In this document: piece after piece, positions 1 to 64,000 of the stretch
Numbering within the stretch: position 1 is the stretch's first letter
How the letters are laid out: each line of letters starts with the position of its first letter
IMG/VR virus record: IMGVR_UViG_3300019762_000006
Span: 1-64,000 of that record
Strand: one strand, 5' to 3'
Length of the DNA stretch: 64,000 nt
Origin: a virus
Position numbers and translations under genes: made by a program
The notes under the pieces: model-generated
The model's input: only the letters and a program-made list of their open reading frames with translations
What the model was told of the DNA's origin: nothing
The model's database searches: none

Positions 1-64
1 CTGCCATAATTTGTTGTGTTATCATTTTATTTTCTCCTTAGTTTCGGCCCGAAGGCCTGGTTGA

Positions 65-715
65 TTAGTCTTCTAGAATGAAGTCTGCTCCTTGGTCTAC
101 TAATTCCAGCTTGTTGAATTCACTAAATTGCTTTTGGGCTTTAGATTCAGCTACTGTGAACCATTTATCAATGTTAGCTTGGTTAGCTTTATTTGCATAT
201 GAAATGTCTACATCTAATGCTACACATACTGCTGTAATTGCATTTGTTAGATCGTCTTTATTTCCTTGAATTGCTTCTGTTAATACTCCCTTACTGTAGT
301 ATGCGGGATTACCAATAGCATTTCTAGCTTTAGTTGCTGATAAGTATGAGATACCAGTAACTACTTCAAACTCTGCTTGTCTTTCATCAGTGAACATTGC
401 ACTAGACACATTGATTAGTGATAATACTCTAGCCATTACTGGTCCGAATATATACTCTGCAATTGGGAAGGCATTTACTGAGTACTTTGTACCGTCATTT
501 GCTACAATTGGCTTCATCTTGTTTAATGTGTCCATAAGTCCTGTTAACTTTGCGATCTCTTCAGATTCTTCCTCAGTACTTGCTAAGTATTCTATGTAAT
601 CGTTGTTGTCTAATAACTTTAACTTTGCTTCGTCTTTTGCTTTCTTTCTAGACTCTTTTGCTTTTGCTATTGCTATTTCCATTTTCTGCTCTGCTGTTAA
701 TTCTTCTTTACTCAT
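65..715 (-). CDS. early hypothetical protein (216 aa)
   Basis: ORF with AAAGGA SD in the leftward early cluster; no recognised motif. Confidence 0.75.
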   Translation of the reverse strand: MSKEELTAEQKMEIAIAKAKESRKKAKDEAKLKLLDNNDYIEYLASTEEESEEIAKLTGLMDTLNKMKPIVANDGTKYSVNAFPIAEYIFGPVMARVLSLINVSSAMFTDERQAEFEVVTGISYLSATKARNAIGNPAYYSKGVLTEAIQGNKDDLTNAITAVCVALDVDISYANKANQANIDKWFTVAESKAQKQFSEFNKLELVDQGADFILED

Positions 716-778
716 ATTTTTCCTTTAATTTGTAATTGGTGCTAACACCTTTGAACCCACCGAAGTAGGCTCTAACTA

Positions 779-1108
779 TTAACTGTTTGCACTTGCTTGT
801 GCTATAGTGCTCCTAGGTTCTGATATTGTATAAGGTACTTGAAGATGTCTATGAGCATTCTCCTCTGACATACCCCCAGCAACCAGTTTCTTAATACCTT
901 CTTGTATAACCGTAGCATACTCTATTCTTTGTTCAGCAATCGCTGGTTGTAAACTACCATGAATTAACTCTACTGCACTTCTAGCAGTTGTCATTACATC
1001 TGCTATAGTTTGTGATGCCTCCACTACTGCGTCTAAAGTTGATACAGTAGTTCCCTTAAGGCGTTTACCTAATGCTAAGTCGCCTTTATATTCATTTCTA
1101 ATAATCAT
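779..1108 (-). CDS. early hypothetical protein (109 aa)
   Basis: AAAGGA SD; directly downstream of hairpin promoter 1130-1157. Confidence 0.75.
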   Translation of the reverse strand: MIIRNEYKGDLALGKRLKGTTVSTLDAVVEASQTIADVMTTARSAVELIHGSLQPAIAEQRIEYATVIQEGIKKLVAGGMSEENAHRHLQVPYTISEPRSTIAQASANS

Positions 1109-1129
1109 ATGATTCCTTTATAAAATAAT

Positions 1130-1157
1130 CTAATAAAAATAATACTGCGAAGCAGTA
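1130..1157 (-). promoter_or_regulatory. putative virion-RNAP hairpin promoter
   Basis: + (template) strand CTAATAAAAATAA-TACTGC-GAA-GCAGTA; GNA-triloop DNA hairpin as in N4 early promoters. Confidence 0.8.
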
Positions 1158-1160
1158 CAA

Positions 1161-1367
1161 CTAAATAGTACCAAAGCGATTAACTACTTGGGATGAGCTA
1201 ATTGTGGATACTAAATTCTTAAATTGAACATAATATAAGTTTCCTTCTTTACAGAATTCAACATATAGTATTTTACCTATTCTTCTGCTTTTCCCTATGA
1301 TATAAGCTATATGAGTATAGTCTACCATAGGCATTTGTTTATTTGCTGTTTCTTTTAGTTCATCCAT
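1161..1367 (-). CDS. hypothetical protein (68 aa)
   Basis: ORF track; co-oriented with early genes. Confidence 0.55.
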   Translation of the reverse strand: MDELKETANKQMPMVDYTHIAYIIGKSRRIGKILYVEFCKEGNLYYVQFKNLVSTISSSQVVNRFGTI

Positions 1368-1380
1368 TTTCTTCTTTTTG

Positions 1381-1497
1381 TTAAGGTATAAACTGAATTA
1401 ATCCAAATAGTATTGCTAGTACCGCACCTGTTGTTGGGTGTAATAAATACACTCCTCCAATTACTAATAGTCCACCTAGTAGTTTTTCATATTGCAT
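1381..1497 (-). CDS. small membrane peptide (38 aa, MQYEKLLGGLLVIGGVYLLHPTTGAVLAILFGLIQFIP)
   Basis: Translated by hand; AAGGA SD; hydrophobic; below ORF-track cutoff. Confidence 0.6.
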   Translation of the reverse strand: MQYEKLLGGLLVIGGVYLLHPTTGAVLAILFGLIQFIP

Positions 1498-1507
1498 GTC
1501 TAATCCT

Positions 1508-1717
1508 TTATATATTAATATAGTTTCTCTCTTTAGTTCTAACATGCTCATCACATGCTATACAATTTGATAATATTGGCATTGAGTCTGCCCACTCTAC
1601 TACATCTTTGGTGTCTAACATATTGCCACATTCTTTGCACATTATTGCGTATGGTTTTGAGTAGTCTACTTCTTCTACATTTGCCCATCTTTCATTTGAT
1701 ATCTCTTCATTTGTCAT
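1508..1717 (-). CDS. small zinc-ribbon protein (69 aa)
   Basis: CKEC...CIAC pairs; AAGGAG SD. Confidence 0.7.
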   Translation of the reverse strand: MTNEEISNERWANVEEVDYSKPYAIMCKECGNMLDTKDVVEWADSMPILSNCIACDEHVRTKERNYINI

Positions 1718-1831
1718 ATTGTTTTCTCCTTATGTTTGTGATAGGCACACTTATACTTGGGTGCGAACGGGTTACTTGTTATTTAATACTATGTACTTTA
1801 GATGGAATAAAGTATTGAGATAGTTATAAAT

Positions 1832-1858
1832 CTAATAAAAATATAGCTACGAAGTAGC
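1832..1858 (-). promoter_or_regulatory. putative virion-RNAP hairpin promoter
   Basis: CTAATAAAAATATA-GCTAC-GAA-GTAGC; same C-to-loop spacing (19 nt) as the other copies. Confidence 0.8.
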
Positions 1859-1936
1859 ATTAAGAAAAAATTAAGGTTAGAATATTTGAATGTTGGTGTT
1901 TGTGAGTATGCATTAATGTGGGTTTGCATTGAATTC

Positions 1937-2004
1937 AACCCCAAAAGAGACAAAAGTCTCTATAGAGTTTTTAGGAGGATTAAAATTAATTCTGTAGGAG
2001 AATC
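1937..2004 (-). ncRNA. candidate anti-Shine-Dalgarno small RNA (3' end uncertain)
   Basis: No SD-led ORF behind promoter 2004-2031; two CUCCU modules match the RBSs of genes 2839..3177 and 3241..3519; 3' hairpin has G-U pairs on the minus strand. Confidence 0.55.
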
Positions 2005-2031
2005 TAATATAAATACTAATGCGAAGCATTA
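2004..2031 (-). promoter_or_regulatory. putative virion-RNAP hairpin promoter
   Basis: CTAATATAAATAC-TAATGC-GAA-GCATTA. Confidence 0.8.
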
Positions 2032-2104
2032 AGTAAAGTTTAAGATTACACAAAGTGAGTGTATATTAATTATATATATAGGACATTAACTGTAAAGCCA
2101 TTGT

Positions 2105-2176
2105 TTGCTCGATTTTGCGTTTAAAATATGGCACAGTTTGAGCAATATAATTGAAAATGTTGCTCGAATCGAGCAA
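2105..2176. repeat. TTGCTC(G/A)A operator/iteron-like sites
   Basis: TTGCTCGA at 2105, TTGAGCAA at 2138, palindrome TTGCTCGA-A-TCGAGCAA at 2160-2176. Confidence 0.65.
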
Positions 2177-2190
2177 GATTTTATTTGAAT

Positions 2191-2212
2191 TTAAGCTAAA
2201 ACTAAGTATAAT
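2191..2212 (+). promoter_or_regulatory. host sigma70-type promoter
   Basis: TTAAG-N11-TATAAT upstream of 2249. Confidence 0.6.
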
Positions 2213-2248
2213 TGGATTGAAAAAGATTAATTAGCAAAGGATTAGCTT

Positions 2249-2746
2249 ATGAGTAATAACATTATAAACCAGATTAGCTTAAAAGCAAATGAAGAACTGG
2301 TAAAAAGAACAAAACAAAGACATGCTCGATATTTCCATATGGTTGGAAGAGAGCAATTAGTCAATGTAGCCCCGAAAGGCAATACTAAAAAGGAGTGGAG
2401 AATGGAAGGAATAGACTTTATAGATGCTGTTGTAGCAATGAGTGCCAAAGAACAAAAAGTCGTAAAGCTCATTAAGGACTGTATTAAATGGAGTACTGAA
2501 ATGGGTTCTTTAGATTACATTGTAGAACTGAGTCCGGACTCTGTACATTTTAATCCAGATGTTGATGGTACCATGACTTACAATATGTTTCTAAAAGGCT
2601 ATGGACTGTTGTTTAAAAAAGACTTGGTTAGAAGAATAAGTAAAAGTAGATATATGTTTAACCCTGAATTCTTTGTGATAACAGGAGATGCCCAATTGCA
2701 CTTTGATGTAGTATGGCAACAAGCACCAGCCTATAGTATAGTCTAA
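2249..2746 (+). CDS. RepL-like / winged-helix DNA-binding protein
   Basis: C-terminal LFKKDLVRRISKSRYMFNPEFF resembles the RepL-family Y-x-x-NP motif; AAAGGA SD. Confidence 0.5.
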   Translation: MSNNIINQISLKANEELVKRTKQRHARYFHMVGREQLVNVAPKGNTKKEWRMEGIDFIDAVVAMSAKEQKVVKLIKDCIKWSTEMGSLDYIVELSPDSVHFNPDVDGTMTYNMFLKGYGLLFKKDLVRRISKSRYMFNPEFFVITGDAQLHFDVVWQQAPAYSIV

Positions 2747-2805
2747 CTTACTATCAGAGCTGTGTAACCCGTAATCCTTTCAGGCTTACTATCAGCTGTG
2801 TGTAA
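2747..2805. repeat. imperfect 21-nt direct repeat pair
   Basis: CTTACTATCAGAGCTGTGTAA (2747-2767) and CTTACTATCAGCTGTGTGTAA (2785-2805). Confidence 0.7.
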
Positions 2806-2838
2806 GTGTGTAAAGAGTAGAAATGATAGACTTAAAGT

Positions 2839-3177
2839 CTACCATTCTGCTGTTTCACATTGACTTACATCTAGACTCGGATGTTGTAATTCTACAAACC
2901 ACATATTGCCGTTTGTTTGTAAATTGCTTTTAGTTGGGTCTATAGACACAAACATTCTATTATCCATTATAATTTGCCCTCTGCTCCCTATAATAAATAG
3001 TTCTGCTTTGATAAATTCTCCAGACTGTGACTTTAGGAATGCTTTATCTGCGTATTTAGTACCCTTGTTAAGCATAAGTTTAGCATATACATTACACTCT
3101 CTAATCTTAGACTCATCAATACTAAATCCTCTTTTTACACTTGCCACGCCATTATTAAATTTTATTAATTGTTCCAT
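2839..3177 (-). CDS. early hypothetical protein (112 aa)
   Basis: AGGAG SD; beta-rich; acidic/aromatic C-terminus ETAEW. Confidence 0.75.
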   Translation of the reverse strand: MEQLIKFNNGVASVKRGFSIDESKIRECNVYAKLMLNKGTKYADKAFLKSQSGEFIKAELFIIGSRGQIIMDNRMFVSIDPTKSNLQTNGNMWFVELQHPSLDVSQCETAEW

Positions 3178-3220
3178 TTGTTAATTCTCCTACGAATTTA
3201 ATTTGTTAGTCCTAAGACAC

Positions 3221-3248
3221 CTAATATAAAGTAAGGACTGTTAATCCT
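3221..3248 (-). promoter_or_regulatory. degenerate virion-RNAP hairpin promoter
   Basis: CTAATATAAAGTA-AGGACT-GTTA-ATCCT; loop G at +19, stem has one bulge. Confidence 0.45.
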
Positions 3249-3519
3249 CTAATACTTTCTTCTTCTCTGCTAGTTTAGCTTGTAATACTGCTATTCTATC
3301 CATAGACTCAATCTCTGCTTCCATAGAGTCTGCTTTAGCTTCAATGATAGACACCTTTAATGTTTCTTTTGCAATAGTAGTCATGTCGTTTGCTAAGTCT
3401 ATAATGTTTACTGCCACATTAATACCAGATACTGCACCATATCCAATAGCTCCGATAGATGAACGAATTGGGTTCTTTGTAATATACTCTCTTGATTGTT
3501 TGTCGATTTGGTTTGCCAT
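3241..3519 (-). CDS. early hypothetical protein (92 aa)
   Basis: AGGAGG SD; hydrophobic N-half, coiled-coil C-half. Confidence 0.75.
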   Translation of the reverse strand: MANQIDKQSREYITKNPIRSSIGAIGYGAVSGINVAVNIIDLANDMTTIAKETLKVSIIEAKADSMEAEIESMDRIAVLQAKLAEKKKVLED

Positions 3520-3567
3520 AATAATCCTCCTACAGATAATAACTTGTTAGCCCTTAGGCACAATATA

Positions 3568-3596
3568 CTAATATAAATAATAGAGCGATAGCTCTA
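3568..3596 (-). promoter_or_regulatory. putative virion-RNAP hairpin promoter (4-nt loop)
   Basis: CTAATATAAATAA-TAGAGC-GATA-GCTCTA. Confidence 0.7.
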
Positions 3597-3647
3597 CTAG
3601 TTGTTAAACATTGGATATGAATCCTCGTCGTACTGCTCATCAAACAT
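3597..3647 (-). CDS. 16-aa acidic mini-peptide MFDEQYDEDSYPMFNN
   Basis: AAGGAG SD 5 nt upstream; between two hairpin promoters. Confidence 0.45.
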   Translation of the reverse strand: MFDEQYDEDSYPMFNN

Positions 3648-3670
3648 ACTGACTCCTTGTAATTGATATA

Positions 3671-3698
3671 CTACTATAAAGACTGCCATGCAATGGCA
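3671..3698 (-). promoter_or_regulatory. putative virion-RNAP hairpin promoter (GCA triloop)
   Basis: CTACTATAAAGAC-TGCCAT-GCA-ATGGCA; same 19-nt spacing. Confidence 0.65.
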
Positions 3699-3784
3699 CT
3701 GACTGCTCAACAAAAAGGATGTTAAAGCTTCAGCTATGGGGGGTACGGTTTCAATCGGAAGTGTGTAAGGGTGTATACTGTACT

Positions 3785-3860
3785 CACACCCGAAAATTTA
3801 GGCAATTAAAAGTTTAACCCCTCATGTTTCAGTTCAGTTTAAGATGTAATAGTGTATTAT
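3785..3860 (+). promoter_or_regulatory. promoter module, copy 1
   Basis: CACACCCGAAA...CCCCTCAT...TTAAG-N11-TATTAT; repeated at 4304-4378. Confidence 0.55.
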
Positions 3861-3910
3861 TATAATAACGCAGTCCATGAGATATAAGCCGTATGTAAAA
3901 AAGGATAATC

Positions 3911-4240
3911 ATGAAAGATTATAATCCCGTGTCAATGATGTTAAATATGCCATGCCAGTATATTGTACTAGACTCAGATAAAGACAGTTCCTATACAGAA
4001 GTTCTATTAGGACATTTTGCTTTCTATGACGAAGAAGGTTATGGGTATGTTTGGGTAGCAGGCGGTACTAGTTATACAAGAGCTACTAGCTTTGCAGATG
4101 TTAATACTTTAGAAGAGTATATATCATCACAGTTAAAATACGGAGTTGTCATTAAGTGTAAACACGTGTTTCCAGTATCTACTTGTGTACATGAATACCA
4201 CAAACATCAACAACTTACTGATCTTATTAAGAATTCTTAA
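3911..4240 (+). CDS. hypothetical protein (109 aa)
   Basis: AAGGA SD; own promoter. Confidence 0.7.
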   Translation: MKDYNPVSMMLNMPCQYIVLDSDKDSSYTEVLLGHFAFYDEEGYGYVWVAGGTSYTRATSFADVNTLEEYISSQLKYGVVIKCKHVFPVSTCVHEYHKHQQLTDLIKNS

Positions 4241-4303
4241 TAAGTAAAATTGCAGGCCTGGAGGCAACTTTAGGCCCGCTCAGATTAAAACTATTAAGAC
4301 CTA

Positions 4304-4378
4304 CACACCCGAAATTTTAAATCTAACATAAACATCCCCTCATAATTCAGCTATACTTAAGTTCCCCTCATGTATAAT
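4304..4378 (+). promoter_or_regulatory. promoter module, copy 2
   Basis: CACACCCGAAA...CCCCTCAT...TTAAG-N11-TATAAT. Confidence 0.6.
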
Positions 4379-4400
4379 TATAATAAATAAAGGAGTACAT

Positions 4401-4601
4401 ATGCATTTACAAAAAACACAAATTACAAATGGTAATAGTCAGTTTTTAAGGTTCCATTCTGAGAGTACCCTGGCTGATAATTGTTTAACAAGTAAGACCC
4501 CTAAAATTGATGGTAGAAAAGTGGATATACTACAGATAACACATATTCCAGATGCTAGATATGACCTATACGTAGAATTTGTATACAAGGGTAGTGAATG
4601 A
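4401..4601 (+). CDS. hypothetical protein (66 aa)
   Basis: AAGGAG SD. Confidence 0.7.
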   Translation: MHLQKTQITNGNSQFLRFHSESTLADNCLTSKTPKIDGRKVDILQITHIPDARYDLYVEFVYKGSE

Positions 4602-4930
4602 ATAAAGAAATAGCATTAGTAGGAACCCAATCAACTGAGGCTCAAGAATGGGCAGCTGAATTCATGCGAATATTTGGTAACAGAAAAGAAGACATTAATA
4701 AAGACTTGATGATCACTTGGTTTGCTAACGCTATTGAGGTGGCAAAAGATAGTTTTGGCGAATTTGAAAATGAGTACTTAAATAATTGGGATACTAACTA
4801 CGAGATAGTAAATACATGTGGAGATTGTGAAGACTTTGGTATTCAAGGCTGCAAAACCTCAAGACTTGAGGCTAAGTATAGTACAGCAAGTACACCAGCT
4901 TGTAGTGAGTTTAAGATAAAAGGTAAATAA
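4598..4930 (+). CDS. hypothetical protein with Cys-rich C-terminus
   Basis: ATGA overlap; CGDC..C..C. Confidence 0.7.
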   Translation: MNKEIALVGTQSTEAQEWAAEFMRIFGNRKEDINKDLMITWFANAIEVAKDSFGEFENEYLNNWDTNYEIVNTCGDCEDFGIQGCKTSRLEAKYSTASTPACSEFKIKGK

Positions 4931-5263
4931 ATGAAAGAAGATACATTAGAAATTGCTGGCCAAATAGTAACTATGCGAGATATGTTTGATAGACCTGACT
5001 GGGTAAAGATGCTAAAAGATGCAGAAAATATACTGAACATATTAGAGGATAGAGTTTGTGAATACTACAGAACAAATAGAGAAGATCCTAAGTACTTAAT
5101 AATGTCACGTAGTGATTGGCTTGATATAAGATCTAATACCCTTTTGTATGAAATCCATATGAACCACCGTGGCCGAAGAGCAGATGGTGGACCTACCACT
5201 TTCAGAGGATTGGTAGTAGCAATAGTGGAGGACTTTAATGAGTCCATATTGGAGGTACGGTAA
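4931..5263 (+). CDS. hypothetical protein (110 aa)
   Basis: Abuts both neighbours. Confidence 0.7.
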   Translation: MKEDTLEIAGQIVTMRDMFDRPDWVKMLKDAENILNILEDRVCEYYRTNREDPKYLIMSRSDWLDIRSNTLLYEIHMNHRGRRADGGPTTFRGLVVAIVEDFNESILEVR

Positions 5264-5511
5264 TGAAAGGAAAGCCCATAAAAGTTAACAGTATACAATT
5301 CCCAAGTGCAAGAGCAGCAGCTAGGTACATAGTTGCTGAAGAGGCAAAGCTTGGTAATGTACGTAAAGAAAACACAATAGCAAAAGAGCTAAAACGATGC
5401 TTCCCAAAGAATGGTGGTAATAGTTGGCCAATGTATGGTAAATATGTAGTAATGCTTGGTTCCGCAGAGAGCGAAGCGAACGAGGAGGGAATAGATGAAA
5501 GTAAGAGTTAA
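5263..5511 (+). CDS. small NUMOD1-like HTH DNA-binding protein
   Basis: KPIKVNSIQFPSARAAARYI fits the NUMOD1 pattern; GGAGG SD. Confidence 0.5.
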   Translation: MKGKPIKVNSIQFPSARAAARYIVAEEAKLGNVRKENTIAKELKRCFPKNGGNSWPMYGKYVVMLGSAESEANEEGIDESKS

Positions 5512-5680
5512 ACAAATTGGTGAATTGTACTATCCACAATATAGGTTTCTGTTTGTGTGGAATACCTTCCAAGAGATGGTTGGTATTGACGTGTTAAATA
5601 CAGTAAAGTTTGGTGTCCTTGAAGATGCTATAAAGTATGCTAAAAAAGCAACATATAAAATACACCCAGTTAGTCTGTAA
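5495..5680 (+). CDS. hypothetical protein (61 aa)
   Basis: GGAGG SD; YYPQYRFLFVW. Confidence 0.65.
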   Translation: MKVRVKQIGELYYPQYRFLFVWNTFQEMVGIDVLNTVKFGVLEDAIKYAKKATYKIHPVSL

Positions 5681-5706
5681 TACTAAATTGTACATAAGGA
5701 ATAAAG

Positions 5707-6099
5707 ATGGCTAAAAAGAAGTGGACTCAACCCAAGGTTAAGTACGACGGGTTTGTGTATATAATAAAAATATATACAGACCAAGGAATAGTTAACAAGG
5801 TTGGCACAACAAATAGAACTCCTAAGGCTAGAATGCTAGAGATAGCTGGAGAGTTGTATGAAGTACTTGGGTACATACCAAGAATGCAAATGATCCGACA
5901 AAAACAAACCAAAGACAATTACCAAATTGAGGCTGCTGTGCTAAGAAAGACACAGAAGTATAGATGTGGTTTGGGACTGTGCGAGTGGTCTGGTGAGTCA
6001 GAACTTAGAAAAATGGATGAGCAAGAACTGTTGCAAGTATATGATGTGTGCTTGTCAGAGGGCTTTGCCCCAACAACAAAATTTGAGGTGGAGCTATGA
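5707..6099 (+). CDS. stand-alone GIY-YIG-superfamily (T5orf172-like) protein
   Basis: GFVYIIK...KVGTTNR..KARM...IE...GESE. Confidence 0.6.
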   Translation: MAKKKWTQPKVKYDGFVYIIKIYTDQGIVNKVGTTNRTPKARMLEIAGELYEVLGYIPRMQMIRQKQTKDNYQIEAAVLRKTQKYRCGLGLCEWSGESELRKMDEQELLQVYDVCLSEGFAPTTKFEVEL

Positions 6100-6491
6100 T
6101 AGAATCTGAAGAACTGCTTGGGGATGACTTCTGGACAGAAGAGGAGCTATATAAAATGGCTGTGGATCAAATAGATACACCAAGATATGAAGATAAAAAA
6201 CTAAATATATGTATATACCACTTATACAAAAATGCTATAGATACTGGGCTAGTATTAATAACAACTGTGAAGTCAGTAGTAGATGGACAAAATGCAATAG
6301 ATAAGTTGTGGGCTGATGCTGGTATCCTGTCAATAGCTGGGGAATACAGTGAAGAATCCGAAGTAAGTAAATATAAGTTAGAAGCAATATATACAGTACT
6401 AGAAAAGTATGCTTACAAAGGTAAAATGAAGTTGATTGGTTCAGATAGAGTGTTTAGATACGAAAAATGGATGGATAACTTGGTAAATTAG
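6096..6491 (+). CDS. hypothetical protein (131 aa)
   Basis: ATGA overlap; GGAG SD. Confidence 0.7.
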   Translation: MIESEELLGDDFWTEEELYKMAVDQIDTPRYEDKKLNICIYHLYKNAIDTGLVLITTVKSVVDGQNAIDKLWADAGILSIAGEYSEESEVSKYKLEAIYTVLEKYAYKGKMKLIGSDRVFRYEKWMDNLVN

Positions 6492-6642
6492 CAGTCTAAT
6501 TCAGTTAAAATGAAGTCTTGTGTTGATATACTAAATTAATAAAACAAAAGGGATCTAATATGGATGTAATTAGATTAAAGAAAGTTGTAAGAAGTGCTAT
6601 GGAAAATTTGCTGAAGAACTGTTTACAAAATAAAGGGAAAAT

Positions 6643-6786
6643 ATGATAACAGAATTAACAGACGAACTAATAGATATGGTGAATAGCCGATTAGAAAAAT
6701 TAGGTATTGAATTGACAATAGATCAAACAGAAGACATACGAGACGTATTAGACTACGTTCTCGATAGGTACTCGGAGGCGAATTAG
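6643..6786 (+). CDS. small acidic protein (47 aa, MITELTDELIDMVNSRL...)
   Basis: Translated by hand; stop abuts the 6787 ATG. Confidence 0.5.
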   Translation: MITELTDELIDMVNSRLEKLGIELTIDQTEDIRDVLDYVLDRYSEAN

Positions 6787-7563
6787 ATGAAAAGTATGAA
6801 ACAGGAATTGCGTAATCTACCAGAACCCCAAACAATGGAGGACTTAACAATTGAAGAACAGAATATAACAGTTGAAAAGTTAAAGTACTTCCTTCCAAAA
6901 GGCAGTAAAGTAAATGTAACACAATCAACGGTTGACTGGGTAAATAAAGCAATAAGCGAATCTGGCATACACAAAGGTTTAATGGAAGAAAGACTAATGA
7001 GTTACTTACACTTAATGGGTCCAGGAATTGGGCTTAAACAAGTGCTTAATGGTGTACAGTTTGTAACACTAAGTATGACTCCAGGACTAAATCAGACTAA
7101 AGCATTCCTAATAACATTTCCAGAGAAGGCTCAAGAGCTGTTAGAGCAAAATAGAGATGCCAGTTCGTTTGCTAGTCAATATGCTGCAACAAAGGTGCCA
7201 ACCAAGATAATGGAAGGTATACAGATGGGAACCTCTACTACGTATGCACCGCTAAGGCACCAAATGGTAGAGAAGTTGATACAGCTAACAAACGGTAAGG
7301 CTGCTGATGGACCTGCTAGTGCAACAGTACAACTGAATGCTACAATTGCGTTGATGGACTACATAAAAGTACCAGAAGAATTGACAGTTAACTTAAACCA
7401 TAATGGTGCTGAGGAAGCTAAACAAATACAACAAACACTTGCTGACGAAATTAGTAATATGGCTGCAATAATGGCGCAAAGAAGGCGTAATGGTGAAGAC
7501 ATACGAGATATACAAAAGATTGGTGTCACAGTAGATGCTGAGGTAATTGAAGATGAAAACTGA
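6787..7563 (+). CDS. putative terminase small subunit (N4 gp69-like)
   Basis: Directly upstream of TerL; ASATVQLNATIALMDY helix; N4 gene order. Confidence 0.6.
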   Translation: MKSMKQELRNLPEPQTMEDLTIEEQNITVEKLKYFLPKGSKVNVTQSTVDWVNKAISESGIHKGLMEERLMSYLHLMGPGIGLKQVLNGVQFVTLSMTPGLNQTKAFLITFPEKAQELLEQNRDASSFASQYAATKVPTKIMEGIQMGTSTTYAPLRHQMVEKLIQLTNGKAADGPASATVQLNATIALMDYIKVPEELTVNLNHNGAEEAKQIQQTLADEISNMAAIMAQRRRNGEDIRDIQKIGVTVDAEVIEDEN

Positions 7564-9415
7564 GTTGACCGAAGAACAGAAACGTGAGGAACTAGCCGAA
7601 CTAGTTGAGCTGTATGGTGAAGACATAGTAAAAGATGTAGTTGACCAAGCAACTAAAAGACAGGCTTCTGAAGATGCTAAGGAATTGCTAAAAGATGCTG
7701 AGTTCGATTTGGATGGGGCACTGGATAGCTACGACCCAACGTTCCCAAGGTATAATCCAAGTGCGGATGCGTTCGAGTTCTTCATATTAATGAGATTAGT
7801 ACAAGGTGGAGACTTCGAGTTTGATACTCCAATAGCACACTACTTCATGGTTGATATGTTGTTAGGACATATAACAGATCCAATGATGTTCCCATATAGT
7901 GAAGAGATATGTTCAAAGATAGAGATAGATATAAATGCAATTGGGTTTATGGCAAGTAGAGGTTTAGCTAAATCAACAGTTGGTATATCTTTCTTTGCAG
8001 TATACAGTGCAATGAAAGGTAAACTTCCAAATGGTATTGGTAAAGTGTACTTCTACCTACTACTAGCAGCATCAAGTAAAGGTGGGGCAAGAGTAAATGC
8101 TCTAGCTGTAAAAGCAATGTGTGAGGATAGTAAATACTTAAACGACTACTTTGAGGAAATGAGATTTACTGAGACTGAGAGTGAGTTCATACGAAAAGAT
8201 CCTACAGGAAAAATAGCTAAAAAAGACAGGTCTTTCCTAATGAGATATCAAGGTATCAATACTGGCGTAAGGGGTTCAAGATATGGTGAAAGAAGACCAG
8301 ATGCAATAATATTTGATGATGCTATTCTAAATACAGCAGCTGCCTATTCAAAAGTAATGATGGATAACTTGGATGAAATACTAAACTCAGATGCTACCAA
8401 TGCGTTAAAAGGTGGTGGTAAAGGTAGAGTTCTACTGTACTTCACACCATTCCACTATGGAGACGTAAATACAAAAGCAATATTGAATGGGTCGTTTACT
8501 CCAGTAGTAATCCCAATGGCTAAAGCATTTGATGCTGAAAGTCCTACGCTCAAAGCAACAGACATACATAGTAGTTGGGAGGCAATGCACCCTAGAATAT
8601 CAATACTAAGCCTGATAAAGCGTGCGAAGAAGGCTAAGAAGCTTGGGCTGTTCCTGCAAGAGCGTATGCTGAGACTAACTAGTGGAAGTGAAAGATTGGT
8701 TCCAGATGAGTGTTTACAGTTCTGTGATATGTCGGTAATAGAAAATAACTTAGATGGTTACAATATATACATAACAACAGACTTCACAACAACAAGTGGT
8801 GAACAGTCAGACTTTAGTGGTATGGCAACATGGGCAGTGAATAGTAACGAAGATTGGTTTATGTTGAATCTGCACCTACGAAAAATGGGGATGGAAACCC
8901 AATATGCAAATGCATTGCAAGATGCTGACAAATACAAGCGTAAAGGTAAATATGTAGAAATTGGGGTTGAGATAGATGGTAATCAATCTGCTCATGTGAA
9001 TGCACTAGAGAAGTTAATGAGAGATGCTGGAACATACCACACATTTGCTAAACAAAAAGGTCAACTAGATAGTCCTAGAAAAGGTATACTGAGTAAAAAC
9101 TCGGGAGTAGGCGGTAAACACGAAAGATTCAGAATTGCCAGTCAAGCGTTTCTGCAGAAAAAGATATACTTACCAGAACACTTAAAAGACACACCAGATA
9201 TGCGAGAGTTCCTAGCACAAATTAGGGGTGCGACACATGAAGCCTTTACGAGATCAGATGATGGTCCAGACTTGGTGACAATGGCCATTGTTTCAATGCA
9301 TGTGTACTACCCTTCCTATGAGGCATCTACAGCACAAAAGGTAAGTCCTGATGGAGTACACTTCTTTGAAACTACATATACAGGTTCTACAATATCTGCC
9401 TATAGTAGCTACTAA
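7547..9415 (+). CDS. terL: terminase large subunit (N4 gp68-like)
   Basis: Walker A SRGLAKST, GVRG..RPDAIIFDD Walker B, nuclease ITTDF..SDFS and DDGPD. Confidence 0.9.
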   Translation: MKMKTELTEEQKREELAELVELYGEDIVKDVVDQATKRQASEDAKELLKDAEFDLDGALDSYDPTFPRYNPSADAFEFFILMRLVQGGDFEFDTPIAHYFMVDMLLGHITDPMMFPYSEEICSKIEIDINAIGFMASRGLAKSTVGISFFAVYSAMKGKLPNGIGKVYFYLLLAASSKGGARVNALAVKAMCEDSKYLNDYFEEMRFTETESEFIRKDPTGKIAKKDRSFLMRYQGINTGVRGSRYGERRPDAIIFDDAILNTAAAYSKVMMDNLDEILNSDATNALKGGGKGRVLLYFTPFHYGDVNTKAILNGSFTPVVIPMAKAFDAESPTLKATDIHSSWEAMHPRISILSLIKRAKKAKKLGLFLQERMLRLTSGSERLVPDECLQFCDMSVIENNLDGYNIYITTDFTTTSGEQSDFSGMATWAVNSNEDWFMLNLHLRKMGMETQYANALQDADKYKRKGKYVEIGVEIDGNQSAHVNALEKLMRDAGTYHTFAKQKGQLDSPRKGILSKNSGVGGKHERFRIASQAFLQKKIYLPEHLKDTPDMREFLAQIRGATHEAFTRSDDGPDLVTMAIVSMHVYYPSYEASTAQKVSPDGVHFFETTYTGSTISAYSSY

Positions 9416-9471
9416 GTTTATATAAAGATTAGTTTGGTTATAATTGATGTAAATTAGTAGAAGGATAAGGT

Positions 9472-9873
9472 ATGACATTTGCAGAATTCAAACTTGTGAC
9501 AAAAGGGTTACTCAGTAGTGACTTCCCACTACCTACAGAAGATGCTGAAGTTAAAGCACTACTAGGAATGGCGTATACTTATATAGTTGATAGATGTCAG
9601 GTCCTAAACTTAACAACACTGGATAAAAGTGCCGATATACATAGATTAGGCAGAGGTGAGTATGTGATAAGAACTCCTGAACTGCCCGAAACGGATGAAT
9701 CTGAACTAGAAATAGACCACGCATTAGGTTATGTGGCTGCTAGTTTAGTTGCTAGCTATCTATCAGAGAAAAAGACCGCAGTACACCAATCAAGAGCTAA
9801 CACAGCAATAAATAGTTACAATGCTAAAGTTGATGAACTCATAGAAACATATGGAGATAAGAATGACAATTAA
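9472..9873 (+). CDS. putative head-tail adaptor/structural protein
   Basis: Position after TerL; helical, PELPETDESELEIDHALGYVAA. Confidence 0.45.
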   Translation: MTFAEFKLVTKGLLSSDFPLPTEDAEVKALLGMAYTYIVDRCQVLNLTTLDKSADIHRLGRGEYVIRTPELPETDESELEIDHALGYVAASLVASYLSEKKTAVHQSRANTAINSYNAKVDELIETYGDKNDN

Positions 9874-10321
9874 ATCAATACTTTTAAATACAGATACTGA
9901 TGGGTACACAGTCGATGAAGGAGTGCAAGAAGCAAAGAACTTGTTTAAGTGCAATAACACTCCGTATACACTAAAAGATGGTGTAGAAGGACCAAAAACT
10001 AGAGTAGTGTTCAATGAGCACTTCATAATGACAATGAGAGATGCAGATAGCAATGAGTGTATGGCTAAGATGAGTAAACTAGAGAAGTACTTATACTGGG
10101 ATTACCTTAACTATCAAGGAATTGTAAATGGTGTGATGTTTGCGAATCCAACATTTACAGATGAACAAATAGATGAGGCTGCTAAAACAGAATATGAAGC
10201 TGGTAATATATACCTAGCTCCAGAGTTAGTAGTAAGAACACTTAGTGATTGGGCTTATGCTGAAACACTGCAGTTCGACAAAGATAGTTGCTATGACATA
10301 ATGCATAGCTGGGAGGCATAG
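9851..10321 (+). CDS. hypothetical protein (start may be the second Met)
   Basis: ORF track; GGAG SD precedes MTIK. Confidence 0.65.
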   Translation: MEIRMTIKSILLNTDTDGYTVDEGVQEAKNLFKCNNTPYTLKDGVEGPKTRVVFNEHFIMTMRDADSNECMAKMSKLEKYLYWDYLNYQGIVNGVMFANPTFTDEQIDEAAKTEYEAGNIYLAPELVVRTLSDWAYAETLQFDKDSCYDIMHSWEA

Positions 10322-10323
10322 AT

Positions 10324-12561
10324 ATGAGTGGACAGAAAGATTTTTTGAATCTGTTAAGAGAAATACGAGGTACTGGAGCTCCAGGTGAAGCATATACAAA
10401 TGGTATATGGTACGAACTAACTGTAGCAGATATAGATGGTAATCCAGGAATATATGGGGATATACTTGCTAAGTATGGAGTAGTAACCGAAAGCGCTGGT
10501 ACATTCGATCAAGCAGTAGCAATACTAGAAAACTTGAATGTAGAAGTAACCACCCTTCCAGCTGGCACAGAAGCTACAAGCGCACTAGTAAATGGAGTGT
10601 GGCAATTGGGTATACCAAGAGGAGCAAATGGGGAGGATGGTGACAATGGTAGTACACCAGAGTTAGCATTAAACTATACAGCAGGCAACTTAAACTACAC
10701 AGTGACAGTAGATGGTGTAGATGTAACTTCTACAGTACTTGACTTAGATACTGCAATAGATACAATAGTAAATGATAATGTAGATGTACAGACTACGTTA
10801 CAAGCCAAGCAAGATGTAGTAGTTGCAGTAGATACTGCTCAGGCATTAGCAGATTCAATAGGTACTACAACAACAGCAAGTAAAGCAGAGCTAGATTCGC
10901 ACACTACAACTAAGAAAACTGAGATAGATGACTATGCTACAACAGTAGGTGTGGAGTTAACTGATATAGTAGATGCGAAGGTTACTGAATATGATGCTAA
11001 CGCAGTTATAAGATTAAGTCAATATGATGCTAACCACACGGACAAACTACAAGCATATAACACAAATGATGGTATAAAATTATCACAGTATAATGACAAT
11101 CATATAGAAAGACTAGAAGAGATAAACATAGCATACGCAGAGAGAATAGTGCAGATGCTGAGAACTAAAAGAGTTATGGGAATGGTAGATGAATACGTAG
11201 CTCAAACTGAGACACATATGATTGACTTCATATCAACAGATGATGCTAACTACATATACTACGGAAATGGAACATTACTAGAAGAAGGAGTCGACTACAC
11301 TGTATTCGATAAGAATACAATAGAGTTAACAGTAAAAGCTAATCCATACGATGTAATTACACAAATAAATACTAGAGTGCTAAAAGAGATGCTAACTGCA
11401 GAAGGTGCTTTATTTGATGAATTGCTTGGAGTTCCGGACGGAATTGCACAACTAGATGTAAATGGTAGTGTTCCTTCTACTCAACTGCCAAGTTATGTGG
11501 ACGATGTGTTAGAGGTTGCTGACTATGCCAGTTTACCAGTAACTGGTGAAACAGGTAAGATATACGTGGTAGTAGCCGATGAAACTAGTGGTAATGACAC
11601 TAGCTCATATAGATGGTCTGGTAGCGTATATGCAATGGTAAGTAACACACTGACAGCAGCTGATATAGAAGTACTATACGAAAGTGTAGCGAATACAAAT
11701 AAATATACGGATGCTGAGAAGAGTAAGTTAGATGGTGTAGAGGCAGGAGCAACTGCCGACCAAACAGCTGTTGAGATAGAAACTCTATATGAGGGTATAG
11801 CGAATACAAATAAGTTCACTGATACGGAAAAGCAACAATTAGCGGATTTGCCAAACGACTTAGATAGCAAACAAGACAACTTAGTTACAGGCATTAATAT
11901 AAAGACAATAAACCATTTGGATGTGCTTGGCAGTGGGAACTTAGATATAACAATAGGGTCTGGTGGATATGCTGCTAATGTGTATTTCACAACGGAACCA
12001 TCTACTACAGTTGGAACATATAATAGAATTAACTACGTTCCTGAAGTAACTGAGACAATACTTAGTGCTGTAGCGAATGATGGTACAACGCTAATGGAAG
12101 ACTACATATTCGATGGAGATGTGCTGTCCTCTTCAATACCTGCTGGTGAATGGGGGTTTCAGTTCAATAGGTACGTGAGTAATACTGCAGGAGATACGGT
12201 AATAAGATTTGAAATATTCAAAAGGTCTGCTGTAGGAACTGAAACAGTACTGTTTACGGTGGATTCACTACCGATAGAAGATGTAGTTGCTACACAAGAG
12301 TCAATACTAGTAACTAAGCCTGCATATACTGTAGCATCAACTGATAGAGTTGGTATAAAAGTGTATGCGGTAACAACAAGAACATCAGACACAACAGTGT
12401 CAATGGTGTTGGGTGATGGAAATGCTGCTTACTTCACTACCCCATTAGCACTTAGACATAATCAGCTAAGAGCTAGGGATGAAGTAGATAGTCACCCAAT
12501 TGGTGCCATAACTGGCTTACAAACAGCACTTAACGAACTACAAACGGTTGTTGAGTGGTAA
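10324..12561 (+). CDS. tail fibre / virion appendage protein (745 aa)
   Basis: Fibre motif GIAQLDVNGSVPSTQLPSYVDDVLE..GETGKIYV..YRWSGS; LGIPRG; internal repeat. Confidence 0.75.
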   Translation: MSGQKDFLNLLREIRGTGAPGEAYTNGIWYELTVADIDGNPGIYGDILAKYGVVTESAGTFDQAVAILENLNVEVTTLPAGTEATSALVNGVWQLGIPRGANGEDGDNGSTPELALNYTAGNLNYTVTVDGVDVTSTVLDLDTAIDTIVNDNVDVQTTLQAKQDVVVAVDTAQALADSIGTTTTASKAELDSHTTTKKTEIDDYATTVGVELTDIVDAKVTEYDANAVIRLSQYDANHTDKLQAYNTNDGIKLSQYNDNHIERLEEINIAYAERIVQMLRTKRVMGMVDEYVAQTETHMIDFISTDDANYIYYGNGTLLEEGVDYTVFDKNTIELTVKANPYDVITQINTRVLKEMLTAEGALFDELLGVPDGIAQLDVNGSVPSTQLPSYVDDVLEVADYASLPVTGETGKIYVVVADETSGNDTSSYRWSGSVYAMVSNTLTAADIEVLYESVANTNKYTDAEKSKLDGVEAGATADQTAVEIETLYEGIANTNKFTDTEKQQLADLPNDLDSKQDNLVTGINIKTINHLDVLGSGNLDITIGSGGYAANVYFTTEPSTTVGTYNRINYVPEVTETILSAVANDGTTLMEDYIFDGDVLSSSIPAGEWGFQFNRYVSNTAGDTVIRFEIFKRSAVGTETVLFTVDSLPIEDVVATQESILVTKPAYTVASTDRVGIKVYAVTTRTSDTTVSMVLGDGNAAYFTTPLALRHNQLRARDEVDSHPIGAITGLQTALNELQTVVEW

Positions 12562-12576
12562 TAAAAAGGAGAATAA

Positions 12577-14298
12577 ATGCCATATAGATTTAGGATACTG
12601 GCTCAGGATACTGATGGTACAAAGAGTAGACCTTTGGAAGAAGGTGAATTAGGATATGACGCATATGCTGCCGGAGGAGATGAAGGTAGAGTGTCAGTCG
12701 GTACAGCAAGCGGAACAGATGTTTTGCTAGCAAAAAAAGATGAGCACTACACAAAAACTGAAGTTGACAACGGGTTCGTAGATAAGACAACAATACAGAC
12801 TATAAATGGGATTAAGACATTTGGTGTCAGTCCAATCATCCCCGATGCTACAGCAGATGTTCAAGCTGTAAATAAAGGTCAGTTGGATTTAAAAGCAGAT
12901 AAAGCAACAACATATACAATAGCTGAGTCTGATAATAAATTTGCAGATAAATTAACAACATATACAAAAACGGAAGCTGATGATTTACTAGCTAACAAAT
13001 CAGACTTAAATGAAGAAAACACATTTACACAAACAAACACATTTACAGGAAAAGTTACAATCGGAGATAAAACATTTAACGACCCTAATATATATTCTCT
13101 TGGTATAAAAGGTGAAATAGGTTTTGGTGTAGCAACAGCACCTAGAAATATGATGAATAAAGCTGGTTGTATTGGACTGGATGGTCATGATGTTATAGGC
13201 TCTAAAGGATATGGAAACTATTTACACTTAAAAAGTGGAGCTATACTTGTATATATCCCAAAACATTACTATAAACTAACAATAAATACTCCAGACTTTT
13301 CAGATACAGCAGAAGTTGGGTATGTATTAGATAGAAGTTTTATAAATGGCGGTATAGAGTTAGACGGTATTTTTGTAGGAAAATATGGAGCTACCAACAA
13401 CAACGGAATACTAAGTTCACAATCTGGTCAAGACCCACTGAGTACAAATTCATCGCACAATCCAATATCAAATTTAGATGGGACACCAATTAATAATCTT
13501 GGTGGAATGTATGCAGCTGTGAAAACTATGGATAGCAATGCAGTAGTAACACCAAATTGGGTGTACAGTATGTTGGCAAGAATAGCACTTGCTCAAGGTC
13601 AATCTGCAACAAATACAACAGCTTGTGCATACATAGATGTAAATCCGAAAATGCCAAAAGGGAATCTAAACAATGCATTAAGCGATTACGATGACCCTAG
13701 CGTAACTTTTACGAGTAGTGGATATTCTAACTGTGCTTTAACAGGAAGCGGTAGCAATTTTGCAAAGACTACTCATAATGGTCAAGAGAACGGTATCACC
13801 GATTTAAATGGGAATATGTGGGAAATAGCAAGTGGTTTTATCCGTACTGATGTGGATGGATTTTTGATGCTAAAAGAATCTGTAGATATTAGAGATATAG
13901 TTGATGATAATAGTGTAGATGCTACAGGTGCTTATTTTGTAGGAAATTATGATGTAGTAGATTTATCTGATGTAGTATTTGATAACAGTGATCTAACATA
14001 TTTAGGAAATGGTGTAAATCAAGTTTTTCCAATGAGTACAGATAGAAACTCTATATCTTATAAGAAAAATGCACTTGGAATACCAAATGCAGATGGTCAT
14101 AGTGCAAGTGGTACTACAGAGTTCGGTAACGATGGAGTGTTTAGATATTTAACAAACGAGATGGTTGCTCGTCGCGGTGGTTATTGGGGTGACTCTTCTT
14201 ATGCTGGTGTGGGATGTATAAATATGGCTAATACACGGTTAGGTGGGTCTCCGATTGTAAGATCGTCTACTGGCGGTCGTGCCTGTATTATTGTATAG
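12577..14298 (+). CDS. receptor-binding tail fibre with C-terminal Mtd/FGE-like C-type lectin domain
   Basis: N-terminal YTKTE fibre repeats; DLNGNMWE and RRGGYW...AG...GGR C-terminus. Confidence 0.75.
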   Translation: MPYRFRILAQDTDGTKSRPLEEGELGYDAYAAGGDEGRVSVGTASGTDVLLAKKDEHYTKTEVDNGFVDKTTIQTINGIKTFGVSPIIPDATADVQAVNKGQLDLKADKATTYTIAESDNKFADKLTTYTKTEADDLLANKSDLNEENTFTQTNTFTGKVTIGDKTFNDPNIYSLGIKGEIGFGVATAPRNMMNKAGCIGLDGHDVIGSKGYGNYLHLKSGAILVYIPKHYYKLTINTPDFSDTAEVGYVLDRSFINGGIELDGIFVGKYGATNNNGILSSQSGQDPLSTNSSHNPISNLDGTPINNLGGMYAAVKTMDSNAVVTPNWVYSMLARIALAQGQSATNTTACAYIDVNPKMPKGNLNNALSDYDDPSVTFTSSGYSNCALTGSGSNFAKTTHNGQENGITDLNGNMWEIASGFIRTDVDGFLMLKESVDIRDIVDDNSVDATGAYFVGNYDVVDLSDVVFDNSDLTYLGNGVNQVFPMSTDRNSISYKKNALGIPNADGHSASGTTEFGNDGVFRYLTNEMVARRGGYWGDSSYAGVGCINMANTRLGGSPIVRSSTGGRACIIV

Positions 14299-14312
14299 TG
14301 AAAGGATAAAAA

Positions 14313-14729
14313 ATGGTTAAATATATAGAGTATAAAAAAGTTAGTGATGAGTTTACAACTCACGAGTTTAGAGGTGGAAATGAAGATGTAGTAGTTACAA
14401 ATTTTACTGGAAAAAATGTCTTAAAGCATATTGTTAGCATTGTCGCTGATGATACAGAAAAGATAGATGAGCTTATAGCTTCACAAAATCCACTTATAGA
14501 GTGTAGAGGGATAGTATATGAAGAGTTTAAAGATTTGGTTAGAAATAGTGACCAAATCGCAAATATAAATCGACAAGTAAAAGAATTAATAGCAGAGAGA
14601 TATGATATAGCAGATGAAATTGCTATGAGTAAAAGAGATGTTACAGATGAAAAAAGAGTTGCTTATGAAAATTATGTGACGGAGTGTGTTGTAGAGGGTA
14701 ATAAAATGAAAAGTGAGATAGGGTACTAA
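14313..14729 (+). CDS. fibre-associated hypothetical protein (138 aa)
   Basis: AAAGGA SD; IAERYDIADEIAM resembles tail-fibre accessory proteins. Confidence 0.55.
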   Translation: MVKYIEYKKVSDEFTTHEFRGGNEDVVVTNFTGKNVLKHIVSIVADDTEKIDELIASQNPLIECRGIVYEEFKDLVRNSDQIANINRQVKELIAERYDIADEIAMSKRDVTDEKRVAYENYVTECVVEGNKMKSEIGY

Positions 14730-14730
14730 A

Positions 14731-15039
14731 ATGATAAATACTTTTATTGAAAAATACTTTAGTAACTTCTGTGAGCGTGGGCAGAGATGCTCATGCTGGT
14801 TTGATGGTTGGTGGGGAGATGCATGTGCAGAGCATGATAAAGACTATCAAGAAAGAGCATATCTAGGCAGTAAACTGAGCTATGATTTAAAACTATGGAT
14901 TGGAGTAACATTAGCTAATAAGTGGTTAAGTCCAATAGGATTTGTTATGGGATTAGTTATGTTCGTTGCATTGTCACTAGCACCAAGAAGTTACGGGTTC
15001 TACAACAAATATAGAATAAAAACTAAGAAAGGAAGATAA
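14731..15039 (+). CDS. phospholipase-A2-like small membrane protein
   Basis: CSC..DG...CAEHDKDY...YDLKL (HD and downstream D motif) plus a TM segment. Confidence 0.5.
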   Translation: MINTFIEKYFSNFCERGQRCSCWFDGWWGDACAEHDKDYQERAYLGSKLSYDLKLWIGVTLANKWLSPIGFVMGLVMFVALSLAPRSYGFYNKYRIKTKKGR

Positions 15040-15687
15040 ATGGGAATCAATAGAGGAGGTTTACTACATAAAGCAAAGATATACGCAGCTACGTTCATAA
15101 TACTTATGGCACTGCTGATTGACAGTATGTTAGTACACCAGGTAGAAACAGAGAAGAGGGCTCAAGGAGTATTTAATATACAGCATACGATTAGCTGTAT
15201 GGGAAGATTCGAAAGAGCTATAGGTAAATTAGATTACCGTGGTATGAAAACCTGTGCTGAGGATATGAGAACTTCAATAACTGGAGATATGTTTATACTA
15301 GACTATGAGACAAAAGAGTTCCTGTATGATGGTAGTAGAGATATACCGTCTGGACAGAGACTGTACTTCACAGAGGACAGTATAGGAAAGTACTTCAATG
15401 ACTGGAAAAGTGCTGAAAAGGCGATGACTAAAATAGGTTCAGGAATTGATAGCACAGCAAAAGACCGTGTAAAGTACAACTATGACGGCGATGAAGAATG
15501 GTTAGAGTATAAGACATTCCAACCAAAGACACTAGGTAATAGATTAATAGTAATACAAGGAATACAGTCAGATGAAGCTCTAAGTGGGTACTCAGTAGTA
15601 AGAAACACAGCTAAGGTCCTAGCTGGGATGTATGCGATGTGGTTGTTATCAACTGGGATAGCGAGCAGACGCAATGACTACGCATGA
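15040..15687 (+). CDS. two-TM protein with Cache-like periplasmic domain
   Basis: N- and C-terminal hydrophobic helices; GDMFILDY..FLYD and YNYDGDEEWLEY..LIVIQG. Confidence 0.5.
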   Translation: MGINRGGLLHKAKIYAATFIILMALLIDSMLVHQVETEKRAQGVFNIQHTISCMGRFERAIGKLDYRGMKTCAEDMRTSITGDMFILDYETKEFLYDGSRDIPSGQRLYFTEDSIGKYFNDWKSAEKAMTKIGSGIDSTAKDRVKYNYDGDEEWLEYKTFQPKTLGNRLIVIQGIQSDEALSGYSVVRNTAKVLAGMYAMWLLSTGIASRRNDYA

Positions 15688-16009
15688 TATGTATATAGCA
15701 CTTGGGAGCATAAAGGATATACTATTAGGCATATCTGGAGGAGCAGTTGCGTATCTATTCGACTATTCGAAGGCTAAAAGGGAAGGTGATGACAAGTTTA
15801 GATTTCTATTGAGCTCTATGCTAATAAATATGACACTTGGAGCTTTCGTGGCCTATACAGTTGGGTCTATGTTGCCTGCAGATATGTCGTACAGAGATGC
15901 GATAATAGGATTCAGTGGTGTGACTGCTTACAACATAATACTACTTGCGGAGAGTAGATTTGCTGAGTGGTTAGTAAATAAATTACAAAATGGTACAAAG
16001 GATAAATAA
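15674..16009 (+). CDS. putative holin
   Basis: About three hydrophobic segments; in the lysis cluster. Confidence 0.6.
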   Translation: MTTHDMYIALGSIKDILLGISGGAVAYLFDYSKAKREGDDKFRFLLSSMLINMTLGAFVAYTVGSMLPADMSYRDAIIGFSGVTAYNIILLAESRFAEWLVNKLQNGTKDK

Positions 16010-16446
16010 TGTGGGCTAGTTTAATAAGCACAGTATTTGGTGGGGTGTCTACATACTTCACCAATAAACAAGAAATGAAAAAAGTGCAAATTGAGGCAGA
16101 TGTTGCTGTTATAAAAGCAGAAGCTAATGCCAAGATAGCAGTTAGTGAAGCTAAGATACAAATGGCTAAAACAGGGCAAGTTCAGGACTTCGATCTGGAT
16201 AAGATAGCTATGCAAAATATGGATAGATCATATAAGGATGAGTTTCTACTTGGGCTGTTTAGTATACCAATGATACTTGCGTTCATACCAGGACAGGCGG
16301 ATGTAGCACTAAAAGGGTTCGAAGTAATTGCTTCTATGCCACAATGGTATCAGTACACATTCATAGGAATGGTTGTGGTAATCTATGGTATGAGAGGGAT
16401 GCTTACTAAGCTCCTTGAACGAAAATCAATATTGCCTGGAAAGTAG
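16009..16446 (+). CDS. putative holin (3TM type)
   Basis: SYKDEF..LAFIP..MPQWYQY..IYGMRG; upstream of endolysin. Confidence 0.65.
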   Translation: MWASLISTVFGGVSTYFTNKQEMKKVQIEADVAVIKAEANAKIAVSEAKIQMAKTGQVQDFDLDKIAMQNMDRSYKDEFLLGLFSIPMILAFIPGQADVALKGFEVIASMPQWYQYTFIGMVVVIYGMRGMLTKLLERKSILPGK

Positions 16447-16451
16447 AAGAT

Positions 16452-16970
16452 ATGAGAGATGAAATAGAGTTAATGAAAAGATTAGAAGGTATGATGACTA
16501 CGTCGTATGATTGTACCTCAGGGAAAAGAACTGTTGGAATTGGGTTCAATATGGATGCAATTGGTGCTAGGAAAGTATGGGACAAATTACAAATACTAGA
16601 GGACTTCGATGCAGTGTATAACAAAAAACAAAAGTTATCGGAAGAGTCTGCTAGTAGATTGTTCGATAAAACATGGAATTGGTGTAAAAAGAAAGCAGAG
16701 GAGAGATGTGCTGAACTTGGAGTAGACTGGGAACCAATGGCTGCATGGCATAAGTTTGTACTTGCAGATATAGTATACAATACAGGAAGCATTAGTAAGT
16801 GGAGCAAAGTGGTAAAAGAAACGGCTCCTGGAATGGTGCTAATTGAGGCTAGGAGAAGACCACATGAGTTAATGGATTCGAGAATATCTAAGACAGCAAA
16901 ATACTTTGGGTTCATTGATACAGTAGAAGATGCTGTAGCAATGGGACTAAAATACGCTAAATACATATAG
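16452..16970 (+). CDS. endolysin, T4-lysozyme-like (GH24)
   Basis: LEG....YDCTSGKRTVGIGFN with the E-x8-D/C-x5-T catalytic arrangement. Confidence 0.8.
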   Translation: MRDEIELMKRLEGMMTTSYDCTSGKRTVGIGFNMDAIGARKVWDKLQILEDFDAVYNKKQKLSEESASRLFDKTWNWCKKKAEERCAELGVDWEPMAAWHKFVLADIVYNTGSISKWSKVVKETAPGMVLIEARRRPHELMDSRISKTAKYFGFIDTVEDAVAMGLKYAKYI

Positions 16971-17036
16971 TAGTTGATTAAGGATTACTTAATTAACTCT
17001 ATTGTACAATAAAGCAATAATTAACATAGGATATAC

Positions 17037-19229
17037 ATGAAACAAAAACTAAATAACAAGAAGGCCGATAAATTACACCCTAACTGGTCAAATGAACCGA
17101 CTGTAGAAGACTTAAGAAGTGATTTACACGCCTCTTCTAGTTTTCATGAAGACTATAAAAAGAAATTATTACAGTACGCAGAAGACAGAGATGGTGGTAA
17201 GAAGATTGAAGCCAGAGAAGGTAAATCAACAGCAAGACCTAAAGTAATTCGTAAGAATGCTGAATGGAAGTATCCTGCACTAGAAGATCCGTTCCTAAAT
17301 ACTGAGGATATGTTCGAAATAAAACCAAGGACTTGGGAAGATGCCGAAGCTGCTGAACAAAATGCTCTAATACTGAACTACCAATGGTCTTCTAAGATTA
17401 ACAAAACTAAATTGGTAAATGACATAGTTCGATATGTGGTTGATGATGGTACAGTTATAGTTAAAACTGGGTGGGAAGTAGAGGAAGAAGTAGTAGCTGA
17501 GTTACAAGAACAGGCAATCTATGCTAGTCCAGAAGAGTCACTAGTCCTAATGGAGCAAGGGTTAGCTGATGGTTCAATAAGTGAAGAAGAGTACTTAGCA
17601 AGGATAGAAACTGGAGAACCCCTACAAATTGGTATTGAGCAAGTTGAAGTAGAAGTTACAAAGTTAATTAAGAATCAGCCAAAATACGAAGTGTGTAATA
17701 CTGCCAATGTGATAATAGATCCTACATGTGAGGGAGACTTAGACCAAGCTCAGTTTATAATACACGAGTATGACACAAACATTGCAGAGTTAAAAAAAGA
17801 AGAGTATATAAAAGACATTGAGACTGGAGAGGTATCTGGAATATACCAGAACTTGGATAAAATCAAAGGTGAAGATGGTGTAGCAATATACGATGAACAC
17901 AAGAGTGATCAATATAATGAATTCAAATTCAATGACCAAGCTAGAAAGAAGTTAACAGCATATGAATATTGGGGTTACTGGGACGTTAATGGTGATGAGA
18001 CATTAGTGCCAATAGTAGCAACATGGGTCGGTGAGATCCTAATCAGATTAGAAGAAAATCCATTACCTCATAAGAAGTTGCCATTTAGTTTGGCTACATA
18101 TATGCCAGTTAAAAAAGAAGCAATGGGTGAGCCTGATGCTGAACTACTTAGAGAAAATCAAGAGTCAATTGGTAAGTTAACAAGAGCCGCACATGACATA
18201 ACAAGTGAACAAGCAGTAGGACAAGAGTTCATCGATGAACAACTGTTCCCAAGCATATCAGTAAGACAGCAATATGACAAAGGTAATACTGTATACTACA
18301 GAACTGGAATGAATCCAAAGAATGCAATATACAAAAAGACCGTAGATCCTGTGCCATCAAGTGTATTCAATATGATGAACTGGAACAATGGTGAAGTGGA
18401 AGCTCTATCAGGGACTAAGTCATTTGGTGGACAAGGAATATCAGGTAATGCTCTTGGAGATTCAGTCGGAGGAGTTAGAAGTGCTCTAGACGCTGTAAGT
18501 AAAAGAGAACTAAGTATACTAAGAAGACTAAGTGAGCTCTTTAAAGACTTGGCTAGAAAAACAATAGCAATGAATCAAGCTTACTTAAGTGAAGAAGAAG
18601 TAGTTAGAGTTACTAATGAAGAGTTTGTAACAGTACGTAGAGATGACTTGTCTGGAGAGTTTGACTTAAAAGTTGATGTAAGTACACCAGAGAAAGATGA
18701 AGATACTGCTAATAAATTAAATATGTTGCTACAAACAAATGCGGCTAGTATGGATCCTGCTGAAGCAAGGATATACAGAGCAAAGATTGCTAAACTGTGG
18801 AAGCAACCAGATTTAGCTAAGTCAATTGAGTCGTATGAACCACAAGTAGACCCAATTCAACAAGAACTGCAAATGCTTGCATTAGAAGAGGCTAGACTAA
18901 AAGTATCAATGGCTAGAAAAGAAATTGAAGAGATGGATTCAAGAATAGTTGAAAGAATTAGTAGGTCAGAAGAAAACTTCAAAGCTGATGCTGAAATGAA
19001 AATAGCAAAAGCGGAAGAATCAAGAGGAAGAGCGCAAGAAGCACTTGCTAATGCTGAGTTAGCTCGTGAAAAGGCTGATACAATGGCTAAAGAGTTTGTA
19101 AAAGATATGACAGGACAAACTAGAGCAGAAATTGAAAGAGATAAAGAGTACGATGCTAAGGTAAAAATGGCAGAAAAAGAATACTCTAAGGTTACAGATG
19201 CTAAAATAACACAAACAGGAGATAAATAA
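17037..19229 (+). CDS. portal protein (N4 gp59-like)
   Basis: PKVIRKNAEWKYPALEDPFL, GTVIVKTGW, AYEYWGYWD, SKRELSILRRL, G.FDLKVDVST. Confidence 0.92.
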   Translation: MKQKLNNKKADKLHPNWSNEPTVEDLRSDLHASSSFHEDYKKKLLQYAEDRDGGKKIEAREGKSTARPKVIRKNAEWKYPALEDPFLNTEDMFEIKPRTWEDAEAAEQNALILNYQWSSKINKTKLVNDIVRYVVDDGTVIVKTGWEVEEEVVAELQEQAIYASPEESLVLMEQGLADGSISEEEYLARIETGEPLQIGIEQVEVEVTKLIKNQPKYEVCNTANVIIDPTCEGDLDQAQFIIHEYDTNIAELKKEEYIKDIETGEVSGIYQNLDKIKGEDGVAIYDEHKSDQYNEFKFNDQARKKLTAYEYWGYWDVNGDETLVPIVATWVGEILIRLEENPLPHKKLPFSLATYMPVKKEAMGEPDAELLRENQESIGKLTRAAHDITSEQAVGQEFIDEQLFPSISVRQQYDKGNTVYYRTGMNPKNAIYKKTVDPVPSSVFNMMNWNNGEVEALSGTKSFGGQGISGNALGDSVGGVRSALDAVSKRELSILRRLSELFKDLARKTIAMNQAYLSEEEVVRVTNEEFVTVRRDDLSGEFDLKVDVSTPEKDEDTANKLNMLLQTNAASMDPAEARIYRAKIAKLWKQPDLAKSIESYEPQVDPIQQELQMLALEEARLKVSMARKEIEEMDSRIVERISRSEENFKADAEMKIAKAEESRGRAQEALANAELAREKADTMAKEFVKDMTGQTRAEIERDKEYDAKVKMAEKEYSKVTDAKITQTGDK

Positions 19230-19621
19230 TGGCAGCAGCACCAACATACGCAGATTTAGACAGAGAAAAGAAACAAGCCCAAATGGCTGAACAACAACAA
19301 ATGGAACAAGCTCAAAGAGCTCAACAAGCCGAAATTGCTAAACAGCGAGAAGCTAATCCAATGCTACAAGCGTATATGAATAAACAAAGTCAGCAAGGCT
19401 TAATGCCTAATAATGCTGTAAATGAATACTCAGCAACTGCTGGATTGATTGCTGACCAAAGTCCTGACCAAATGGCTTATAGTCAAAATATGGTAAATGC
19501 TGCACTAAAAGGTCAATTAGATCCAAAAAATGTGCTAGAAGATGAAAGTGTGCTACCAGAAATGCGAAATGCTCTAATGGAAACACTAAGACAACCTTCA
19601 GGACTTGGTACTCTAGGGTAA
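19229..19621 (+). CDS. Gln-rich hypothetical protein (130 aa)
   Basis: TAATG coupling to portal; no Cys. Confidence 0.7.
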   Translation: MAAAPTYADLDREKKQAQMAEQQQMEQAQRAQQAEIAKQREANPMLQAYMNKQSQQGLMPNNAVNEYSATAGLIADQSPDQMAYSQNMVNAALKGQLDPKNVLEDESVLPEMRNALMETLRQPSGLGTLG

Positions 19622-19688
19622 CATACCTATGACCAGATAACGGATGTCGTAAAAAGCTGTAAATTAAAACACTGAAAGGATTAATGCA

Positions 19689-20063
19689 ATGAGTGAAAAA
19701 CTTAACATTGACGAGCAAATTGCTGAATTAGATACGGATATCGGGATACAAACTTGGTACATTGAAAGAGCTGAGGCTCTAGAAAAGTTAAAGAAAATGC
19801 CTGAGTTCCAAATGGTTATTATGGATGGGTTTATAAATATTGAGGCTGATAGAGTGTATAACTTATTAACAGACCCAAGAACAGTTAAACTAGAAGATAA
19901 GGATATTTACTTAAGTAAATTAGACACTATAAGAAATATGAGCGCATACTTAGGCACAGAGACATACCCAGGTACAGTTGCTAACTTGGCGGTTAATGCC
20001 AAATCTGCACTTGAATCTGCCGAAGCAATGAAAAGAGAATTGCTGTTAGGTAAAGGTGAATAA
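19689..20063 (+). CDS. N4 gp58-like protein
   Basis: ALEKLKKMPEFQMVIMDGF; position between portal and scaffold. Confidence 0.6.
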   Translation: MSEKLNIDEQIAELDTDIGIQTWYIERAEALEKLKKMPEFQMVIMDGFINIEADRVYNLLTDPRTVKLEDKDIYLSKLDTIRNMSAYLGTETYPGTVANLAVNAKSALESAEAMKRELLLGKGE

Positions 20064-20065
20064 CT

Positions 20066-21337
20066 ATGGCTGAATACTTAAGTGCAAAAGAAGAACTTGA
20101 AGCAATGATTAACGGGACTCACGTAAGTCCAGATATCGAAGCAGATGAAGAGCAAAATGAAAGTGTTGATGAAGGAGTAGAATCTGAAGAGTTTGGTGAA
20201 CAAACTGAAGAAGATACTACCGAAACTGAGGAATCGACTGAGGAAGAAGCAGAAGACAATGAGGACACAGACCAAGAGACGGAAGCTGAAGAGGAAGAAG
20301 ACACAGAGGATACTACTGACGAGGAGAATCCAGAAACTTCCGAAACGACAGAGGAAGGTGAGGAAGAAGACGCTCATGAAACTACTGAAGATGAATCTAC
20401 AGATGAATCAGATGAACCTATAACAGAAGAAAATGTGGATGAAATAGACTACAAAGGATTCTATGAAAAGGTGGCTTTAGCTAAATTTACAGCTAATGGT
20501 AGAGAGGTTGAAGGATTTAAAGATCCAGAGGACTTAGTAAGAGCACAACAAATGCTACATGGGTATAGTGACAAAATGAAGGTATTCAAAGAATACAAGA
20601 AATTCCTAAAACCCTTGGAAGAGCGTGGTGTAATTGCTGACCCAGATAAATTCAACCTGGCAATGAGCTTGTTAGATGGTGACCCAGAAGCACTAAAGAA
20701 AGTGATTAAGGATAAGGGTATGGACCCTATGGAAATGGACTTAGAGGATATCAAGTATACCCCTAAGAATTCCATTGCAACTGAAGCACAATTAGTGATA
20801 GATGAGGCATACACACAAGCAACAGATTTGGGAGTTGCTGACAAATTCAACAAAGTTCTAACTAAAGATTGGGATGTTGACAGTTTGCAAGAAATGGTTA
20901 ACAATACTGCAGTTAGAAATGACTTGTTAGCACACCTAAAAGATGGTACATATGATATGGTACAAGCTGAAATTAGAAGAATGGAGTTGTTAGACTCTAG
21001 AGGAGAATTGGATTCAGTATCGTCGGTTGATAAGTATAGAAAGGCAATTGCTAGACTACAACAGAATCAACCAAAAGCGGTGACTGCCCCAGTTCAACCA
21101 AAGGTAGATAACACTGCTAAGATTGAGGCTGAAAAAGCTAAGATTGAGAAAGACAGACAAGCTGCAGAGTTCAAGAAGAAAGCTGCAGAAAAAGAGAAAG
21201 CTGTTGCGGAACAACGAAAGAAGGCTGCTTCAGTTAGTAAGAAGAAAACTGTGAAGAAAGTTACTGTTAAACCAAACCCTGAGGAACTCAGTGGGGATGC
21301 GTTTAGAGAACACTTCAAAAATATGATGATGGGTTAA
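20066..21337 (+). CDS. scaffold-like protein (N4 gp57-like)
   Basis: Acidic N-terminus; FTANGREV...QQM..GYSDKM; G.PEALKK; just upstream of MCP. Confidence 0.8.
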   Translation: MAEYLSAKEELEAMINGTHVSPDIEADEEQNESVDEGVESEEFGEQTEEDTTETEESTEEEAEDNEDTDQETEAEEEEDTEDTTDEENPETSETTEEGEEEDAHETTEDESTDESDEPITEENVDEIDYKGFYEKVALAKFTANGREVEGFKDPEDLVRAQQMLHGYSDKMKVFKEYKKFLKPLEERGVIADPDKFNLAMSLLDGDPEALKKVIKDKGMDPMEMDLEDIKYTPKNSIATEAQLVIDEAYTQATDLGVADKFNKVLTKDWDVDSLQEMVNNTAVRNDLLAHLKDGTYDMVQAEIRRMELLDSRGELDSVSSVDKYRKAIARLQQNQPKAVTAPVQPKVDNTAKIEAEKAKIEKDRQAAEFKKKAAEKEKAVAEQRKKAASVSKKKTVKKVTVKPNPEELSGDAFREHFKNMMMG

Positions 21338-21371
21338 GCTCCATCGTCAATAAAAAACAAGGAATATAAAA

Positions 21372-22793
21372 ATGGCTGAATTAACAGGAAAATTTAACTC
21401 TGGTGGTGAAACATCAACAACAATTGATAGACAGTTTACTGATGAATATGTAAGTAAAGCGGTAGTAGAAGTACCAAAAAGAAAGAGACATTTCTCAGTA
21501 AGAGCTGATAGATTTACAATGCCAAAGAACTATGGTGACAAATTGTCAAGAGAAGTATCGTATGGTATGCTGGATAAAAGAGTACTAATTGATGGTGGTG
21601 TTGATGCTAATACTGCAACAATTCTACAAGATGTTTGGTATGTAGTTCCAACAGGCTCAAAAGATATTACTGCTGCTACAGCTGTATTTGATACTAAAGA
21701 CTACTTTGCTACTGGTTCATATGCTACATGGGATTTAGCTAGAGACGCTGCTAAAGCTGCTGCTACTGCGGATGCTGGTGTTGGTGAAGAAATTGTATCT
21801 GGTTCAGGTGGTATGGTTAATGGAGAAGCATCTTATGCTGCTACAGAAGGTCCGTTAGTTGAAATGCCAGAAGAAGGTGGAGTAATCAATTTACTAAATC
21901 ACTACAGTAAAATGGTATCTGCAAAAATCACATTCCACGGTGTAGGACATAAGTTCTCAATGAGATCTGTAAACTTAGATTCAAGAAAAGGTTTAATTGC
22001 TAGAAAGATTCAATATATGGCAGATGCTGTACAGGATATTAAGGAAATGCAAGTTAGAAGAGACTTAATTGCTGCTTCACATGTAAACTCAATTATCTGT
22101 AATGCTCCAGAAAATCCTGATACGGACTTAACATCAGAAATTGATGGTATTGATGTATTATCATACACAGGTTTAGAAGTATTAGAACAGTACTTACTTA
22201 ACAATGATGTTCCAATGGACACAGAGATCCTATCTGGTGTAGATTTAGTTGATACTAAAGTTGTATCTGATGCATGGATTATTTATGTTAATACTGAAGT
22301 ATTACCAACATTGAGAGCAATGAAAGGTCCAGGAGACGTACTTGTATGGGTTCCAAAAGAACAATATGCAGCTGGTACAGAGTTACTAGATGGTGAAGTT
22401 GGTAAAATTGGTCAATTCAGATTCGTAGCTGTTAAAGATATGGAAAGAGAATATGGTGCTGGTGCTGAAGTTGGTAAAGTAGATGTTGATACACAAATTG
22501 GCGATGCTGCAAATGCTGCAACTCAAGCAGCGGCTTACCAAACAAATGGCTTCTATGATGTGTTTACTGCAATGGTAATTGGTGATGATTCATTCTCAAT
22601 TACAGGATTCGGTTCAAATATGACTAAAGCGTCGTACATTGCTCCTAAGAAAGATGTGCACAATGATATGCATGCTCAAATGGCAGGTATCTCAGCGGAT
22701 TGGTCATATGGTTTCTTAAACTACCGACCAGAGAGATTGACTTCATTGAAGTTCTCGGTTTCGAAGAACCCTAGTATAGTAGCTGCAGCTTAG
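21372..22793 (+). CDS. major capsid protein (N4 gp56-like)
   Basis: MPKNYG, EEGG.IN, GEVGKIGQFRFV, YDVF..VIGDDSF, YGFLNYRPERL. Confidence 0.92.
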   Translation: MAELTGKFNSGGETSTTIDRQFTDEYVSKAVVEVPKRKRHFSVRADRFTMPKNYGDKLSREVSYGMLDKRVLIDGGVDANTATILQDVWYVVPTGSKDITAATAVFDTKDYFATGSYATWDLARDAAKAAATADAGVGEEIVSGSGGMVNGEASYAATEGPLVEMPEEGGVINLLNHYSKMVSAKITFHGVGHKFSMRSVNLDSRKGLIARKIQYMADAVQDIKEMQVRRDLIAASHVNSIICNAPENPDTDLTSEIDGIDVLSYTGLEVLEQYLLNNDVPMDTEILSGVDLVDTKVVSDAWIIYVNTEVLPTLRAMKGPGDVLVWVPKEQYAAGTELLDGEVGKIGQFRFVAVKDMEREYGAGAEVGKVDVDTQIGDAANAATQAAAYQTNGFYDVFTAMVIGDDSFSITGFGSNMTKASYIAPKKDVHNDMHAQMAGISADWSYGFLNYRPERLTSLKFSVSKNPSIVAAA

Positions 22794-22909
22794 TATTAAC
22801 TAAGCTTCACTGCGATATAATATCAAATAAGAGTTAATTGTGGAGGTGAAATGCCTCCAACACATAATAAATAGCAATGGTGAAAGCTAACTATATAAGG
22901 AATGAATAA

Positions 22910-23512
22910 ATGGCAAAAACATTTAAACAAATGAATAAAGACGAGTTAATTAAAGCTACTGAAAGCTTGGGGTTAACAGATAAAGTGAAAGAGTCTGCTG
23001 TAGATGCAGAAGATATTAAAAATGCTGAATACGTAACAGTATTGGAGGCTTATAAAGCCGCACAAGATGAAATTAACAAAGAGACTAAAGAAGAGTTGAG
23101 TAAAACTGAGAATACTGCAAAAACTCCTGTTGAAGCTCCTAAGAAAATGGTGGATAAGTTTGAAAGAGCTAAATTGAAGCAAGTTAAGTTCAAGTATATT
23201 GTAACTGACCATCAAAATACAGTGGATATCGAAGAAGATGATGAGACAAGAACATTCCCAATCCAATATGGTAACCAAACATCAGGCCCAAAAAACTGGA
23301 ATGTGGGACTACATAGTAATCCTCAAGCACTCCCGTTTAGTGTTGCTAAAAAACTGGAAGAAATTATGTCAATTGTACATATTAAAAATTCAAAAGATGA
23401 ACCTGTAGCTAAGTCACAGAAGAGATTTAGAGTAACTAAAGTTGAAGGTTGGACACAAGATGAAATTGACGCCTTAAAAAGAACTCAAAATACTAGAAAA
23501 TTCAAAGACTAG
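22910..23512 (+). CDS. N4 gp55-like protein
   Basis: After MCP; C-terminal WTQDEIDALKRTQ. Confidence 0.55.
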   Translation: MAKTFKQMNKDELIKATESLGLTDKVKESAVDAEDIKNAEYVTVLEAYKAAQDEINKETKEELSKTENTAKTPVEAPKKMVDKFERAKLKQVKFKYIVTDHQNTVDIEEDDETRTFPIQYGNQTSGPKNWNVGLHSNPQALPFSVAKKLEEIMSIVHIKNSKDEPVAKSQKRFRVTKVEGWTQDEIDALKRTQNTRKFKD

Positions 23513-23552
23513 TTTAGTTAGAGCTTACTAAGGTAGGCTCTATAGTAAACTA
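23510..23552 (+). other. long RNA hairpin (terminator or processing site)
   Basis: TAGTTTA..TAGAGCTTAC-TAAG-GTAGGCTCTA..TAAACTA. Confidence 0.55.
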
Positions 23553-23566
23553 ATAAGGAAAATTAC

Positions 23567-24421
23567 ATGGCAACAATAACAGTATCAACAGAATTAGATA
23601 TACTAGATAAGTATGAATCCCTGGTTAAGTCCTCTCTAGGTTCTGAATCTATATACATTAGAGCTAAAGAAACCATATCAGACTTGTTAGTTAAAGGTGG
23701 TTTGACGGGGGCTGACAAAGCTAAACTTATAGGTGAAACTATTGCAGGATTGAGTAGTGGCTTGGCAAGTTCCTGTATGGCTACTGCTTTGCAATGGGAA
23801 TCCTCTGAAAAGGACTTTGCTTTAAAGAAGTTAGAGCTAGAAAAACAGTTAGACATCCTAACTAATGAGATAGACAAAACTAAGAATGAGGCGGATAGGC
23901 TGAGAAATGCTGACTTGATACAACAAGCTGAGAGCTTACGTAATAACGGAGCAATGACTGTCGTAGATGATAAAGTAATAGCATTAAACGATACTGGTGC
24001 TGTATATGAGAATATACTACTTACCAGAGAAAAAGTGGAAAGTGAGAATAAGGCCCAGTTACTTAGTGAGGCTAAATTAAATGAGACTAATGCTGTTATC
24101 CATAAAGTAATAGCAGATACATATGTAAACTATGGTATGTATAGCGGGTACAGTATAACAGATTCAGGTGTTACAGGAATAACAGACTATACTCCTTCAG
24201 GATTGACTACATTAAGTGGGGCACAACTAGAGATAGCTAAAGAACAGGCAAAAGGCTATGTATACAACGCTTGGTCGAACGTGGCAAGTGGCTTAGGTTC
24301 AACAATTGGTGTGGCTTTGACAAGTGAGACAGATATATTTTCAGGTGCTAATGCGGGTATACTTACAACATGGAAAGATACTATTGAAAAGTTAAATGCT
24401 ACAACACCAGCAAGCTTCTAG
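23567..24421 (+). CDS. structural protein (N4 gp54-like position)
   Basis: Helical; AQLEIAKEQAKGY; gene order. Confidence 0.55.
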   Translation: MATITVSTELDILDKYESLVKSSLGSESIYIRAKETISDLLVKGGLTGADKAKLIGETIAGLSSGLASSCMATALQWESSEKDFALKKLELEKQLDILTNEIDKTKNEADRLRNADLIQQAESLRNNGAMTVVDDKVIALNDTGAVYENILLTREKVESENKAQLLSEAKLNETNAVIHKVIADTYVNYGMYSGYSITDSGVTGITDYTPSGLTTLSGAQLEIAKEQAKGYVYNAWSNVASGLGSTIGVALTSETDIFSGANAGILTTWKDTIEKLNATTPASF

Positions 24422-24429
24422 GAGGATAT

Positions 24430-24786
24430 ATGAGTAATTTTGTAATAACAAAAGGAGTAGACAACGAGTTTACATTCACAATAAAACAAACAGGCACTAC
24501 CTTGCCAATGGAGATTGAAGTTACGGACACATTCGTAGCAACATTAGTACCCCTAGAAAAAGAGGGAGTAATTAGTGGTATGGAGTATACGATGACTACA
24601 GAAGATGCTGTTAATGGTAAGATCAAACTCAACATACCAGAAGCAGATACTGTGGACTTAGTATCGGATAAAGGGGACAAAGTAGACAGATACTACAATA
24701 GACCCACGTATAAACTAATAGTTGAGTGTGATACAGTAAATAATGGCAATTTCACAGCTAAAGTACCATTAGTATATGTGGATTAA
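24430..24786 (+). CDS. small beta-rich virion protein
   Basis: AGGAGG SD; DAVNGKIKLNIPEADT. Confidence 0.55.
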   Translation: MSNFVITKGVDNEFTFTIKQTGTTLPMEIEVTDTFVATLVPLEKEGVISGMEYTMTTEDAVNGKIKLNIPEADTVDLVSDKGDKVDRYYNRPTYKLIVECDTVNNGNFTAKVPLVYVD

Positions 24787-24788
24787 CT

Positions 24789-26657
24789 ATGAATGAATTA
24801 GAGCTAAATCAGATAGAACTAGCTGCAGATGAACACGAGGTAGTAGCTACTATAGCTGAAATACAACAAGAAGATAACACAGACTTAGAAGTATCCTCAG
24901 TAAAGAATGAATACAGTATAGTTGGTGATGCTTTGTATGCAAGTGTGTCTGCAGGAAATGCTCCTCAATGGTTGGTGAACATAATAGACAGCGTGGTAGA
25001 CGGGTTAATAAGTGGTAAAGTCACGGACTTACAAACTGCGGTAGCTAGTATAAACCAGAGTCTACTAGAGTTGGACATAGCTAAGAACCAATACCAAGAA
25101 CTAATAAACATCGAAGAAACAATAGATGGAGTAATAACTAGTAAGTTAGAGACACTAAATGCTACAGTAGCTGGGAATGCTGCTAACATCCTAAGTCTGG
25201 ACACTAACAAAGTGACAGCAGATGAAGCACTTGCTATAGCAATAGATCACTTAAATGCTCAGATATCTGATGGGGATATATACTCACTAGTTACAGCACT
25301 AAACACGGCTATAGCTAATGCTGAGATAAGTGCATCTAGCCAAATAAATACCCTAACTTCAGTGTTTGACAACAACCAAAGTACGGTAGAAAGTATCCTA
25401 AGTAGCAGTGCAGGAGAATATTCAGCAGAAGCTAATGCAGTAACAGACTTAATGAGTACAAGTGTAGATGAGAATGGGGATGTATCTTACGGTGGTATAG
25501 TAGGTAAGATGGTAACTAAGACTGCTGAGGGAGTAGCTTCAGTAGGTGCTAGTACTAGTTCACAGGCATACCTAAACAATGTCTATGCACAAGGTCTGCA
25601 AAGTAACTTCACAAATATCCTAGGAGACTATGTAAACTCCGGACTTGAATACAAGAGTATAATATCTATAAACGGTAAGCAATATGAGAGTGGGTTTGGT
25701 TTAAATATCACAGGAAATGGTTCTGGTACAGTAGCTGATCCATATGAGAGTGAGTTCTGGATAAATGCTGAGAGGCTAAAGTTTACTAATAGCAATCAGA
25801 CAGGACAAGCAGCTCCGTTTACTATAGATGCAAGTGGTACAGTTCCACAAGTTAAGTTTAATGGTGTAGTAGAGTTTAGTAATATAAATGGTGGAGATGA
25901 CATAGCACTTAATAGCGAACTGGCTGCTGGTACTACTGTAATAGATGGTGCTGGTATAACTACAGGTACTGTAACAGCAGATAAGATAAACACAACAGAC
26001 TTAGAAGTGCAAAATGTGGGTCCTGGTGGAAATACTCCATCCTTTGAAATACGTGCCGATGGTACTGCAGGTGAGCATGTATTAGGAGTAGGCAATGGTG
26101 TAAATATATATGGAAGTAGTATATATGGTGGCGACATATCAGGTTCAGCAATAACTGGAGGTACTATTACAGGTACAACTGGGAGTTTTAAAGGCGAGCT
26201 TACATTAAGTAAACTTGGTAATTCGGATGTTACCATAAGTGATGGATCCTCGTATATACCAGCAATAGCATTTGATACAGTTACAAGTAATTTGAGTGTG
26301 TCTGGTGGAGGTGGTGGAACTACCTCTAGCATCTATGTTAGTAAACCTATCCGTAACCACACATCTTTTCTATTCTTAGGAAATCTGAACGTAGTTGCTT
26401 ATGATACTAGTGAAGCTGGGGATACTACAGCTATCGGGTTTGTACACTACAGTGTTGATAATGGAGCGTCGTGGGTACTTATAGGTGCCTCAGGTGCTGG
26501 GTTATTATCAGAAGGTCTTGTGCATAAGGCAGTATCAGGTGTTATGGTTCCTTCTACTGGCACTAACTTAAAAATACGTGTGACTTTAACCGTAGATGGA
26601 GAGGCCGGTACGTTAGCCCTCAATAATGGGAGTTTGATGATATCAAATTTAGGGTAA
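24789..26657 (+). CDS. tail fibre/tip protein with DUF1983-like segment
   Basis: Coiled coil then SEFWINAERLKF..APFTID..VKFNG; Gly-rich IDGAGITTGTVTADKI. Confidence 0.7.
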   Translation: MNELELNQIELAADEHEVVATIAEIQQEDNTDLEVSSVKNEYSIVGDALYASVSAGNAPQWLVNIIDSVVDGLISGKVTDLQTAVASINQSLLELDIAKNQYQELINIEETIDGVITSKLETLNATVAGNAANILSLDTNKVTADEALAIAIDHLNAQISDGDIYSLVTALNTAIANAEISASSQINTLTSVFDNNQSTVESILSSSAGEYSAEANAVTDLMSTSVDENGDVSYGGIVGKMVTKTAEGVASVGASTSSQAYLNNVYAQGLQSNFTNILGDYVNSGLEYKSIISINGKQYESGFGLNITGNGSGTVADPYESEFWINAERLKFTNSNQTGQAAPFTIDASGTVPQVKFNGVVEFSNINGGDDIALNSELAAGTTVIDGAGITTGTVTADKINTTDLEVQNVGPGGNTPSFEIRADGTAGEHVLGVGNGVNIYGSSIYGGDISGSAITGGTITGTTGSFKGELTLSKLGNSDVTISDGSSYIPAIAFDTVTSNLSVSGGGGGTTSSIYVSKPIRNHTSFLFLGNLNVVAYDTSEAGDTTAIGFVHYSVDNGASWVLIGASGAGLLSEGLVHKAVSGVMVPSTGTNLKIRVTLTVDGEAGTLALNNGSLMISNLG

Positions 26658-26672
26658 CCAAAAGGAAAATAA

Positions 26673-26723
26673 ATGTTAGTAACAGTAACAAATGTAGAAC
26701 TAGCTGGAATAGCGAGTGACTAA
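26673..26723 (+). CDS. 16-aa leader ORF MLVTVTNVELAGIASD
   Basis: AAAGGA SD; TAATG overlap with 26723. Confidence 0.4.
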   Translation: MLVTVTNVELAGIASD

Positions 26724-28501
26724 TGAAAGAACCACAAATTGATATACGACAGACAGCAGTACAGCAACATATAAACAGAGTAGGATTTAAGAACAAGTTT
26801 CTAAGACTTTGGGGAGATAACGGTATAGCCCTTAGTGGTAGACATATATACTATCCAGATATGGAATTCAGAAATGTAAAGCTATTTAAGTTTCTGAACA
26901 TGTATGAGGATCTAAAGGAGTCTACAAATAATATGAAAGGTGTAGAATCTGCTTGGATATACTTAAACCCAGAAAAAATGAAATCCTCAGATTTGACTGA
27001 AGAGCTGTTAGTACAGACCTTAGAGTTTAACATACCTAACGGTGTGTATAGCATAACTGTAGCTCCTAAGGTAAGGCTAGTCAAAAGGAAATTCGGTGGG
27101 ATATTTGGTACTACAACAGTAACTGAAGAAGGCCCTGATACTTTAGGTATACTAAGTGATACATATGTAAATGGGGATGGGACTATAGACCATAAGGTAC
27201 TAGGCGAATACATCAAAGATAACTACACCACATTAGTGTCAGACTATATAATAGACCCTAATAGTACTCCTGAGGAGGATTCTGAAAGTATAGAAGTAGA
27301 AACAGCTAATTTGGTGGCTATGTACGCTTTAGGAGGTTCAAATGGGTTCAGTGTAGAAGTTACAGGAATGACTTACACTTTTTCGGAATCTGCCAAAATA
27401 GTGAAACAAGATAATGGTACTTCAGTTAGCTACCCGTATCGTACTAAGGCTTTGAATATAGAGATGAAAATAGAACAGATTGGCGCTATAGGAGAAGATG
27501 ACCCTATAGTACAAAAAATAGTTGCAAAATATAATGAACTTGAAGCATTGGATGAAGCTAAAAATGCAACGAATTCGTCAGTAGATAGCGCACTTAGTAA
27601 AGTATCAGAAAAAACTGATGAGATATGGGTGAATGGTCTGATGAGGCTTGACATATTTAGTGCCCAAGTCCTGAAGACCAAAGATTTAGTTCCTATAATA
27701 ACTGGCTCAATAGATACAGGCTACCAAAAGAAAAAAGCAAAATGGTATAGCAAATTACTTTCAATTATAGTACTAGTAGTAGCAGTATACTTGACAGCAA
27801 TTTCTGGTGGAAGTTTGGCACCATTAGCTAAAGTGGCATTAGTAGCTACCGTTGCTACGTTAGCTGTTACTGTTACCAGTGTAGTTCTAACTGCATGGGG
27901 AGACTATGCAGGAGGAGCATTCGCAGGTAAGCTATCGCAAGGATTAGGTAAAATATCTGCTATAGTAGGATTCCTAAATCTGGCAAATATAGCAGTTAAC
28001 GCACTACGAACAGCTGCTACGGAAGGTGCCAAACAAGCAGCTGCTCAAGAGCTTGGTAAGCAGGCCACTGAAGTTACAGCTGCAGAGTTAGTTACTTACC
28101 AAGCAAGTAGGTCTCTATTAGACACAATAACCCAAACAGCTGCTGAGCTATTTAAAAATACGGGAGGTAACTTCCTAAGCACAAAGCAAGGATTGACAAT
28201 AACTAACAAAGTGTATGGTATGTACACAAAAAACAAGTTAGAAAAGCTGTCCTCGAAGCTTGAATCAGCAGAGACTAAAGAAGCGAGTTACGCTGAGTTA
28301 GAGGAGCAGATGAGATCAAAAGACATTAGTAAAGAATTTATAAAAGCTGGAGCTGAAGTGCTAACTGATAGTATAGATGACCCCTATGACAACATATACA
28401 GTGGTTGGTCTACCAATATGCATTCAGGCAATATACAGAAGACTAGTTGGAAATGGAATAGGACTGGTGCGAAGGACGGCTTAAGGAATGATAAGATATA
28501 A
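26723..28501 (+). CDS. membrane-segment virion protein (N4 gp53-like)
   Basis: KKAKWY followed by long hydrophobic helices; no Cys; gene order. Confidence 0.65.
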   Translation: MKEPQIDIRQTAVQQHINRVGFKNKFLRLWGDNGIALSGRHIYYPDMEFRNVKLFKFLNMYEDLKESTNNMKGVESAWIYLNPEKMKSSDLTEELLVQTLEFNIPNGVYSITVAPKVRLVKRKFGGIFGTTTVTEEGPDTLGILSDTYVNGDGTIDHKVLGEYIKDNYTTLVSDYIIDPNSTPEEDSESIEVETANLVAMYALGGSNGFSVEVTGMTYTFSESAKIVKQDNGTSVSYPYRTKALNIEMKIEQIGAIGEDDPIVQKIVAKYNELEALDEAKNATNSSVDSALSKVSEKTDEIWVNGLMRLDIFSAQVLKTKDLVPIITGSIDTGYQKKKAKWYSKLLSIIVLVVAVYLTAISGGSLAPLAKVALVATVATLAVTVTSVVLTAWGDYAGGAFAGKLSQGLGKISAIVGFLNLANIAVNALRTAATEGAKQAAAQELGKQATEVTAAELVTYQASRSLLDTITQTAAELFKNTGGNFLSTKQGLTITNKVYGMYTKNKLEKLSSKLESAETKEASYAELEEQMRSKDISKEFIKAGAEVLTDSIDDPYDNIYSGWSTNMHSGNIQKTSWKWNRTGAKDGLRNDKI

Positions 28502-28538
28502 TAGAGACAAAATAGAATAAAAGTAATAGGAGATAACT

Positions 28539-29060
28539 ATGACAGAAAAAGAAATGCAAGCAATACTTGCTAATCAAACAGGACGTGACGAGTATACGGA
28601 TTTGGGATTTAGTAAAAACGGGCTGATAGCACCTAATAGTAGTGCATTAGCCGGACAGTTAGTCACTACGCAGCCTACAACAACTTTGGGTAATCCTGGA
28701 CTATCTGGAACTGTGGGGACAGAAACAACATCCCCATTGCTACAAGAAGGTGGATATGTGCCAAATCTTAAGTTCGATGCGAATAGTAATGTGACAGGTG
28801 TGGATACTACTACAGGAATTGGGTTAAATGCCCCTGTAGGTACAGGTAACTCGGATGCATCGTGGTTCTCAGAAAATAAGGATATGCTAAGTGCTGGGTT
28901 GGGATTAGGTCAACTAGGTTTAGGTGTACTAAATTACAATGCAAATAAAAAACAGTTAGAAAGTGACTTGGCTACAGCACAACAAGCTAGACAACTAGCA
29001 CTGGCAAGAGCTGCTAATAAAACTGGGATTCAAAACAAGTTCCAATCGGTATGGAGTTAA
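28539..29060 (+). CDS. ejection protein (N4 gp52-like)
   Basis: Gly-rich GLGLGQLGLGVLNY; no Cys; gene order. Confidence 0.6.
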   Translation: MTEKEMQAILANQTGRDEYTDLGFSKNGLIAPNSSALAGQLVTTQPTTTLGNPGLSGTVGTETTSPLLQEGGYVPNLKFDANSNVTGVDTTTGIGLNAPVGTGNSDASWFSENKDMLSAGLGLGQLGLGVLNYNANKKQLESDLATAQQARQLALARAANKTGIQNKFQSVWS

Positions 29061-29061
29061 T

Positions 29062-30390
29062 ATGGCAATAGATTTAACAGGTGGTATAAGTAGCGCGTTA
29101 TCTGATACCTTTAATAGGTTCAATCAAGACGACTTAAACAAGAAAGCAGAACTGGCTAAACAAGAACAGCTTAAGTATGTGAGAGATAGAAATGCTGTGC
29201 TAGATGCACAAAATAAACAGCTATTCGATATGAAAATAGCTGAAGCGAATAGGCTAAAACAACAAGACAATAGACTTGGTGAAATAATGGGTAAGCTTAG
29301 TAACACAACAGCAGAACAAGTAGTGAGTACTCCTGGAAATGCTAATGAAGTTGCTGCTCAACAAGGGCTGAACCAAAGAGTAGACCAAAGATTACAAAAC
29401 TATAAGCAGAATCAAGACAATAAATATACAGATAACTTGTTTGCTGCATTAGATGCACAAAATGAGGCTCTAATGAATGTTAAAGAAGGCATTATGTTGT
29501 CTAAACCCAAAGACCCTAGAAGTACTGGGTACACTGTAAGTCCTGTGAAAGGTACAAGTAATGAAGTGTACACTACTACTGAAGGGGAAAGACTAACATT
29601 TGACCCTGAAAGTGCGGTTGGTAAACTGCTGTACGGAAAGAATACTGGTGGAGGATATGAACAAGTAACTCCTGTTAATGCGGTAGTTGGCGGTGAAGAG
29701 GCCAAAAAGGCTACAGCAGAGATGGAAAGAATAAAAGCTGAAGGGCCTAAATTCAACGATAAGCGTATTGAAGCAATAAACAGTAGCAGAGTAGACGTAG
29801 ATAAATTAGTTAAACCCTCAAAAGAGATAAAGAATGTGAAACTTACTAAAGATGAGTGGGCCCAGAATGCATACAATATAATTGCTAGTGACCCAACATT
29901 GTCTGGAAGTGCCAAAGCTAAAGCAATAAACTCCCTAAACACTCAAGCAGAGTTGCTATTTGGTAAAAGTAAAGAAGCTACCTATGACCAAATATTCAAG
30001 GCAAAGAAAGCTATAAAAGAAGAAGCTGATGCTAGACAGACAAGTACAGCAATTGCTAGAGACTTAAATATAAGAATACCTAATGGTATGTCAGGCAAAT
30101 CTGCGTTAGACTATGTGAAAAATACTGAGGCGTATAAGACGCTAGGAGATAAGAAAAAGTATAATAAATATGGTGCAGGGCCAGAAACTCTAAAGGCTTA
30201 CGATAGTGGACTTGGTACTATAGACTCAGATGACCAAAAGAAAATTGAAAAAGCTGCGGCCAAAGCTAAGCTTACGGATAAAGATTTGGCTAGTATAATA
30301 ACAACTATGAATACTAAGGACTTAACTCCTAGATTCAGTGGTAATGTTACTGAAGATGTACTAGACTACATAAATAGAACTTCTAAATAA
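29062..30390 (+). CDS. ejection protein (N4 gp51-like position)
   Basis: Directly upstream of vRNAP; no Cys; Q/N/K-rich. Confidence 0.55.
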   Translation: MAIDLTGGISSALSDTFNRFNQDDLNKKAELAKQEQLKYVRDRNAVLDAQNKQLFDMKIAEANRLKQQDNRLGEIMGKLSNTTAEQVVSTPGNANEVAAQQGLNQRVDQRLQNYKQNQDNKYTDNLFAALDAQNEALMNVKEGIMLSKPKDPRSTGYTVSPVKGTSNEVYTTTEGERLTFDPESAVGKLLYGKNTGGGYEQVTPVNAVVGGEEAKKATAEMERIKAEGPKFNDKRIEAINSSRVDVDKLVKPSKEIKNVKLTKDEWAQNAYNIIASDPTLSGSAKAKAINSLNTQAELLFGKSKEATYDQIFKAKKAIKEEADARQTSTAIARDLNIRIPNGMSGKSALDYVKNTEAYKTLGDKKKYNKYGAGPETLKAYDSGLGTIDSDDQKKIEKAAAKAKLTDKDLASIITTMNTKDLTPRFSGNVTEDVLDYINRTSK

Positions 30391-30446
30391 TGCTATAAGG
30401 TATGTTATGTTAAAATAGTTAAAATATACAACTATAAGGACATAAC

Positions 30447-33400
30447 ATGCCAACTCAAGAAGAACTTCTAAACGCTGTATTCGTAAATACAAATAACACA
30501 CCAAAACAAACAAATAATTCACAATATGTATACGATGCAGATACACTATACCAAAATGGTAATGGGTACAGAGTAGAAGGGATAGATGCTCCTGAGATGC
30601 CATCCTATGCACTAAAGCAAGAAAGAATTGCAAAGGCACTAAAAAGCAAGCTTGGAAGATTCGTTAGTAAAGCAACAGCTGGAGAAGCTGCTAAACTAGA
30701 AGCTGAACTAAGTACACTGAACTTCAATGGGATTGACTCAGGATTCCAAGAAACAAGCTTTAATGACAATCAACTACAACCTACTTACCAAGAAACTCCA
30801 CAATCCGATTCAAAAGGGGTATATGGGAGAGATATACTCAATAACCCAGCATACCAAAATGAACTTGTGGCTAAAGGATATGCAATACCTGCGTTTGATA
30901 ACCAGACACCAGAAGGTCAAGCACTAATGCTAAATGCAAAGAAACAAAAGCTTGGGCTTTGGGCAGATCCGGAATATGCTGCTGAAATGGAAGCAGTGGC
31001 CAATAAAAGAGGTACTAGTACAGTAGAAGAGATACCTGAATACAATATACTAAGGGGCGTGGGTTCTGCTGGATTAGATGTAGCAGCTAAGGTTGGTGGA
31101 CTGATTGGTGAAACTATTGAGTCTGCTGGTGAAGGAATTGGAGTAGATGCTGTTAAAAACAGCGGAACAGCATTGCAAAATGCCTTTACAGAGTTCCAAA
31201 GAAAACAGTATGGTAAAGAGATAACTGGGTATGTAAGTAGAAATGTAGATGAGCTTAGCGCTGAAATAGACGATACAATAAAAAAAGATGGATACATGTC
31301 TGCAATAGCTAAGGCTGTGACAGACCCAAGATCACTGGAAGTACTTGCAAATAGTGTGCCTGAAATGATAGCACTTGCGGCTAGTGTTGGAGGTATGGCT
31401 GTAGCGAATGTGAACAATAACATAAATATGGCCGAAGCTGAATTAGGTAGAAAATTAGACACAAAAGAAAAGGTGTTGAGTGCTAGTGCTAGTATAGTTG
31501 GTACGTACATGGATAGATTTGGTGACAAATTGGCACTTAGTGGGATGAATCCTACTAAAGAAGCACTAAAGACTGTGATAAATAAAATGAGCCAAGAAGG
31601 TAAAAATACACTTAGTAAGAAGTATGGTAAAGAGATACTTACAATAAGTTCTGCTCCACTTAGACTAGCTAGTGCAGGTGCTATTGAAGGATTGACTGAA
31701 AAAGGTCAAACAATGCTAGAAACTGCTGCACAAACTCCTAGAGTATTCGAGGAAGGATTTACAAAAGAAGAACTAGATGAATCCAATGTTGCTGGTGTAC
31801 TTGGGGTTACTATGGGTACACAAATGGCAAGTCCAAAAGTTGTTTATGATGTAGCTACGAAAACAGTGCCAAGTCTTCCAAAGGCTAGTAAAGATATACT
31901 AGAACGAGCTACAGAGACAGAAGCACAACGTAAAGTAAGAGAAACTACTGAAGTAAGTGCTCCAATTAGAGAGGCTGCAATAGACAGTACACTAAAAGGT
32001 GACACAGACAGTGTGGTAAAATCAGCTGAGGAGATGCATGGTAAATTAGCTAAAGAGTTAGATGGAAGTGCTCCAAAGAAGTATACATACAATGTGGTAC
32101 TATCAAATGCACTGAATAGAGCACACGAGTCGAATGATGACACAGCAATAGCTAATGTGTACAAAACAATTGGTGATTTAAATAACCGAAAAGATGTAGA
32201 CTTCAAAGCATCTGAAATGGTAGATAGTAGAATGTACGAAGCTACTAAGGAGTTTCTGGACTTAGTCAACAAAAATGACTTAACAGCAACAGATAAAATG
32301 GAAGCAATAAACTTAGGTAAAAAGATAGGTGAGAATGCTACTGAACAAAGTGCTAGTAAAAGTAACATACTAACTGAAGTAAGATTGATGAAAGAGCAAT
32401 TGGAAAAAGAGAAAAAAAGCTTAAAGTCAGTTAAAGGCTCAGAAGACTTTGGTGGACCAATAGATAAGCTAATGAAAATAGTAGATGATTACTTAGAAAA
32501 TAGAGATGCTGAAAAAGTGAATGCTCAAGTAATGGACTTAGGGTACATAGAATTGGATCCCACAAGTGGTGTACTAAAAGCAGATCCAAATAGACCTGGG
32601 TTACGTGTATATGCTAAAGAGCTAGAAAAACAGATGCTAAACCCTAACACTAATAAGAACTTACTAGATAAAAAAGTAGTTGCTAGTGGACAAGTAACAA
32701 TACCAAAGCTAGCTAAATTTGCTAAGAGTAGACTAGATAAACTAAATCCATACAAAGATAATTCTGCGTACCAAACAAGCTCATTACTAAACACACTCAA
32801 GGCCGAAAATGAACAAATGAGTAACACAATAGTAGAACTAGTGAAGATTGCTAGTAAATTAGAAATAGACAAAGAAATAAAAGATAAGTATGTAGCAAAG
32901 CTAAAAGAAGCTGGTAAAAGTGCTGTAGAAGCAAATAAAGAGATGCTAAGAAGAGAAAAGTTAATAAATGACACAACTAAACCAAGTGGAAATGGACAAC
33001 TTGCGTTCCAAGTAGACCCAGATGGTACTGAATCAATAAGACTGGTAAGTGGTGAAAGTAACACAAAAGTTGCTGATGTAGTAGATGGTAAAGTTGTGCC
33101 AATTGCACAAGAACAGAATGCGGAACAAGTTGCAGATAAACCTCTAAGTAATGCTTCAATAGTTGAAAAAGCTCCAACTAAAGAATCAATGAAAGAAGAG
33201 GGTGTAAGAAATGCTAAAAATGTGACAACTGCACCAAAGCCAAAGCAAACAGTAGTGCAATGGTTAACAGCACAACTGGATGAAATGGTTGATAACCAAA
33301 AAAAGACAATGGTAGAAGCTGCTAAAGAAATAAATGACTACTTAAGTGCACAAGGATTAGATAAAGATACAATTACTAAGTACAATGTAATACTTAGAAA

Positions 33401-36400
33401 GCTGGTAAAAGATAGAGTGGATGAAAAGAAAACTCCTCTGAATAAAGTAAGAGCTAGGGTATCAGAATTGGATACAGAACTAAGTAAGCTAGTTGAAAAC
33501 GTTGAGGATATGAATATGCTAGTACACGTAAAAGAGTACTACAAAAGAAAACTTGGTGAAGTACAAGCTGAAAGAACTACATTGAATAAGGTGCTTGATA
33601 GAATGGAGGCAGAACTAACTAAGAGAACTGGTACAAATAGAGTAAGCAAGTTAAGAGAGCTTGCTGACAAACTAATAAAAGGTATGGTAAGAGCACTACA
33701 AGAAGTTAAAAAAAGAATAAATCTAGTAAACGCTGAGCACGATAGATTAACATCAGAGCTAAATGAAATATCAACAATGATAAAAACAATTGAAGAAGAA
33801 TACATAGGTACAGTAGAACCCGAGATAGAGACTAGACAAACATCAATAGGAGAAATAACAAGATATGAAGATAGTGCTTATGGACCTATGGTAGAGCTTG
33901 GTAACAAAAGAGTAAATGCTAGAAGAACCCTAAGTCCAACAGGTAAGGTAGTACAAAGTCCGTCAAGTGCGTTGAATGATGCAATGGAAGTACTAAAACA
34001 GGATAAAATAGAAGAGTTGAATGCAGAATTAACAGAACTTGCTAGTGAAGGTATAACAAGCTTAGGAGCTAAAATACTAAAAAGAAACCTAGAAAACTTC
34101 CCAATAGTGTCTCCAGTACATAAAATACTTACTAGTGGGTATGATAGTGTATTCGGAAAGCTAGAAGGAAATATATTCAAAGATGCTGATAAATTACTAG
34201 AAGTGTTACCAAAAGGATTCAAAGACTTCTTTGCGTCAGACAAAGAGAATGAACAGGCACTAATAGATAACTTCCAAACAATGAGCAAGTATATAGAAAA
34301 TACTAAAATTGGAGATATAAAAATTGGTTCAAATAGGATTAGTAAACATATAGATCAATTTGGATTGGTAATGAACCAAAAGCTTGGGTTTGTGCCAATT
34401 GAAAGACAACTAATAGTTGGTGACAGAGTAAAGATTGGTGAAACAACATACTTAATAGGTAAAATAGAAGGAGATAAAGCTACTGTAACAATCCCAGGTA
34501 AGAAAGGTACAAGCACAAAGAAACTAAGTGAGTTCCAATCAGTTAGAGAGAAACAGCCTGAATCGTTTCCAGTAGATATAATAGAACTAATAGGAACTGT
34601 GAAAGATGATAAACTGGAGATAGATGAACAAACTGAAACAATACTAAAGTTCTACACAGCTAAGATGGTAACCGATACACAAGCTATGATTGGTAAAATA
34701 CTAAGCTTCGATGAATCAGAAATGGGACTGTACTTAGGTATCACAGATCCAGATGAACAGATAAAAGTCAAACAAGATGCACAAAATGGTTTGGTAAATT
34801 CTGCAAGTGTACGGTCAGATATAGGGAATGAAGTATACCAAGCACTAGGAATAAAGTTAACAAAGAATACTCCTGAGTTTACTGAAGAATCACTAACATC
34901 TGCGTTAGGTGTACTAGTACAAGCAATAGCAGTAGATAATGGTACAATGTCAATGGATAAGCTAACTGCAGAGAAGAATACAAACTTGATACAAGTAAAC
35001 AGAGCAGCAGTAGATAAAGCACTAGAAGTAGATGGTAGAGGTACTGAACAATTAGCAAAAGCGATGAGTAAACTACAGTACTTGAATGAAGCTAGAAATA
35101 GACCCCTACCAAAAACTGCAAAGCCTAAGCGTAAGACTAGTAGAAATGTAATGAATACAAAAATACCTATGGATGCATTGAATAACGATAAACTGAATGA
35201 TATGGAACAAATAGCATATACAATTAGTCCTAAACTACAAATGTGGTTGGCTATGGATGAAACAGAAGCATTGAAAGCCAGAGGATACGTAGAAGTTGAG
35301 TCTGCTGGTCTGCATATAAGTGAACAAGATGCACAACAAGCCAGAAATGATAAATTGGTAAGAGAATGGGAAATACTTAAGATATTTGCTCAAGCAACAA
35401 AGAATAAAAAGTTTTACTTAGATTGGGGTCAAACAGTAAGTGGTAGATTCACAATACTAAATGACATACAGTACCAAGAAAGTAAACTGCATAGAGAGTT
35501 TGTGGTAGCAGACAATAGCACAGAGACAATAGATGTAAATGATGCTGATTCAAGACAAATGTTGGAAGCTAGCATACTACAAGGGTTAGACATGGACCCA
35601 GATAAGTTAAGTACAGAAACAGCTAGTGCTAACTTCAATAAACTGTTCAAAGTAACAGATAAAGGAATTGAGGTAACTGAAAAAGGGGCAGTAAAAACAG
35701 CATATGAAGCATTGAGAGCTGGTAAGGTAGATGCGGATGCAATGGCAGAAGTATTTGCTGATTCAGAGGGACATCATGGTATAAGCTCAATAGAGTTGCT
35801 AGTAGATTGGAACAAAGCAATAGTAGATGGTACTACACTAGAAACACACGCTAACTTAGAAATTGATGCGATAACAAGTGGTATGATACTAACATTACTA
35901 CAAATAGGTACAGATAAAGCAATAGAACTTGCTGAAAAAGGTGGAATATATACGGCTGATAGAGCAAAAGAACTAGAAGCATATGTAAAACATTGGTTGG
36001 GTGATGTAACATTTACTCCAGGAGCATTGATTGAAGCTGGTAAGAAACACGCATCAGCAATTGAATCTGGTACAGATAAAAAGTTGCTAAAAGGACAAGA
36101 AACTAACTTACAAAGTGATACAGTATTCAAAGACCTGTACTCAACAATTGGGGTTGGGATGATTGAAGAAGTTCAAACATATAAAGAGAGATTACTAGCA
36201 AAATCGGATAAGACTGAGTCTGAAATGAAACAACTTGCAATGTTAAATGAGATCGGAGAGTTGAACTTAAAGAATATCCGATCAATTGCAAAGAGTCCTG
36301 TAATGGTATACATATACGGAGCAACAGTAAACTCAATTAAGAAAAAGTTAACATACTCACTTGGAATAGATACACTAGTTAAGACAATAAAGAAAGCTAG

Positions 36401-38000
36401 TAAACTACTAAAAGAGGGAAAAGATGCTGGTAAAGAGTTGGGGTTTGTAGATATGTATATACCAAACAAAGTGTACAAAGATAGATTCGGTGGTAAGATT
36501 GCAGATAATATGCCAGAGTGGAAAAAGTTGCTACACTTAGATATAGATAGTGGCACAATAAAAACAGTAGGAGATGTGATCAATGCAACATTTGGAACAG
36601 CAATTGAAACAACATTCGATAGTAGACTAGGATTCGTAGATAGAAATAGGGATGCAGTAAAAACCCTAGAAATAATAGCGTTCGAAGCATACCAAGTAAG
36701 ACTGGCCGAAGAAGTAGAAAACTTGCTAAATAGTAGATACGGGGAAGCAAAGCATGAAGGTGAGTCCTACAAAATAAGTAAAGATGACTTGGTAAACATA
36801 AACAACAAACTGACTGCACAAGGGTATGGGCATGACATCGTATGGGATGAAGCAGGTAGAGATAGAGTAAACCAAACACTTAACAAGACTGGTACTAAAG
36901 GGGGATTACATTCAAGTAGTGTGACAGTTGGTGACACAAAAGTTGGAGGGCAGATAAAACAGAATAAAGCAATAGTAAATACAGGTGCTGCATCAACAAT
37001 ACCAATCCATGCAATAGATGGTAGGATGATACTAGAAACACTAAATAGAGAATTAAAAGGTCCGCTAAAGGGTAAATACCATGGTGGGAATGTGTATGAT
37101 GCTGTAGTGCTAAGTGCTAACAAAGCAATGCTAACAGACACAGCAGACTACTACAATAAGAATATGATTGAAATAGGGTTCAGTAGATCAATAGTAGCAG
37201 ACCAAATGGCCCTAGTAGAGAATATGCTAAGTACAATGAGTGACAAACAAAAAGTAAAGATGTTCAATAGATTAGGTCTAAGACCTGAAGGAGATACTAG
37301 AGAAGACTTTACAAAAGAAGTAAACAGACTTCACTTAGGAACTGGTAAAATGCTGGAGAGACTAGAATTAGCTGAAACAACGAATAAGGAAAGATTAGTA
37401 AATAGTGGTAAAGAGTACATGTCTGGACATCTGTACCAAATGGGTTCAGGAGTAGTAAATATACCTGCTAGTGAGGTAAGAGCTAAAGAGTTCCCAGCAA
37501 TAACAACACTTAAAACAATGCTAGAAAATAAGATGATTGCTGATAGAAAACAAACAGCTGAGGAATTTGCTAGTAAGACAACAGGACAGCCAGACTATGT
37601 GCTAAACTTGTATGATATAACACAGAATACACAAGTTAAGTCAAAAGCAAATATAGCACAAATGGTGAATAAAGGCGATAAGCTAAAAGTTAGTGATAAC
37701 TTAACAGAATCTCTAGGTAGCAAAGATACAGTTGAAATAGTAGGTTCAGTTGGTAGTGAGTTAAACAATAGTCAAAAGTGGTGGTTAAATAATATGAAAA
37801 ATAATATACTTGCATCAGATGCTGGTATAGTAGCTAATAGCAATACATCAGAAAAGACAATGAGTGAATCAGGTAGAGAGCTAATTGAGGGTGTGTGGGT
37901 TAAACAAAAAGAAGCTAAAAACAAGCTAGAAAAAGATATAATAACTCCAAGTGAAGCATTCAAAAAGAATGTAAATAACAAGATAGAATGTAAGGAATAG
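30447..38000 (+). CDS. virion RNA polymerase, N-terminal plus catalytic part (N4 gp50-like), with N-terminal thermonuclease domain
   Basis: T/DxxGR (TVSGR), motif A EIDAITSG, motif B RSIAKSPVMVYIYG, motif C VYDAV; SNase motifs DADT / RVEGIDAPE / YGR / GLW. Confidence 0.9.
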   Translation: MPTQEELLNAVFVNTNNTPKQTNNSQYVYDADTLYQNGNGYRVEGIDAPEMPSYALKQERIAKALKSKLGRFVSKATAGEAAKLEAELSTLNFNGIDSGFQETSFNDNQLQPTYQETPQSDSKGVYGRDILNNPAYQNELVAKGYAIPAFDNQTPEGQALMLNAKKQKLGLWADPEYAAEMEAVANKRGTSTVEEIPEYNILRGVGSAGLDVAAKVGGLIGETIESAGEGIGVDAVKNSGTALQNAFTEFQRKQYGKEITGYVSRNVDELSAEIDDTIKKDGYMSAIAKAVTDPRSLEVLANSVPEMIALAASVGGMAVANVNNNINMAEAELGRKLDTKEKVLSASASIVGTYMDRFGDKLALSGMNPTKEALKTVINKMSQEGKNTLSKKYGKEILTISSAPLRLASAGAIEGLTEKGQTMLETAAQTPRVFEEGFTKEELDESNVAGVLGVTMGTQMASPKVVYDVATKTVPSLPKASKDILERATETEAQRKVRETTEVSAPIREAAIDSTLKGDTDSVVKSAEEMHGKLAKELDGSAPKKYTYNVVLSNALNRAHESNDDTAIANVYKTIGDLNNRKDVDFKASEMVDSRMYEATKEFLDLVNKNDLTATDKMEAINLGKKIGENATEQSASKSNILTEVRLMKEQLEKEKKSLKSVKGSEDFGGPIDKLMKIVDDYLENRDAEKVNAQVMDLGYIELDPTSGVLKADPNRPGLRVYAKELEKQMLNPNTNKNLLDKKVVASGQVTIPKLAKFAKSRLDKLNPYKDNSAYQTSSLLNTLKAENEQMSNTIVELVKIASKLEIDKEIKDKYVAKLKEAGKSAVEANKEMLRREKLINDTTKPSGNGQLAFQVDPDGTESIRLVSGESNTKVADVVDGKVVPIAQEQNAEQVADKPLSNASIVEKAPTKESMKEEGVRNAKNVTTAPKPKQTVVQWLTAQLDEMVDNQKKTMVEAAKEINDYLSAQGLDKDTITKYNVILRKLVKDRVDEKKTPLNKVRARVSELDTELSKLVENVEDMNMLVHVKEYYKRKLGEVQAERTTLNKVLDRMEAELTKRTGTNRVSKLRELADKLIKGMVRALQEVKKRINLVNAEHDRLTSELNEISTMIKTIEEEYIGTVEPEIETRQTSIGEITRYEDSAYGPMVELGNKRVNARRTLSPTGKVVQSPSSALNDAMEVLKQDKIEELNAELTELASEGITSLGAKILKRNLENFPIVSPVHKILTSGYDSVFGKLEGNIFKDADKLLEVLPKGFKDFFASDKENEQALIDNFQTMSKYIENTKIGDIKIGSNRISKHIDQFGLVMNQKLGFVPIERQLIVGDRVKIGETTYLIGKIEGDKATVTIPGKKGTSTKKLSEFQSVREKQPESFPVDIIELIGTVKDDKLEIDEQTETILKFYTAKMVTDTQAMIGKILSFDESEMGLYLGITDPDEQIKVKQDAQNGLVNSASVRSDIGNEVYQALGIKLTKNTPEFTEESLTSALGVLVQAIAVDNGTMSMDKLTAEKNTNLIQVNRAAVDKALEVDGRGTEQLAKAMSKLQYLNEARNRPLPKTAKPKRKTSRNVMNTKIPMDALNNDKLNDMEQIAYTISPKLQMWLAMDETEALKARGYVEVESAGLHISEQDAQQARNDKLVREWEILKIFAQATKNKKFYLDWGQTVSGRFTILNDIQYQESKLHREFVVADNSTETIDVNDADSRQMLEASILQGLDMDPDKLSTETASANFNKLFKVTDKGIEVTEKGAVKTAYEALRAGKVDADAMAEVFADSEGHHGISSIELLVDWNKAIVDGTTLETHANLEIDAITSGMILTLLQIGTDKAIELAEKGGIYTADRAKELEAYVKHWLGDVTFTPGALIEAGKKHASAIESGTDKKLLKGQETNLQSDTVFKDLYSTIGVGMIEEVQTYKERLLAKSDKTESEMKQLAMLNEIGELNLKNIRSIAKSPVMVYIYGATVNSIKKKLTYSLGIDTLVKTIKKASKLLKEGKDAGKELGFVDMYIPNKVYKDRFGGKIADNMPEWKKLLHLDIDSGTIKTVGDVINATFGTAIETTFDSRLGFVDRNRDAVKTLEIIAFEAYQVRLAEEVENLLNSRYGEAKHEGESYKISKDDLVNINNKLTAQGYGHDIVWDEAGRDRVNQTLNKTGTKGGLHSSSVTVGDTKVGGQIKQNKAIVNTGAASTIPIHAIDGRMILETLNRELKGPLKGKYHGGNVYDAVVLSANKAMLTDTADYYNKNMIEIGFSRSIVADQMALVENMLSTMSDKQKVKMFNRLGLRPEGDTREDFTKEVNRLHLGTGKMLERLELAETTNKERLVNSGKEYMSGHLYQMGSGVVNIPASEVRAKEFPAITTLKTMLENKMIADRKQTAEEFASKTTGQPDYVLNLYDITQNTQVKSKANIAQMVNKGDKLKVSDNLTESLGSKDTVEIVGSVGSELNNSQKWWLNNMKNNILASDAGIVANSNTSEKTMSESGRELIEGVWVKQKEAKNKLEKDIITPSEAFKKNVNNKIECKE

Positions 38001-38002
38001 AT

Positions 38003-41000
38003 ATGGGTTGTTCAGCACAAGATCAAATAGCAGGCTACAAAACAATAAATAAAAAGTTAAGAGAATTAAATCCAAATGTAGATCCAATAGGACTGCAGTT
38101 TGGTATAAACAAGTACTGGCTAGGCTTAGAAAATAATATAATGACTGATGCTGAAAAAGATGTATACAACACATTAGTAAAGCAAACAGAAGGGATAGCA
38201 TTAATAAACTTAGGCGGAACTAAACAATTGCAAGAACAGTTGGTGTTCGTTAAAGACATAGGTAAAGAGTATGTAATACATTTAGAAAGTGGTAAAAACT
38301 ACACATTCGAAAAAGGTAAAGCACAAAGTAATCCAACAAGAGCTGGTAGAACAGTAATGATGCCTGCAATGGAATTGACTAAAACATATCAAAATTCTGT
38401 AAAAGGTAGTGACCAAAACACACAAATAGGAGAAACTGAAGCAGATAAATTCATAGAACAAGAAGTAATAGATCTAGGCACAACACTAACAGATAAGTTC
38501 ATGGAAATGGCTGAGATGAATCAGGAAAGTTCAGGGTTAAAAGAACTAAGAAACAAAATGAAGATAATTGGTGAGTATGAAGTAAAGATAAATGAGTACA
38601 ATGCAAGAAATGAAGAAGCTCCAGCAAAGTTAATGGAAGACTACAACAAAACCTACGATGAGGCTGAAGCAATACAAGCAACACTGACAGAGTTTGAAGT
38701 ACTGACATCAACTGTGTTAAATACATACCAAGTAACAATGACTAATTTAGGCACTGGTGAACTAAAGATGCAAATGTTTGAGAATGCAAATAGCCAAACT
38801 GCGGCATCTATAGATTTGCGAACAAATGAAATGAAAGCTAGATGGAATAAAATGTCAAGAATAACAAACTTGAGTGAAGCGTTCCTACATGAGATAAACC
38901 ACAAGATGTCAAGTCACGTGTTCGATGCAAATGTACAACTAACAAGACTAATGAAAGACTTGCGAGATAGTGCAATAAATAGTGGTGTAACCTATGAACT
39001 GTTTCTAGACAAGATTGCTGATCCAACAGAACAAGAAATAGAAATAGCAAAGATGAAGTTTAAGTATGTGTTTGACAAAACAGCAGATATAGAAGAGTTC
39101 TACGCATATGCAACAACAAATGAGCAAGTATACAATGCGATAAAAGATGTGAAGATATCAATACCGCTAATAAAAGACCTTGAAATAGACCCTAGTAAAC
39201 CAAGCTCAATAAAAAAGGTACTAAATGCACTAATAAAAACAGTAAATACAATATGGACAACGCTAAGTGGAAGAGGAAAACGTGGTGGTCAACTAGTAGC
39301 AGAAATGGTAACAACAATAGCTAAACTAGATGCAGAAATGATGCAACAAAAAATGGTAGATGAGAATGAACAGCCTGGAGTAAGTAGCTACGCAAGAGCT
39401 AAAATGAATAGCATAGATGAGCTAATAGAACCTGTGGTAAAGAAAGTGGGAGATTGGTCAGAGAAGTTAAGTGAAGCTGGACCAAAAGATGTAAGTAAGC
39501 AAATAGCCAAAATACCAGTACTAAATGAACTAATGAATACTGGAATAACCCAATACTTGTGGAGAGCGGTAACGCAAGATACAACAACAGAGGATGTGGC
39601 AGATATGTACGCAGTGTTTAGACATAGTAAGCAAGTGGTAGAGAAACATACAGCAGACATTAGAAATGGGGTTAAGTCAGTAGCAACTGAAATGTTCAAA
39701 GACACAGACAAAACAACAAAAGACGCAATAACAAAAGTAGTACTAAGTGGAGATATGGCACAGTTCACAGCAAGTGAGATACAAGAGTACCTAAATGAGC
39801 CTGCTAAAATACAAGAAGAAATAGAAAAGCTAACAAAAATAGTACATTTGGGAGCAAGTAAAGAACTAGTAAAAAGTAGGGATAAGCAAATAGATGGACT
39901 AGCTGAGTACTTAGTAAGTGGTAAAACAGTAGCACATGATCAACAAATAAATGCAAATAATATAGCAGCAAATATGCAAATAGCGCATAGAGTGCCAAAA
40001 AGAAAGATGCCTGAAAGACCAAGTAAAGAATTAATCGATACGATAGATAAAATAGTGTCCCTAAAAGTGCTCCAAAAGTCCGATGAAGTACACACTAAAG
40101 CAATAAAAGAGTTGGTGTCTAATAAAGACGGAGTAGAATTGCTAGATAAAACAATAAATATGTATAGAGGATACATAGATAACATGAGAGCAGATGCAAC
40201 AATAGATGCACATGATCCAATACCAAAAGGATACACAAGACCAGCAGATGGACTGCTAAGATACGAGTTAATCCCTGAAGATGAAGTAAAAGCTCAGGAA
40301 AGTGTGCTAATGAGATTGGTAAATGATAAACCGTACACAATAGTAGAAGGTAAAAAATACTACTTAATGACGGGTAGAACTAAGTCAGTAGGGTTCAGTG
40401 AAGGTGCTATTGGGTTAATATCACATACAACTGAAGGTATACCCCTAAGTTCACTAATAAGAAAAAACAATGAAATGAAAGGAAATAAAGGACTAATAGA
40501 TGGGGAACTAAGAGCTAAAACAAAACAGATAGTAGAAGCAATTAGAAATTCAAAAAATGGTAGAATAAATAAGTTTGCAATGATAGAAGGACAAACACTA
40601 GTACCAGTGTACAACCACAGAAATGAGATAGTAGACTACAGAATACAGTTGAATAACCTAGAAAAAGAGATGTACTTGCCAGATAGAGAAACAGAGATAG
40701 AAGATATACTAAGTAACACATTCAGTAGAAGTATAAAAACTTCACTAACAGCCACAGAGAACAAAAGAGTGGTAGATACAATAATAGAAAACAGTGGTAG
40801 AGGAGTACTAGAAAATCCAGATGACTACGTGCTAGTAGAAGAATATACTGAAGAAGATAAAATGAATGGTGTTAAGCGTGAAAAAAGGCATGATAGATGG
40901 GAATACTTACCAGACCACACAAAAGACTACATATATCAAAGAACTAGCAATAAAGGTATACTAGTACACAAAGACTTCGTAGAATTAATGACTGGTGAAA

Positions 41001-42007
41001 AAGATGTGACGATTGGGAACTTTGCAAAGTTTGGGTTTGATATGAAACAACACCCTGTAGCAAAAGCTAGATTAATGGCATTGGAAGCCTATATAACTGA
41101 AATACTAAGCTATGTGAAGCAAGCAATGGTTGTGCTAAATGGGGATATACTAGTTGGTAACCAAGTGAGTAATGCAATGGTAGCAGCAAGTCACGGAATA
41201 AACCCAGTAAAATACACTAAAAAGTTCAAACAGAGATGGCAACAATTAAATGACTACAATGAAAAAGTACAAATGTTATCAGAGTTAGAAGTTAAGCAAA
41301 TGGCTGGTGAAAATGTTGGGTTAGAGATAAGACAACTGAAGAAACAGTTAGAAGGTAATATATGGGATGAATTGGTAAAAGATGGTCAATACACTGCGTT
41401 AGTGGAAGACGTAAATATAGAAGCTAAACTAGATGGACAAATTGCAACAATGGTACAACAACAAATAGATAAAAGTAACTTCAAAGGAATAATAGAAGGA
41501 GTTAGAAATGGTCTGTATATAGATAAAACAACAGCACTGTATCAAACAATGGCAAAATCAGTACACTATGGTGATGCGATAACAAGACAAATAATAAAAG
41601 AAGAATTGGAAGAAAAAGCAATAAAGAGAGAAGGAGAGTTAACAGAAGATGTAAAAAAAGATATACTAAACTACCTAGATCAGTTGCTAGTAAACTACGG
41701 ATACACAATGAACCGGTGGTGGAAGTACTCAGAGAGAGTGGGAGGGTTGTTCTTTATGCGATACTACATGGGACAAGCAAAAGCTATAATGAGTATGGCA
41801 AAAAAGAGTCCAACAAGGACAGCACTACTGCAAGGTGTGCAAAAAGTGACTGGTGTGGATATAGCAGACCCAATAGACACATATACCAATAGTGGTATAG
41901 ATGGAGTAACTTATAGGCATATGTTTACAGAAGCTCCTTACTTATTAGCAGAACCTAACATACTTGATCTTATACCCGACATGTCCGCGGCATTTGTAAT
42001 GAGGTAG
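38003..42007 (+). CDS. vRNAP C-terminal part as a separate ORF, with zincin-like domain
   Basis: FLHEINH and EEFYAYATTN; INANNIA, LVPVYN, HYGDAITR, LVNY resemble N4-type vRNAP C-terminal regions. Confidence 0.8.
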   Translation: MGCSAQDQIAGYKTINKKLRELNPNVDPIGLQFGINKYWLGLENNIMTDAEKDVYNTLVKQTEGIALINLGGTKQLQEQLVFVKDIGKEYVIHLESGKNYTFEKGKAQSNPTRAGRTVMMPAMELTKTYQNSVKGSDQNTQIGETEADKFIEQEVIDLGTTLTDKFMEMAEMNQESSGLKELRNKMKIIGEYEVKINEYNARNEEAPAKLMEDYNKTYDEAEAIQATLTEFEVLTSTVLNTYQVTMTNLGTGELKMQMFENANSQTAASIDLRTNEMKARWNKMSRITNLSEAFLHEINHKMSSHVFDANVQLTRLMKDLRDSAINSGVTYELFLDKIADPTEQEIEIAKMKFKYVFDKTADIEEFYAYATTNEQVYNAIKDVKISIPLIKDLEIDPSKPSSIKKVLNALIKTVNTIWTTLSGRGKRGGQLVAEMVTTIAKLDAEMMQQKMVDENEQPGVSSYARAKMNSIDELIEPVVKKVGDWSEKLSEAGPKDVSKQIAKIPVLNELMNTGITQYLWRAVTQDTTTEDVADMYAVFRHSKQVVEKHTADIRNGVKSVATEMFKDTDKTTKDAITKVVLSGDMAQFTASEIQEYLNEPAKIQEEIEKLTKIVHLGASKELVKSRDKQIDGLAEYLVSGKTVAHDQQINANNIAANMQIAHRVPKRKMPERPSKELIDTIDKIVSLKVLQKSDEVHTKAIKELVSNKDGVELLDKTINMYRGYIDNMRADATIDAHDPIPKGYTRPADGLLRYELIPEDEVKAQESVLMRLVNDKPYTIVEGKKYYLMTGRTKSVGFSEGAIGLISHTTEGIPLSSLIRKNNEMKGNKGLIDGELRAKTKQIVEAIRNSKNGRINKFAMIEGQTLVPVYNHRNEIVDYRIQLNNLEKEMYLPDRETEIEDILSNTFSRSIKTSLTATENKRVVDTIIENSGRGVLENPDDYVLVEEYTEEDKMNGVKREKRHDRWEYLPDHTKDYIYQRTSNKGILVHKDFVELMTGEKDVTIGNFAKFGFDMKQHPVAKARLMALEAYITEILSYVKQAMVVLNGDILVGNQVSNAMVAASHGINPVKYTKKFKQRWQQLNDYNEKVQMLSELEVKQMAGENVGLEIRQLKKQLEGNIWDELVKDGQYTALVEDVNIEAKLDGQIATMVQQQIDKSNFKGIIEGVRNGLYIDKTTALYQTMAKSVHYGDAITRQIIKEELEEKAIKREGELTEDVKKDILNYLDQLLVNYGYTMNRWWKYSERVGGLFFMRYYMGQAKAIMSMAKKSPTRTALLQGVQKVTGVDIADPIDTYTNSGIDGVTYRHMFTEAPYLLAEPNILDLIPDMSAAFVMR

Positions 42008-42067
42008 TTAAGGGAAAATTAAGAAAGTTATGCTATAATTGGAGTACTAAATAAGAAAGGTGTTCCA

Positions 42068-42247
42068 ATGTACAAACAAAATAAACCAGTAAGAGTAGGT
42101 ATGACAATTAAATCAGACTTACTAAAAGAAATGAAAGACTACTTAAAACAAGTAAATGAAAACAAGTCACTAAAATACGTAAGTCAGTCAGAGTTTGTAA
42201 ATGAGGCAATTGCTCAGCTGTTAAATAAGGAGCTGGGAGATGCGTAG
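42068..42247 (+). CDS. ribbon-helix-helix protein (59 aa)
   Basis: Translated by hand: MYKQNKPVRVGMTIKSDLLKEMKDYL...VSQSEFVNEAIAQLL. Confidence 0.8.
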   Translation: MYKQNKPVRVGMTIKSDLLKEMKDYLKQVNENKSLKYVSQSEFVNEAIAQLLNKELGDA

Positions 42248-43124
42248 GTTGACAACAGAAGAATGGATAGAGAAAGCTATAAAAGTTCATGGTAATAAGT
42301 ATGACTATAGTAAAGTGAACTACATAACAAATAACACTAAAGTAATAGTTATTTGCCCAATACATGGAGAAATAGAACAAGTGCCACGAAGTCATCTGGC
42401 TACTGTTGGGTGCCAGAAGTGTGCTAATAAAACAAAGCTGGCTAAAGAAGAGTTTATAGAGAGGGCAATAAAAGTACACGGAGATGTATATGATTATACT
42501 AAGACTGTTTATAAAAATACATATTCGAAAGTGCTCATAACCTGCCCAATACATGGTGACTGGGCACAACTCCCAATGGGTCATCTACAAAGTAGAGGCT
42601 GTCCTAAGTGTGCTATAGAAAGCAGAGTTGCGAAAAACTCAAAAACTACAGAGCAGTTTATAGAGGAAGCTAAGAAAGTGCATAATAGTAAGTATAACTA
42701 TACTAAAGTAGAGTACGTAAATCATAAAGAAAAAGTAATCATAATATGCCCAGAGCATGGAGAGTTTATGCAAAGTCCAAACAGTCATTTAATAGGTAAA
42801 GGATGTCCAAGCTGTGCTGTTACCGGGTTCGATAAAACTAAACCAGGACTGCTATACTACTTAAAAGTAACACTAGAAGATGGTAAAGAGTTGTATAAAA
42901 TCGGGATCACCAATAGGTCTGTGAATAGAAGGTTTAATCCAACAGAGTTAAAAAAGATAAAAGTGATAAAAGTAGAAGAATTTAAGTCAGGTAAAGATGC
43001 TTGGGATAAAGAAAGAGGGATACTAAGTAAGTATAAAGAGTACAAGTACATAGGTCCAGATGTGCTGGACTCAGGCAATACTGAATTGTTCACAGAGAAT
43101 GTAATGGCACTAAAATTGAATTGA
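42240..43124 (+). CDS. putative homing endonuclease: 3 DUF723-like Zn repeats + GIY-YIG (T5orf172-like) domain
   Basis: YDY.K..Y....KV.I.CP.HG...Q.P..HL..GC..C x3; LYYLKV..LYKIGITNR..GNTELF. Confidence 0.8.
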   Translation: MRRLTTEEWIEKAIKVHGNKYDYSKVNYITNNTKVIVICPIHGEIEQVPRSHLATVGCQKCANKTKLAKEEFIERAIKVHGDVYDYTKTVYKNTYSKVLITCPIHGDWAQLPMGHLQSRGCPKCAIESRVAKNSKTTEQFIEEAKKVHNSKYNYTKVEYVNHKEKVIIICPEHGEFMQSPNSHLIGKGCPSCAVTGFDKTKPGLLYYLKVTLEDGKELYKIGITNRSVNRRFNPTELKKIKVIKVEEFKSGKDAWDKERGILSKYKEYKYIGPDVLDSGNTELFTENVMALKLN

Positions 43125-43215
43125 TACCAAGTCTAAATGCTGCTTTCGTCATGCGTTGATGGGTCATTAGACTCCTCACGCCAGTACAAGAATATGATTA
43201 ATGCTACTAATGCTA

Positions 43216-43377
43216 CTACTTCCATAAGGGCCTCCTCTTAAGAATGTGCCTAATAGCAGGTAAGCAAAAATAGATTACTAAACCAACGAATAGAACTACA
43301 ATAAGCTGGAATGCATAGAATCCGGCAACAATAATAAGTATACAAACAAGAGCTAGTAAGATATCTCTGAAACTCAT
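43216..43377 (-). CDS. small membrane protein (likely start MSFRDILL)
   Basis: Hydrophobic; GAGG SD and ATGA overlap at the internal Met. Confidence 0.5.
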   Translation of the reverse strand: MSFRDILLALVCILIIVAGFYAFQLIVVLFVGLVIYFCLPAIRHILKRRPLWK

Positions 43378-43604
43378 TTGAGTAACCTCATAAGGTTTGG
43401 CGGATAAATAAATAGGTAAATAGATACAATAAATGAAGCAATCATGCCTACATAAATTCCACCCTGACCGGCAATAGAAAATAAAGCACATATGCTGATA
43501 AATATAGCTAAGTCAAGTATGCCGTCCTTCTTACGATTGTGGGTGAGCTTGTAAATAATAAAAATGAAATTCAGTGCTGTAACAATGCCTACAATAACTA
43601 ACAT
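43374..43604 (-). CDS. small membrane protein (76 aa)
   Basis: Three hydrophobic stretches; GGAGG SD. Confidence 0.65.
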   Translation of the reverse strand: MLVIVGIVTALNFIFIIYKLTHNRKKDGILDLAIFISICALFSIAGQGGIYVGMIASFIVSIYLFIYPPNLMRLLK

Positions 43605-43606
43605 AC

Positions 43607-43981
43607 TTAAATCCTCCCAATTGAGCGGTAATGTAACAACTCATCCAGTAATTTAGTCCCTAGTTCGCTGTGTGTATATGCTAATGAGTAAGCAACAGAC
43701 TCAATAGCCTTTGGGGACTCTGACAGACGCTCAATAAATTGTTCAGACATACCGTTAGGTTGGTGTGATAACCATTCTGCCACATCATATGCAAAACTAT
43801 CAGTAGATTGTACTAAATTGAGTGCATCCTCGTAAGATACATTAGATAAAGCAAACTGCTCAATAGTTGTGTATTCTGAGTTATCTAATATATGTTCAAT
43901 AAGATCAGATTCATCTACTTCTGAGATAAATCCTCCCTCAAATTCCAATGTCTGTTCATAGTCCTGTATAAATAGGTTCAT
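43607..43981 (-). CDS. acidic hypothetical protein (124 aa)
   Basis: AAGGA SD. Confidence 0.7.
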   Translation of the reverse strand: MNLFIQDYEQTLEFEGGFISEVDESDLIEHILDNSEYTTIEQFALSNVSYEDALNLVQSTDSFAYDVAEWLSHQPNGMSEQFIERLSESPKAIESVAYSLAYTHSELGTKLLDELLHYRSIGRI

Positions 43982-44019
43982 ATTAATTCCTTAAAATAAT
44001 AAAATTGGTAACTAAGTAC

Positions 44020-44037
44020 AACCCTCCGTAGAGGGCT
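44020..44037 (-). terminator. C(UACG)G hairpin, possible terminator
   Basis: Minus strand AGCCCTC-TACG-GAGGGTT. Confidence 0.45.
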
Positions 44038-44067
44038 GAGTTAATTACGTGTGTATAGTAGTTTCTG

Positions 44068-44259
44068 CTACCACCACCCGAAAACTACTCCTAGTCCGTG
44101 GAACCAGCCTACAGGAGGTACTATTGCACCTGCCACTAGAAGTAGATACTTTTCTGTTTGAAAGCAATATACTAAATGGTATATAAATGGTCCTAGAGCT
44201 GCCAACAGTCCTACAATCCACATACTTATAATAGCTACTAGAGAAGATAAGTTATTCAT
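44068..44259 (-). CDS. small membrane protein (63 aa)
   Basis: LLVAGAIVPPVGWFHG; AAGGA SD. Confidence 0.7.
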   Translation of the reverse strand: MNNLSSLVAIISMWIVGLLAALGPFIYHLVYCFQTEKYLLLVAGAIVPPVGWFHGLGVVFGWW

Positions 44260-44260
44260 A

Positions 44261-44719
44261 TTAATTCCTTTGGTCCAATAATTTTTGCAATTCTGCTTCA
44301 GGTCCTACAAAGCCTTCTGGCTTCATAAGCTTACCTGCAGAATCAACTTGTTTGTTAACTAGCTTAGCATTATTAAACTGCATAACTATGTTAAGTGCTT
44401 TGGTAATTTGCTGTGCATCTAGACCAAGTTTAGCCATAGATCCAATAGCATAAACTACTGCATCACATGCTTTGTCTAGTCTATCTACATCAGATAATTC
44501 ATAATTGTAATTTGCTTGAGATACTATTTCCCTAGAAATCTCTTTTGCATCAGCCACTTCACTTCCCATATTCAACTGCATAGCCAAATAAGGTAAAGTG
44601 TTATGTCCTTCAAGAGCTTCCTCAATTTGAAATGAAGATTCTAAAAAGTCGTCATAGGGTTTCTCTAACAGTCCTGCGTCCTTGTTGTACTTAACTATTG
44701 ATTTAATTGGATTAAGCAT
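44261..44719 (-). CDS. MazG-like / PRA-PH nucleotide pyrophosphohydrolase
   Basis: IEEALE...LDKACDAVVYAIG...VMQFNNAK...GKLMKPEGF. Confidence 0.75.
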   Translation of the reverse strand: MLNPIKSIVKYNKDAGLLEKPYDDFLESSFQIEEALEGHNTLPYLAMQLNMGSEVADAKEISREIVSQANYNYELSDVDRLDKACDAVVYAIGSMAKLGLDAQQITKALNIVMQFNNAKLVNKQVDSAGKLMKPEGFVGPEAELQKLLDQRN

Positions 44720-44760
44720 TACTTTTTACCTGGCTTCTTAGTTTTTGATTTACATGCCAT
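44719..44760 (-). CDS. 13-aa basic peptide MACKSKTKKPGKK
   Basis: GGAG SD; fills the gap exactly; TAATG coupling. Confidence 0.45.
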   Translation of the reverse strand: MACKSKTKKPGKK

Positions 44761-44761
44761 A

Positions 44762-45139
44762 TTAAGCTCCTAGCATTTGTTTAAGTCTTGCTAACTTAAG
44801 CATAGTGTCTGCTTGATCTGGTGTGATGTCTGTGTCTTTAGATAAGGTATTGTTTATAACTTCATCAATTAGCTTTAAGTTGTGACAGTGAATGCAGTAA
44901 TCCTCATCTGGATCTACTTCAGACTCGTCTAAAGACTGTAGATAGTCCTCTGTGATATGAGGTTCACATTCGTATAGCTCAGTTGGATTTACCATAAAGA
45001 ATATAGTACCTTCAGTGTCCTGGATATACTCGTATCCCTCACCGTACGCATACTCTGCGTCTGCTGCAAATAAAATTTGTTGTTTCTTAGTTGCTTCTGG
45101 TCCACCTGAGAATCCAGATGTGTAAATAAATTGTCCCAT
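44762..45139 (-). CDS. acidic hypothetical protein (125 aa)
   Basis: AAGGA SD. Confidence 0.7.
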   Translation of the reverse strand: MGQFIYTSGFSGGPEATKKQQILFAADAEYAYGEGYEYIQDTEGTIFFMVNPTELYECEPHITEDYLQSLDESEVDPDEDYCIHCHNLKLIDEVINNTLSKDTDITPDQADTMLKLARLKQMLGA

Positions 45140-45181
45140 AAAATTCCTTTTAAAGTTGGGTTTGGTTCTGCACTAAGTGCA

Positions 45182-45352
45182 CTACTCTTCTATCTGTATA
45201 TGTTCAATGTTTCCCAACGGGTACATCTTGGTTAAGGTTCGACTGTTGTGTTGGTCGTCAATGACTACAAGAAAGAAGTTGCTAACAAACTCGTATGATG
45301 TAACATTTGTGTAACACTTCCTATCTTCAGCAAAACTGATCTTTACTACCAT
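45182..45352 (-). CDS. small hypothetical protein (56 aa, MVVKISFAEDRK...)
   Basis: Translated by hand; AAGGAG SD. Confidence 0.6.
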   Translation of the reverse strand: MVVKISFAEDRKCYTNVTSYEFVSNFFLVVIDDQHNSRTLTKMYPLGNIEHIQIEE

Positions 45353-45377
45353 AATTCTCCTTTCCTAGCAATTATTG

Positions 45378-45896
45378 CTATGTGATGTTTTCTTTATTTG
45401 CTAGTGTACGTGTATACTTAACATAAGTCCAGTCTGGAGAATTTATACCTTTAGTAATGACTGCTGTGCTATTACGCTCCCACTCAGATCCGATTGTTGG
45501 GAAGTAAGTGTCTGCTTCACCAGTCCAGTCCATATGAGATATATGAAGTTCCTCTGCTAATGGTAAAGCTTGCTCGTAGATTGAGGCTCCACCAATAATG
45601 AATACTTCGTCACAACCGAACCCTTTCGCTTCAGCTATAGCTGCAGTTAAGGAAGGTTTGACAGAATGGGCCAGATTGAATTTAGGATGCCACTTATCTT
45701 GAGATGTAATGACAATATGAGTTCTGTCAGGTAAAATACCGGGTAGTGATTCAAATGTCTTACGTCCCATAATAATTGGTTTGCCTAAAGTAAGTTGCTT
45801 GAAATGTTCCAAGTCCGACTTAGACTTCCAGAGAAGTTGGTTATTCAGTCCTATCTCGTTGTTCTTGCCTATTGCTGCTATTACGTTAATTTTCAT
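45378..45896 (-). CDS. folA: dihydrofolate reductase
   Basis: IG.NNQLLW..SDLEHFK..T..IIMGRKTFES..LP.R; FIIGGA.IY; ADTYFP. Confidence 0.95.
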   Translation of the reverse strand: MKINVIAAIGKNNEIGLNNQLLWKSKSDLEHFKQLTLGKPIIMGRKTFESLPGILPDRTHIVITSQDKWHPKFNLAHSVKPSLTAAIAEAKGFGCDEVFIIGGASIYEQALPLAEELHISHMDWTGEADTYFPTIGSEWERNSTAVITKGINSPDWTYVKYTRTLANKENIT

Positions 45897-46080
45897 AAAT
45901 TAAACTCCTTAGTAAACTTTTCTCTGCTCATCTTAAGACTATCACGTTCCTCTTTAGATTTCTTTGAGAGTTCTTTCATCTTTTCCTGTTAAACATACCA
46001 AAAATCCGTACTAACAGAACAATCAGGGATTTTACTGAAATCTGGCAGCGGTTTATAGGAGTCCAGTTTGGAGTCACCAC

Positions 46081-46980
46081 TCATACTGCCATCTCCGCTT
46101 TAATAGTAGGATGTGGGTCATATCCAGTAAGTGTGAATGAATCCATAGTGAAGTCGTCAAGACAAGTGATGTTTGGGTCAAGTGTCATAGTTGGTAATGG
46201 TCTAGGCTCTCTGCTGAGCTGTAGCTTACACTGTTCAACATGATTAGAGTAAATGTGCACATCACCGCCCGTGTAGATTAGTTCACCAAGTTTTAGATTA
46301 CATACTTGCGCTACCATCATAGTTAATAATGCGTAACTAGCAAGGTTGTACGGTAAACCTAATAGGACATCAGTTGATCGCATATGAAACATACAGGATA
46401 ACTTACCGTTAACTACATAGAACTGAAACCCATAGTGACATGGGGGTAAAGCCATATCGTCTATTTCTGCTACGTTCCATGCAGATACGATATGTCTGCG
46501 TGAGTCTGGATTGGTCTTGATTGACTCAATAACCTGTGCTATTTGGTCTATATTAAATATCTCAACAGTTTCTCCTTCAACAGCATCAAAACCAATTCTA
46601 ACTTGTGGAGTCTTTCTCCATTGTCTACCATACACAGGACCAAGTTCCTTGACTAAGTCAGTATTCTCGTAGCCTAGGTCTTTTCCTTGAGCGTCTGCAT
46701 TAGCTGTCCAGATAGTTTGCTTACCAATTAATTGCTCTCTTGGTAAACCGTACTGAATCTCTGCTAATCTACGCTCGTCAGTTGAACCTTCTAGGAACCA
46801 CAGTAACTCTGCAATAATGCCTTTAGTGAACATTTTCTTAGTTGTGACTAGTGGAAAACCTTCTGCTAAATTAAATCGCATTTGTGCCCCAAACATAGAT
46901 ATAGTGCCTGTACCAGTTCTGTCAGATTTAACAGTTCCGTGTTCAAGTACTTCTCTAATCAGGTTGTGATATTGTTTCAT
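46081..46980 (-). CDS. thyA: thymidylate synthase
   Basis: [50 protein letters not shown]. Confidence 0.97.
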
Positions 46981-47353
46981 GTTGTTCCTTTAAGTTTAGT
47001 TGTCTAATTCTTTCTTGTTCAAAATGTAACAAAAATGCCACATTTGTAATAGCATGAGATAAATGAGTCTTTGAGCTTTCTTTGTCAAATGTTTCGCCTG
47101 AACGATAAGCTTCCAGATGTCTATATAAAGCATCTAGATAGCGCTCTTCTCCGTTATGAATCGTTTGCCAAGAATTTGCCGCATACTTCTCTGCACCAAA
47201 TGTAAGTATATCAGCTATGGCCTTAATGGCTATAGGAGGCACTAAAGAATAGCGTAACTTGCCTGTATCATGTTTGGGAGATATACCTGCGGCGAGTTTC
47301 TCATCTTTACAAAGATGACAAGTTTCCATCGGTTCGCATATACATGTATCCAT
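46955..47353 (-). CDS. DUF5664 dATP/dGTP diphosphohydrolase-domain protein
   Basis: [42 protein letters not shown]. Confidence 0.8.
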
Positions 47354-48447
47354 TATAACATACCCTCCCAGTCTTCAGCAGTAACATCAGTATCAACTAC
47401 TCCAAGTAAATAATTACCTGAAGTCTTTTCCTTCTGTGCTGTTTGAATAGAAGAAGGTCTGGTGTACTTATTGGCCCACATACATGGATTAGCAATCTTC
47501 TCTACTATTGGTTCCTGCCCAACTTGAGTCATAACTGAGTGCAAGTTAGAAGTAACATACTGCTTAAGAATCTTGTTGTTTACACCAAGTAACTGTACTT
47601 CATCTGTGTAACAATAGTCAATCCAGTCAAAGTCTGCTTCGAGCGCATCTCGGTAAAGTTGGTCAATAGCAGCTGAGTTCTCGTGGAATATGTAAGCCCA
47701 TTCAGGATCCTTTCGGAGCCTGTTAAGTAAGTTGATAGTCATGGCATAATGCAGATACTCATCTTGTGCTATTTTGCTGATGATATCTGCAGTAACTGAA
47801 AATAGTCCGTTCTCCTTAAAAGCAAAACTAGTAAGGAATGAAGACTTAAACAGTACTGCCTCAAGTATGTTTAATGCAAACAAAGACTTGACAATAGAAA
47901 TTTTATGAGCTTCTATGTCATAATCTGCAGATTGCAACACCATACGTGCATTATGCTGGATAGTATCCTCAAAACATGCAACAATTGACTCAGCTCGTTT
48001 AAGAATTGCTGGGTTAACCATGATATCATCAAAGATGGCTTTAGCATCAACTGGCAATCCTTTAAGGATGTCTGCATAAGACTGTGAGTGAATGTTCTCC
48101 TCAAAGAATGCATGCTGGTACCACCAACTAGCAAGTTGAGGATTAGTTGTGATTGGTATAAATACTTCAGCAACTGATCTAGCAGCAAGAGAGTCCAATA
48201 AAGTTTGGAACTTAAGGTTCTTCATGTAAAGCGCTTTTAAAGCCTGCTCACATCCTACATAGTCCTTACCATCCTTAGATGGTGAGAAATCTCCAGAAAA
48301 CCATATCTTCCCAATAGCATTTGCTGTAGATTTGCTAATGTGTGGTTCGATTGATAAATCCAATCTAGATATATTACGACCAGTACCAAGAAACAAAGGT
48401 TGCTTGGCAAAGTCAATTGGGTTTGGGTTGAATAAGTGGTTACTCAT
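47353..48447 (-). CDS. nrdB: ribonucleotide reductase class Ia beta subunit
   Basis: FQTLLDS, EENIHSQSY, LEAVLFKSSF, DEYLH. Confidence 0.92.
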   Translation of the reverse strand: MSNHLFNPNPIDFAKQPLFLGTGRNISRLDLSIEPHISKSTANAIGKIWFSGDFSPSKDGKDYVGCEQALKALYMKNLKFQTLLDSLAARSVAEVFIPITTNPQLASWWYQHAFFEENIHSQSYADILKGLPVDAKAIFDDIMVNPAILKRAESIVACFEDTIQHNARMVLQSADYDIEAHKISIVKSLFALNILEAVLFKSSFLTSFAFKENGLFSVTADIISKIAQDEYLHYAMTINLLNRLRKDPEWAYIFHENSAAIDQLYRDALEADFDWIDYCYTDEVQLLGVNNKILKQYVTSNLHSVMTQVGQEPIVEKIANPCMWANKYTRPSSIQTAQKEKTSGNYLLGVVDTDVTAEDWEGML

Positions 48448-48727
48448 TAATATACTCCTTCCATAAGTCGGTACTATAAACTACTTTATAGTCATTGCTA
48501 GTGTCTTCTAAAGCCTCAACTTGAAAAGAGTCTGCATCAAACCTAGTTGGATTTGGCCCAGAAGGAACACAGTCTGACATGGCAAGAACCAGGTCTTGAT
48601 CTGACAACGTATCCAAATAGTCTTTAGCAAATCTAACCTCTTCTTCCACTGATAGGTTAGAAGGCATTTCAATATTTACTAATCCTTGTTTAAGAAATCT
48701 AACTGTTCTAAACGCTGCAGCCCCCAT
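48440..48727 (-). CDS. hypothetical protein between nrdA and nrdB
   Basis: Overlaps both neighbours. Confidence 0.55.
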   Translation of the reverse strand: MGAAAFRTVRFLKQGLVNIEMPSNLSVEEEVRFAKDYLDTLSDQDLVLAMSDCVPSGPNPTRFDADSFQVEALEDTSNDYKVVYSTDLWKEYINE

Positions 48728-50918
48728 CTTGGCATCCTCCTATTTGTTGTTCCTGTTCATCAGGCAGTTTGGTGTTTTGATAGTATCTACCTTTAAGACC
48801 GTAGTATTTAGCAAAAAATAAATCTGCTATAACATCCTTAGCTCGTACTTTACCATTGTGCCACTCTGGGTTGTAGAAAGTGTTTGCTGAGATGCCCTTA
48901 TCGATCCATTTCTGAGTAACTGCTACATGCTTGATAAATTCCTTGTTAATGTCTCTATCATACACAAAATCATACTTATCGGCTAATCTAGTACAATCTG
49001 GTGCAAATTGTTTATAATTAGTTCCAGATTTGTCCTTGATAGTCAGTAAGTTCCGTATAGGCTCAAGCCCAGTAGTTTGGTTACTTGGTCCTGCTGAGGT
49101 TTCTGCTGGAGGTACCATAGATAAACCTACGTTGTACATTCCAAACTTCTGGATTTGCATGTCAAGCCAATCCCAATCACAATAAGTACTTGGTGTACAC
49201 AACTCGTCCACAGTACGTTTGTACCTATGAATTGGTAACAACTTATTGTGATACTCAAATCCTGGTGCAGCACCTAATTCCTTTGCAAGTTCCATAGACG
49301 CCACATGTAAATAGAATGAAAAATGCTCCATCCATTTGTTGTGAGATTCCAGTGCTTCAGGTTGACCATATCTCCAACCGTTGTTAGCAAGCCAAAATGC
49401 ATGGTTAGACAGGCCAATTCCAATATCACGATAGTGTGCTACATAAGCATTAGCTTGTGATGTTGGGTGAACCTGTCGTTGCATAATATGAGACTGCGCT
49501 CTAACTAGTAAATTAGTTACATGAGGTAAACGCTCTTCAGATACTACACCCTGATTAGCATTACCAAGTACACATACACCAATATCTGGTGAATCTGGTT
49601 TGTAAGTCTGTAAAGGCTCAATACCAGTCATGTATTCGATACATATATTAGCCATAGTAATCGGTCTAGTAATATGAGAATTTGCGTTCATCTCGTCAAT
49701 ATTCATTGGATAGTAAGATGAAGTCTCAGTAGATTCAACAGCAACTAAACGAGTCCAAAAGTCTTGGGCATCAATTTGTGCTGAATAAAGTTCCTGTGCT
49801 TCACATTCTTCGTAATATTCAGTAAATGCTTTAACATCTGCCGAATAGAACAATTCAAGTAGCCTTGGAGCTGCTCTAGTAGAGAATAATGAAATGACTC
49901 CACCAGACTTGGCTCTGTCATAGACCAATTGGTTAAGCTTAATACCATATGATAAATCATTGATTCGGTCCTCAACAGGCATACGTGGTGACTTCAATGC
50001 AAAAATAGATTCGATTTCTGGGTCGAAGAAGTTTACATAACCTGTAGCTGATCCTCTACGCCCATTCTGTGAAGCTTTCTGAATAATTGCGTCTATAGAC
50101 TTTAGAATTGGTAATTTTCCTGAATGCTTAATTTTACCATTCTTTACCAAATCTCCAATAGAGGCTACGTCTGCAATATCATCTCCAACTCCAGCAGAAG
50201 ATACTGTATGAAGCAATAAAGCTCCATCAGTAGCTTCCCAAGAGTCAATGTTATCGCCCATGCGAATTATGATACAAGATGCATAGTCAGTTGAGTCCGT
50301 ACGAAGTGCTCGCATCTCTGGAGAAGGCAAAGTAATTTCGTATGTCGACAATGCATTGTAGTAATCAATAATGTACTGAGTTGGATTAATATGGTAATCT
50401 CTAAATGTATCAATAGCAACTGCCATAAATATAAATTGAGGTGTTTCGTATTTACAAACTCCATAACCGTTAACTAATGCGTCCAGACCTGAACTAGTAA
50501 ATGTAAAATCTCTAGAATGGTCAATAGTTGATTGTAGTGCTTTGTAGTCAATTCTCGGATAATTAAGTACATTGGCTGAATAATGTCCAGCTTGTACTCT
50601 ATCAGCTAAGAAATCGACTAACTGAGGCACATGTACAGAGTTAAATACTCGCTTGTAAAGACGTTGCAGTTTAAGGTTCCTAGCGACTGTATCATAGTTT
50701 GGGTTCCGTAAGTCTGCTAAATCATCACAAGTTTTAATAAATATGTCTGTAATGTAGCTAGTGTGAATACCGTTAAAGAAGTGTAAGTTTGACTGTACTT
50801 CAATATCTGATTGGGAAACTCCGGGTAAATCCCCAATAGCCCACTCAAGACTTGCTGAAGCCTTTGATAGGTCTAGTGGTTCTGAAGTTCCGTCGTGCTT
50901 AATAACGTTAATTTGCAT
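48708..50918 (-). CDS. nrdA: ribonucleotide reductase class Ia alpha subunit with ATP cone
   Basis: VIKHDG ATP cone, ETPQ, ASC, SQNGRRG, NICIE, PPAETS, YYQNT, C-terminal CQDGGC. Confidence 0.95.
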   Translation of the reverse strand: MQINVIKHDGTSEPLDLSKASASLEWAIGDLPGVSQSDIEVQSNLHFFNGIHTSYITDIFIKTCDDLADLRNPNYDTVARNLKLQRLYKRVFNSVHVPQLVDFLADRVQAGHYSANVLNYPRIDYKALQSTIDHSRDFTFTSSGLDALVNGYGVCKYETPQFIFMAVAIDTFRDYHINPTQYIIDYYNALSTYEITLPSPEMRALRTDSTDYASCIIIRMGDNIDSWEATDGALLLHTVSSAGVGDDIADVASIGDLVKNGKIKHSGKLPILKSIDAIIQKASQNGRRGSATGYVNFFDPEIESIFALKSPRMPVEDRINDLSYGIKLNQLVYDRAKSGGVISLFSTRAAPRLLELFYSADVKAFTEYYEECEAQELYSAQIDAQDFWTRLVAVESTETSSYYPMNIDEMNANSHITRPITMANICIEYMTGIEPLQTYKPDSPDIGVCVLGNANQGVVSEERLPHVTNLLVRAQSHIMQRQVHPTSQANAYVAHYRDIGIGLSNHAFWLANNGWRYGQPEALESHNKWMEHFSFYLHVASMELAKELGAAPGFEYHNKLLPIHRYKRTVDELCTPSTYCDWDWLDMQIQKFGMYNVGLSMVPPAETSAGPSNQTTGLEPIRNLLTIKDKSGTNYKQFAPDCTRLADKYDFVYDRDINKEFIKHVAVTQKWIDKGISANTFYNPEWHNGKVRAKDVIADLFFAKYYGLKGRYYQNTKLPDEQEQQIGGCQDGGCSV

Positions 50919-51082
50919 TAGTGCTCCTTTGGCTTAATAAATGAAATCCCCAATAGTACTACAATAGCTACATAAGGATAAAATGTTTCAGCACTTACAG
51001 CATACCCTATTAGGATACCATTAACAAAATCATATCTGTTGTATGATATCTCGGATAAATAGGAGTGTAACTTAGAAAACAT
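50918..51082 (-). CDS. small membrane protein (54 aa, MFSKLHSYLSEIS...)
   Basis: Translated by hand; TAATG overlap at both ends. Confidence 0.55.
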   Translation of the reverse strand: MFSKLHSYLSEISYNRYDFVNGILIGYAVSAETFYPYVAIVVLLGISFIKPKEH

Positions 51083-51345
51083 TACTGATTTAAAGCACGT
51101 TTGAAGGGTGCTGAAATGCTGAACTTAACTAAGTTAGTTGAATAAGGCTTACCAGTTGTTGGTGCTAAACCAGATCTTTTAGTTGGTTTAAATGTTCCGA
51201 AATCAGTACCTAATGATACTTCGTTACCTGCTACTAATTCGGCTTTAATAATATCCTTAATTCCGTCAAGAATTCTGTTTGCTGCTGCTTTGCTACCTAC
51301 TTCGTTGTGGTTTGCAAGTTCTTCAATAAATTGTTGTTTAGTCAT
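51082..51345 (-). CDS. hup: HU/IHF-family DNA-binding protein
   Basis: MTKQQFIEELA..SKAAA..GNEVSL..FGTFK..R.G..P.TGK. Confidence 0.9.
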   Translation of the reverse strand: MTKQQFIEELANHNEVGSKAAANRILDGIKDIIKAELVAGNEVSLGTDFGTFKPTKRSGLAPTTGKPYSTNLVKFSISAPFKRALNQ

Positions 51346-51394
51346 ATTTGACTCCTTTAAATTAGATCTAGTTTTATGACATAGTGGTCAAATA

Positions 51395-51862
51395 TTATTG
51401 CTGATATATAAAGTAGTCAGTTCCGTTAATAGTTTCTTGGTATTCGTCTCCATTACAACGGTTTAAGGCGTAACCTCTACCGTCCTGAGAGTAGTATGAT
51501 ACACAGGCATCAATATCAAAGTATTGTCTATAATACGCGGGTATTTCTGTTAGTACTATATCATTTACATAGGCAATATAATATTCTTCTGTGGCTTCGT
51601 CTGCTTCATCATCAGTTAGTACTAAATAATTCTCTGATTCGTAGTCAGATAAACAGTCCTCGTAATGTTCTCCCGTGTGTTCCATAAGTGCGAATACTTT
51701 CTCTGTGTCTTCATCTAAAGATTCCAGTATATTGCTCTCATAAAATCCTGCTAATCTTGTGTCATTATTCATAGATTCTGTAGCTTCTCGCATTTGCCAT
51801 ACAAAGAACTCTTCATGCAGTTCTAGTTCTGTTATAATGCTTTCAATTTGTTCTGTCGTCAT
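51395..51862 (-). CDS. acidic protein, ArdA-like antirestriction candidate
   Basis: Very D/E/Y-rich; EIPAYYRQYFDIDA resembles the ArdA C-terminal motif. Confidence 0.45.
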   Translation of the reverse strand: MTTEQIESIITELELHEEFFVWQMREATESMNNDTRLAGFYESNILESLDEDTEKVFALMEHTGEHYEDCLSDYESENYLVLTDDEADEATEEYYIAYVNDIVLTEIPAYYRQYFDIDACVSYYSQDGRGYALNRCNGDEYQETINGTDYFIYQQ

Positions 51863-51865
51863 ATA

Positions 51866-52957
51866 TTATTCCTTCGGTGTTCCATCAGATTCACACGCAC
51901 GAGTGCTAATAAAAATGGGCTTAAGCGGTATTCCGACTTTACTGTAAGTCTCAAACTCAATAGTTGCCCATTTATTAACAAAGCTGTGAGGGTCAATAGA
52001 TGCCCAGTACTCTTTAGTTCCCTTAGGTTTAGCCTTAAAGAACTGTTCACCAACATTCAATACAAATACTGGAAGGCCGTTCTTGTCAAGTTCAAAAGAA
52101 GCAATTAAGAACTCTTTAGAAAGAACTTTCTTGTACTTAAATTGATCAGAAGATCTAATATTGTGTTTATACAACCCGTCCAAGTTCTTGATAACTGTCC
52201 CTTCTAAGTTTTCCGCCATACATTGGTTGTAATGGTTTTCAATGTCTTCATGTGAGTTACACTTAACACCAATTAAAAATCCAACATGGGGTAGTGAGGG
52301 ATGTCCAATTCTTTCTAAAGCTCTATATAAAGTTTCTAACATCATTCTTCTATACTCATAATCTTCTGCAGAATCACAGATATCAAATATATTAAATGTT
52401 AATCTAGGTGACATTTTGTTAGTTTTCTTAACAGCCGATTGAATATCTTGTAAATGCTCTCCGTGAATATACAACTCACCATTAAGCTCATTAGAAGGTA
52501 ATTCATCCATTAAGTCATGAATAAATGTTTCTAAATGTGGTATTGCTGGATAAACTTCTCCGCCTCTTGAATAAATAGTAAGTTTGCCATCCACTCGTTT
52601 GTAAATTGCGTTTACTCCATTAAGCTTTGGTGTACTTACACAAGGAAACTTAATATTCTTTAGTTGGTCTTGGTAAGACTTTACTTTCATAGGTAAACTA
52701 ACAGTAACTGGAGCTGCTTTGTCATATGAATAGCCAGACTTAATCTTCTTAGTCACTAATGCTTCCGCTTCTAATTGGGCTTGCTGTTCAGGTGTAGTTT
52801 CGTTTGCACGTCCAAGATTTTTCCCAGTACACTTAGTGATTTGCGTTTGCATTTTACCGCCAAGTTGTCCGTAAGTACAGATGAATGAATCTCCTTGCAC
52901 TTCGATAGACCATTGCTGAATAGCGGAAGTCTTAGTTGTTTTGTATAATGTCGTCAT
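51866..52957 (-). CDS. ATP-dependent DNA ligase with WGR-like N-terminus
   Basis: PKLNGV (KxNG), LNGELY, FNIFDI, EGTVIK, KYK. Confidence 0.9.
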   Translation of the reverse strand: MTTLYKTTKTSAIQQWSIEVQGDSFICTYGQLGGKMQTQITKCTGKNLGRANETTPEQQAQLEAEALVTKKIKSGYSYDKAAPVTVSLPMKVKSYQDQLKNIKFPCVSTPKLNGVNAIYKRVDGKLTIYSRGGEVYPAIPHLETFIHDLMDELPSNELNGELYIHGEHLQDIQSAVKKTNKMSPRLTFNIFDICDSAEDYEYRRMMLETLYRALERIGHPSLPHVGFLIGVKCNSHEDIENHYNQCMAENLEGTVIKNLDGLYKHNIRSSDQFKYKKVLSKEFLIASFELDKNGLPVFVLNVGEQFFKAKPKGTKEYWASIDPHSFVNKWATIEFETYSKVGIPLKPIFISTRACESDGTPKE

Positions 52958-54455
52958 ATAGTTCCTTTAAATAATTTGCATTTATTAGTTTATGTCTATG
53001 CCTTGTGATTGAGACAAAGTATAAACATAACTCAGCTCTACGGTCTTCTTCAGTACCTTTAAAACTCTTTGATAATGCGTCTTTAACTGCTTTATCCATA
53101 TCTGGGTCAAGTTCGATAATATCCCGAGTGGATCCCTTAGAGGTATGGGCAGTCATAAGTTGTAAATCACAAGGTGTCTTTTGATGCTCTTCTGCACTTT
53201 CAGATGCTGCAATAATATCTTCTTTACCAAACTTAAACATAAGTTGGATAGAAGAATATGTAGCTGTGTCTAAATTATCCAAGTTCAATAGGTAGTTGTA
53301 TAATCCAATGCGTTCCCTAGTTGATTGGGGTAATCTACCATAGGAATCAACCATCTCCTGGAATGGCTTAAGTTCTGGATTCTTCTGTGCGAACCCTGGT
53401 TTAGCATAAATAACAGCCAATGGTAATTGAAACATATGCTTAAGCTTAAGTTTGCTAGACAGATGGTAAGGTGTTCCACATTTGTTAAGTTCAATCATCT
53501 TTGCAATTAGTGAAGCATTAGTACGAGTTAAATAAGCTTTAGTAACTGGTTTGACATCTTCTGGATAAACCATACCTTCAAATATTGCATCAGATTCCAA
53601 ATGCTTACGTAAGAATGCTTGAATAGCTGGAGCATAAGATTGGTCAACTCTAAAAGATTGCGATAAATGAAGCACTTTGGCTTCTGGGAATCTTGAGAAT
53701 CCATCAATAAGCTTCATAAAGCTAAATATACGCTGATTCTGGTCTCCAACTAATACTTTCTGAGTTGCTGGAATTGCTTGTATAATGTCCAATGCCATCG
53801 CTGACATATCCTGAGCTTCGTCAATAAGTAATCTATCTACTGGTTTAAGTTTAATAGTACCACGCATAACTAGTATGTGAAATAGCTTAAGATAAAATGA
53901 ATGGGTAATAGCCATCTTACCAGTTGCCATCAGATTAAGAATTTGCTTAACTGCTGGAATTAGGTTGAACTGAAATGAGTCATCCTCAATAGATACTACA
54001 TAAGAGTCTACATTGAGAAATCCTGACAAACAATACTCGTCAATAATTCTGAGAATTTCTGGGTCTTTACCAAAAGGCCTACGAACAGTCTTTGGTATGT
54101 CCATCCAAGTTAGGTACTTTTTAAGAGTTCCTAAATTGTAAGCTCCTCCTACTGTGTATGAATAAGCAAATGAATGCAAAGTTGAAACAGTTGCGTTAGT
54201 TGAAAAGGCTTGCTTAGCTTCTTTAGAAGCCATGTTACCAAACACCAAATAACGTACAGAAGCTTTGGGTTCTATTCGTTTGTAACGTGCTATTGCTTCA
54301 GTAAGGCTTGTAGTCTTTGAAGCACCTGCTGTAGCTCGGATTGCTAGTTCAGAGTTAGTTGGGTTTGCAATCTCTTCAAAGATTTCTAATTGTTGGTCAG
54401 ACCAAGTAAATGACATTGGAGTTCCTTTGGTGATTTGTGAGTACTTACTTTCCAT
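52932..54455 (-). CDS. UvrD-like superfamily 1 helicase
   Basis: ATAGASKTT, IDEAQD, VGDQNQRI, LSQSFR, TAHTSKG. Confidence 0.9.
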   Translation of the reverse strand: MESKYSQITKGTPMSFTWSDQQLEIFEEIANPTNSELAIRATAGASKTTSLTEAIARYKRIEPKASVRYLVFGNMASKEAKQAFSTNATVSTLHSFAYSYTVGGAYNLGTLKKYLTWMDIPKTVRRPFGKDPEILRIIDEYCLSGFLNVDSYVVSIEDDSFQFNLIPAVKQILNLMATGKMAITHSFYLKLFHILVMRGTIKLKPVDRLLIDEAQDMSAMALDIIQAIPATQKVLVGDQNQRIFSFMKLIDGFSRFPEAKVLHLSQSFRVDQSYAPAIQAFLRKHLESDAIFEGMVYPEDVKPVTKAYLTRTNASLIAKMIELNKCGTPYHLSSKLKLKHMFQLPLAVIYAKPGFAQKNPELKPFQEMVDSYGRLPQSTRERIGLYNYLLNLDNLDTATYSSIQLMFKFGKEDIIAASESAEEHQKTPCDLQLMTAHTSKGSTRDIIELDPDMDKAVKDALSKSFKGTEEDRRAELCLYFVSITRHRHKLINANYLKELYDDIIQNN

Positions 54456-54739
54456 AGAAAGAGGTCTCTATTAAAAACAGGTAAAAATTCTGTATGAATC
54501 CACTCAATAAGTTCTGGTGTAACTTTAGTGTTAGCTGTATTATGCCACTTAAAATGTGTTGGGCGTTTGCCACCTCTACTAATACCTCTAATAGATTGCA
54601 GAGGATGAACATGTACAGATGGTATATTTTCAGGCCAAAAGAGTTCAATATAAGGAATAGTATTCTGGTCAAACACATTAAAAGTATATTTATTAAATGC
54701 CTGTTGCGTAAAAGGGTGTTTATCTGTAGTTAGAGTCAT
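54386..54739 (-). CDS. hypothetical protein (117 aa)
   Basis: AAGGA SD; overlaps the helicase 5' end. Confidence 0.5.
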   Translation of the reverse strand: MTLTTDKHPFTQQAFNKYTFNVFDQNTIPYIELFWPENIPSVHVHPLQSIRGISRGGKRPTHFKWHNTANTKVTPELIEWIHTEFLPVFNRDLFLWKVSTHKSPKELQCHLLGLTNN

Positions 54740-54763
54740 ATAAGTTCCTTGTGAATAGTTTGG

Positions 54764-55059
54764 AAGTGCTTAGGGCAGTACTGTGGAAAAAAATTAAAAT
54801 TCAGTACTACACTAAACACTCTAATGGTTTGGTGTCATTAGGTTAAAGTCCTTCACGATGACGGCACGCACTACCTAAGATGATGTTTCCTAAGTAGTAG
54901 ACTTCGATATATATCTGGAGATTCCCATTAAAGATTTAAGTCTATTAATTGTAGTTAGACTGGGAGTAACTAACTCACCAAAGAATGTACTGGTACCGAG
55001 CCGACATGTTTCAGTCAATAAAGTTGTGACCTTTATAAAGCGTTCGTAATGCACTCATT
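54764..55059 (-). ncRNA. candidate structured ncRNA region (tRNA-like domain, multibranch domain, 20-bp hairpin)
   Basis: No long ORF; several stems whose G-U pairs work only on the minus strand; one domain ends in ACCA. Confidence 0.55.
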
Positions 55060-55067
55060 GCTAAGTT

Positions 55068-55090
55068 AAAACACTCCCGAAGGAATGTTT
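55068..55090 (-). terminator. rho-independent terminator with UUCG loop
   Basis: Minus strand AAACATTCC-TTCG-GGAGTGTTTT. Confidence 0.65.
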
Positions 55091-55092
55091 AA

Positions 55093-55416
55093 TTATTCTG
55101 CTTCAGGCTCAACATACTCATTAGTAGGTTGTTCAGTAGGTTCTTCTATAACCTCTGGCTCAAGTGATTTAATTGGTCCAGTAGGTGCTGTTTCTCTAGG
55201 CTGTTTCAAGATAACTTGAGTTGCTCCAGATTCGTCTGTATCGCCTAATGTAATGTTAGTAAACTCTGGGAATTGTGGGAACTTACCTTCTAATAAAGGA
55301 TTAAGTGCTCGTTTAATTGCTGCAGAAGATTCTGGATCTGATAATGCTTCAGCAATAAGTGTGTTTAATTCAGTTTTGTTAAGACTCAGTGAGATTTGTT
55401 GTTTTGTAATTTCCAT
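55093..55416 (-). CDS. hypothetical protein (likely start MEITKQQ)
   Basis: AAGGA SD precedes the internal Met at 55416; acidic tail. Confidence 0.6.
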   Translation of the reverse strand: MEITKQQISLSLNKTELNTLIAEALSDPESSAAIKRALNPLLEGKFPQFPEFTNITLGDTDESGATQVILKQPRETAPTGPIKSLEPEVIEEPTEQPTNEYVEPEAE

Positions 55417-55438
55417 TTGTTGGGCTTTCCTTATGTAT

Positions 55439-55648
55439 TTAATTTGATTGATCATTTGAGATCACCATAGATTTGTCTAGTTCAATAAGTGCTTTTCTAA
55501 GTTCAACTGACATAGAGTCAATAAGCTTAGAACAATCTCTAATAACTTTACTAGAGTCCTTGCTAGTACATACTAAATGTGCTGCAATTGCCCCAAGAGT
55601 TCCTTCAAGAACTTCCTGGTACTTTGTTAGAACTTCTGGTTGTGTCAT
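55439..55648 (-). CDS. small helical protein (69 aa)
   Basis: ATGA overlap; SK.SSK.IR...ELRK. Confidence 0.6.
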   Translation of the reverse strand: MTQPEVLTKYQEVLEGTLGAIAAHLVCTSKDSSKVIRDCSKLIDSMSVELRKALIELDKSMVISNDQSN

Positions 55649-55965
55649 TGACTGTCCTTATTAGATGATAGCTCTCTGCCATTCACTTGTCCTTCTGAAT
55701 CAAAGGACTCAATAATACAAGCATTTGGTACAGTAGTTAAAGCTTCTGCAATAGCATAAGTTCCGTCTGAATTACGTTGTTGAGTTGTTACTTGAACAAC
55801 CACAGAAGTTCCTGCTTGCATAGCTTTGGTAGACTTCATCCATCCCTCGGCTTCAGAAGAAGCTTTAGAGATGAGCTTGAAAGTGTCCCCATTACCCCAG
55901 AAAATAATGTCTTTGATGATCTTGCTTGCACCATTAGAACAAGTGTTGTGTAAAAACTTCCCCAT
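55645..55965 (-). CDS. phage hypothetical protein (106 aa)
   Basis: KLISKASSEAEGWMKSTKAM..VVVQVTTQQ..AEALT; TAATG coupling. Confidence 0.75.
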   Translation of the reverse strand: MGKFLHNTCSNGASKIIKDIIFWGNGDTFKLISKASSEAEGWMKSTKAMQAGTSVVVQVTTQQRNSDGTYAIAEALTTVPNACIIESFDSEGQVNGRELSSNKDSQ

Positions 55966-56726
55966 TAGAACACGTCTTCATCAATTGTTTTCTTAGCTAC
56001 TGCGTCCTGAGTAGTTGGTACTTGACCCGCTCCCTTGATAAGTTGTAACTCTTGAATACAAATCTTGTTGTTTTTGTTCTTGTATTCAATACCGGCATTT
56101 GCTTTAGCTGCTGTAATAGCCGCTTCGATTGCAACTGGTTCAGTCTTACCTGCATCTACTTCTGCCTGAGATAACTTAGCTTTAGTAAATAATGCTGACA
56201 TATTAAGTTCTTGGTTTCTCCAAGCTTTCTTACCATCTGCATCAAGTGTAACTAAGTAAGACGAAATACCAGTAAATTCTTTACCAATAAGTGTTTGCCA
56301 TCTTTCTACATTCTTAGTACCTGCTTTAGCAAAAGTTACAGTACCAGCTGTGATACCTGCCCCAAATTGAGATGCGTCTAAGCCACAAATTTTCCATAAA
56401 TTGTTAATTTGACCAATAACTCTTAAGTTGTCGTATTCTGCATTCTCATCATCTAAGTGTACTTTAACACCGTTTACTGAGTATTCTCCAGCTTTAACGA
56501 TTCCGTCTTTGTCTTTACCAACTTTTTGCTTTAAGAATCCAGTCCAGTCGATTGTTTTGCCTTCTGCGTCTTCACATTTAAGGTAGAATCTTTGGTTATC
56601 TATTTCGTATGCATCTACGATTGTTAATAAATGTGCTCCATCTAAATTGATTTTAGTACCAGTTTTTCCTAGTTTTTCTTTGTCTTTCTCCGACATATTA
56701 TTAATTGCATTCATAATAATTGACAT
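55965..56726 (-). CDS. putative single-stranded DNA-binding protein (N4 gp45-like position)
   Basis: Acidic-aromatic tail DEDVF; downstream of the Sak4-like gene; AAAGGA SD. Confidence 0.6.
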   Translation of the reverse strand: MSIIMNAINNMSEKDKEKLGKTGTKINLDGAHLLTIVDAYEIDNQRFYLKCEDAEGKTIDWTGFLKQKVGKDKDGIVKAGEYSVNGVKVHLDDENAEYDNLRVIGQINNLWKICGLDASQFGAGITAGTVTFAKAGTKNVERWQTLIGKEFTGISSYLVTLDADGKKAWRNQELNMSALFTKAKLSQAEVDAGKTEPVAIEAAITAAKANAGIEYKNKNNKICIQELQLIKGAGQVPTTQDAVAKKTIDEDVF

Positions 56727-56808
56727 ATTATATTTCCTTTATAAAAATTAAAATTGTTCCAGCTAAATGCTGCACTAAGTACGTAAAATTGCAGTTTAAG
56801 ACAGGCTG

Positions 56809-57030
56809 TCAAATTGCTCTAAGAGCTCCAATAATTGCTTCTATTTGTCCTTCAGTACAAGACCTAAGTAAATGTTTAAGTCGTTTGCCGTTAGAGTCTA
56901 GTGATTCAGATATATCAATATCTGTAGCATCCTCTACAAGTTCTTCAAATTGCTTACGAGTTAGATTAAGCACATAACCCGGCTTTGGAGATAATTCAGT
57001 CATCAGTTCACGGATTTGTTTGTTATTCAT
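56809..57030 (-). CDS. stand-alone AbiJ-N-terminal-like domain protein (73 aa)
   Basis: GYVLNLTRKQFEELV..DIDI..SNGKRLKHLL. Confidence 0.5.
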   Translation of the reverse strand: MNNKQIRELMTELSPKPGYVLNLTRKQFEELVEDATDIDISESLDSNGKRLKHLLRSCTEGQIEAIIGALRAI

Positions 57031-57232
57031 TATTGTTTTCCTTCCTATTTTCTAAAGTTGCCTGTATTCTATCTATTAAATTACTGTCTAACACCTTTTC
57101 AGGCCTACAAATAGGCTTTATTGAAGATAAACTCATTAGATAATCTTTATAGTGAGTAGCGTATTTAGTTAACTGTTTATTATGTGCATTAACTAAATAA
57201 ATAATGTGTTCTGCTATTGCTGAATCTGTCAT
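57023..57232 (-). CDS. hypothetical protein (69 aa)
   Basis: Co-oriented, overlapping. Confidence 0.6.
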   Translation of the reverse strand: MTDSAIAEHIIYLVNAHNKQLTKYATHYKDYLMSLSSIKPICRPEKVLDSNLIDRIQATLENRKENNNE

Positions 57233-57233
57233 G

Positions 57234-57776
57234 TTAAACCTTTAATTTATCAAAAATAGTGTAGATAAAGTCTTCGTGTTCTTTATGTAAGTTTATCTTA
57301 GCTTTATTTGCTTCATAGTACTTTTCTGCAGTATCTCCAAATTTGTAACCCATAGCAGTCCAGTCAACTAGCATATGAACTAAATAACGTTCAACTAATC
57401 CTGGTTTTGTATTAATATCCTCTGATGGTAAGTTGTTAATAAACTCACAATGATGTTCATTGTTTGTATAATGATGTTCCCAGGCCTTTTTGAAGTTTGA
57501 GTTGTCTTCATTACTTGGTATATGTAGTGGAAAAAATTTATCACGGTATTGTGTAAACTCCTCAGCACTAAATTTGCTAACATCGTGATAACAAATTTCT
57601 TGACGTAGTTTGTGCCACGTACAGTCGTCACCAACCCAAGGCATTCCATCACAAGCTTCAGATAGTTCCTGAAAAGCTTTTCTAATATTGTTGAAATGCT
57701 CTTCAAGATAATCTAAATATGCTCTAGTTCTGTCAATGTATTCTTGACCTACCATATGTTTCTGCTCAATAAACAT
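57234..57776 (-). CDS. DUF5662-like HD-type protein
   Basis: EEH..HDVSKFS.EEF..AWEHHY.NNEHH..HMLVDW.AM. Confidence 0.7.
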   Translation of the reverse strand: MFIEQKHMVGQEYIDRTRAYLDYLEEHFNNIRKAFQELSEACDGMPWVGDDCTWHKLRQEICYHDVSKFSAEEFTQYRDKFFPLHIPSNEDNSNFKKAWEHHYTNNEHHCEFINNLPSEDINTKPGLVERYLVHMLVDWTAMGYKFGDTAEKYYEANKAKINLHKEHEDFIYTIFDKLKV

Positions 57777-57932
57777 ATTACCAACCTTTCAATAACAAAC
57801 AATTATCTGCTGTTATAGCAACTTCTTTATGTTCGTAAAGTACTTTATATATAAACATAATAAATTCCTTTTAAGTTAAAATTAATGTTAATGTGTTATA
57901 ATTAGTGTAATAAAATACACAAAGGATAACAC

Positions 57933-58112
57933 ATGATAAAAAAGCAAAAACCTATTAGAGTTCATGCAACAATGGATCCAAAATTGATCCAGCAGATGAA
58001 AGATTACTTACAACAAGTAAATGATGACAAAACTTTAAAGTACGTTAGTCAATCTGAGTTTATTAGTGAAGCAGTTAACCAATTACTTAATATGGAATTA
58101 AACAATGAGTAA
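57933..58112 (+). CDS. ribbon-helix-helix protein (59 aa)
   Basis: Translated by hand: MIKKQKPIRVHATMDPKLIQQMKDYL...VSQSEFISEAVNQLL. Confidence 0.8.
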   Translation: MIKKQKPIRVHATMDPKLIQQMKDYLQQVNDDKTLKYVSQSEFISEAVNQLLNMELNNE

Positions 58113-58986
58113 AAAACTTACTACGGAGGAATTCATACAACAATCACAAAAAATTCATGTGTACAAATACACTTATTCTAATACTGTATATACAGGTGCT
58201 GCTAATAAAGTCATCATTACATGTCCTAAGCATGGCGACTTTGAGCAGACTCCTCATAATCATAAACAAGGTAAAGGTTGTAGAGCTTGTGCTAATGAGT
58301 CCCTTGCCGAAGATAGAAAAGACTCAATAGATAAAGTAATTCAAAACTTCAAGGCTGTGCATGGTGATTCGTATAAGTACAATAAAATCCAGTACAAAAA
58401 TGCCCAGACTAACGTTACAATTACATGTCCTGTGCATGGAGATTTCGAACAAGCTCCTACAAGCCATTTAGCAGGAAGAGGATGCCCTGAATGTGGTACT
58501 GAAAGGATGAAATCAACACAAGAAGAAGTCTTATTAAAATTTAAATATGCTCACAGAGACAGGTATAAATATGATAAAGTGATTTATAACAATATGAATA
58601 CTAATGTAAGCATAATCTGTCCAGAACATGGCGAATTTACACAAAATCCTGACATTCATATGAGAGGTCATGGATGTCCAAGCTGTTCTAAATCAGGATT
58701 TGACAAAAAGAAACCTGCAATACTATACTATCTAAAAGTAACAACAGATGATAATCAAGAGTTATACAAAATTGGAATAACAAATAAATCTGTGAATGAA
58801 CGGTTTAGCTTAACAGACCTAAAGAAAATTGAAATAATTAAACAAGAAGAATTCAAATCAGGTCAAGATGCTTTAGATAAAGAAACTGAGATTAAACGAA
58901 GGTTTAAAGAATTTCAGTATAAAGGGCCTAACATACTCCAAAATGGAAATACTGAATTATTTACAGTAGACCTATTTAATTTATAA
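58105..58986 (+). CDS. putative homing endonuclease: 3 DUF723-like Zn repeats + GIY-YIG (T5orf172-like) domain
   Basis: CP.HG.F.Q.P..H..G.GC..C x3; LYYLKV..LYKIGITNK..GNTELF. Confidence 0.8.
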   Translation: MSKKLTTEEFIQQSQKIHVYKYTYSNTVYTGAANKVIITCPKHGDFEQTPHNHKQGKGCRACANESLAEDRKDSIDKVIQNFKAVHGDSYKYNKIQYKNAQTNVTITCPVHGDFEQAPTSHLAGRGCPECGTERMKSTQEEVLLKFKYAHRDRYKYDKVIYNNMNTNVSIICPEHGEFTQNPDIHMRGHGCPSCSKSGFDKKKPAILYYLKVTTDDNQELYKIGITNKSVNERFSLTDLKKIEIIKQEEFKSGQDALDKETEIKRRFKEFQYKGPNILQNGNTELFTVDLFNL

Positions 58987-59718
58987 GTCTACTACTTTTT
59001 CATCTTCAATTTTTGCCTTCCTTGTAAGAATTCTTTCTAAGTCTCCAACGGACTCTCTTACAAATTTGAATCCGCCTTCAACTAGTTTAGTTTTAGTTGT
59101 ATTTGATTCGTCAAATACATCTGCTGTGTATTTGAATGCTCTATCTTCCATAACTGTTTCAACAACTGTGCTGAACGACTCCTCAATAATGTTAGTATGC
59201 TCTTTACCTTTGGTAGTAACATATCTCTTAGAGTTTGGTGCCATACCAACTCTAGGAGGGTAGTGTGCAGTAACATATGTAAACTTTCCATATGTAAGAG
59301 TTGCAGACTTAATACACTCAAGAATCTGTGTGATTGCATTGTTATATGCGTTCCAAACATCGTATCCAGAGAAGTGTTTAGCTGCCCATCTATTGAATAG
59401 TTTAGTCATAAGTGTAAATGTATCAACTAACAGTCTATCTACTCTGTCGTCAGATAGCACTGTAATGATACGTTGTTCAATCTTGTCAACCATTTCGATA
59501 TCTTCAATATCAAATTCGTGCCATACTTTGAGGAACTCTGAATCATCTTCTGAGATTGATTTGCCGTCAAAATTGAATATATAAGTTCGCTTCTTATCTG
59601 CTAAGCTAAGTTGCCCGAATGCAAAAGTTTTACCAGAACCTGTCTCAGATGCTAGTAACACTGGGTAGTGACTAGTTAATTTCTTACGTTCAACTAGTGC
59701 TATGTTTTCTAAAGTCAT
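58981..59718 (-). CDS. Sak4-like AAA ATPase (N4 gp44-like)
   Basis: SETGSGKT, LLVDTFT, GYDVW.AYN, VTAH, IEESFSTVV. Confidence 0.75.
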   Translation of the reverse strand: MTLENIALVERKKLTSHYPVLLASETGSGKTFAFGQLSLADKKRTYIFNFDGKSISEDDSEFLKVWHEFDIEDIEMVDKIEQRIITVLSDDRVDRLLVDTFTLMTKLFNRWAAKHFSGYDVWNAYNNAITQILECIKSATLTYGKFTYVTAHYPPRVGMAPNSKRYVTTKGKEHTNIIEESFSTVVETVMEDRAFKYTADVFDESNTTKTKLVEGGFKFVRESVGDLERILTRKAKIEDEKVVDL

Positions 59719-60500
59719 AAATACTTCCTTCGTGATTTAATAAAATTTATAACCCTTCGGTATACTGAATCAGTATCCTTGGGCACCAAAAATGAACGGT
59801 TAAGATGTAAAATAACCTGTTCAATTAGCTTGTCGTCTGCCCCACGTTCAACTAAGTTGAATGCTGCGGACAATAAGTAACGGGTACGGTTGCCACTAAT
59901 TGCGGTTGAGTACGACTGAAATTCGGTTAGAATCTCTGTAAGATCCAATGAAGAATCTAGTTGACGTACTTCTTTCTCTTCCTCTGGTAACAAATAATCG
60001 TCAACGACTAATGGCTGTCCATGGGAAGATACCACAATAGAGTTTGCGTAACTATAAAACTTCTGTGAAGGACGTTCTGATGCGTTATCCAGATCAGTTA
60101 TAAGTCCAAGTGTCCGAATTCCTATAACTAGTCTGCGATACTCCTTAGAGTTCACCTCCCGATCCAAAGGTAATAGCACACGATACTTAAATAGATTCTG
60201 GGTGTCACTTGTTGTCCCTAAAATACACTCCAAGTCCTCCAATTGCAACTCTGCTAAGCGTGAATGAATGTCTGTAGATGTATAATCTATGTCAATTACT
60301 ACAAACTTAGCGGGTCCGCAAATGTTGTAAAGTCCCTGCTCGTGTCCCAAGAACTTAAATGGGTTGTACATATAGTCCTTCGATAATAAATAGACTAAAC
60401 TTCTAAAAGTACATCGCATATGCTTAGTAAAAAACTTAATGTCCTCTCGTTCGTCCTTTGTGAAGTCGGGCAATGGTCTAATTGATAAGGTTACTTGCAT
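59715..60500 (-). CDS. putative AEP-type primase
   Basis: FVVIDID (DxD), KYRVLLPL.R, D.AS..PSQ.FY, C-terminal GNR..LLSAA (PriCT-like). Confidence 0.65.
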   Translation of the reverse strand: MQVTLSIRPLPDFTKDEREDIKFFTKHMRCTFRSLVYLLSKDYMYNPFKFLGHEQGLYNICGPAKFVVIDIDYTSTDIHSRLAELQLEDLECILGTTSDTQNLFKYRVLLPLDREVNSKEYRRLVIGIRTLGLITDLDNASERPSQKFYSYANSIVVSSHGQPLVVDDYLLPEEEKEVRQLDSSLDLTEILTEFQSYSTAISGNRTRYLLSAAFNLVERGADDKLIEQVILHLNRSFLVPKDTDSVYRRVINFIKSRRKYL

Positions 60501-60721
60501 GGTTCAAAAGAATTACATCCAAAAGTTGTAAAGTTAGCTTTTGGGTCAATCTGAAGTATGCTGTCTTGTACAGAGCATCCACAATAATCATGTCTACAGT
60601 TATCACAGATTTGGTGTTTCTTCAATAATTCAAAAGTATCAACTGCAATAACTTGTTCGCGATAAGTTGCTGGTTCTAGTCCCAAATTCTTTAAATGTTT
60701 AAAAATCTCTTGTCTATCCAT
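60491..60721 (-). CDS. small Cys-rich protein (likely start MDRQEIF)
   Basis: CDNC..C.C..FGC; AAGGA SD before the internal Met. Confidence 0.55.
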   Translation of the reverse strand: MDRQEIFKHLKNLGLEPATYREQVIAVDTFELLKKHQICDNCRHDYCGCSVQDSILQIDPKANFTTFGCNSFEPCK

Positions 60722-60731
60722 AACTGTTTCC

Positions 60732-63011
60732 TTATAAGTTTGCGAATGGTTCAATAAGATATGTATGCTTAGTCTGCTCATCAATAGATTTGATAAGAGA
60801 CGAGTTTACATTATCAACAAAGTTTAACAGCCTATCGTCTGGTACATAGTGAACTCGCATATCGTAAACAATAGTTGCGAATAGCAGAAGTGGATTAGAT
60901 GACGCATCTAATGCATCAATCAGTAATTGCTTGTTCTCTAATATGTCGTCGTTCAAGTACTTGTTAATAGCTGCTGTAGTAGGTTTAGAATCTGCTTTGA
61001 TAGATAGTAAGGGAACATCACCGCCTGAAGCCAGATTTGCCAATACTCCACTAATGTCAAATAACTTAGCAGGTTCAGTTGCTTGTAAAACAGTTGCATC
61101 CTTGTAACCGTAATAAAGCATGTCAAATTCGCAATGTTCAGGCAATACACGAAGCATAAGTTGATTAGCAATAGACAATGCTATAAACTTATATTCAGAT
61201 TGCTTAACAATTGAATTAACAGGAAGAATCAAAGTAAAAGCGTGTTTGTTACTTGGGTCCTCACTAGTTGCTATAAAATGGTGTGTTGCAGATAAATACT
61301 TGTTAATCATGTCCATAGACAGGAATGAGTGTTCAACACGTAAGGCAATGAACTTACTAGTATCCTCTACAAATGGGTTAAATGTTGCGTTCAGGCTTAA
61401 CATCTTCCCAAGTGCACTAATAGGCTTGTTAGAAGATATGTTGTGAATTGGGGACTCAGTGATATGGCCAGGAATTGCCTTATATGAGTACTCCCCATCC
61501 AGATTCTTTACAACGGGCACAAATACAAAGGCATTTGATTTCTCGTTATAAGATACAGTTGCTATTCCCTCAAGTTTACTGTTAACAGGTTTTAAAAAGT
61601 TCTCTAAAGATGCTTTGTTTAGCTGTTTAACATTTATGTATCCTCTAGTAATTGCTTTATCGATTGGTAAAGTATTATCAAAAAATCCTTGTTGCCAATC
61701 GTTAATAAATAACTCATAGTCCTTCAGTTCTAATGTTTTAGCAAATCTGGTAAGGTGTTGTGCCGTATAATCACAAAAGTAAATTGCTGCTTTAAGAGTA
61801 TCTGCATCAATAACTCGTTTGTTCTGTGCTAATGCCCAAACAGCTGCAATACGTCCCATTTTAAATGCTCTACCAGACATTTCAATGCCTTCTACAGAAT
61901 CCCCATCCTTGAGCAATAAATACTTAGATAAATCCTGTGTGTAAGACTTGTAGTCATCGTACACTACAGAGGCTTCCTCGTCGAACATAACTACAGGATC
62001 TGCAATAGTTGACTTAACACATTTAACAAAATGTGTATTCAGTCGTTCAGTGTACTCTTTAAGAATCACTCTAGAATTTGCTTGAATTTCCCTACGTTCT
62101 GCTGGAGATTTGGGAATATACTCGTTCTCAAATTCCTCTGCTGCGTTACTAAATACAATCGATACTCTACGAGCGAGTGAAGTAGTGAGCATAGGAATTA
62201 GTAATTTCTGCACATTCCCTTCAGTATAGAATGGGGCTGGACTAGAAATTCCTAATAGATTTGGGAACATATCGTCAACCGATTCCTCTTTAGAGTCCTC
62301 AGTCTTGAATTCAGGTGCTACAGATTTACCCATATCGTATAGAGTAGAAAATAGTTCCAATACATCTACGATCTTAGAGTTAGACTGTACAGCTAAGCCA
62401 AGTTCAGATGCAAAAAGAGACTTGACACCAAATGAAGTCTTTGCCATACGGTTAAGTGATGTTGTAAGACCTCCTCTAGTAGATGCTAAAGAAGTAATAG
62501 CTATCTCAGGCTTATCTATAAGATGTTGGTAATCTGTATATACCACCGAATTCTCGTCCAAATCTGGTGTAGTCTTCTTAGCATCCCTAATATATCTACT
62601 TCTAGCTTTGTCTTCCAGTTCAATACTATGTTGCTTCTCAATAAAGTCTATAGCTGATGCTGCTGCTTTACTAAGAGCTTGGTAAGTACTATCTTTACCT
62701 GATCCAGAACGACTAATAATCATAGAGTATGTGTTAATACCTATATAATCGTCTGAGTAAATTGGGTCGTTAATGTGTGGTCTAAGTTGACCAAACATGT
62801 GAGACAATACAAAATTGGATACTGCTACAGCAGAAATATTGCTAAATGCTGGCGTTTTAGCAGTTGCTAATTTCAACATATCCTGCATAACTTGGGGTAA
62901 TACTGTAGTGTCAAATTGGTTCATGTTACGATTCTGTAAAAACTCTAAGTCCTCCTCATACTGTGCTATGAGTGACTTGAGTTTAGATAGAATCTGTTCT
63001 TCAGTTGTCAT
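60732..63011 (-). CDS. DUF3987-like P-loop helicase fused to a degenerate primase domain
   Basis: SRSGSGKD Walker A, FASELG, LYD.GK, LARR; C-terminus aligns by eye with 59715..60500. Confidence 0.65.
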   Translation of the reverse strand: MTTEEQILSKLKSLIAQYEEDLEFLQNRNMNQFDTTVLPQVMQDMLKLATAKTPAFSNISAVAVSNFVLSHMFGQLRPHINDPIYSDDYIGINTYSMIISRSGSGKDSTYQALSKAAASAIDFIEKQHSIELEDKARSRYIRDAKKTTPDLDENSVVYTDYQHLIDKPEIAITSLASTRGGLTTSLNRMAKTSFGVKSLFASELGLAVQSNSKIVDVLELFSTLYDMGKSVAPEFKTEDSKEESVDDMFPNLLGISSPAPFYTEGNVQKLLIPMLTTSLARRVSIVFSNAAEEFENEYIPKSPAERREIQANSRVILKEYTERLNTHFVKCVKSTIADPVVMFDEEASVVYDDYKSYTQDLSKYLLLKDGDSVEGIEMSGRAFKMGRIAAVWALAQNKRVIDADTLKAAIYFCDYTAQHLTRFAKTLELKDYELFINDWQQGFFDNTLPIDKAITRGYINVKQLNKASLENFLKPVNSKLEGIATVSYNEKSNAFVFVPVVKNLDGEYSYKAIPGHITESPIHNISSNKPISALGKMLSLNATFNPFVEDTSKFIALRVEHSFLSMDMINKYLSATHHFIATSEDPSNKHAFTLILPVNSIVKQSEYKFIALSIANQLMLRVLPEHCEFDMLYYGYKDATVLQATEPAKLFDISGVLANLASGGDVPLLSIKADSKPTTAAINKYLNDDILENKQLLIDALDASSNPLLLFATIVYDMRVHYVPDDRLLNFVDNVNSSLIKSIDEQTKHTYLIEPFANL

Positions 63012-63202
63012 TTACTATCCTTTGTAATTATCTGTGAGAAAATATGAGCATATCTTAAATATTCTGAAGGTGAATTAAATACATGCCAAGTTGCTTTAAC
63101 AGCAAATGTGTTAGCTATTGCACTTGCTTTGTCTTCGCCTAAATGTAACTTAGAATCTTTAATTACAATGTATATAATTTTGTACACATGTTCAGTTGTC
63201 AT
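63008..63202 (-). CDS. hypothetical protein (64 aa)
   Basis: ATGA overlap. Confidence 0.6.
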   Translation of the reverse strand: MTTEHVYKIIYIVIKDSKLHLGEDKASAIANTFAVKATWHVFNSPSEYLRYAHIFSQIITKDSK

Positions 63203-63650
63203 TAACTGCCTTTAAAATTGAATCTAGTTGTATCTCTAAGTAGCAAATACCATCACGCATAACTTTGTTGTACAATTGCTTCTTGTTTAAAGACACTCTA
63301 TACGCTTTAAGATCACGTTGTGTTGCAAATTGAGGTTCGTAGTTCAGCATAGTTGCTAATTTAGTAATGTAGTTAAACATAGCTTCATCAGAACCATTCA
63401 GTGTAGGCTGTGCTAAGCTATTGTAAAGTACTACAAAGTCAGTTGGTGAACGCATACAGAGGTGTTCGTTAGTTACTATGAAGGGAGATTCAATAGTACA
63501 TTTATCAAATGAGCCCTGTTCAAGTTTAGCTTGACACTCGTCTAGTTTCTGTTTAAGGTTTTTATTTGTCTCTGCTAAAATTTCATCTGGGTATGTTGGT
63601 TTGCTTGAAATAAGTTCGTCGTATTCTTCTTGGGTTAATATGTATTGCAT
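63192..63650 (-). CDS. hypothetical protein (MQYILTQEEYDEL N-terminus)
   Basis: AGGAG SD. Confidence 0.7.
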   Translation of the reverse strand: MQYILTQEEYDELISSKPTYPDEILAETNKNLKQKLDECQAKLEQGSFDKCTIESPFIVTNEHLCMRSPTDFVVLYNSLAQPTLNGSDEAMFNYITKLATMLNYEPQFATQRDLKAYRVSLNKKQLYNKVMRDGICYLEIQLDSILKAVNDN

Positions 63651-63651
63651 G

Positions 63652-63924
63652 TTAATCTCCTAATTTGTGATAAATTGTTTCTCCGTTAGAGAAATGTCCA
63701 GTCACTCCATATGGAGTTGACACTTGTGTGAGTAAAGACTCAATGTGTTGTATTGCTTCCGACTCAATTGATTCCAATTTGGTTTGTAATCTAGAGCCAT
63801 GCAAAGCCCAAATTCCTGGTTTGATATCGTAATACTCTAGGTCCTCTTCAAGTTTTGATATAACATCAGTTGTATTCTCGTAATAATCACACCCATCTAT
63901 TAACCATTCAAACTCGTAATCCAA
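63652..63924 (-). CDS. acidic hypothetical protein (start uncertain)
   Basis: ORF track; near the window edge. Confidence 0.5.
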   Translation of the reverse strand: MDYEFEWLIDGCDYYENTTDVISKLEEDLEYYDIKPGIWALHGSRLQTKLESIESEAIQHIESLLTQVSTPYGVTGHFSNGETIYHKLGD

Positions 63925-64000
63925 ATTTGCTGCTTCGTAATATCCAGATCTAATAAATATATTGATGCAGTACGTAAAATTAAGGTTAAGGTAGTTTAGT

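What the first reader, a model, noticed from the sequence alone, without database searches (positions are those of the whole stretch)
1937..2031. Candidate vRNAP-transcribed anti-Shine-Dalgarno sRNA aimed at two of the earliest genes
Seen: hairpin promoter 2004-2031 has no SD-led ORF behind it. Its minus-strand product would read GAUUCUCCUACAGAAUUAAUUUUAAUCCUCCUAA, then a hairpin AACUCUA.AGAGAC-UUUU-GUCUCU..UGGGGUU whose G-U pairs work only on this strand. Module 1 (AUUCUCCUAC-A-GAAUU-AAUUU) is complementary, with two 1-nt bulges, to the leader of gene 2839..3177 (+ strand 3184-3204, ATTCTCCTACGAATTTAATTT). It also pairs 13 nt, with one G-U, to the leader of 3241..3519 (ATCCTCCTACAGA). Module 2 (UAAUCCUCCUA) is an 11/11 match to 3522-3532. 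Pairing extends beyond the SD core, and other early RBSs match much less. Inference: a trans-acting timer that silences earlier genes, or an RNA antitoxin for toxic early proteins.
Basis: partly seen in the sequence, partly recalled or inferred. Interest (0 to 1): 0.85.

Follow-up and report, generated by a model that had tools for sequence, protein, structure and literature searches.

The report
Early phage RNA mirroring ribosome sites
Behind one hairpin promoter of this uncultured N4-like phage lies a short gene-less unit, kept in every related phage that could be checked, whose start mirrors the ribosome-binding sites of the phage's first two early genes; it probably makes a small RNA that turns their translation down, but no transcript has been seen.

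Summary
Observation confirmed. Window 2004-2031 is one of six N4-type template-strand hairpin promoters, all in the early block. No SD-led ORF follows it. Its minus-strand product carries two CUCCU segments and a strand-specific hairpin.

Among 121 RBS windows of the 90-kb genome, the leaders of 3241..3519 and 2839..3177 rank 1 and 2 (-25.5 and -23.2 kcal/mol; next -18.0). Shuffles that keep the cores reach both in 0 of 300.

The unit occurs in 11 of 11 related loci with enough upstream DNA. In the four lineages that hold the first two early genes, their leaders are the best local partners, with 10-16 bp helices. Shuffles reach both in 0 of 1000 per lineage.

Weak points:
- No RNA data exist.
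- Start and end of the transcript are inferred.
- Module 2 is specific to this window.
- In one relative another RBS scores better genome-wide.
- A DNA-level reading is not excluded.

Best reading: an early RBS-masking sRNA made by the virion RNA polymerase, with the logic of the P1/P7 c4 RNA; confidence about 0.5. The scan noted similar anti-SD RNAs in other phages.

The parts
2004..2031 (-). Hairpin promoter Pc. The + strand is the template. It holds stem 2017-2022/2026-2031, loop GAA 2023-2025, and the shared A/T-rich block 2004-2015.
   Evidence: It has the same design as five promoters that precede early genes. The loop G..A and the closing C:G follow the N4 rule quoted. The orientation matches N4 P1 and P2.
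1988..2004 (-). Module 1: a conserved anti-SD segment (UUCUCCUAC) inside a weak 5' hairpin, AUUCU[CCUAC]AGAAU.
   Evidence: The core T-C-TCCTA is invariant in 6 of 6 aligned lineages.
1972..1982 (-). Module 2: a second anti-SD segment (UAAUCCUCCUA), single-stranded in the predicted fold.
   Evidence: It matches 3522-3532 at 11 of 11 positions. It is not conserved in the relatives.
1937..1969 (-). Terminal hairpin: inner stem 1946-1951/1956-1961, plus an outer helix that needs G-U pairs. It is a possible but weak terminator, with UUU and then GGGG after the stem.
   Evidence: The terminator scan does not list it. Relatives have a clearer hairpin with a U-rich tail at the same place.
1859..1936 (-). 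Spacer up to the next promoter. It ends in a U6 tract (A-run 1865-1870 on the + strand). An equivalent U-rich tract precedes the second promoter in all relatives.
   Evidence: A 43-codon ORF here crosses the next promoter and is not conserved.
1832..1858 (-). Next hairpin promoter, Pd: stem 1846-1850/1854-1858, loop GAA. It drives 1508..1717.
3523..3537 (-). Target 1: SD region of the leader of early gene 3241..3519 (92 aa).
   Evidence: Rank 1 of 121 at -25.5 kcal/mol. Helix of 14 bp with two G-U. Cofold gain -17.7 kcal/mol.
3184..3204 (-). Target 2: SD region of the leader of early gene 2839..3177 (112 aa).
   Evidence: Rank 2 of 121 at -23.2 kcal/mol. Cofold gain -18.7 kcal/mol. The leader is kept while the coding sequence is replaced in strain variants.
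3568..3596 (-). Hairpin promoter of 3241..3519 (loop GATA on the template strand).
3221..3248 (-). Degenerate hairpin promoter of 2839..3177 (loop GTTA, 4-bp stem). It overlaps the stop codon of 3241..3519.
   Evidence: read by eye. The homologous promoter in L005 at 1748 is intact.

Best explanation
The stretch 2031->about 1937 (minus strand) is a separate, non-coding early transcription unit.

Proposed mechanism:
1. The injected virion RNA polymerase starts at hairpin promoter Pc and makes an RNA of about 70 nt. If the weak hairpin is read through to the U6 tract, the RNA is about 150 nt.
2. The 5' part carries a conserved pyrimidine segment, (U)UC(C)UCCUA(C/U). It is presented in or beside a weak hairpin loop.
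3. This segment pairs across the Shine-Dalgarno region of the mRNAs of the first two early genes. Those leaders show the mirror-image loop GUAGGA.
4. Pairing keeps 30S subunits off these two messages and lowers their translation once DNA further in is transcribed.

Status of each step:
- Shown: the sequences, the complementarity and its statistics, conservation of the unit and of the pairing in relatives, and the absence of an ORF.
- Inferred: that the hairpins are virion-polymerase promoters, where the RNA starts and ends, that the RNAs meet, and that pairing represses.
For: Promoter class and coding:
- The promoter class is confined to the early block and sits on one strand. A virion RNA polymerase gene is present (phrog_2206, E 3e-42 and 3e-69).
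- The loop G..A with closing C:G on the template strand fits the N4 requirement (passages). The orientation is that of N4 P1 and P2.
- 0 of 10 units have an SD-led ORF of 10 or more codons on the RNA-like strand.

Conservation:
- The unit is present in 11 of 11 related loci with enough upstream DNA. The other 5 of 16 are cut 228 nt or less upstream.
- The anti-SD core is invariant, while the rest of the unit cannot be aligned.

Structure:
- The RNA-like strand folds better than its complement in 5 of 5 lineages, with z from -2.6 to -5.7. Each ends in a hairpin followed by a U-rich tail.
- L040 turns a U-G pair of the terminal stem into C-G, which makes sense only on this strand.

Targets:
- Ranks 1 and 2 of 121 in this genome.
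- Shuffles reach the values in 2, 0 and 0 (both) of 300.
- The two leaders are the top two local partners in WIN, L005, L030, L033 and L038, with helices of 10-16 bp. L030 and L038 have 16 perfect pairs.
- Shuffles reach both values in 0 of 1000 in each of four lineages.
- Cofold gains are -17.7 and -18.7 kcal/mol, against -7.1 and -5.1 for two other early leaders.
- L005 has changed CUGUAGGAG/CUCCUACAG to CCAUAGGAG/CUCCUAUGG on both sides.
- 8 of 8 target leaders fold with a 6-nt loop that holds the start of the SD.
Against: - No RNA evidence exists. Only DNA metagenome runs hold this phage.
- The promoter geometry differs from N4 (start 11 nt from the loop centre, template C at +1) and from LUZ7 (13-14 nt). 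A conserved 12-nt A/T block lies between hairpin and module, so the 5' end is unknown within about 10 nt.
- The window's own terminator is weak, and the scan does not list it.
- Genome-wide in relative G001, the two leaders rank only 2 and 3 of 138. Another gene's RBS scores -24.7.
- The cognate sRNA is the best partner in 3 of 4 rows for the second gene. For the first gene it is best outright in one row, shares best in two rows whose leaders are identical, and is beaten in one. L033 has an A-C mismatch inside the extended helix.
- The 5' hairpin pairs in a different register in each lineage. It is therefore not a covarying helix, and it partly hides the seed.
- Targets and sRNA use the same promoter class, so a delay needs ordered DNA entry, which is not shown here.
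Confidence: 0.5

Rival explanations
1. The unit is transcribed but works differently. It could be an upstream leader of the next operon through read-through, with the anti-SD acting in cis. It could also be a general anti-SD competitor that dampens all strongly SD-led messages, host ones included.
For: - The window's hairpin is a weak terminator, and the U6 tract lies just before Pd.
- In L005 the seed also matches the RBS of the next gene downstream (cofold gain -9.0) and of a distant gene.
- The core is the generic complement of AGGAGG.
Against: - In the L030 clade the gene downstream has a weak AAGG site with no match to the seed.
- Relatives have clear terminal hairpins with U tails before the next promoter.
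- Pairing extends 4-10 nt beyond the SD core, specifically to two leaders.
Confidence: 0.17
2. The element works at the DNA level. The inverted copy of the leader motif would be a site for a DNA-binding protein, or a second template-strand hairpin that tunes promoter Pc. The RNA pairing would be a by-product.
For: - The motif is the same in three places, in both orientations, and lies close to transcription starts.
- The palindromic arms around it change register between lineages, as a loose DNA palindrome might.
Against: - Most differences between seed and leaders are wobble-compatible: two in WIN, three and one in L005. This count is biased, because helices are extended through G-U pairs.
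- The motif overlaps working SD sites.
- No candidate binding protein is known.
- The strand-specific folds and U tails are not explained.
Confidence: 0.15
3. The hairpin plus T-rich block are intrinsic terminators, not promoters, so no separate RNA starts here.
For: The terminator scan lists four of these hairpins on the minus strand. Some directly follow stop codons (1157 after 1161..1367; 3596 after the 16-codon ORF).
Against: - The loops always read G..A on one strand, across 6 sites here and all sites in relatives. Terminator loops are free to vary.
- The T-rich block is a fixed motif at a fixed distance.
- The sites occur only in the early block of a phage with an N4-type virion polymerase.
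- Pc and the triple array in the L030 clade have nothing upstream to terminate.
- N4 P1 has the same core.
Confidence: 0.08
4. The segment is a functionless relic of an inverted duplication of an early leader.
For: The seed is the reverse complement of the leader over up to 16-21 nt. An inverted duplication would produce exactly this.
Against: The segment is kept in 11 of 11 assessable loci, whose neighbouring protein is only 58-68% identical. The core is invariant while the rest of the unit cannot be aligned.
Confidence: 0.05

Closest known systems
c4 antisense RNA of phages P1 and P7
   Same: It is a phage-encoded small RNA that acts in trans on a message of the same phage. It uses short complementary segments placed in loops around the ribosome-binding site, and so blocks translation (review passages).
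   Different: c4 belongs to temperate-phage immunity and is made by the host polymerase. Here the RNA would be an early product of a virion polymerase in a presumably lytic N4-like phage. There is no sequence or model similarity: no Rfam family matched at E up to 1.
N4 early promoters P1-P3 and LUZ7 early promoters (virion RNA polymerase hairpin promoters)
   Same: A template-strand hairpin with a G..A loop and closing C:G, located in the leftmost early region and repeated before early genes.
   Different: - A conserved 12-nt A/T block follows the hairpin.
- No template C lies at the N4 distance.
- Loops of 3 or 4 nt occur.
- The passages I read describe early promoters that drive genes, and no ORF-less early unit.
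LUZ7 sRNA1-3 (N4-like Pseudomonas phage)
   Same: Small non-coding RNA candidates in an N4-like phage.
   Different: They are late-stage transcripts from the orf69-orf70 spacer, with no stated targets. They are neither early nor driven by a hairpin promoter.
C-rich or anti-SD seed sRNAs of bacteria (RsaE/RoxS, RNAIII, 6C). Recalled from memory, not checked here.
   Same: An unpaired pyrimidine-rich motif in loops or linkers pairs with SD sequences to block initiation.
   Different: They are cellular regulators with many targets. Here a phage RNA matches an extended 'private' SD context of two of its own genes.
Kissing-loop antisense control (CopA/CopT, hok/sok). Recalled from memory.
   Same: Mirror-image hairpins whose 6-7 nt loops are complementary. 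Here the loops are GUAGGA in 8 of 8 leaders and UCCUAC in the RNA.
   Different: Those pairs are encoded on opposite strands of one locus. Here the two partners lie 1.2-2.6 kb apart on the same strand.

Membership tests
N4-type virion RNA polymerase hairpin promoter | Inverted repeat forming a 5-7 bp stem with a short loop on the template strand. The loop has 5' G and 3' A, with a closing C:G pair. | tested here: met
   2017-2031 reads TAATGC-GAA-GCATTA on the + (template) strand. The rule is taken from passages in PMC4496689. N4 P1 has the same GC-GAA-GC core.
N4-type virion RNA polymerase hairpin promoter | Start site at a fixed short distance: loop centre at -11 with template C at +1 in N4, or a G start 13-14 nt from the centre in LUZ7. 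| tested here: not met
   Only A/T lies 10-18 nt from the loop centre. Template C2016 is 8 nt from the centre and varies between strains. The nearest conserved template C is 19 nt from the loop G (note e1-6122081). The geometry differs, and the start is unknown.
N4-type virion RNA polymerase hairpin promoter | The genome encodes a virion RNA polymerase, and the promoters cluster in the early region. | tested here: met
   phrog_2206 hits on 30447..38000 and 38003..42007. The motif occurs only at 1130-3698 on one strand of the 90-kb record.
N4-type virion RNA polymerase hairpin promoter | Transcription from the site by the virion polymerase. | not testable with these tools
   No RNA runs hold this phage.
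Trans-encoded RBS-masking sRNA (c4-like logic) | A discrete non-coding unit with its own promoter and terminator. | tested here: inconclusive
   - No SD-led ORF in 0 of 10 units.
- The promoter is inferred.
- The terminal hairpin with U tail is clear in relatives.
- It is weak in the window, and the scan does not list it.
Trans-encoded RBS-masking sRNA (c4-like logic) | Complementarity to the target ribosome-binding sites beyond chance. | tested here: met
   Ranks 1 and 2 of 121. Shuffles reach both in 0 of 300 and in 0 of 1000 in each of four lineages. One weaker case: ranks 2 and 3 of 138 in G001.
Trans-encoded RBS-masking sRNA (c4-like logic) | Co-variation of seed and target across relatives. 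| tested here: inconclusive
   - One clear two-sided change in L005.
- GGAGA in both partners in WIN against GGAGG in both in the L030 clade.
- The cognate is best in 3 of 4 rows for the second gene.
- Only four lineages could be compared, and two of them are close.
Trans-encoded RBS-masking sRNA (c4-like logic) | Expression of the RNA and repression of the targets. | not testable with these tools
   No RNA holder is listed, and the phage is uncultured.
Rfam families (including C4) | A covariance-model match. | tested here: not met
   0 matches at E up to 1 on window 1-4200, both strands.

The most novel reading that the evidence does not exclude
A whole clade of N4-like phages encodes a riboregulator made by the injected virion RNA polymerase. 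It is a short early RNA whose anti-SD loop 'kisses' mirror-image leader hairpins of the genes at the first-entering genome end. It shuts those genes off as soon as DNA about 1-2.5 kb further in is transcribed. This would be an RNA timer built into transcription-coupled genome entry. The regulated 'slot' is the leader rather than the protein, since strains swap the gene behind it.
Probability: 0.4. Interest if true: 0.8.

Novelty: new variant of a known kind. Interest (0 to 1): 0.65.

Why it matters
N4-like phages are the textbook case of transcription by an injected polymerase, and their early regulation is described purely in terms of polymerases and protein cofactors. If real, this would be the first regulatory RNA assigned to a virion-polymerase regulon.

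It would show post-transcriptional shut-off of the very first phage genes. It would also give a compact, portable pair (a leader of about 20 nt and an RNA of about 70 nt) that can be tested in ordinary reporter assays.

My four literature searches listed no paper describing such an early RNA. These searches cover open-access full text only, and I saw only the listings. I read passages of three papers.

Other agents of this scan reported similar anti-SD RNAs in unrelated phages. Those notes are unchecked by me. If they hold, the strategy would be widespread.

Tried and rejected
Searches that gave nothing:
- DNA search and protein search of the GenBank phage collection: no match.
- IMG/VR pattern scan: 21 stretches. 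Only L016 is real, and it is the same contig as L005. The other 20 have no hairpin upstream.
- IMG/VR protein scans gave only two relatives, L004 and the L005 contig.
- Genome contigs: nothing.
Long contigs that encode homologues P0009, P0044, P0089, P0028 and P0018 therefore could not be fetched.
- Rfam: no hit.
- PHROGs and Pfam gave no function for the targets or their neighbours.

Sequencing runs:
- No RNA holder is listed; the four runs are microbial-mat DNA.
- Laying them gave only strain variation. In X2 there is no difference in 1928-2004, but only 6 differences in the whole 884-nt piece, so this says little.

Readings considered and dropped:
- A + strand ORF using the AGGAG sites. There is no start codon at a usable distance. 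The 48-codon TTG frame 1886..2032 and the 43-codon minus frame are not conserved.
- A small opposite-strand ORF in the L030 clade. It has 8 codons and is not conserved.
- Homology of the early proteins to N4 gp1 or to each other: none.
- The 660-aa gene of L005 as N4 RNAPII. BLASTP gives E 1.3 and Pfam gives nothing, so this is only a hint.

Checks with limited weight:
- The 5' hairpin as a covarying helix: the registers differ.
- A wobble-versus-mismatch tally: it favours RNA pairing, but the way helices are extended biases it.
- Supplementary tables of the LUZ7 paper (TSS lists) were not seen.

Full report
WHAT THE WINDOW IS. The window is bases 1-64000 of an 89,998-bp IMG/VR virus record. 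The record comes from microbial-mat metagenomes. It encodes an N4-type virion RNA polymerase split into two ORFs, 30447..38000 and 38003..42007 (phrog_2206, E 3e-42 and 3e-69). It also encodes a terminase and structural genes on the + strand. A block of small minus-strand genes lies at 1-3700.

THE PROMOTER CLASS. On the + strand of 1130-3698 lie six copies of one design: an A/T-rich block (CTAATAWAAATA or a variant), then a 4-6 bp stem with a loop that starts with G and ends with A.
- The copies lie at 1130-1157, 1832-1858, 2004-2031, 3221-3248 (degenerate), 3568-3596 and 3671-3698.
- A strict search of the whole 90-kb record finds the four perfect copies only here, and only in this orientation.
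- A narrower pattern gives 2 matches against 0 in 100 shuffles.
- Five of the six copies stand 30-120 nt upstream of a minus-strand ORF.

In N4 the template-strand loop needs a 5' G, a 3' A and a closing C:G (passages of PMC4496689). N4 P1 and P2, read in the N4 record, have the same orientation relative to their genes, and P1 has the same GC-GAA-GC core. I therefore read these sites as virion-polymerase promoters that fire leftward. This is an inference.

The geometry differs from N4, where the start lies 11 nt from the loop centre at a template C. It also differs from LUZ7, where the start is a G at 13-14 nt (passages of PMC9163698). Here 12 conserved A/T positions follow the hairpin. The 5' end of any product is therefore uncertain by about 10 nt.

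The terminator scan lists four of the hairpins as terminator-like. I rate that reading low for three reasons:
- The loops are constrained on one strand.
- The T-rich block is a fixed motif.
- Pc has nothing upstream to terminate.

THE OBSERVATION. Behind Pc there is no SD-led ORF. As RNA, the minus strand of 1937-2004 folds into three parts:
- a weak 5' hairpin, AUUCU[CCUAC]AGAAU;
- a single-stranded linker that holds the second anti-SD segment;
- a 13-bp interrupted hairpin that needs G-U pairs.

The fold energy is -16.7 kcal/mol (z -2.58), against -14.5 for the complement. The window's hairpin is a poor terminator, with three U and then GGGG, and the scan does not list it. A U6 tract follows 75 nt later, just before the next promoter.

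IS THE COMPLEMENTARITY MORE THAN AN SD MIRROR? I called 122 genes with a crude ORF-plus-SD rule of my own. I dropped three dubious calls and added two by hand. I then scored the first 47 nt of the putative RNA against the -35..+6 windows of all 121.
- The leaders of 3241..3519 and 2839..3177 rank first and second, at -25.5 and -23.2 kcal/mol.
- The third value is -18.0. The mean is -9.65 and the standard deviation 3.97.
- I kept both CUCCU cores and shuffled the flanks 300 times. The shuffles reached the first value 2 times, the second 0 times and both 0 times.
- The best of 121 reached -25.5 in 9 of 300 shuffles.
- Cofolding of the whole RNAs predicts net gains of -17.7 and -18.7 kcal/mol, against -7.1 and -5.1 for two other early leaders.
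- GTAGGAG serves as an RBS only at these two genes.

RELATIVES. The GenBank phage collection holds no relative. IMG/VR holds one relative, a 96.8-kb contig (L005 = G001). It also holds a fragment with a homologue of the 165-aa gene in another context (L004). A metagenome scan with the conserved 109-aa early protein gave 15 loci at 58-68% identity.

Of the 16 related loci, 11 have more than about 230 nt upstream of that gene, and all 11 carry the unit. The other five are cut 228 nt or less upstream. Ten of the unit sequences are distinct. The unit consists of:
- a hairpin promoter. Three lineages (WIN, L005, L029) share the stem TAATGC/GCATTA; the L030 clade has TCAC/GTGA;
- the A/T block;
- the segment (U)UC(C)UCCUA(C/U);
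- variable sequence that folds into one or two hairpins;
- a U-rich tail;
- the next hairpin promoter, immediately after.

In a six-lineage alignment the invariant columns are the promoter block and T-C-TCCTA; the rest does not align. No unit has an SD-led ORF on the RNA-like strand (0 of 10).

In 5 of 5 lineages the RNA-like strand folds better than its complement, with z from -2.6 to -5.7. In L005, L030 and L037 the anti-SD segment is unpaired in the minimum-energy fold. L037 has a different terminal hairpin at the same place. L040 turns a U-G pair of the stem into C-G. Both changes fit an RNA read from this strand.

TARGETS IN RELATIVES. In every lineage the order along the early strand is the same:
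1. a promoter with a 16-codon ORF (in WIN and L005);
2. a promoter with the 92-aa-type gene;
3. a promoter with a second gene;
4. an opposite-strand module that differs between lineages;
5. a long spacer;
6. the ORF-less unit.

The first two genes are on the fetched DNA in WIN, L005, L030, L033 and L038; L030 and L038 are nearly identical. In all five, their leaders are the two best partners among the local SD-led starts (4 to 23 leaders per locus). The helices are 10-16 bp long, and in L030 and L038 16 pairs are perfect. With the CUCCU core kept, 1000 flank shuffles per lineage reached both observed energies 0 times in each of the four lineages. For single leaders the counts were 0-3, except 32 for the first leader of L005.

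L005 reads CCAUAGGAG in the second leader and CUCCUAUGG in the RNA, where WIN reads CUGUAGGAG and CUCCUACAG. That is a two-sided change. WIN alone has GGAGA in both partners of the second pair, while the L030 clade has GGAGG in both.

RESULTS AGAINST OR WEAKENING THIS READING.
- Genome-wide in G001 (138 crude genes), the two leaders rank 2 and 3 at -22.5 and -21.6. An unrelated gene's RBS ranks first at -24.7.
- In a cross-lineage matrix the cognate RNA is the best partner in 3 of 4 rows for the second gene. For the first gene it is best outright in WIN, shares best in L030 and L033, whose leaders are identical, and is beaten in L005.
- L033 and L030 each have one A-C mismatch that cuts an otherwise longer helix.
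- Module 2 and the 21-nt bulged pairing occur only in this window.
- The small 5' hairpin pairs in a different register in each lineage. It is not a covarying helix, and in WIN and L029 it partly covers the seed.

MIRROR HAIRPINS. All 8 target leaders that I folded show a 3-5 bp stem with a 6-nt loop (GUAGGA, AUAGGA or UGUAGG). These folds are no more stable than shuffles, with z from -1.0 to +1.2. Because the RNA is the leader's mirror image, its loop is complementary. A loop-loop first contact is therefore possible, but it is only a suggestion.

MECHANISM AND TIMING. In N4 the leftmost part of the genome, which holds all virion-polymerase promoters, enters first. Early transcription drives further entry, and only about four polymerase molecules are injected (passages).

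Here the early block meets the rightward late block at about 3.7-3.9 kb. By analogy this is where the first-entering end should lie, which is an inference. The two targets would then be the first genes in the cell, and the ORF-less unit would follow 1.2-2.6 kb later. A unit of 70-100 nt would also release its polymerase faster than an mRNA unit. This fits a shut-off or dose limiter for the first two products, but none of it is shown.

Strain variants in three other mat samples replace 2811-3182, the coding part of the second target, with another gene. Its start resembles the L005 and L030 gene in that slot. The variants keep the leader. The regulated thing therefore looks like the leader slot, not a particular and possibly toxic protein.

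COMPARISON WITH WHAT IS KNOWN. RBS-masking small RNAs are a known kind. The closest phage example is the c4 RNA of P1 and P7 (passages of PMC12197685). No Rfam family matches. In N4-like phages, the passages I read of the LUZ7 transcriptome paper report nine early start sites that drive genes, and sRNA candidates only late in infection. My searches listed nothing on an early RNA made by a virion polymerase. I saw only the listings, and supplements were closed.

Other agents of this scan reported anti-SD RNAs matched to early RBSs in unrelated phages. I did not test those notes.

VERDICT. Expression, ends and effect are untested. It is a new variant of a known kind. Interest 0.65.

Noticed in passing
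window 2811-3182: In contigs of three other microbial-mat runs (X2, X3, X4), this stretch is replaced by about 356 other letters. It holds the coding sequence of 2839..3177 up to 5 nt before its start codon. The start of the replacement resembles the second early gene of L005 and L030. The leader and promoter are kept, so this looks like a gene-swap slot behind a fixed leader.
   Followed up: partly
window 2040-2830: The only rightward gene in the early block is 2249..2746 (165 aa, no family hit). It has a sigma-70-like promoter, TTGAAT-16-TATAAT at 2185-2212, and a perfect palindrome at 2160-2176 with half-sites nearby. Its homologue in L004 sits between a 759-aa and a 261-aa gene, like window 59.7-63.0 kb, with its own palindromes. 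Relatives carry different opposite-strand modules at this place (L005 2604..3690, L029 519..1712, L030 2820..3595).
   Followed up: partly
window 3600-3650 (minus) and L005 1332-1382: A 16-codon ORF with its own hairpin promoter (3671-3698) and SD lies upstream of the first early gene. It is present in both phages with a similar EQYD core. It may be a translated mini-gene.
   Followed up: no
L030 4433-4524 (also L033, L034-L038): In the L030 clade a second ORF-less unit of about 90 nt follows the first, between two further hairpin promoters. It shares a motif (AAUCCGC...UUAAGU...CUAU) with the long leaders behind the second promoter in WIN (about 1740-1775), L005 and L029. This could be a second conserved RNA element.
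   Followed up: no
window 30447-42007: The virion RNA polymerase is split into two adjacent ORFs of 2517 and 1334 aa. They match the middle and the C-terminal parts of the N4-type profile.
   Followed up: no
L005 6684-8666: A 660-aa gene at the end of the early block aligns weakly with N4 RNAP2 over 243 residues, including motif-like PxxxDxSxSxL and YGS stretches. The evidence is thin: BLASTP E is 1.3, Pfam gives no hit, and PHROGs gives only families of unknown function. It may be a fused second phage RNA polymerase. The window's homologue runs off base 1.
   Followed up: partly
L005 3940-4030; L029 1790-1840; L030 4130-4160: The long spacer upstream of the ORF-less unit holds short repeated words (for example TTGTACA several times in L005). 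They could be iterons or operator arrays of the neighbouring opposite-strand module.
   Followed up: no

What the first reader, a model, noticed from the sequence alone, without database searches (positions are those of the whole stretch)
30525..30966. Staphylococcal-nuclease (thermonuclease) domain fused to the N-terminus of the virion RNA polymerase
Seen: YVYDADTLY..YRVEGIDAPE...GVYGRDIL...NELVAKGYA...AKKQKLGLWA. Known: these match the SNase motifs DGDT, RL.GIDAPE, YGR.L and K.GLW, and the catalytic Asp, Arg, Asp, Glu and Arg equivalents appear retained, with an insertion between PE and YGR. Inference: a nuclease co-injected with the genome before any gene expression. It could attack host DNA/RNA or defence nucleic acids, or process the phage end or promoter hairpins.
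Basis: partly seen in the sequence, partly recalled or inferred. Interest (0 to 1): 0.8.

Follow-up and report, generated by a model that had tools for sequence, protein, structure and literature searches.

The report
Nuclease head on phage virion polymerase
An uncultured N4-like phage carries a staphylococcal-nuclease-type domain, with its catalytic residues intact, at the very start of the giant RNA polymerase it packs into its particle, so it probably delivers a nuclease into the host together with its DNA.

Summary
Observation confirmed. Window 30525-30966 (+) encodes aa 27-173 of a 2517-aa ORF (30447-38000). That ORF is the large piece of a split N4-like virion RNA polymerase (PHROG 2206).

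The head is a true SNase-superfamily domain:
- The window's own Pfam score is below cut-off (18.3 vs 21 bits).
- 14 of 14 family N-termini hit PF00565, and 4 of 4 relatives scanned whole pass the cut-off over the whole profile.
- A 26-sequence family profile matches standalone SNases at hhalign probability 99.3%, E 1e-20.
- The equivalents of SNase D21, R35, E43 and R87 are invariant in 26 of 26 sequences, and D40 in 25 of 26.
- A model built with a mixed alignment matches SNase best (Z 9.7).

The fusion is rare:
- 21 clusters among 1.84 billion representatives.
- 0 of 50,697 phage records by tblastn.
- 0 of 10 cultured Schitoviridae genomes.
- No paper found.

Of 33 proteins sharing the adjoining module, 16 have this head and 17 have other, unrecognised heads. 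The head therefore looks swappable.

Best reading: an ejected effector nuclease. Its substrate and compartment are not shown. It is a new variant of the known "polyvalent" virion polymerase theme.

The parts
30447..38000 (+). ORF1, 2517 aa: large piece of a split N4-like virion RNA polymerase (nuclease head, conserved N-module, long variable linker, polymerase domain)
   Evidence: open frame; AAGGA before the ATG; phrog_2206, E 3.2e-42.
30519..30971 (+). SNase-like nuclease domain, aa 25-175
   Evidence: hhalign aligns window residues 22-175 with standalone SNases. VIA-align matches model residues 25-173 to 1sta_A, Z 9.7. Pfam SNase hits.
30534..30545 (+). DADT motif (D30, D32, T33), equivalent of SNase DGDT
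   Evidence: D30 and D32 are invariant in 26 of 26 family sequences and in 68 of 68 sequences that include 47 standalone SNases.
30570..30596 (+). RVEGIDAPE motif (R42, D47, P49, E50): phosphate-binding Arg, calcium-ligand Asp and general-base Glu equivalents
   Evidence: R42, P49 and E50 are invariant in 26 of 26; D47 in 25 of 26, with Asn in P0024. Standalone SNases share GIDAPE as invariant columns. The residue roles are recalled.
30597..30662 (+). Family-wide insert 1, aa 51-72: an extra helix directly after the PE motif
   Evidence: Unaligned to standalone SNases in hhalign. Helix 54-66 in the model. Present in all 26 family sequences. The boundaries are my reading.
30735..30809 (+). Insert 2, aa 97-121 (GFQETSFNDNQ... 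stretch)
   Evidence: Present in the window and its near relatives and, in longer form, in the distant members. Absent from the short-insert subgroup P0006, P0008-P0015 and P0023. Low model confidence.
30822..30830 (+). YGR motif (Y126, G127, R128), equivalent of SNase Y85-G86-R87
   Evidence: R128 is invariant in 26 of 26 and 68 of 68. Alignment.
30954..30962 (+). GLW motif (G170, L171, W172) closing the domain
   Evidence: G170 and L171 are invariant and W172 is at least 90% conserved in the family. G170 and W172 are invariant in 68 of 68.
31044..32006 (+). Conserved N-module, aa 200-520, of unknown fold; it travels with variable heads
   Evidence: 45-63% identity in 32 other proteins. No Pfam match. 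No match in phage records.
31332..31412 (+). Hydrophobic segment, aa 296-322 (SLEVLANSVPEMIALAASVGGMAVANV): candidate membrane-interacting helix
   Evidence: Hydropathy scan. Conserved in relatives' sequences. The analogy to the predicted membrane helices of the N4 N-terminal domain comes from passages.
34731..37934 (+). Single-subunit RNA polymerase domain, aa 1429-2496
   Evidence: phrog_2206 profile positions 1062-2033. 21-25% identity to annotated Schitoviridae virion polymerases.
38003..42007 (+). ORF2, 1334 aa: separately encoded C-terminal domain of the virion polymerase, with HEINH at aa 296-300 (window 38888-38902)
   Evidence: phrog_2206 profile positions 2269-3378, E 3.5e-69. HExxH scan. 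Junction sequence.

Best explanation
ORF1 (30447-38000) is the large piece of a two-piece N4-like virion RNA polymerase. Its first ~175 residues are a genuine, probably active, staphylococcal-nuclease-type phosphodiesterase.

Proposed mechanism, all inferred. The polymerase is packed in the capsid and threaded into the cell N-terminus first, as proposed for N4. The nuclease head is then the leading globular unit to refold at the entry site, ahead of the hydrophobic segment at aa 296-322 that may hold the N-terminal region at the inner membrane. There it would cut nucleic acid that is not the phage's own, most likely host DNA or RNA or a nucleic-acid part of a defence system. This would happen before any phage gene is expressed. 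It would make the head an effector of the kind described for 'polyvalent' ejected proteins. SNase-type enzymes depend on calcium (recalled), which would keep the domain quiet in the producing cell's cytoplasm.

Shown here: homology, the fusion, conservation of the catalytic set, rarity, and the swappable nature of the head. Not shown: activity, packaging, ejection, substrate and compartment.
For: 1. Homology.
- 14 of 14 family N-termini hit PF00565.
- 4 of 4 relatives scanned whole pass the cut-off over the whole profile.
- The 26-sequence family profile finds 520 short proteins at E<=0.001 in 5.8 billion. Of the 120 listed, 117 carry PF00565; the 3 without it are family fragments.
- hhalign gives 99.3%, E 1e-20.

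2. Active site.
- D30, D32, R42, P49, E50 and R128 are among only 11 invariant columns of the 26-sequence alignment, whose mean column identity is 32%. D47 is kept in 25 of 26.
- The same columns are invariant or at least 90% conserved across 68 sequences that include 47 standalone SNases.

3. Fold. The mixed-alignment model has pLDDT 78.9.
- Foldseek's top 50 PDB rows are all SNase, best E 1e-4.
- VIA-align gives 1sta_A Z 9.7, rmsd 3.5 over 112 residues, then Tudor-SN SN domains at Z 8.9 and 8.8.

4. Fusion to a virion polymerase inside a structural gene block. Relatives show the same fusion, among them an unsplit 3382-aa polymerase, P0022.

5. The head and its adjoining module are 47-65% identical between proteins whose polymerase domains are 20-25% identical. 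In P0005 the head is the only part that BLASTP detects.

6. The head is a slot.
- 16 of 33 module-sharing proteins have the SNase head and 17 have others.
- A cultured Vibrio phage polymerase has a near-threshold lysozyme match at the same place.

7. Precedent. N4-like polymerases fused to ADP-ribosyltransferase, lysozyme or a predicted RNase, read as early effectors (passages of PMC5512222).

8. The N4 polymerase is described as ejected, with its N-terminal domain at the membrane (passages of PMC13434306).
Against: - The window's own Pfam score is under the cut-off and covers only the C-terminal half of the profile.
- A model built from family sequences alone failed, pLDDT 55.7. The good model used an alignment holding 47 standalone SNases, so its fold is partly borrowed from them.
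- The Asp four residues before the YGR arginine is invariant in 30 standalone SNases. It is Gly in the window and several relatives.
- SNase-type enzymes need roughly millimolar calcium (recalled), which the cytoplasm lacks. A cytoplasmic target is therefore doubtful.
- A non-specific nuclease packed beside the genome and entering with it endangers the phage's own DNA. No inhibitor or DNA-modification gene was seen among the window genes I scanned.
- 17 of 33 module-sharing relatives do without this head, so it is not needed for the core job.
- For the cultured split-polymerase podophages, the authors argued that the large piece is not injected.
Confidence: 0.5

Rival explanations
1. The head works outside the cytoplasm. 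It refolds in the calcium-rich periplasm, or at the ion-leaky entry channel, and cuts DNA that passes there, such as the DNA of a second infecting phage or incoming foreign DNA. It would then be an exclusion device rather than a host-shutoff device.
For: - SNase-family enzymes are typically secreted and calcium-dependent (recalled).
- The head lies N-terminal to the hydrophobic segment at aa 296-322.
- In a cultured Vibrio phage the same N-terminal position holds a near-threshold lysozyme match, which could only act in the periplasm.
- The N4 N-terminal domain is placed at the inner membrane.
Against: - No nucleic acid is known to lie free in the periplasm during normal infection.
- There would be only a few molecules per infected cell.
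- The N-terminal regions of the window protein and the lysozyme-bearing polymerase share no detectable similarity, so the positional argument is weak.
- Topology was not tested.
Confidence: 0.15
2. The head acts on the phage's own DNA. It trims or nicks the leading genome end, or the hairpin promoter region, as part of starting entry and early transcription.
For: - The N4 N-terminal domain is described as required for genome injection (passage in PMC3821669).
- SNase prefers single-stranded DNA (recalled).
Against: - 17 of 33 close relatives with the same N-module lack the SNase head, and 0 of 10 cultured Schitoviridae genomes have one. An essential step of genome processing is therefore unlikely to depend on it.
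- SNase has no sequence specificity (recalled).
Confidence: 0.1
3. The domain is used for binding, not cutting. It is an OB-fold handle that grips the genome end or a partner ejection protein, like the inactive SN domains of Tudor-SN.
For: The model matches Tudor-SN SN domains nearly as well as SNase itself (Z 8.9 and 8.8 against 9.7). The N-terminal domain has a role in DNA entry in N4.
Against: The equivalents of the catalytic and calcium-binding residues are invariant across 26 sequences down to 26% identity. That is not expected if catalysis had been given up. That Tudor-SN domains have lost these residues is recalled.
Confidence: 0.1
4. The nuclease matters in the producing cell or its lysate, not after ejection. 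Polymerase molecules made late, in hundreds, would become active when calcium floods in at lysis. They would then digest the released host DNA and free the progeny from a sticky matrix.
For: - Far more copies exist late in infection than are ejected (inference).
- Calcium gating fits this timing (recalled chemistry).
Against: There is no reason for such an enzyme to be fused to the leading end of a packaged protein rather than made free. No evidence of any kind was obtained here.
Confidence: 0.08

Closest known systems
Staphylococcus aureus nuclease A (thermonuclease, micrococcal nuclease; Pfam PF00565) and bacterial YncB-type homologues
   Same: - Same motif order: D-x-D-T, R-x-x-G-I-D-x-P-E, Y-G-R, G-Y-A, G-L-W.
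- Same invariant acidic and arginine residues.
- Best structural match.
   Different: - Not a free secreted ~150-aa enzyme but the head of a 2517-aa virion protein.
- An extra helix right after the PE motif and a second insert before YGR.
- A shorter hairpin after YGR (my reading).
- Gly in place of the Asp four residues before the arginine.
- Separated from 47 standalone SNases by a long, fully supported branch (100/100, length 2.34).
- The window's own Pfam score is below the cut-off.
Coliphage N4 gp50 and other Schitoviridae virion RNA polymerases
   Same: - Giant polymerase encoded among virion genes.
- Polymerase domain and C-terminal domain match the same family profile.
- N4-like portal, 39-42% identical.
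- Three same-strand genes precede it, as in two cultured relatives.
   Different: - Split into 2517 + 1334 aa.
- Polymerase domain only 21-25% identical.
- The N-terminal region shows no detectable similarity to two cultured relatives.
- 0 of 10 cultured genomes from 10 genera have an SNase match anywhere.
'Polyvalent' ejected proteins (Iyer et al. 2017, PMC5512222): N4-like polymerases fused to ADP-ribosyltransferase, lysozyme/transglycosylase or a predicted BECR-fold RNase, together with a zincin-like peptidase
   Same: A catalytic effector-type domain on the injected polymerase. An HExxH motif lies in the C-terminal piece, where that paper places the peptidase.
   Different: The effector here is an SNase-type nuclease. 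The words SNase, staphylococcal and thermonuclease do not occur in that paper's main text. Its supplements were not seen.
Split virion polymerase of Alteromonas podophages AltAD45-P1 to P4 (PMC3821669)
   Same: Two adjacent genes of similar sizes (2481 + 1404 aa there, 2517 + 1334 aa here) in podophage genomes of about 100 kb. Both polypeptides were seen on gels there.
   Different: The word nuclease does not occur in that paper. I could not reach those sequences, so I do not know whether they carry the head. No Alteromonas AD45 record appeared in my searches of the phage collection.
SN domains of eukaryotic Tudor-SN (SND1)
   Same: Same fold class; second and third best structural matches.
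   Different: Those domains serve as binding scaffolds and lack the nuclease's catalytic set (recalled). Here the set is invariant.

Membership tests
SNase superfamily (Pfam PF00565, Staphylococcal nuclease homologue) | Sequence match to the family profile at or above the curated cut-off (21 bits) | tested here: inconclusive
   - Window protein: 18.3 bits, E 0.0033, profile positions 59-107 only; 16.9 bits in the six-frame genome search.
- Family level: 14 of 14 N-termini hit at E<=0.1. P0012, P0013, P0014 and P0015 score 28.8, 23.3, 30.2 and 22.7 bits over the whole profile.
- Profile against profile: 99.3%, E 1e-20.
Met for the family, narrowly missed by this one sequence.
SNase superfamily (Pfam PF00565, Staphylococcal nuclease homologue) | Catalytic and calcium-binding residues (equivalents of D21, R35, D40, E43, R87; roles recalled) | tested here: met
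   D32, R42, D47, E50 and R128 are all present in the window. Four are invariant in 26 of 26 and D47 in 25 of 26. They lie in the same columns as in 47 standalone SNases and in the PDB SNase chain alignment.
SNase superfamily (Pfam PF00565, Staphylococcal nuclease homologue) | OB-fold barrel with three helices | tested here: inconclusive
   The mixed-alignment model (pLDDT 78.9) matches SNase best. That alignment contained standalone SNases. The family-only model failed (pLDDT 55.7). The fourth barrel strand falls in the low-confidence insert.
SNase superfamily (Pfam PF00565, Staphylococcal nuclease homologue) | Calcium-dependent hydrolysis of DNA and RNA to 3'-phosphate products | not testable with these tools
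   Needs a biochemical assay.
N4-like virion RNA polymerase (PHROG 2206; Schitoviridae gp50 type) | Match of the polymerase domain and of the C-terminal domain to the family profile | tested here: met
   ORF1 aa 1429-2496 match profile positions 1062-2033, E 3.2e-42. ORF2 aa 213-1299 match profile positions 2269-3378, E 3.5e-69.
N4-like virion RNA polymerase (PHROG 2206; Schitoviridae gp50 type) | One polypeptide of about 3500 aa | tested here: not met
   Two ORFs are separated by TAG and 2 bases. The split is shared by relatives and known from AltAD45 phages. One relative, P0022, is unsplit at 3382 aa and also carries the head.
N4-like virion RNA polymerase (PHROG 2206; Schitoviridae gp50 type) | Encoded within the virion and late gene block of an N4-like genome | tested here: met
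   Terminase, portal (phrog_1216, E 1.7e-175), major head and tail genes lie upstream on the same strand. The portal is 39-42% identical to Schitoviridae portals.
N4-like virion RNA polymerase (PHROG 2206; Schitoviridae gp50 type) | Packaged in the capsid and ejected into the host | not testable with these tools
   Known for N4 (passages). For this phage it is only an inference.
Polyvalent ejected effector proteins (Iyer et al. 2017) | Several unrelated catalytic domains in one virion-delivered protein, usually with a zincin-like peptidase | tested here: inconclusive
   SNase head plus polymerase in ORF1. An HExxH motif in ORF2 fits the described peptidase position, but I did not test that region against a peptidase profile.

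The most novel reading that the evidence does not exclude
The extreme N-terminus of these split virion polymerases is a swappable weapon slot, and the SNase head is a calcium-gated nuclease. It would stay silent in the producing cell's cytoplasm. It would fire only where calcium is available: in the periplasm, or at the leaky entry channel during ejection. That would give the phage a nuclease acting at the moment and place of entry, against host or rival-phage nucleic acid, without harming its own replication. The two other head types found on the same module (17 of 33 proteins, no recognisable family) would be further, undescribed effector domains.
Probability: 0.2. Interest if true: 0.75.

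Novelty: new variant of a known kind. Interest (0 to 1): 0.5.

Why it matters
Proteins that a phage injects with its DNA act before any phage gene is read. They are therefore its first move against the host. Virion polymerases of N4-like phages were already known to carry added enzyme domains, but I found no report of a DNA/RNA nuclease of the staphylococcal type among them.

If the domain is active, two questions follow. How does a phage keep a non-specific nuclease from destroying the genome packed beside it? And what does it cut on arrival? The finding also shows that the leading end of these polymerases is exchanged between lineages far more freely than the polymerase itself. This points to two further head types of unknown fold that may be new effectors.

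Tried and rejected
Searches that gave nothing for the SNase question:
- Single-sequence and family-only profile searches of PDB sequences. The mixed profile A4 hit SNase strongly, but it is dominated by standalone SNases, so I do not count it as independent evidence.
- The first structure prediction, from the 14-sequence family alignment, was too poor to use.
- blastn and tblastn of the head against 50,697 phage records: no match. The adjoining module: no match. The tool warns that records very near the window's genome may be left out.

Search for a cultured carrier:
- The nearest cultured phage by the C-terminal domain is Alteromonas phage PT15-A5, at 21% identity.
- It has no match to the family profile (an empty answer without a positive control in that call).
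- Its polymerase has no Pfam domain in the first 500 aa.
- Cluster look-ups gave no names for five relatives.

Alternative heads. I suspected that type B (6 proteins) might be a degenerate SNase and type C (11 proteins) a GIY-YIG-like nuclease. Neither idea is supported; I leave the heads as unknown.
- Pfam found nothing in the 7 heads scanned (4 of type B, 3 of type C).
- hhalign gave only 17-20% probability for type B against SNase profiles and nothing for type C.
- A PDB profile search for type C found nothing.
- The Atlas gave no usable hit for type B.

Other points:
- BLASTP of the window's first 1000 aa against the same region of two cultured polymerases showed nothing significant. So I cannot say the SNase head replaced a lysozyme in a homologous frame.
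- I looked for DNA-modification or inhibitor genes that could protect the phage DNA. Among the 20 window ORFs scanned with PHROGs I saw only ordinary replication and nucleotide genes. Small ORFs were not scanned.
- I rejected a gene-fusion artefact: the same fusion recurs in independent contigs.
Domain tables in the supplements of PMC5512222 could list an SNase fusion that I could not see.
Full report
THE SEQUENCE

The minus strand is closed. The stretch is aa 27-173 of an open frame from 30447 to 38000, 2517 aa, with AAGGA eight bases before the ATG.

The frame matches the PHROG family of virion RNA polymerases at aa 1429-2496, profile positions 1062-2033, E 3.2e-42. The next ORF, 38003-42007 (1334 aa), starts two bases after the TAG. 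It matches the C-terminal third of the same profile, positions 2269-3378, E 3.5e-69. The observation therefore holds, with one refinement: the polymerase is made as two proteins, and the nuclease-like head sits on the larger one.

THE PHAGE

- The window lies in a linear virus record of 89,998 bases, estimated 84% complete, with 36.6% G+C.
- Terminase, an N4-type portal, major head and tail genes lie upstream on the same strand. Ribonucleotide reductase, thymidylate synthase, ligase, helicase and primase lie on the other strand.
- The portal is 39-42% identical to portals of cultured Schitoviridae. The polymerase domain is only 21-25% identical.
- This is a deep N-4-like lineage. A relative with 65% identity in the head is a complete 107,713-base genome with terminal repeats.
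- A split polymerase of nearly the same sizes (2481 + 1404 aa) was described in the ~100-kb Alteromonas podophages AltAD45-P1 to P4. It was checked there by resequencing, and both polypeptides were seen on gels (passages of PMC3821669).

IS THE HEAD AN SNASE?

Sequence evidence:
- On its own the window sequence falls just short: 18.3 bits against a cut-off of 21, over the C-terminal half of the profile only.
- Relatives settle the matter. A word-indexed search found 14 other proteins of 1964-2429 aa with this N-terminus.
- An exhaustive search of 1.84 billion representatives found 21 clusters including the window's own. Fifteen are proteins of 965-3382 aa and six are short fragments.
- All 14 aligned N-termini hit PF00565, best E 2.6e-8.
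- Four relatives, 47-51% identical to the window over the head, pass the cut-off across the whole profile.
- A 26-sequence family alignment, searched as a profile against 5.8 billion proteins of 101-464 aa, gave 520 hits at E<=0.001. Of the 120 listed, 117 carry PF00565. The three that do not are fragments of the family itself.
- The family profile compared with a profile of 30 of those standalone SNases gave 99.3% probability, E 1e-20. The standalone set was picked from the family's own hits. Their Pfam labels, however, are independent of my query.

Active site:
- The 26-sequence alignment has a mean column identity of 32% and only 11 invariant columns: M1, D30, D32, R42, P49, E50, R128, G144, A164, G170 and L171. 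D47 is kept in 25 of 26, with Asn in P0024.
- In the 68-sequence alignment with 47 standalone SNases, D30, D32, P49, E50, R128, G144, G170 and W172 are invariant. R42 and D47 are at least 90% conserved.
- Through the printed alignment to a PDB SNase chain, these are the columns of SNase D19, D21, R35, D40, P42, E43 and R87.
- Their roles are recalled, not tested: calcium ligands D21 and D40, general base E43, phosphate-binding R35 and R87.
- One difference: the Asp four residues before the arginine is invariant in the 30 standalone proteins. It is Gly in the window and several relatives.

Fold:
- A model from the 14-sequence family alignment failed, pLDDT 55.7.
- A model from the 68-sequence mixed alignment reached pLDDT 78.9, pTM 0.70.
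- Foldseek's first 50 PDB rows are all staphylococcal nuclease, best E 1e-4, TM 0.57 on the target.
- The Foldseek-independent search put an SNase chain first (Z 9.7, rmsd 3.5, 112 residues). Tudor-SN SN domains followed (Z 8.9 and 8.8), then extended Tudor domains.
- Because the alignment held standalone SNases, this shows the sequence is compatible with the fold. It is not independent proof.

The insertion has two parts (my reading):
- An extra helix directly after the PE motif, about aa 51-72, is present in the whole family.
- A second insert, about aa 97-121, is present in the window, its near relatives and the more distant long-insert members. It is absent from a short-insert subgroup (P0006, P0008-P0015, P0023).
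- The strikingly conserved ATAGEAAKLEAEL stretch aligns with the first helix of ordinary SNases.

HOW COMMON, AND IS IT KNOWN?

- The head has no match in 50,697 phage records. It has five loci in 2.9 million IMG/VR contigs.
- PF00565 matched nowhere in 10 cultured Schitoviridae genomes of 10 genera. It matched in 3 of 4 IMG/VR relatives in the same call.
- In a tree, the 21 fused domains stand on one side of a fully supported long branch (100/100, length 2.34) from 47 standalone SNases. That fits one origin of the fusion. The standalone sample is small and was chosen by similarity.
- Four literature searches returned no paper.
- The closest concept in print is the polyvalent protein. Iyer et al. 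2017 describe N4-like polymerases fused to a zincin-like peptidase and, in some phages, to ADP-ribosyltransferase, lysozyme or a predicted RNase, and read them as early effectors. SNase, staphylococcal and thermonuclease do not occur in the main text (passages of PMC5512222). Its supplements were not seen.

THE HEAD IS A MODULE

- BLASTP of the whole ORF1 against 23 long relatives shows 47-65% identity over the first 190-520 residues in many of them. Their polymerase domains are 20-25% identical. In P0005 only aa 16-189 match at all.
- Searching with aa 200-520 found 33 proteins including the window's. By a family HMM, 16 have the SNase head (E 1e-28 or better). The other 17 have none at E<=10 and instead carry heads of about 240-410 aa, of two kinds.
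- I could not assign those heads to any family.
- In the cultured Vibrio phage 1.026.O the polymerase starts with a near-threshold lysozyme match, aa 30-125, 21.3 bits against a cut-off of 22.3. Its record notes a lysozyme InterPro entry.
- The leading end of these polymerases is therefore a variable slot for an enzyme-like head.

MECHANISM

Shown: homology, an intact catalytic set under long-term conservation, fusion to the polymerase, and modular exchange.

Inferred from N4:
- The polymerase is packed and ejected.
- Its N-terminal domain binds lipid, associates with the tunnel protein, and stays at the inner membrane while the polymerase and C-terminal domains refold in the cytoplasm (passages of PMC13434306).

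In ORF1 the only clearly hydrophobic stretch of the N-terminal region is aa 296-322, downstream of the head. The head would thus be the first globular unit of the polymerase to emerge.

I commit to an ejected effector nuclease that cuts non-phage nucleic acid at entry, at about 0.5. The main doubts:
- SNase-type enzymes need calcium (recalled), which argues for action outside the cytoplasm or at a leaky channel.
- A non-specific nuclease is dangerous to the genome it travels with.
- Half of the module-sharing relatives lack it.
- SNase leaves 3'-phosphate products (recalled), which are poor for nucleotide salvage. That speaks for destruction rather than recycling, even though the phage encodes reductase and thymidylate synthase.

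The rivals are periplasmic action, action on the phage's own DNA, a binding-only role, and action in the lysate. None could be tested here.

SEEN IN PASSING

- ORF1 has a single cysteine three residues from its end, and ORF2 a single cysteine at residue 3.
- 24 of 25 long relatives have one cysteine within their last six residues. The unsplit relative has none.
- In two relatives the polymerase is in three pieces, and the middle piece has a cysteine at each end.
- I saw this before consulting the scan's notes, which already hold it with a follow-up (e1-6122078).

VERDICT

The finding is a new variant of a known kind, of moderate interest.

Noticed in passing
window 37989-38011 (end of ORF1, start of ORF2): ORF1 has exactly one cysteine (aa 2515, third from its end) and ORF2 exactly one (aa 3). 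24 of 25 long relatives have a single cysteine within their last 6 residues, and the unsplit 3382-aa relative has none. This suggests the pieces are tied end to end by a disulfide. The scan already holds this finding (e1-6122078).
   Followed up: partly
L020 (G001) 7631-8320 and L021 (G002) 4937-5617: In two relatives the polymerase is in three pieces. A ~215-aa middle ORF between the large and the C-terminal piece starts MSKC and ends with a cysteine 3-5 residues from its end. The flanking pieces end in ...ENC and start MGC or MSC.
   Followed up: partly
proteins P0151-P0175 (relatives of window aa 200-520): 17 of 33 proteins sharing the conserved N-module carry other N-terminal heads of two kinds (6 and 11 proteins). 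They have invariant polar residues but no match in Pfam, PDB sequences or the Atlas. They may be undescribed effector domains.
   Followed up: partly
window 38888-38902 (ORF2 aa 296-300): An HEINH motif, the only HExxH in either polymerase ORF. It lies where Iyer et al. place a zincin-like peptidase in N4-like polymerases. It was not tested against a peptidase profile.
   Followed up: no
window 42240-43124 (+) and 58105-58986 (+): Two paralogous endonuclease genes (phrog_681 and the HNH family phrog_559, E 1e-68 to 1e-71). One lies directly downstream of the polymerase, the other inside the replication block on the opposite strand to its neighbours. They look like homing endonucleases.
   Followed up: no
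window 59715-60500 (-) and 60732-63011 (-): The DNA primase family phrog_2135 is matched in two separate ORFs: profile positions 11-383 in the 759-aa ORF and 481-708 in the 261-aa ORF. A ~230-base gap lies between them. This may be another split gene.
   Followed up: no
L007 2104-3603 (Vibrio phage 1.026.O virion polymerase, aa 30-125): A near-threshold Phage_lysozyme match (21.3 bits, cut-off 22.3) at the extreme N-terminus of a cultured Schitoviridae polymerase. This is the same position as the SNase head here.
   Followed up: partly
window 30666-30710 (aa 74-88, SKATAGEAAKLEAEL): The most conserved stretch of the head among the 14 closer relatives: 9 invariant residues in 15. It is more conserved than the catalytic motifs around it and aligns with the first helix of ordinary SNases. 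The reason for this conservation is unknown.
   Followed up: no

Follow-up and report, generated by a model that had tools for sequence, protein, structure and literature searches.

The split polymerase locus

The window, i.e., the whole stretch of 64,000 nucleotides analysed here, derives from an uncultured N4-like phage of a microbial mat, where conditions are possibly anoxic or sulfidic. The giant virion RNA polymerase (vRNAP) of this phage, a protein of the injected type, is encoded as two proteins, and the features at this locus are the following:

26723..30390, plus strand: three ORFs without Cys, of 592, 173 and 442 aa, which immediately precede part 1 and occupy the place of N4 gp53/gp52/gp51 by position and size only
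30447..38000, plus strand: vRNAP part 1 (ORF1), 2517 aa; N-terminal region and T7-like RNA polymerase domain; sole Cys at residue 2515
34731..37934, plus strand: RNA polymerase domain of part 1, residues 1429-2496, matching PHROG 2206 profile positions 1062-2033 of 3406 (E 3.2e-42)
37911..37997, plus strand: C-terminal tail module of part 1, last 29 aa (...NVNNKIECKE), delimited by alignment to the middle piece of two relatives (L026/L036)
37989..37991, plus strand: TGT codon of Cys2515, third residue from the C-terminus of part 1 (sequence and programmatic Cys count)
37992..37997, plus strand: AAGGAA, by direct reading the likely Shine-Dalgarno sequence of part 2, 5 nt upstream of its ATG
38003..42007, plus strand: vRNAP part 2 (ORF2), 1334 aa; head module and C-terminal domain (CTD); sole Cys at residue 3
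38003..38407, plus strand: conserved head module of part 2, about residues 1-135, with M1 G2 C3 S4 ... S136 invariant
38009..38011, plus strand: TGT codon of Cys3 of part 2 (sequence and programmatic Cys count)
38888..38902, plus strand: HExxH motif (H296, E297, H300) of the part 2 CTD, residues 296-300

The first-pass annotation of this DNA had described the vRNAP as two ORFs of 2517 and 1334 aa lying 2 nt apart, with an HExxH motif in the shorter protein, and all of these coordinates hold. ORF1 ends with ...KIECKE and the stop codon TAG (37998-38000), while ORF2 starts with MGCSAQ in a different frame. This second frame is closed by TAA (37991-37993) 10 nt upstream of the ORF2 ATG, so that simple readthrough cannot fuse ORF1 and ORF2; as there is also no slippery run within 37994-38000, fusion of the two by readthrough or frameshifting was rejected. 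The AAGGAA stretch at 37992-37997 doubles as the codons for the final KE of part 1.

Both ORFs match PHROG 2206, virion RNA polymerase, and Pfam recognized no family in either of them. By this match part 1 contains the T7-like single-subunit RNA polymerase domain, and residues 213-1299 of part 2, matching profile positions 2269-3378 of 3406 (E 3.5e-69), represent the large CTD, i.e., the encapsidation or regulatory domain of gp50. A profile of the CTD matched PDB entry 11fw_A, 'Virion DNA-directed RNA polymerase' (E 1.6e-27), and among 40 diverse CTD proteins E297 of the HExxH motif is invariant and H296 and H300 are present in at least 90%. With PHROG 2206 and 11fw_A as common matches, the window vRNAP belongs to the same family as N4 gp50 and the vRNAPs of other Schitoviridae, e.g., gp71 of Pseudomonas phage DEV. 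The order of N-terminal region, T7-like polymerase and CTD is common to N4 gp50 and the window, as is the position of the vRNAP gene after small Cys-free ejection genes. In contrast to gp50, which is one chain of ~3500 aa, the window vRNAP consists of two polypeptides, and each of these carries one terminal Cys whereas gp50 has 0 Cys in 3500 aa, in agreement with the first-pass annotation, which had described it as Cys-free. The window vRNAP is cut at the linker between polymerase domain and CTD, where gp50 is uncut; in N4 this linker (residues 2102-2123) is flexible and invisible in the structure, and the position of the cut fits this flexibility. Identity to known phages amounts to ~20% only, and the genome contig of the window phage measures ~90 kb as compared to ~70 kb for N4. 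Virion packaging and injection of the window vRNAP are candidate properties, suggested by the gene order after Cys-free ejection-type ORFs and by the gel report for AltAD45 discussed below.

Suppression of Cys in the ejection operon, with Cys-free ejection proteins as the outcome, is a published rule for the N4-type family. A programmatic count agreed with the earlier reading by eye: one Cys per vRNAP half, at residues 2515 and 3, and none in the upstream proteins of 592, 173 and 442 aa, nor in the 622 aa ORF that precedes the 592 aa ORF. Over the ejection operon (26723-42007) there are 2 Cys per 5058 aa (0.04%), as compared to 128 Cys per 13,587 aa (0.94%) in the other 52 window ORFs of at least 100 aa. 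If the sole Cys of each chain were placed at random, one would fall within the final 5 residues of the 2517 and the other within the initial 7 of the 1334 with a probability of ~1e-5. In a partial scan of the window, covering 10 small or Cys-rich ORFs, no phage thiol oxidase or thioredoxin was found. Two resemblances of the MGCSAQ start to known motifs were rejected, namely to a bacterial lipoprotein lipobox, since the Cys is residue 3 and no hydrophobic signal sequence lies ahead of it, and to a thioester of the C3/alpha-2-macroglobulin type (CxxQ), since other heads do not conserve the Gln.

Cysteines at the junctions of split relatives

Conservation of the terminal Cys in split homologs, which the first-pass annotation had named as a check on its reading, was found on both sides of the junction. 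Of 106 part 2 homologs, 105 possess a Cys between residues 2 and 6, which is their only one in 104; all 77 part 1 homologs possess one among the final 5 positions of the chain, in 74 cases the only one. The part 1 homologs, none of which exceeds 3060 aa among the 77 matches (lengths searched up to 4405 aa), keep this Cys despite differing tails such as KIECKE, ECAKG, KDC, MENC, NCRKG and IEGC. The C-terminal Cys is often preceded by acidic residues (EGC, ENC, KDC, IECKE), and the N-terminal Cys is flanked by small or basic residues. A search of a library of 1.84 billion proteins gave 150 representatives, 99 of them with a Cys at residues 2-7, in 94 cases the only one, and these Cys-bearing representatives reach down to about 21% identity. 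Where the start of the CTD piece lies within the locus, the Cys is present in 29 of 30 pieces; the sole miss (L038) is a 1567-nt contig on which the ORF picker took an internal 185-aa ORF.

As judged from these sequences, selection on the terminal Cys acts at the amino-acid level and not at the nucleotide level, because both Cys codons (TGT/TGC 24/12 at C-terminal sites and 27/9 at N-terminal sites), all three stop codons and gene gaps from -11 to +29 nt occur at the junctions of relatives. In one locus (L009) the Cys-tipped pieces are ~1.5 kb apart, with an opposite-strand ribonucleotide reductase gene between them, and the Cys pair is kept. The last 29 aa of part 1 align with the last 29 aa of a separate 483-aa middle piece in L026/L036, i.e., the tail module travels with the downstream head and not with the upstream body, and its residues including C2515 are invariant across 14 sequences. 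On the other side of the junction, variable inserts follow after about residue 124-135 in relatives of part 2, and one protein (P0107) combines the same head module with a divergent CTD.

The split is present in all relatives found, i.e., 106 part 2 and 77 part 1 homologs, and a contig from another study (X3) bridges the junction at positions 37757-38103 with 24 substitutions, 0 gaps and no indel. The concern raised in the first-pass annotation that the split might be a sequencing error can thus be laid aside. A DNA search with the junction region gave no match among GenBank phages, and no RNA data set containing the junction stretch was listed. Taken as sequence patterns, the Cys at the facing ends are due neither to chance nor to an assembly error.

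The junction count comprised 68 pairs of neighbouring ORFs on the same strand, taken from the window and 33 loci. Cys occur on both sides of the junction in 35 of these pairs, on neither side in 29 and on a single side in 4, so that 64 of 68 follow the pattern of both or neither (nominal Fisher p 1e-14, the loci being related). This count left out L018, which has the sequence of L010, L001 and L002, which are the contigs of L005 and L006, and ORFs of less than 100 aa; one of the 35 pairs, in L032, consists of an ORF ending in ...ECAKG and a 296-aa ORF that begins with MC, and is probably due to an inserted gene and not a true junction. Three-piece chains extend the pattern: middle pieces have exactly two Cys, one per end, in 11 of 11 counted, and the outer ends of the first and last pieces have none. 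The order in such chains is N-terminal piece, polymerase piece and CTD piece in L008 and L037, and L024, L028 and L029 possess a mini middle piece of about 94 aa, which the cut-off of 100 aa had hidden from the junction count.

Fused relatives are nearly Cys-free. Among the representatives of at least 3000 aa, 10 of 12 have no Cys, the fused forms being classed by length because the local polymerase HMM is too weak for the N4-like domains of most of them. The fused form PT15-A5 has 0 Cys, as has P0288, the fused sister of the split P0292. The CTD tree requires at least 6 changes between the split and fused states; it was built from 113 of 159 rows, leaving aside those that cover less than 850 query positions of the CTD, which include N4 and AltAD45, as well as five representatives that had been replaced by cluster mates. 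The Cys pairs are strictly linked to split junctions, which was the comparative test put forward in the first-pass annotation, and the comparison indicates that the terminal-Cys rule is kept at nearly every split across hundreds of relatives.

P0214 and P0330 (1220 aa) are a real exception, having no Cys though their residue 5 aligns with residue 8 of a Cys-bearing sister. Further candidate exceptions are seven mid-size representatives without N-terminal Cys (P0195, P0197, P0198, P0200, P0209, P0281 and P0313), and extra internal Cys were seen in P0110, P0124, P0145, P0098 and part 1 of L015. The genomic context of P0214 and P0243 was sought in IMG/VR and not found; the apparent exception P0243 is a miscalled start, its cluster mate beginning with MSTC, and P0223, P0282, P0302 and P0311 were likewise settled through cluster mates.

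Comparison with AltAD45 and A4

A split vRNAP has been described for the Alteromonas phages AltAD45-P1 to P4, in which ORF127 and ORF126 encode about 2481 + 1404 aa (Bacteriophage 2013, PMC3821669). According to that report, the stop codon at the split was verified by PCR and both polypeptides, of 270 and 175 kDa, were seen on gels as two separate bands, with the reducing condition unstated in the available text; the authors read the Cys as a sign of a protein that is not injected, and neither remarked on the terminal placement of the Cys nor proposed a link between the chains (PMC3821669). By our own count, the sole Cys in part 1 of the cultured AltAD45-P1 is at position -3, and that in part 2 is residue 4. 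AltAD45-P1 and the window, although separate lineages, thus show the same terminal-Cys signature of a split vRNAP.

The second comparison concerns the cyanophage A4 (Anabaena phage A-4L), whose gp27 (1717 aa) has its sole Cys at residue 1715 and whose gp26 (1114 aa) has its sole Cys at residue 5. In the cryo-EM structure, the C-terminal helix of gp27 docks in a cleft of gp26 and a Cys1715-Cys5 disulfide is present in the virion pre-ejectosome (PNAS 2025, PMC12002296); A4 gp26 is contained in PDB entry 9k3a (PMC12002296). A4 and the window share adjacent genes for large ejection proteins and the signature of facing terminal Cys, at -3/+5 in A4 and -3/+3 in the window. In contrast, no sequence relation was detectable between A4 gp26 and the vRNAP CTD (hhalign probability 0.13%), and A4 gp26 and gp27 gave no match at E 10 or better to the local CTD and polymerase HMMs. 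Since gp26 has no detectable sequence relation to the vRNAP CTD, the A4 structure is regarded as an analogue and not as a homologue. The A4 paper reports one bond in one phage and states no general rule; the part available does not mention RNA polymerase (PMC12002296).

Inter-subunit disulfides are also present in the virions of a Bacteroides phage. A literature search for earlier accounts of Cys at the ends of split vRNAPs turned up only the remark on AltAD45 and the one bond of A4, and no paper that states the rule. The terminal-Cys rule at split vRNAP junctions constitutes a precise exception to the Cys-free rule for ejection proteins, in that each cut of the polymerase gene is accompanied by one Cys per new end, which points to a covalent end-to-end tether and hence to a chain that has to remain linear.

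A putative disulfide between the two halves

We propose that a head-to-tail inter-chain disulfide joins vRNAP parts 1 and 2 in the virion, a reading to which we assign a probability of roughly 70%. It is well supported by comparison because of the conservation of the Cys in homologs, their link to split forms, the AltAD45-P1 pattern and the A4 disulfide; the double-ended middle pieces speak for it as well, and the corresponding proposal of the first-pass annotation gains support accordingly. The cut falls in the flexible linker between polymerase domain and CTD; in the proposed mechanism, the C-terminal tail of part 1 (~29 aa) would dock onto the conserved head module of part 2, and the thiols of Cys2515 and Cys3 would then form an inter-chain disulfide in the virion, restoring a nearly linear chain with 2-residue stubs. 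Part 1, which has no encapsidation domain, may be kept with part 2 by this tether through packaging and storage, and the tether would probably also hold on exit through the narrow tail, such that the pieces would be ejected as one thread. Release of the pieces would follow by reduction in the host cytoplasm.

Several points stand against a disulfide tether: virions assemble in the reducing cytoplasm, and no thiol oxidase of the phage was found among the 10 ORFs scanned; the mat habitat is possibly anoxic or sulfidic; P0214 and P0330 are without the Cys, and a few pieces have an extra internal one; the A4 structure is an analogue; and the AltAD45 gel gave two separate bands. The reducing cytoplasm and the mat habitat favour an alternative in which the ends are clasped without a disulfide, the two Cys, acidic neighbours and free termini either binding a shared metal or only stabilising a non-covalent dock, and the acidic residues before the C-terminal Cys and the small or basic residues around the N-terminal Cys would suit it as well. 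Nevertheless, we consider this alternative unlikely: a metal is poorly held by just two thiols, the one case of the signature with a solved structure (A4) is a disulfide, and a labile bridge would fail if the pieces unfold during ejection.

Less likely still is that each terminal Cys serves a purpose of its own, e.g., to attach its chain to some other protein of the virion or to be modified, and that their proximity merely reflects the accessibility of chain termini. Nothing specific was found in favour of separate roles, and the occurrence of Cys on both sides or neither in 64 of 68 adjacent pairs, the middle pieces with Cys at both ends, the Cys-free outer chain ends and the lack of a Cys partner in the neighbouring ejection proteins all argue against them.

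Because the Cys lie on either side of the split, in the manner of intein splice sites, one might think of a splicing-like thioester ligation which rebuilds a true peptide bond and yields one polypeptide. This is very improbable, since neither ORF has an intein or Hint domain (Pfam being empty for both), just 2 residues lie beyond each Cys, AltAD45 virions contained two polypeptides of 270 and 175 kDa (PMC3821669), and the A4 bond is described as a disulfide and not as a peptide bond (PMC12002296). A split intein with protein trans-splicing was rejected on the missing Hint halves and the same 2 residues. Finally, an assembly or sequencing error, or a role of the TGT codons as nucleotide signal for coupled translation or frameshifting, to which the stop and start 2 nt apart and the overlap of the tail codons with the Shine-Dalgarno-like AAGGAA might point, can practically be dismissed given the split in all 106 + 77 homologs, the X3 contig without indel, the PCR-verified stop codon of AltAD45 (PMC3821669), the use of both TGT and TGC, the spacing of -11 to +29 nt with genes ~1.5 kb apart in L009, and the TAA that closes the ORF2 frame 10 nt before its ATG.

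A wider form of the disulfide proposal can be put forward tentatively, at odds somewhat below even, namely that terminal cysteine clasps serve podophages generally for assembling injected proteins into a modular, redox-cleavable chain. A matching tail and head would come with every new split or inserted cargo piece and thereby set the order of the chain, the chain would exit the capsid as one thread, and host thiol reductases would unclasp it in the cytoplasm, which would free the polymerase and the cargo. A functional likeness is offered by the two-chain AB toxins (diphtheria, botulinum and tetanus), in which the catalytic chain is tied by one reducible disulfide to the delivery chain, passes unfolded through a narrow channel and is then freed by cytosolic reduction. 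The likeness is one of function only and not of family; the toxins are one chain nicked inside a disulfide loop, whereas the chains of the window are products of separate genes placed end to end.

For N4, it has yet to be explained how a protein of ~3500 residues passes out of the phage head via a channel of ~35 Å. If the wider proposal for podophages were true, ejection of giant proteins would be a threading process which non-covalent complexes would not survive. The disulfide between parts 1 and 2, if true, would correct the published reading of the AltAD45 proteins as 'not injected' on account of their Cys. Moreover, it would explain how separate genes can contribute cargo enzymes to the injected chain; in relatives, pieces of the chain carry NADAR-like, DprA-like, helicase and peptidoglycan-hydrolase domains.

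Position of the split and of the two cysteines

The virion RNA polymerase (vRNAP) of this phage, the contig of which (~90 kb) originates from a microbial-mat metagenome, is encoded by two adjacent open reading frames:

30447-38000, + strand: ORF1, vRNAP part 1, 2517 aa, C-terminus ...KIECKE, stop codon TAG at 37998-38000
38003-42007, + strand: ORF2, vRNAP part 2, 1334 aa, N-terminus MGCSAQ

Both matched the virion RNA polymerase profile PHROG 2206, ORF1 with its polymerase domain at profile positions 1062-2033 and ORF2 with its C-terminal domain (CTD) at positions 2269-3378 of 3406, and the cut therefore lies between these domains. In N4, the polymerase-CTD linker is described as 23 residues (2102-2123) that are invisible in the cryo-EM structure (PMC13434306). 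The phage is distant from those in culture: identity to Schitoviridae vRNAPs was ~20%, and no DNA-level match to the junction region was found among GenBank phages. The ORFs are 2 nt apart in different reading frames and cannot be joined by readthrough, because TAA at 37991-37993 closes the ORF2 frame upstream. A sequencing error, which the first-pass annotation had considered as a source of the split, can be dismissed: the split is kept in all close relatives (106 part 2 homologs of 1131-1867 aa and 77 part 1 homologs of 1466-3060 aa, with no longer homologs among them in a search of lengths up to 4405 aa), and X3, a ~93% identical contig from a different study, spans the junction with substitutions and without any indel.

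Programmatic counting bore out the earlier reading by eye of one cysteine per half at the facing ends, namely residue 2515 of the 2517 in part 1 (TGT 37989-37991) and residue 3 in part 2 (TGT 38009-38011). The four upstream ORFs (622, 592, 173, and 442 aa) contain none, as had been noted for the latter three. Across the ejection operon (26723-42007), cysteine makes up 2 of 5058 residues (0.04%), compared to 0.94% in the other 52 ORFs of the window. Suppression of cysteine across the Schitoviridae ejection operon is reported in the DEV paper, which restates the idea that it reflects passage through the disulfide-forming periplasm (PMC11445570).

Cysteine pairs in split and fused relatives

The first-pass annotation's expectation that the terminal cysteines would be conserved in split homologs held: Cys was present at residues 2-6 in 105/106 part 2 homologs (sole Cys in 104; P0098 has a second) and within the last five residues in 77/77 part 1 homologs (sole Cys in 74), the tails of which otherwise differ widely. 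The part 2 homolog P0091 (1131 aa, 0 Cys) is probably a truncated form. When 1.84 billion representatives were searched exhaustively with HMMER, 693 matches were returned, and among the best 150 of these Cys occurred at residues 2-7 in 99 (sole Cys in 94), the remaining 51 being 7 fragments without Met start, 19 proteins <1100 aa, 12 proteins as long as fused forms (10 of them with 0 Cys), and 13 of middle size. Cluster mates explained 5 of the 13: one is a miscalled start with a mate beginning MSTC, one has mates beginning MGC, and in three cases the sequence is a fragment of a fused protein (3078-4397 aa) without Cys. The CTD piece P0214/P0330 (1220 aa) is a real exception to the rule: its alignment with a Cys-bearing sister starts at residue 5 (residue 8 in the sister), yet it has 0 Cys. 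It may represent a lineage that lost the cysteine pair, or its start may be miscalled. Beside it, seven middle-size representatives without N-terminal Cys were left unexplained by cluster mates.

As the first-pass annotation had stated, the single-chain vRNAP of N4 is Cys-free (gp50, 3500 aa), and so is that of Alteromonas phage PT15-A5 (3495 aa). The comparison of split with unsplit forms that it had suggested was extended to loci drawn from IMG/VR (16) and metagenomes (18): of 68 neighbouring same-strand ORF pairs in 33 loci and the window, 35 had Cys on both sides, 29 had it on neither side, and 4 had it on one side only (nominal Fisher p 1e-14, not a true probability because the loci are related). 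A FastTree tree of 113 CTDs required no fewer than 6 switches between the states "fused" and "split with Cys", 5 of them forced by well-supported branches; junctions have thus been gained or lost on several occasions, with the Cys pair accompanying the cut each time. For instance, the fused P0288 (3797 aa, 0 Cys) and the split P0292 are sisters; P0292 begins MAGLDTC, and its alignment with P0288 starts at residue 79, opposite residue 1414 of P0288.

Three-piece chains are the most telling cases: the first piece has one C-terminal Cys, the last one N-terminal Cys, and the middle piece exactly two, at residue 3 or 4 and within the last five residues, which was kept in 11/11 middle pieces counted (L008, L010, L011, L013, L014, L019, L020, L026, L030, L032, and L036). 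The middle piece of L008 and L037 contains the polymerase domain and is preceded by an N-terminal piece and followed by the CTD piece, so that the cuts fall at both N4 linkers. The window's own clade includes three-piece forms (L026, L030, L033, and L036) and mini middle pieces of ~94 aa (L024, L028, and L029). In locus L009 the Cys-tipped pieces lie ~1.5 kb apart with a ribonucleotide-reductase small-subunit gene between them on the opposite strand (1789-2802, - strand), and therefore gene adjacency is not needed for keeping the pair.

A nucleotide signal as cause of the Cys codons was ruled out, since both codons (TGT 24 and TGC 12 at C-terminal sites, TGT 27 and TGC 9 at N-terminal sites), all three stop codons, and gaps of -11 to +29 nt are used at the junctions. 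An unassigned 296-aa ORF is placed exactly in the L032 junction.

A candidate disulfide between the two parts

From these sequence patterns we propose, with a probability of roughly 0.7, that the part 1 tail (its last 29 residues) docks onto the part 2 head (~residues 1-135) and that the thiols of Cys2515 and Cys3 would be joined as a disulfide within the virion, so that an almost linear chain would be rebuilt. Two-chain toxins offer a model for single-thread exit and release by reductases, and by this analogy it is plausible that the linked pieces would leave as one thread and that host reductases would then free them. Encapsidation was assigned to the CTD in N4 work (cited in PMC3821669), so a tether would explain part 1 staying with part 2.

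The tail aligned to the end of a separate 483-aa middle piece in L026, which precedes the same MGCSAQDQ head, and not to the end of the L026 polymerase piece; thus, the tail travels with the downstream head rather than the upstream body. The head is strongly conserved, and in P0107 (1616 aa, 205-kb contig) the window-clade head stands on a different, classic-type CTD (PHROG 2206, E 8e-165); only 10% of P0002 aligns with P0107. Head modules seem to move between lineages. These alignments fit a specific dock of tail and head modules, the specificity of which could set piece order in multi-junction chains.

In the pre-ejectosome of cyanophage A4 (Anabaena phage A-4L), the C-terminal helix of gp27 is reported docked in a gp26 cleft with a Cys1715-Cys5 disulfide (PNAS 2025, PMC12002296). 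The A-4L genome encodes gp27 (1717 aa) with a sole Cys at 1715 and gp26 (1114 aa) with a sole Cys at 5, a signature like that of the window, with sole cysteines near facing ends. No sequence relation of these proteins to vRNAP was detectable, which makes them an independent instance of the signature, one in which the bond is seen; by the same comparison, the solved example is not a vRNAP homologue, which counts against the disulfide. Further points against it are that virion assembly takes place in a reducing cytoplasm, that the microbial-mat habitat may be anoxic, and that there is one clear exception lineage along with a few pieces with extra Cys. Inter-subunit disulfides are described in virions of a Bacteroides phage (PMC10172136); an anaerobic host is therefore compatible with bonds of this kind in virions after purification.

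For the split vRNAP of the cultured AltAD45 Alteromonas phages, the stop codon was PCR-verified and gels showed both polypeptides, and the authors read the cysteines as a sign that the protein is not injected (PMC3821669). According to the GenBank record, the AltAD45-P1 pieces have one Cys each, at -3 and at residue 4. No published statement of a terminal-Cys rule for split virion polymerases was found in the literature, the closest prior reports being the one bond described in A4 and the remark of the AltAD45 authors on cysteines.

Additional domains and neighbouring genes

Cargo domains were observed within relatives' chains, where they form Cys-tipped middle pieces of their own or are inserted behind the head. 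They occur in proteins P0191, P0196, P0263, and P0116 and at these loci:

L010, 6869-9502
L013, 8696-9328
L030, 2457-4562

The domains are NADAR-like (weak, below the Pfam cut-off), DprA-like, Dda-like helicase, and VgrG3-like C-terminal domains, all absent from the window's two pieces. A weak staphylococcal-nuclease match at the N-terminus of part 1 (residues 133-174, 30843-30968; Pfam SNase, E 0.0019, 19 bits, cut-off 21 bits) gives a hint of a possible co-injected nuclease. Further features of the window are:

38888-38902: HExxH motif in the CTD; E297 invariant and H296/H300 kept in at least 90% of 40 diverse CTD proteins
42240-43124: HNH/homing-type endonuclease, 294 aa, 9 Cys (PHROG 681/559), directly after vRNAP part 2
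58105-58986: second ORF, 293 aa, 9 Cys, with CxxC motifs placed almost as in the 42240-43124 endonuclease
46955-47353, - strand: 132-aa ORF, dATP/dGTP diphosphohydrolase N-terminal domain (PF18909, E 4e-30)

Enzymes of the dATP/dGTP diphosphohydrolase type occur in phages replacing a DNA base, and the 132-aa ORF adjoins thymidylate synthase and class I ribonucleotide reductase genes. A putative zinc-binding motif is mentioned for DEV gp71-C (PMC11445570). Polymerase genes of this kind may come to be cut through mobile endonuclease genes located beside them.
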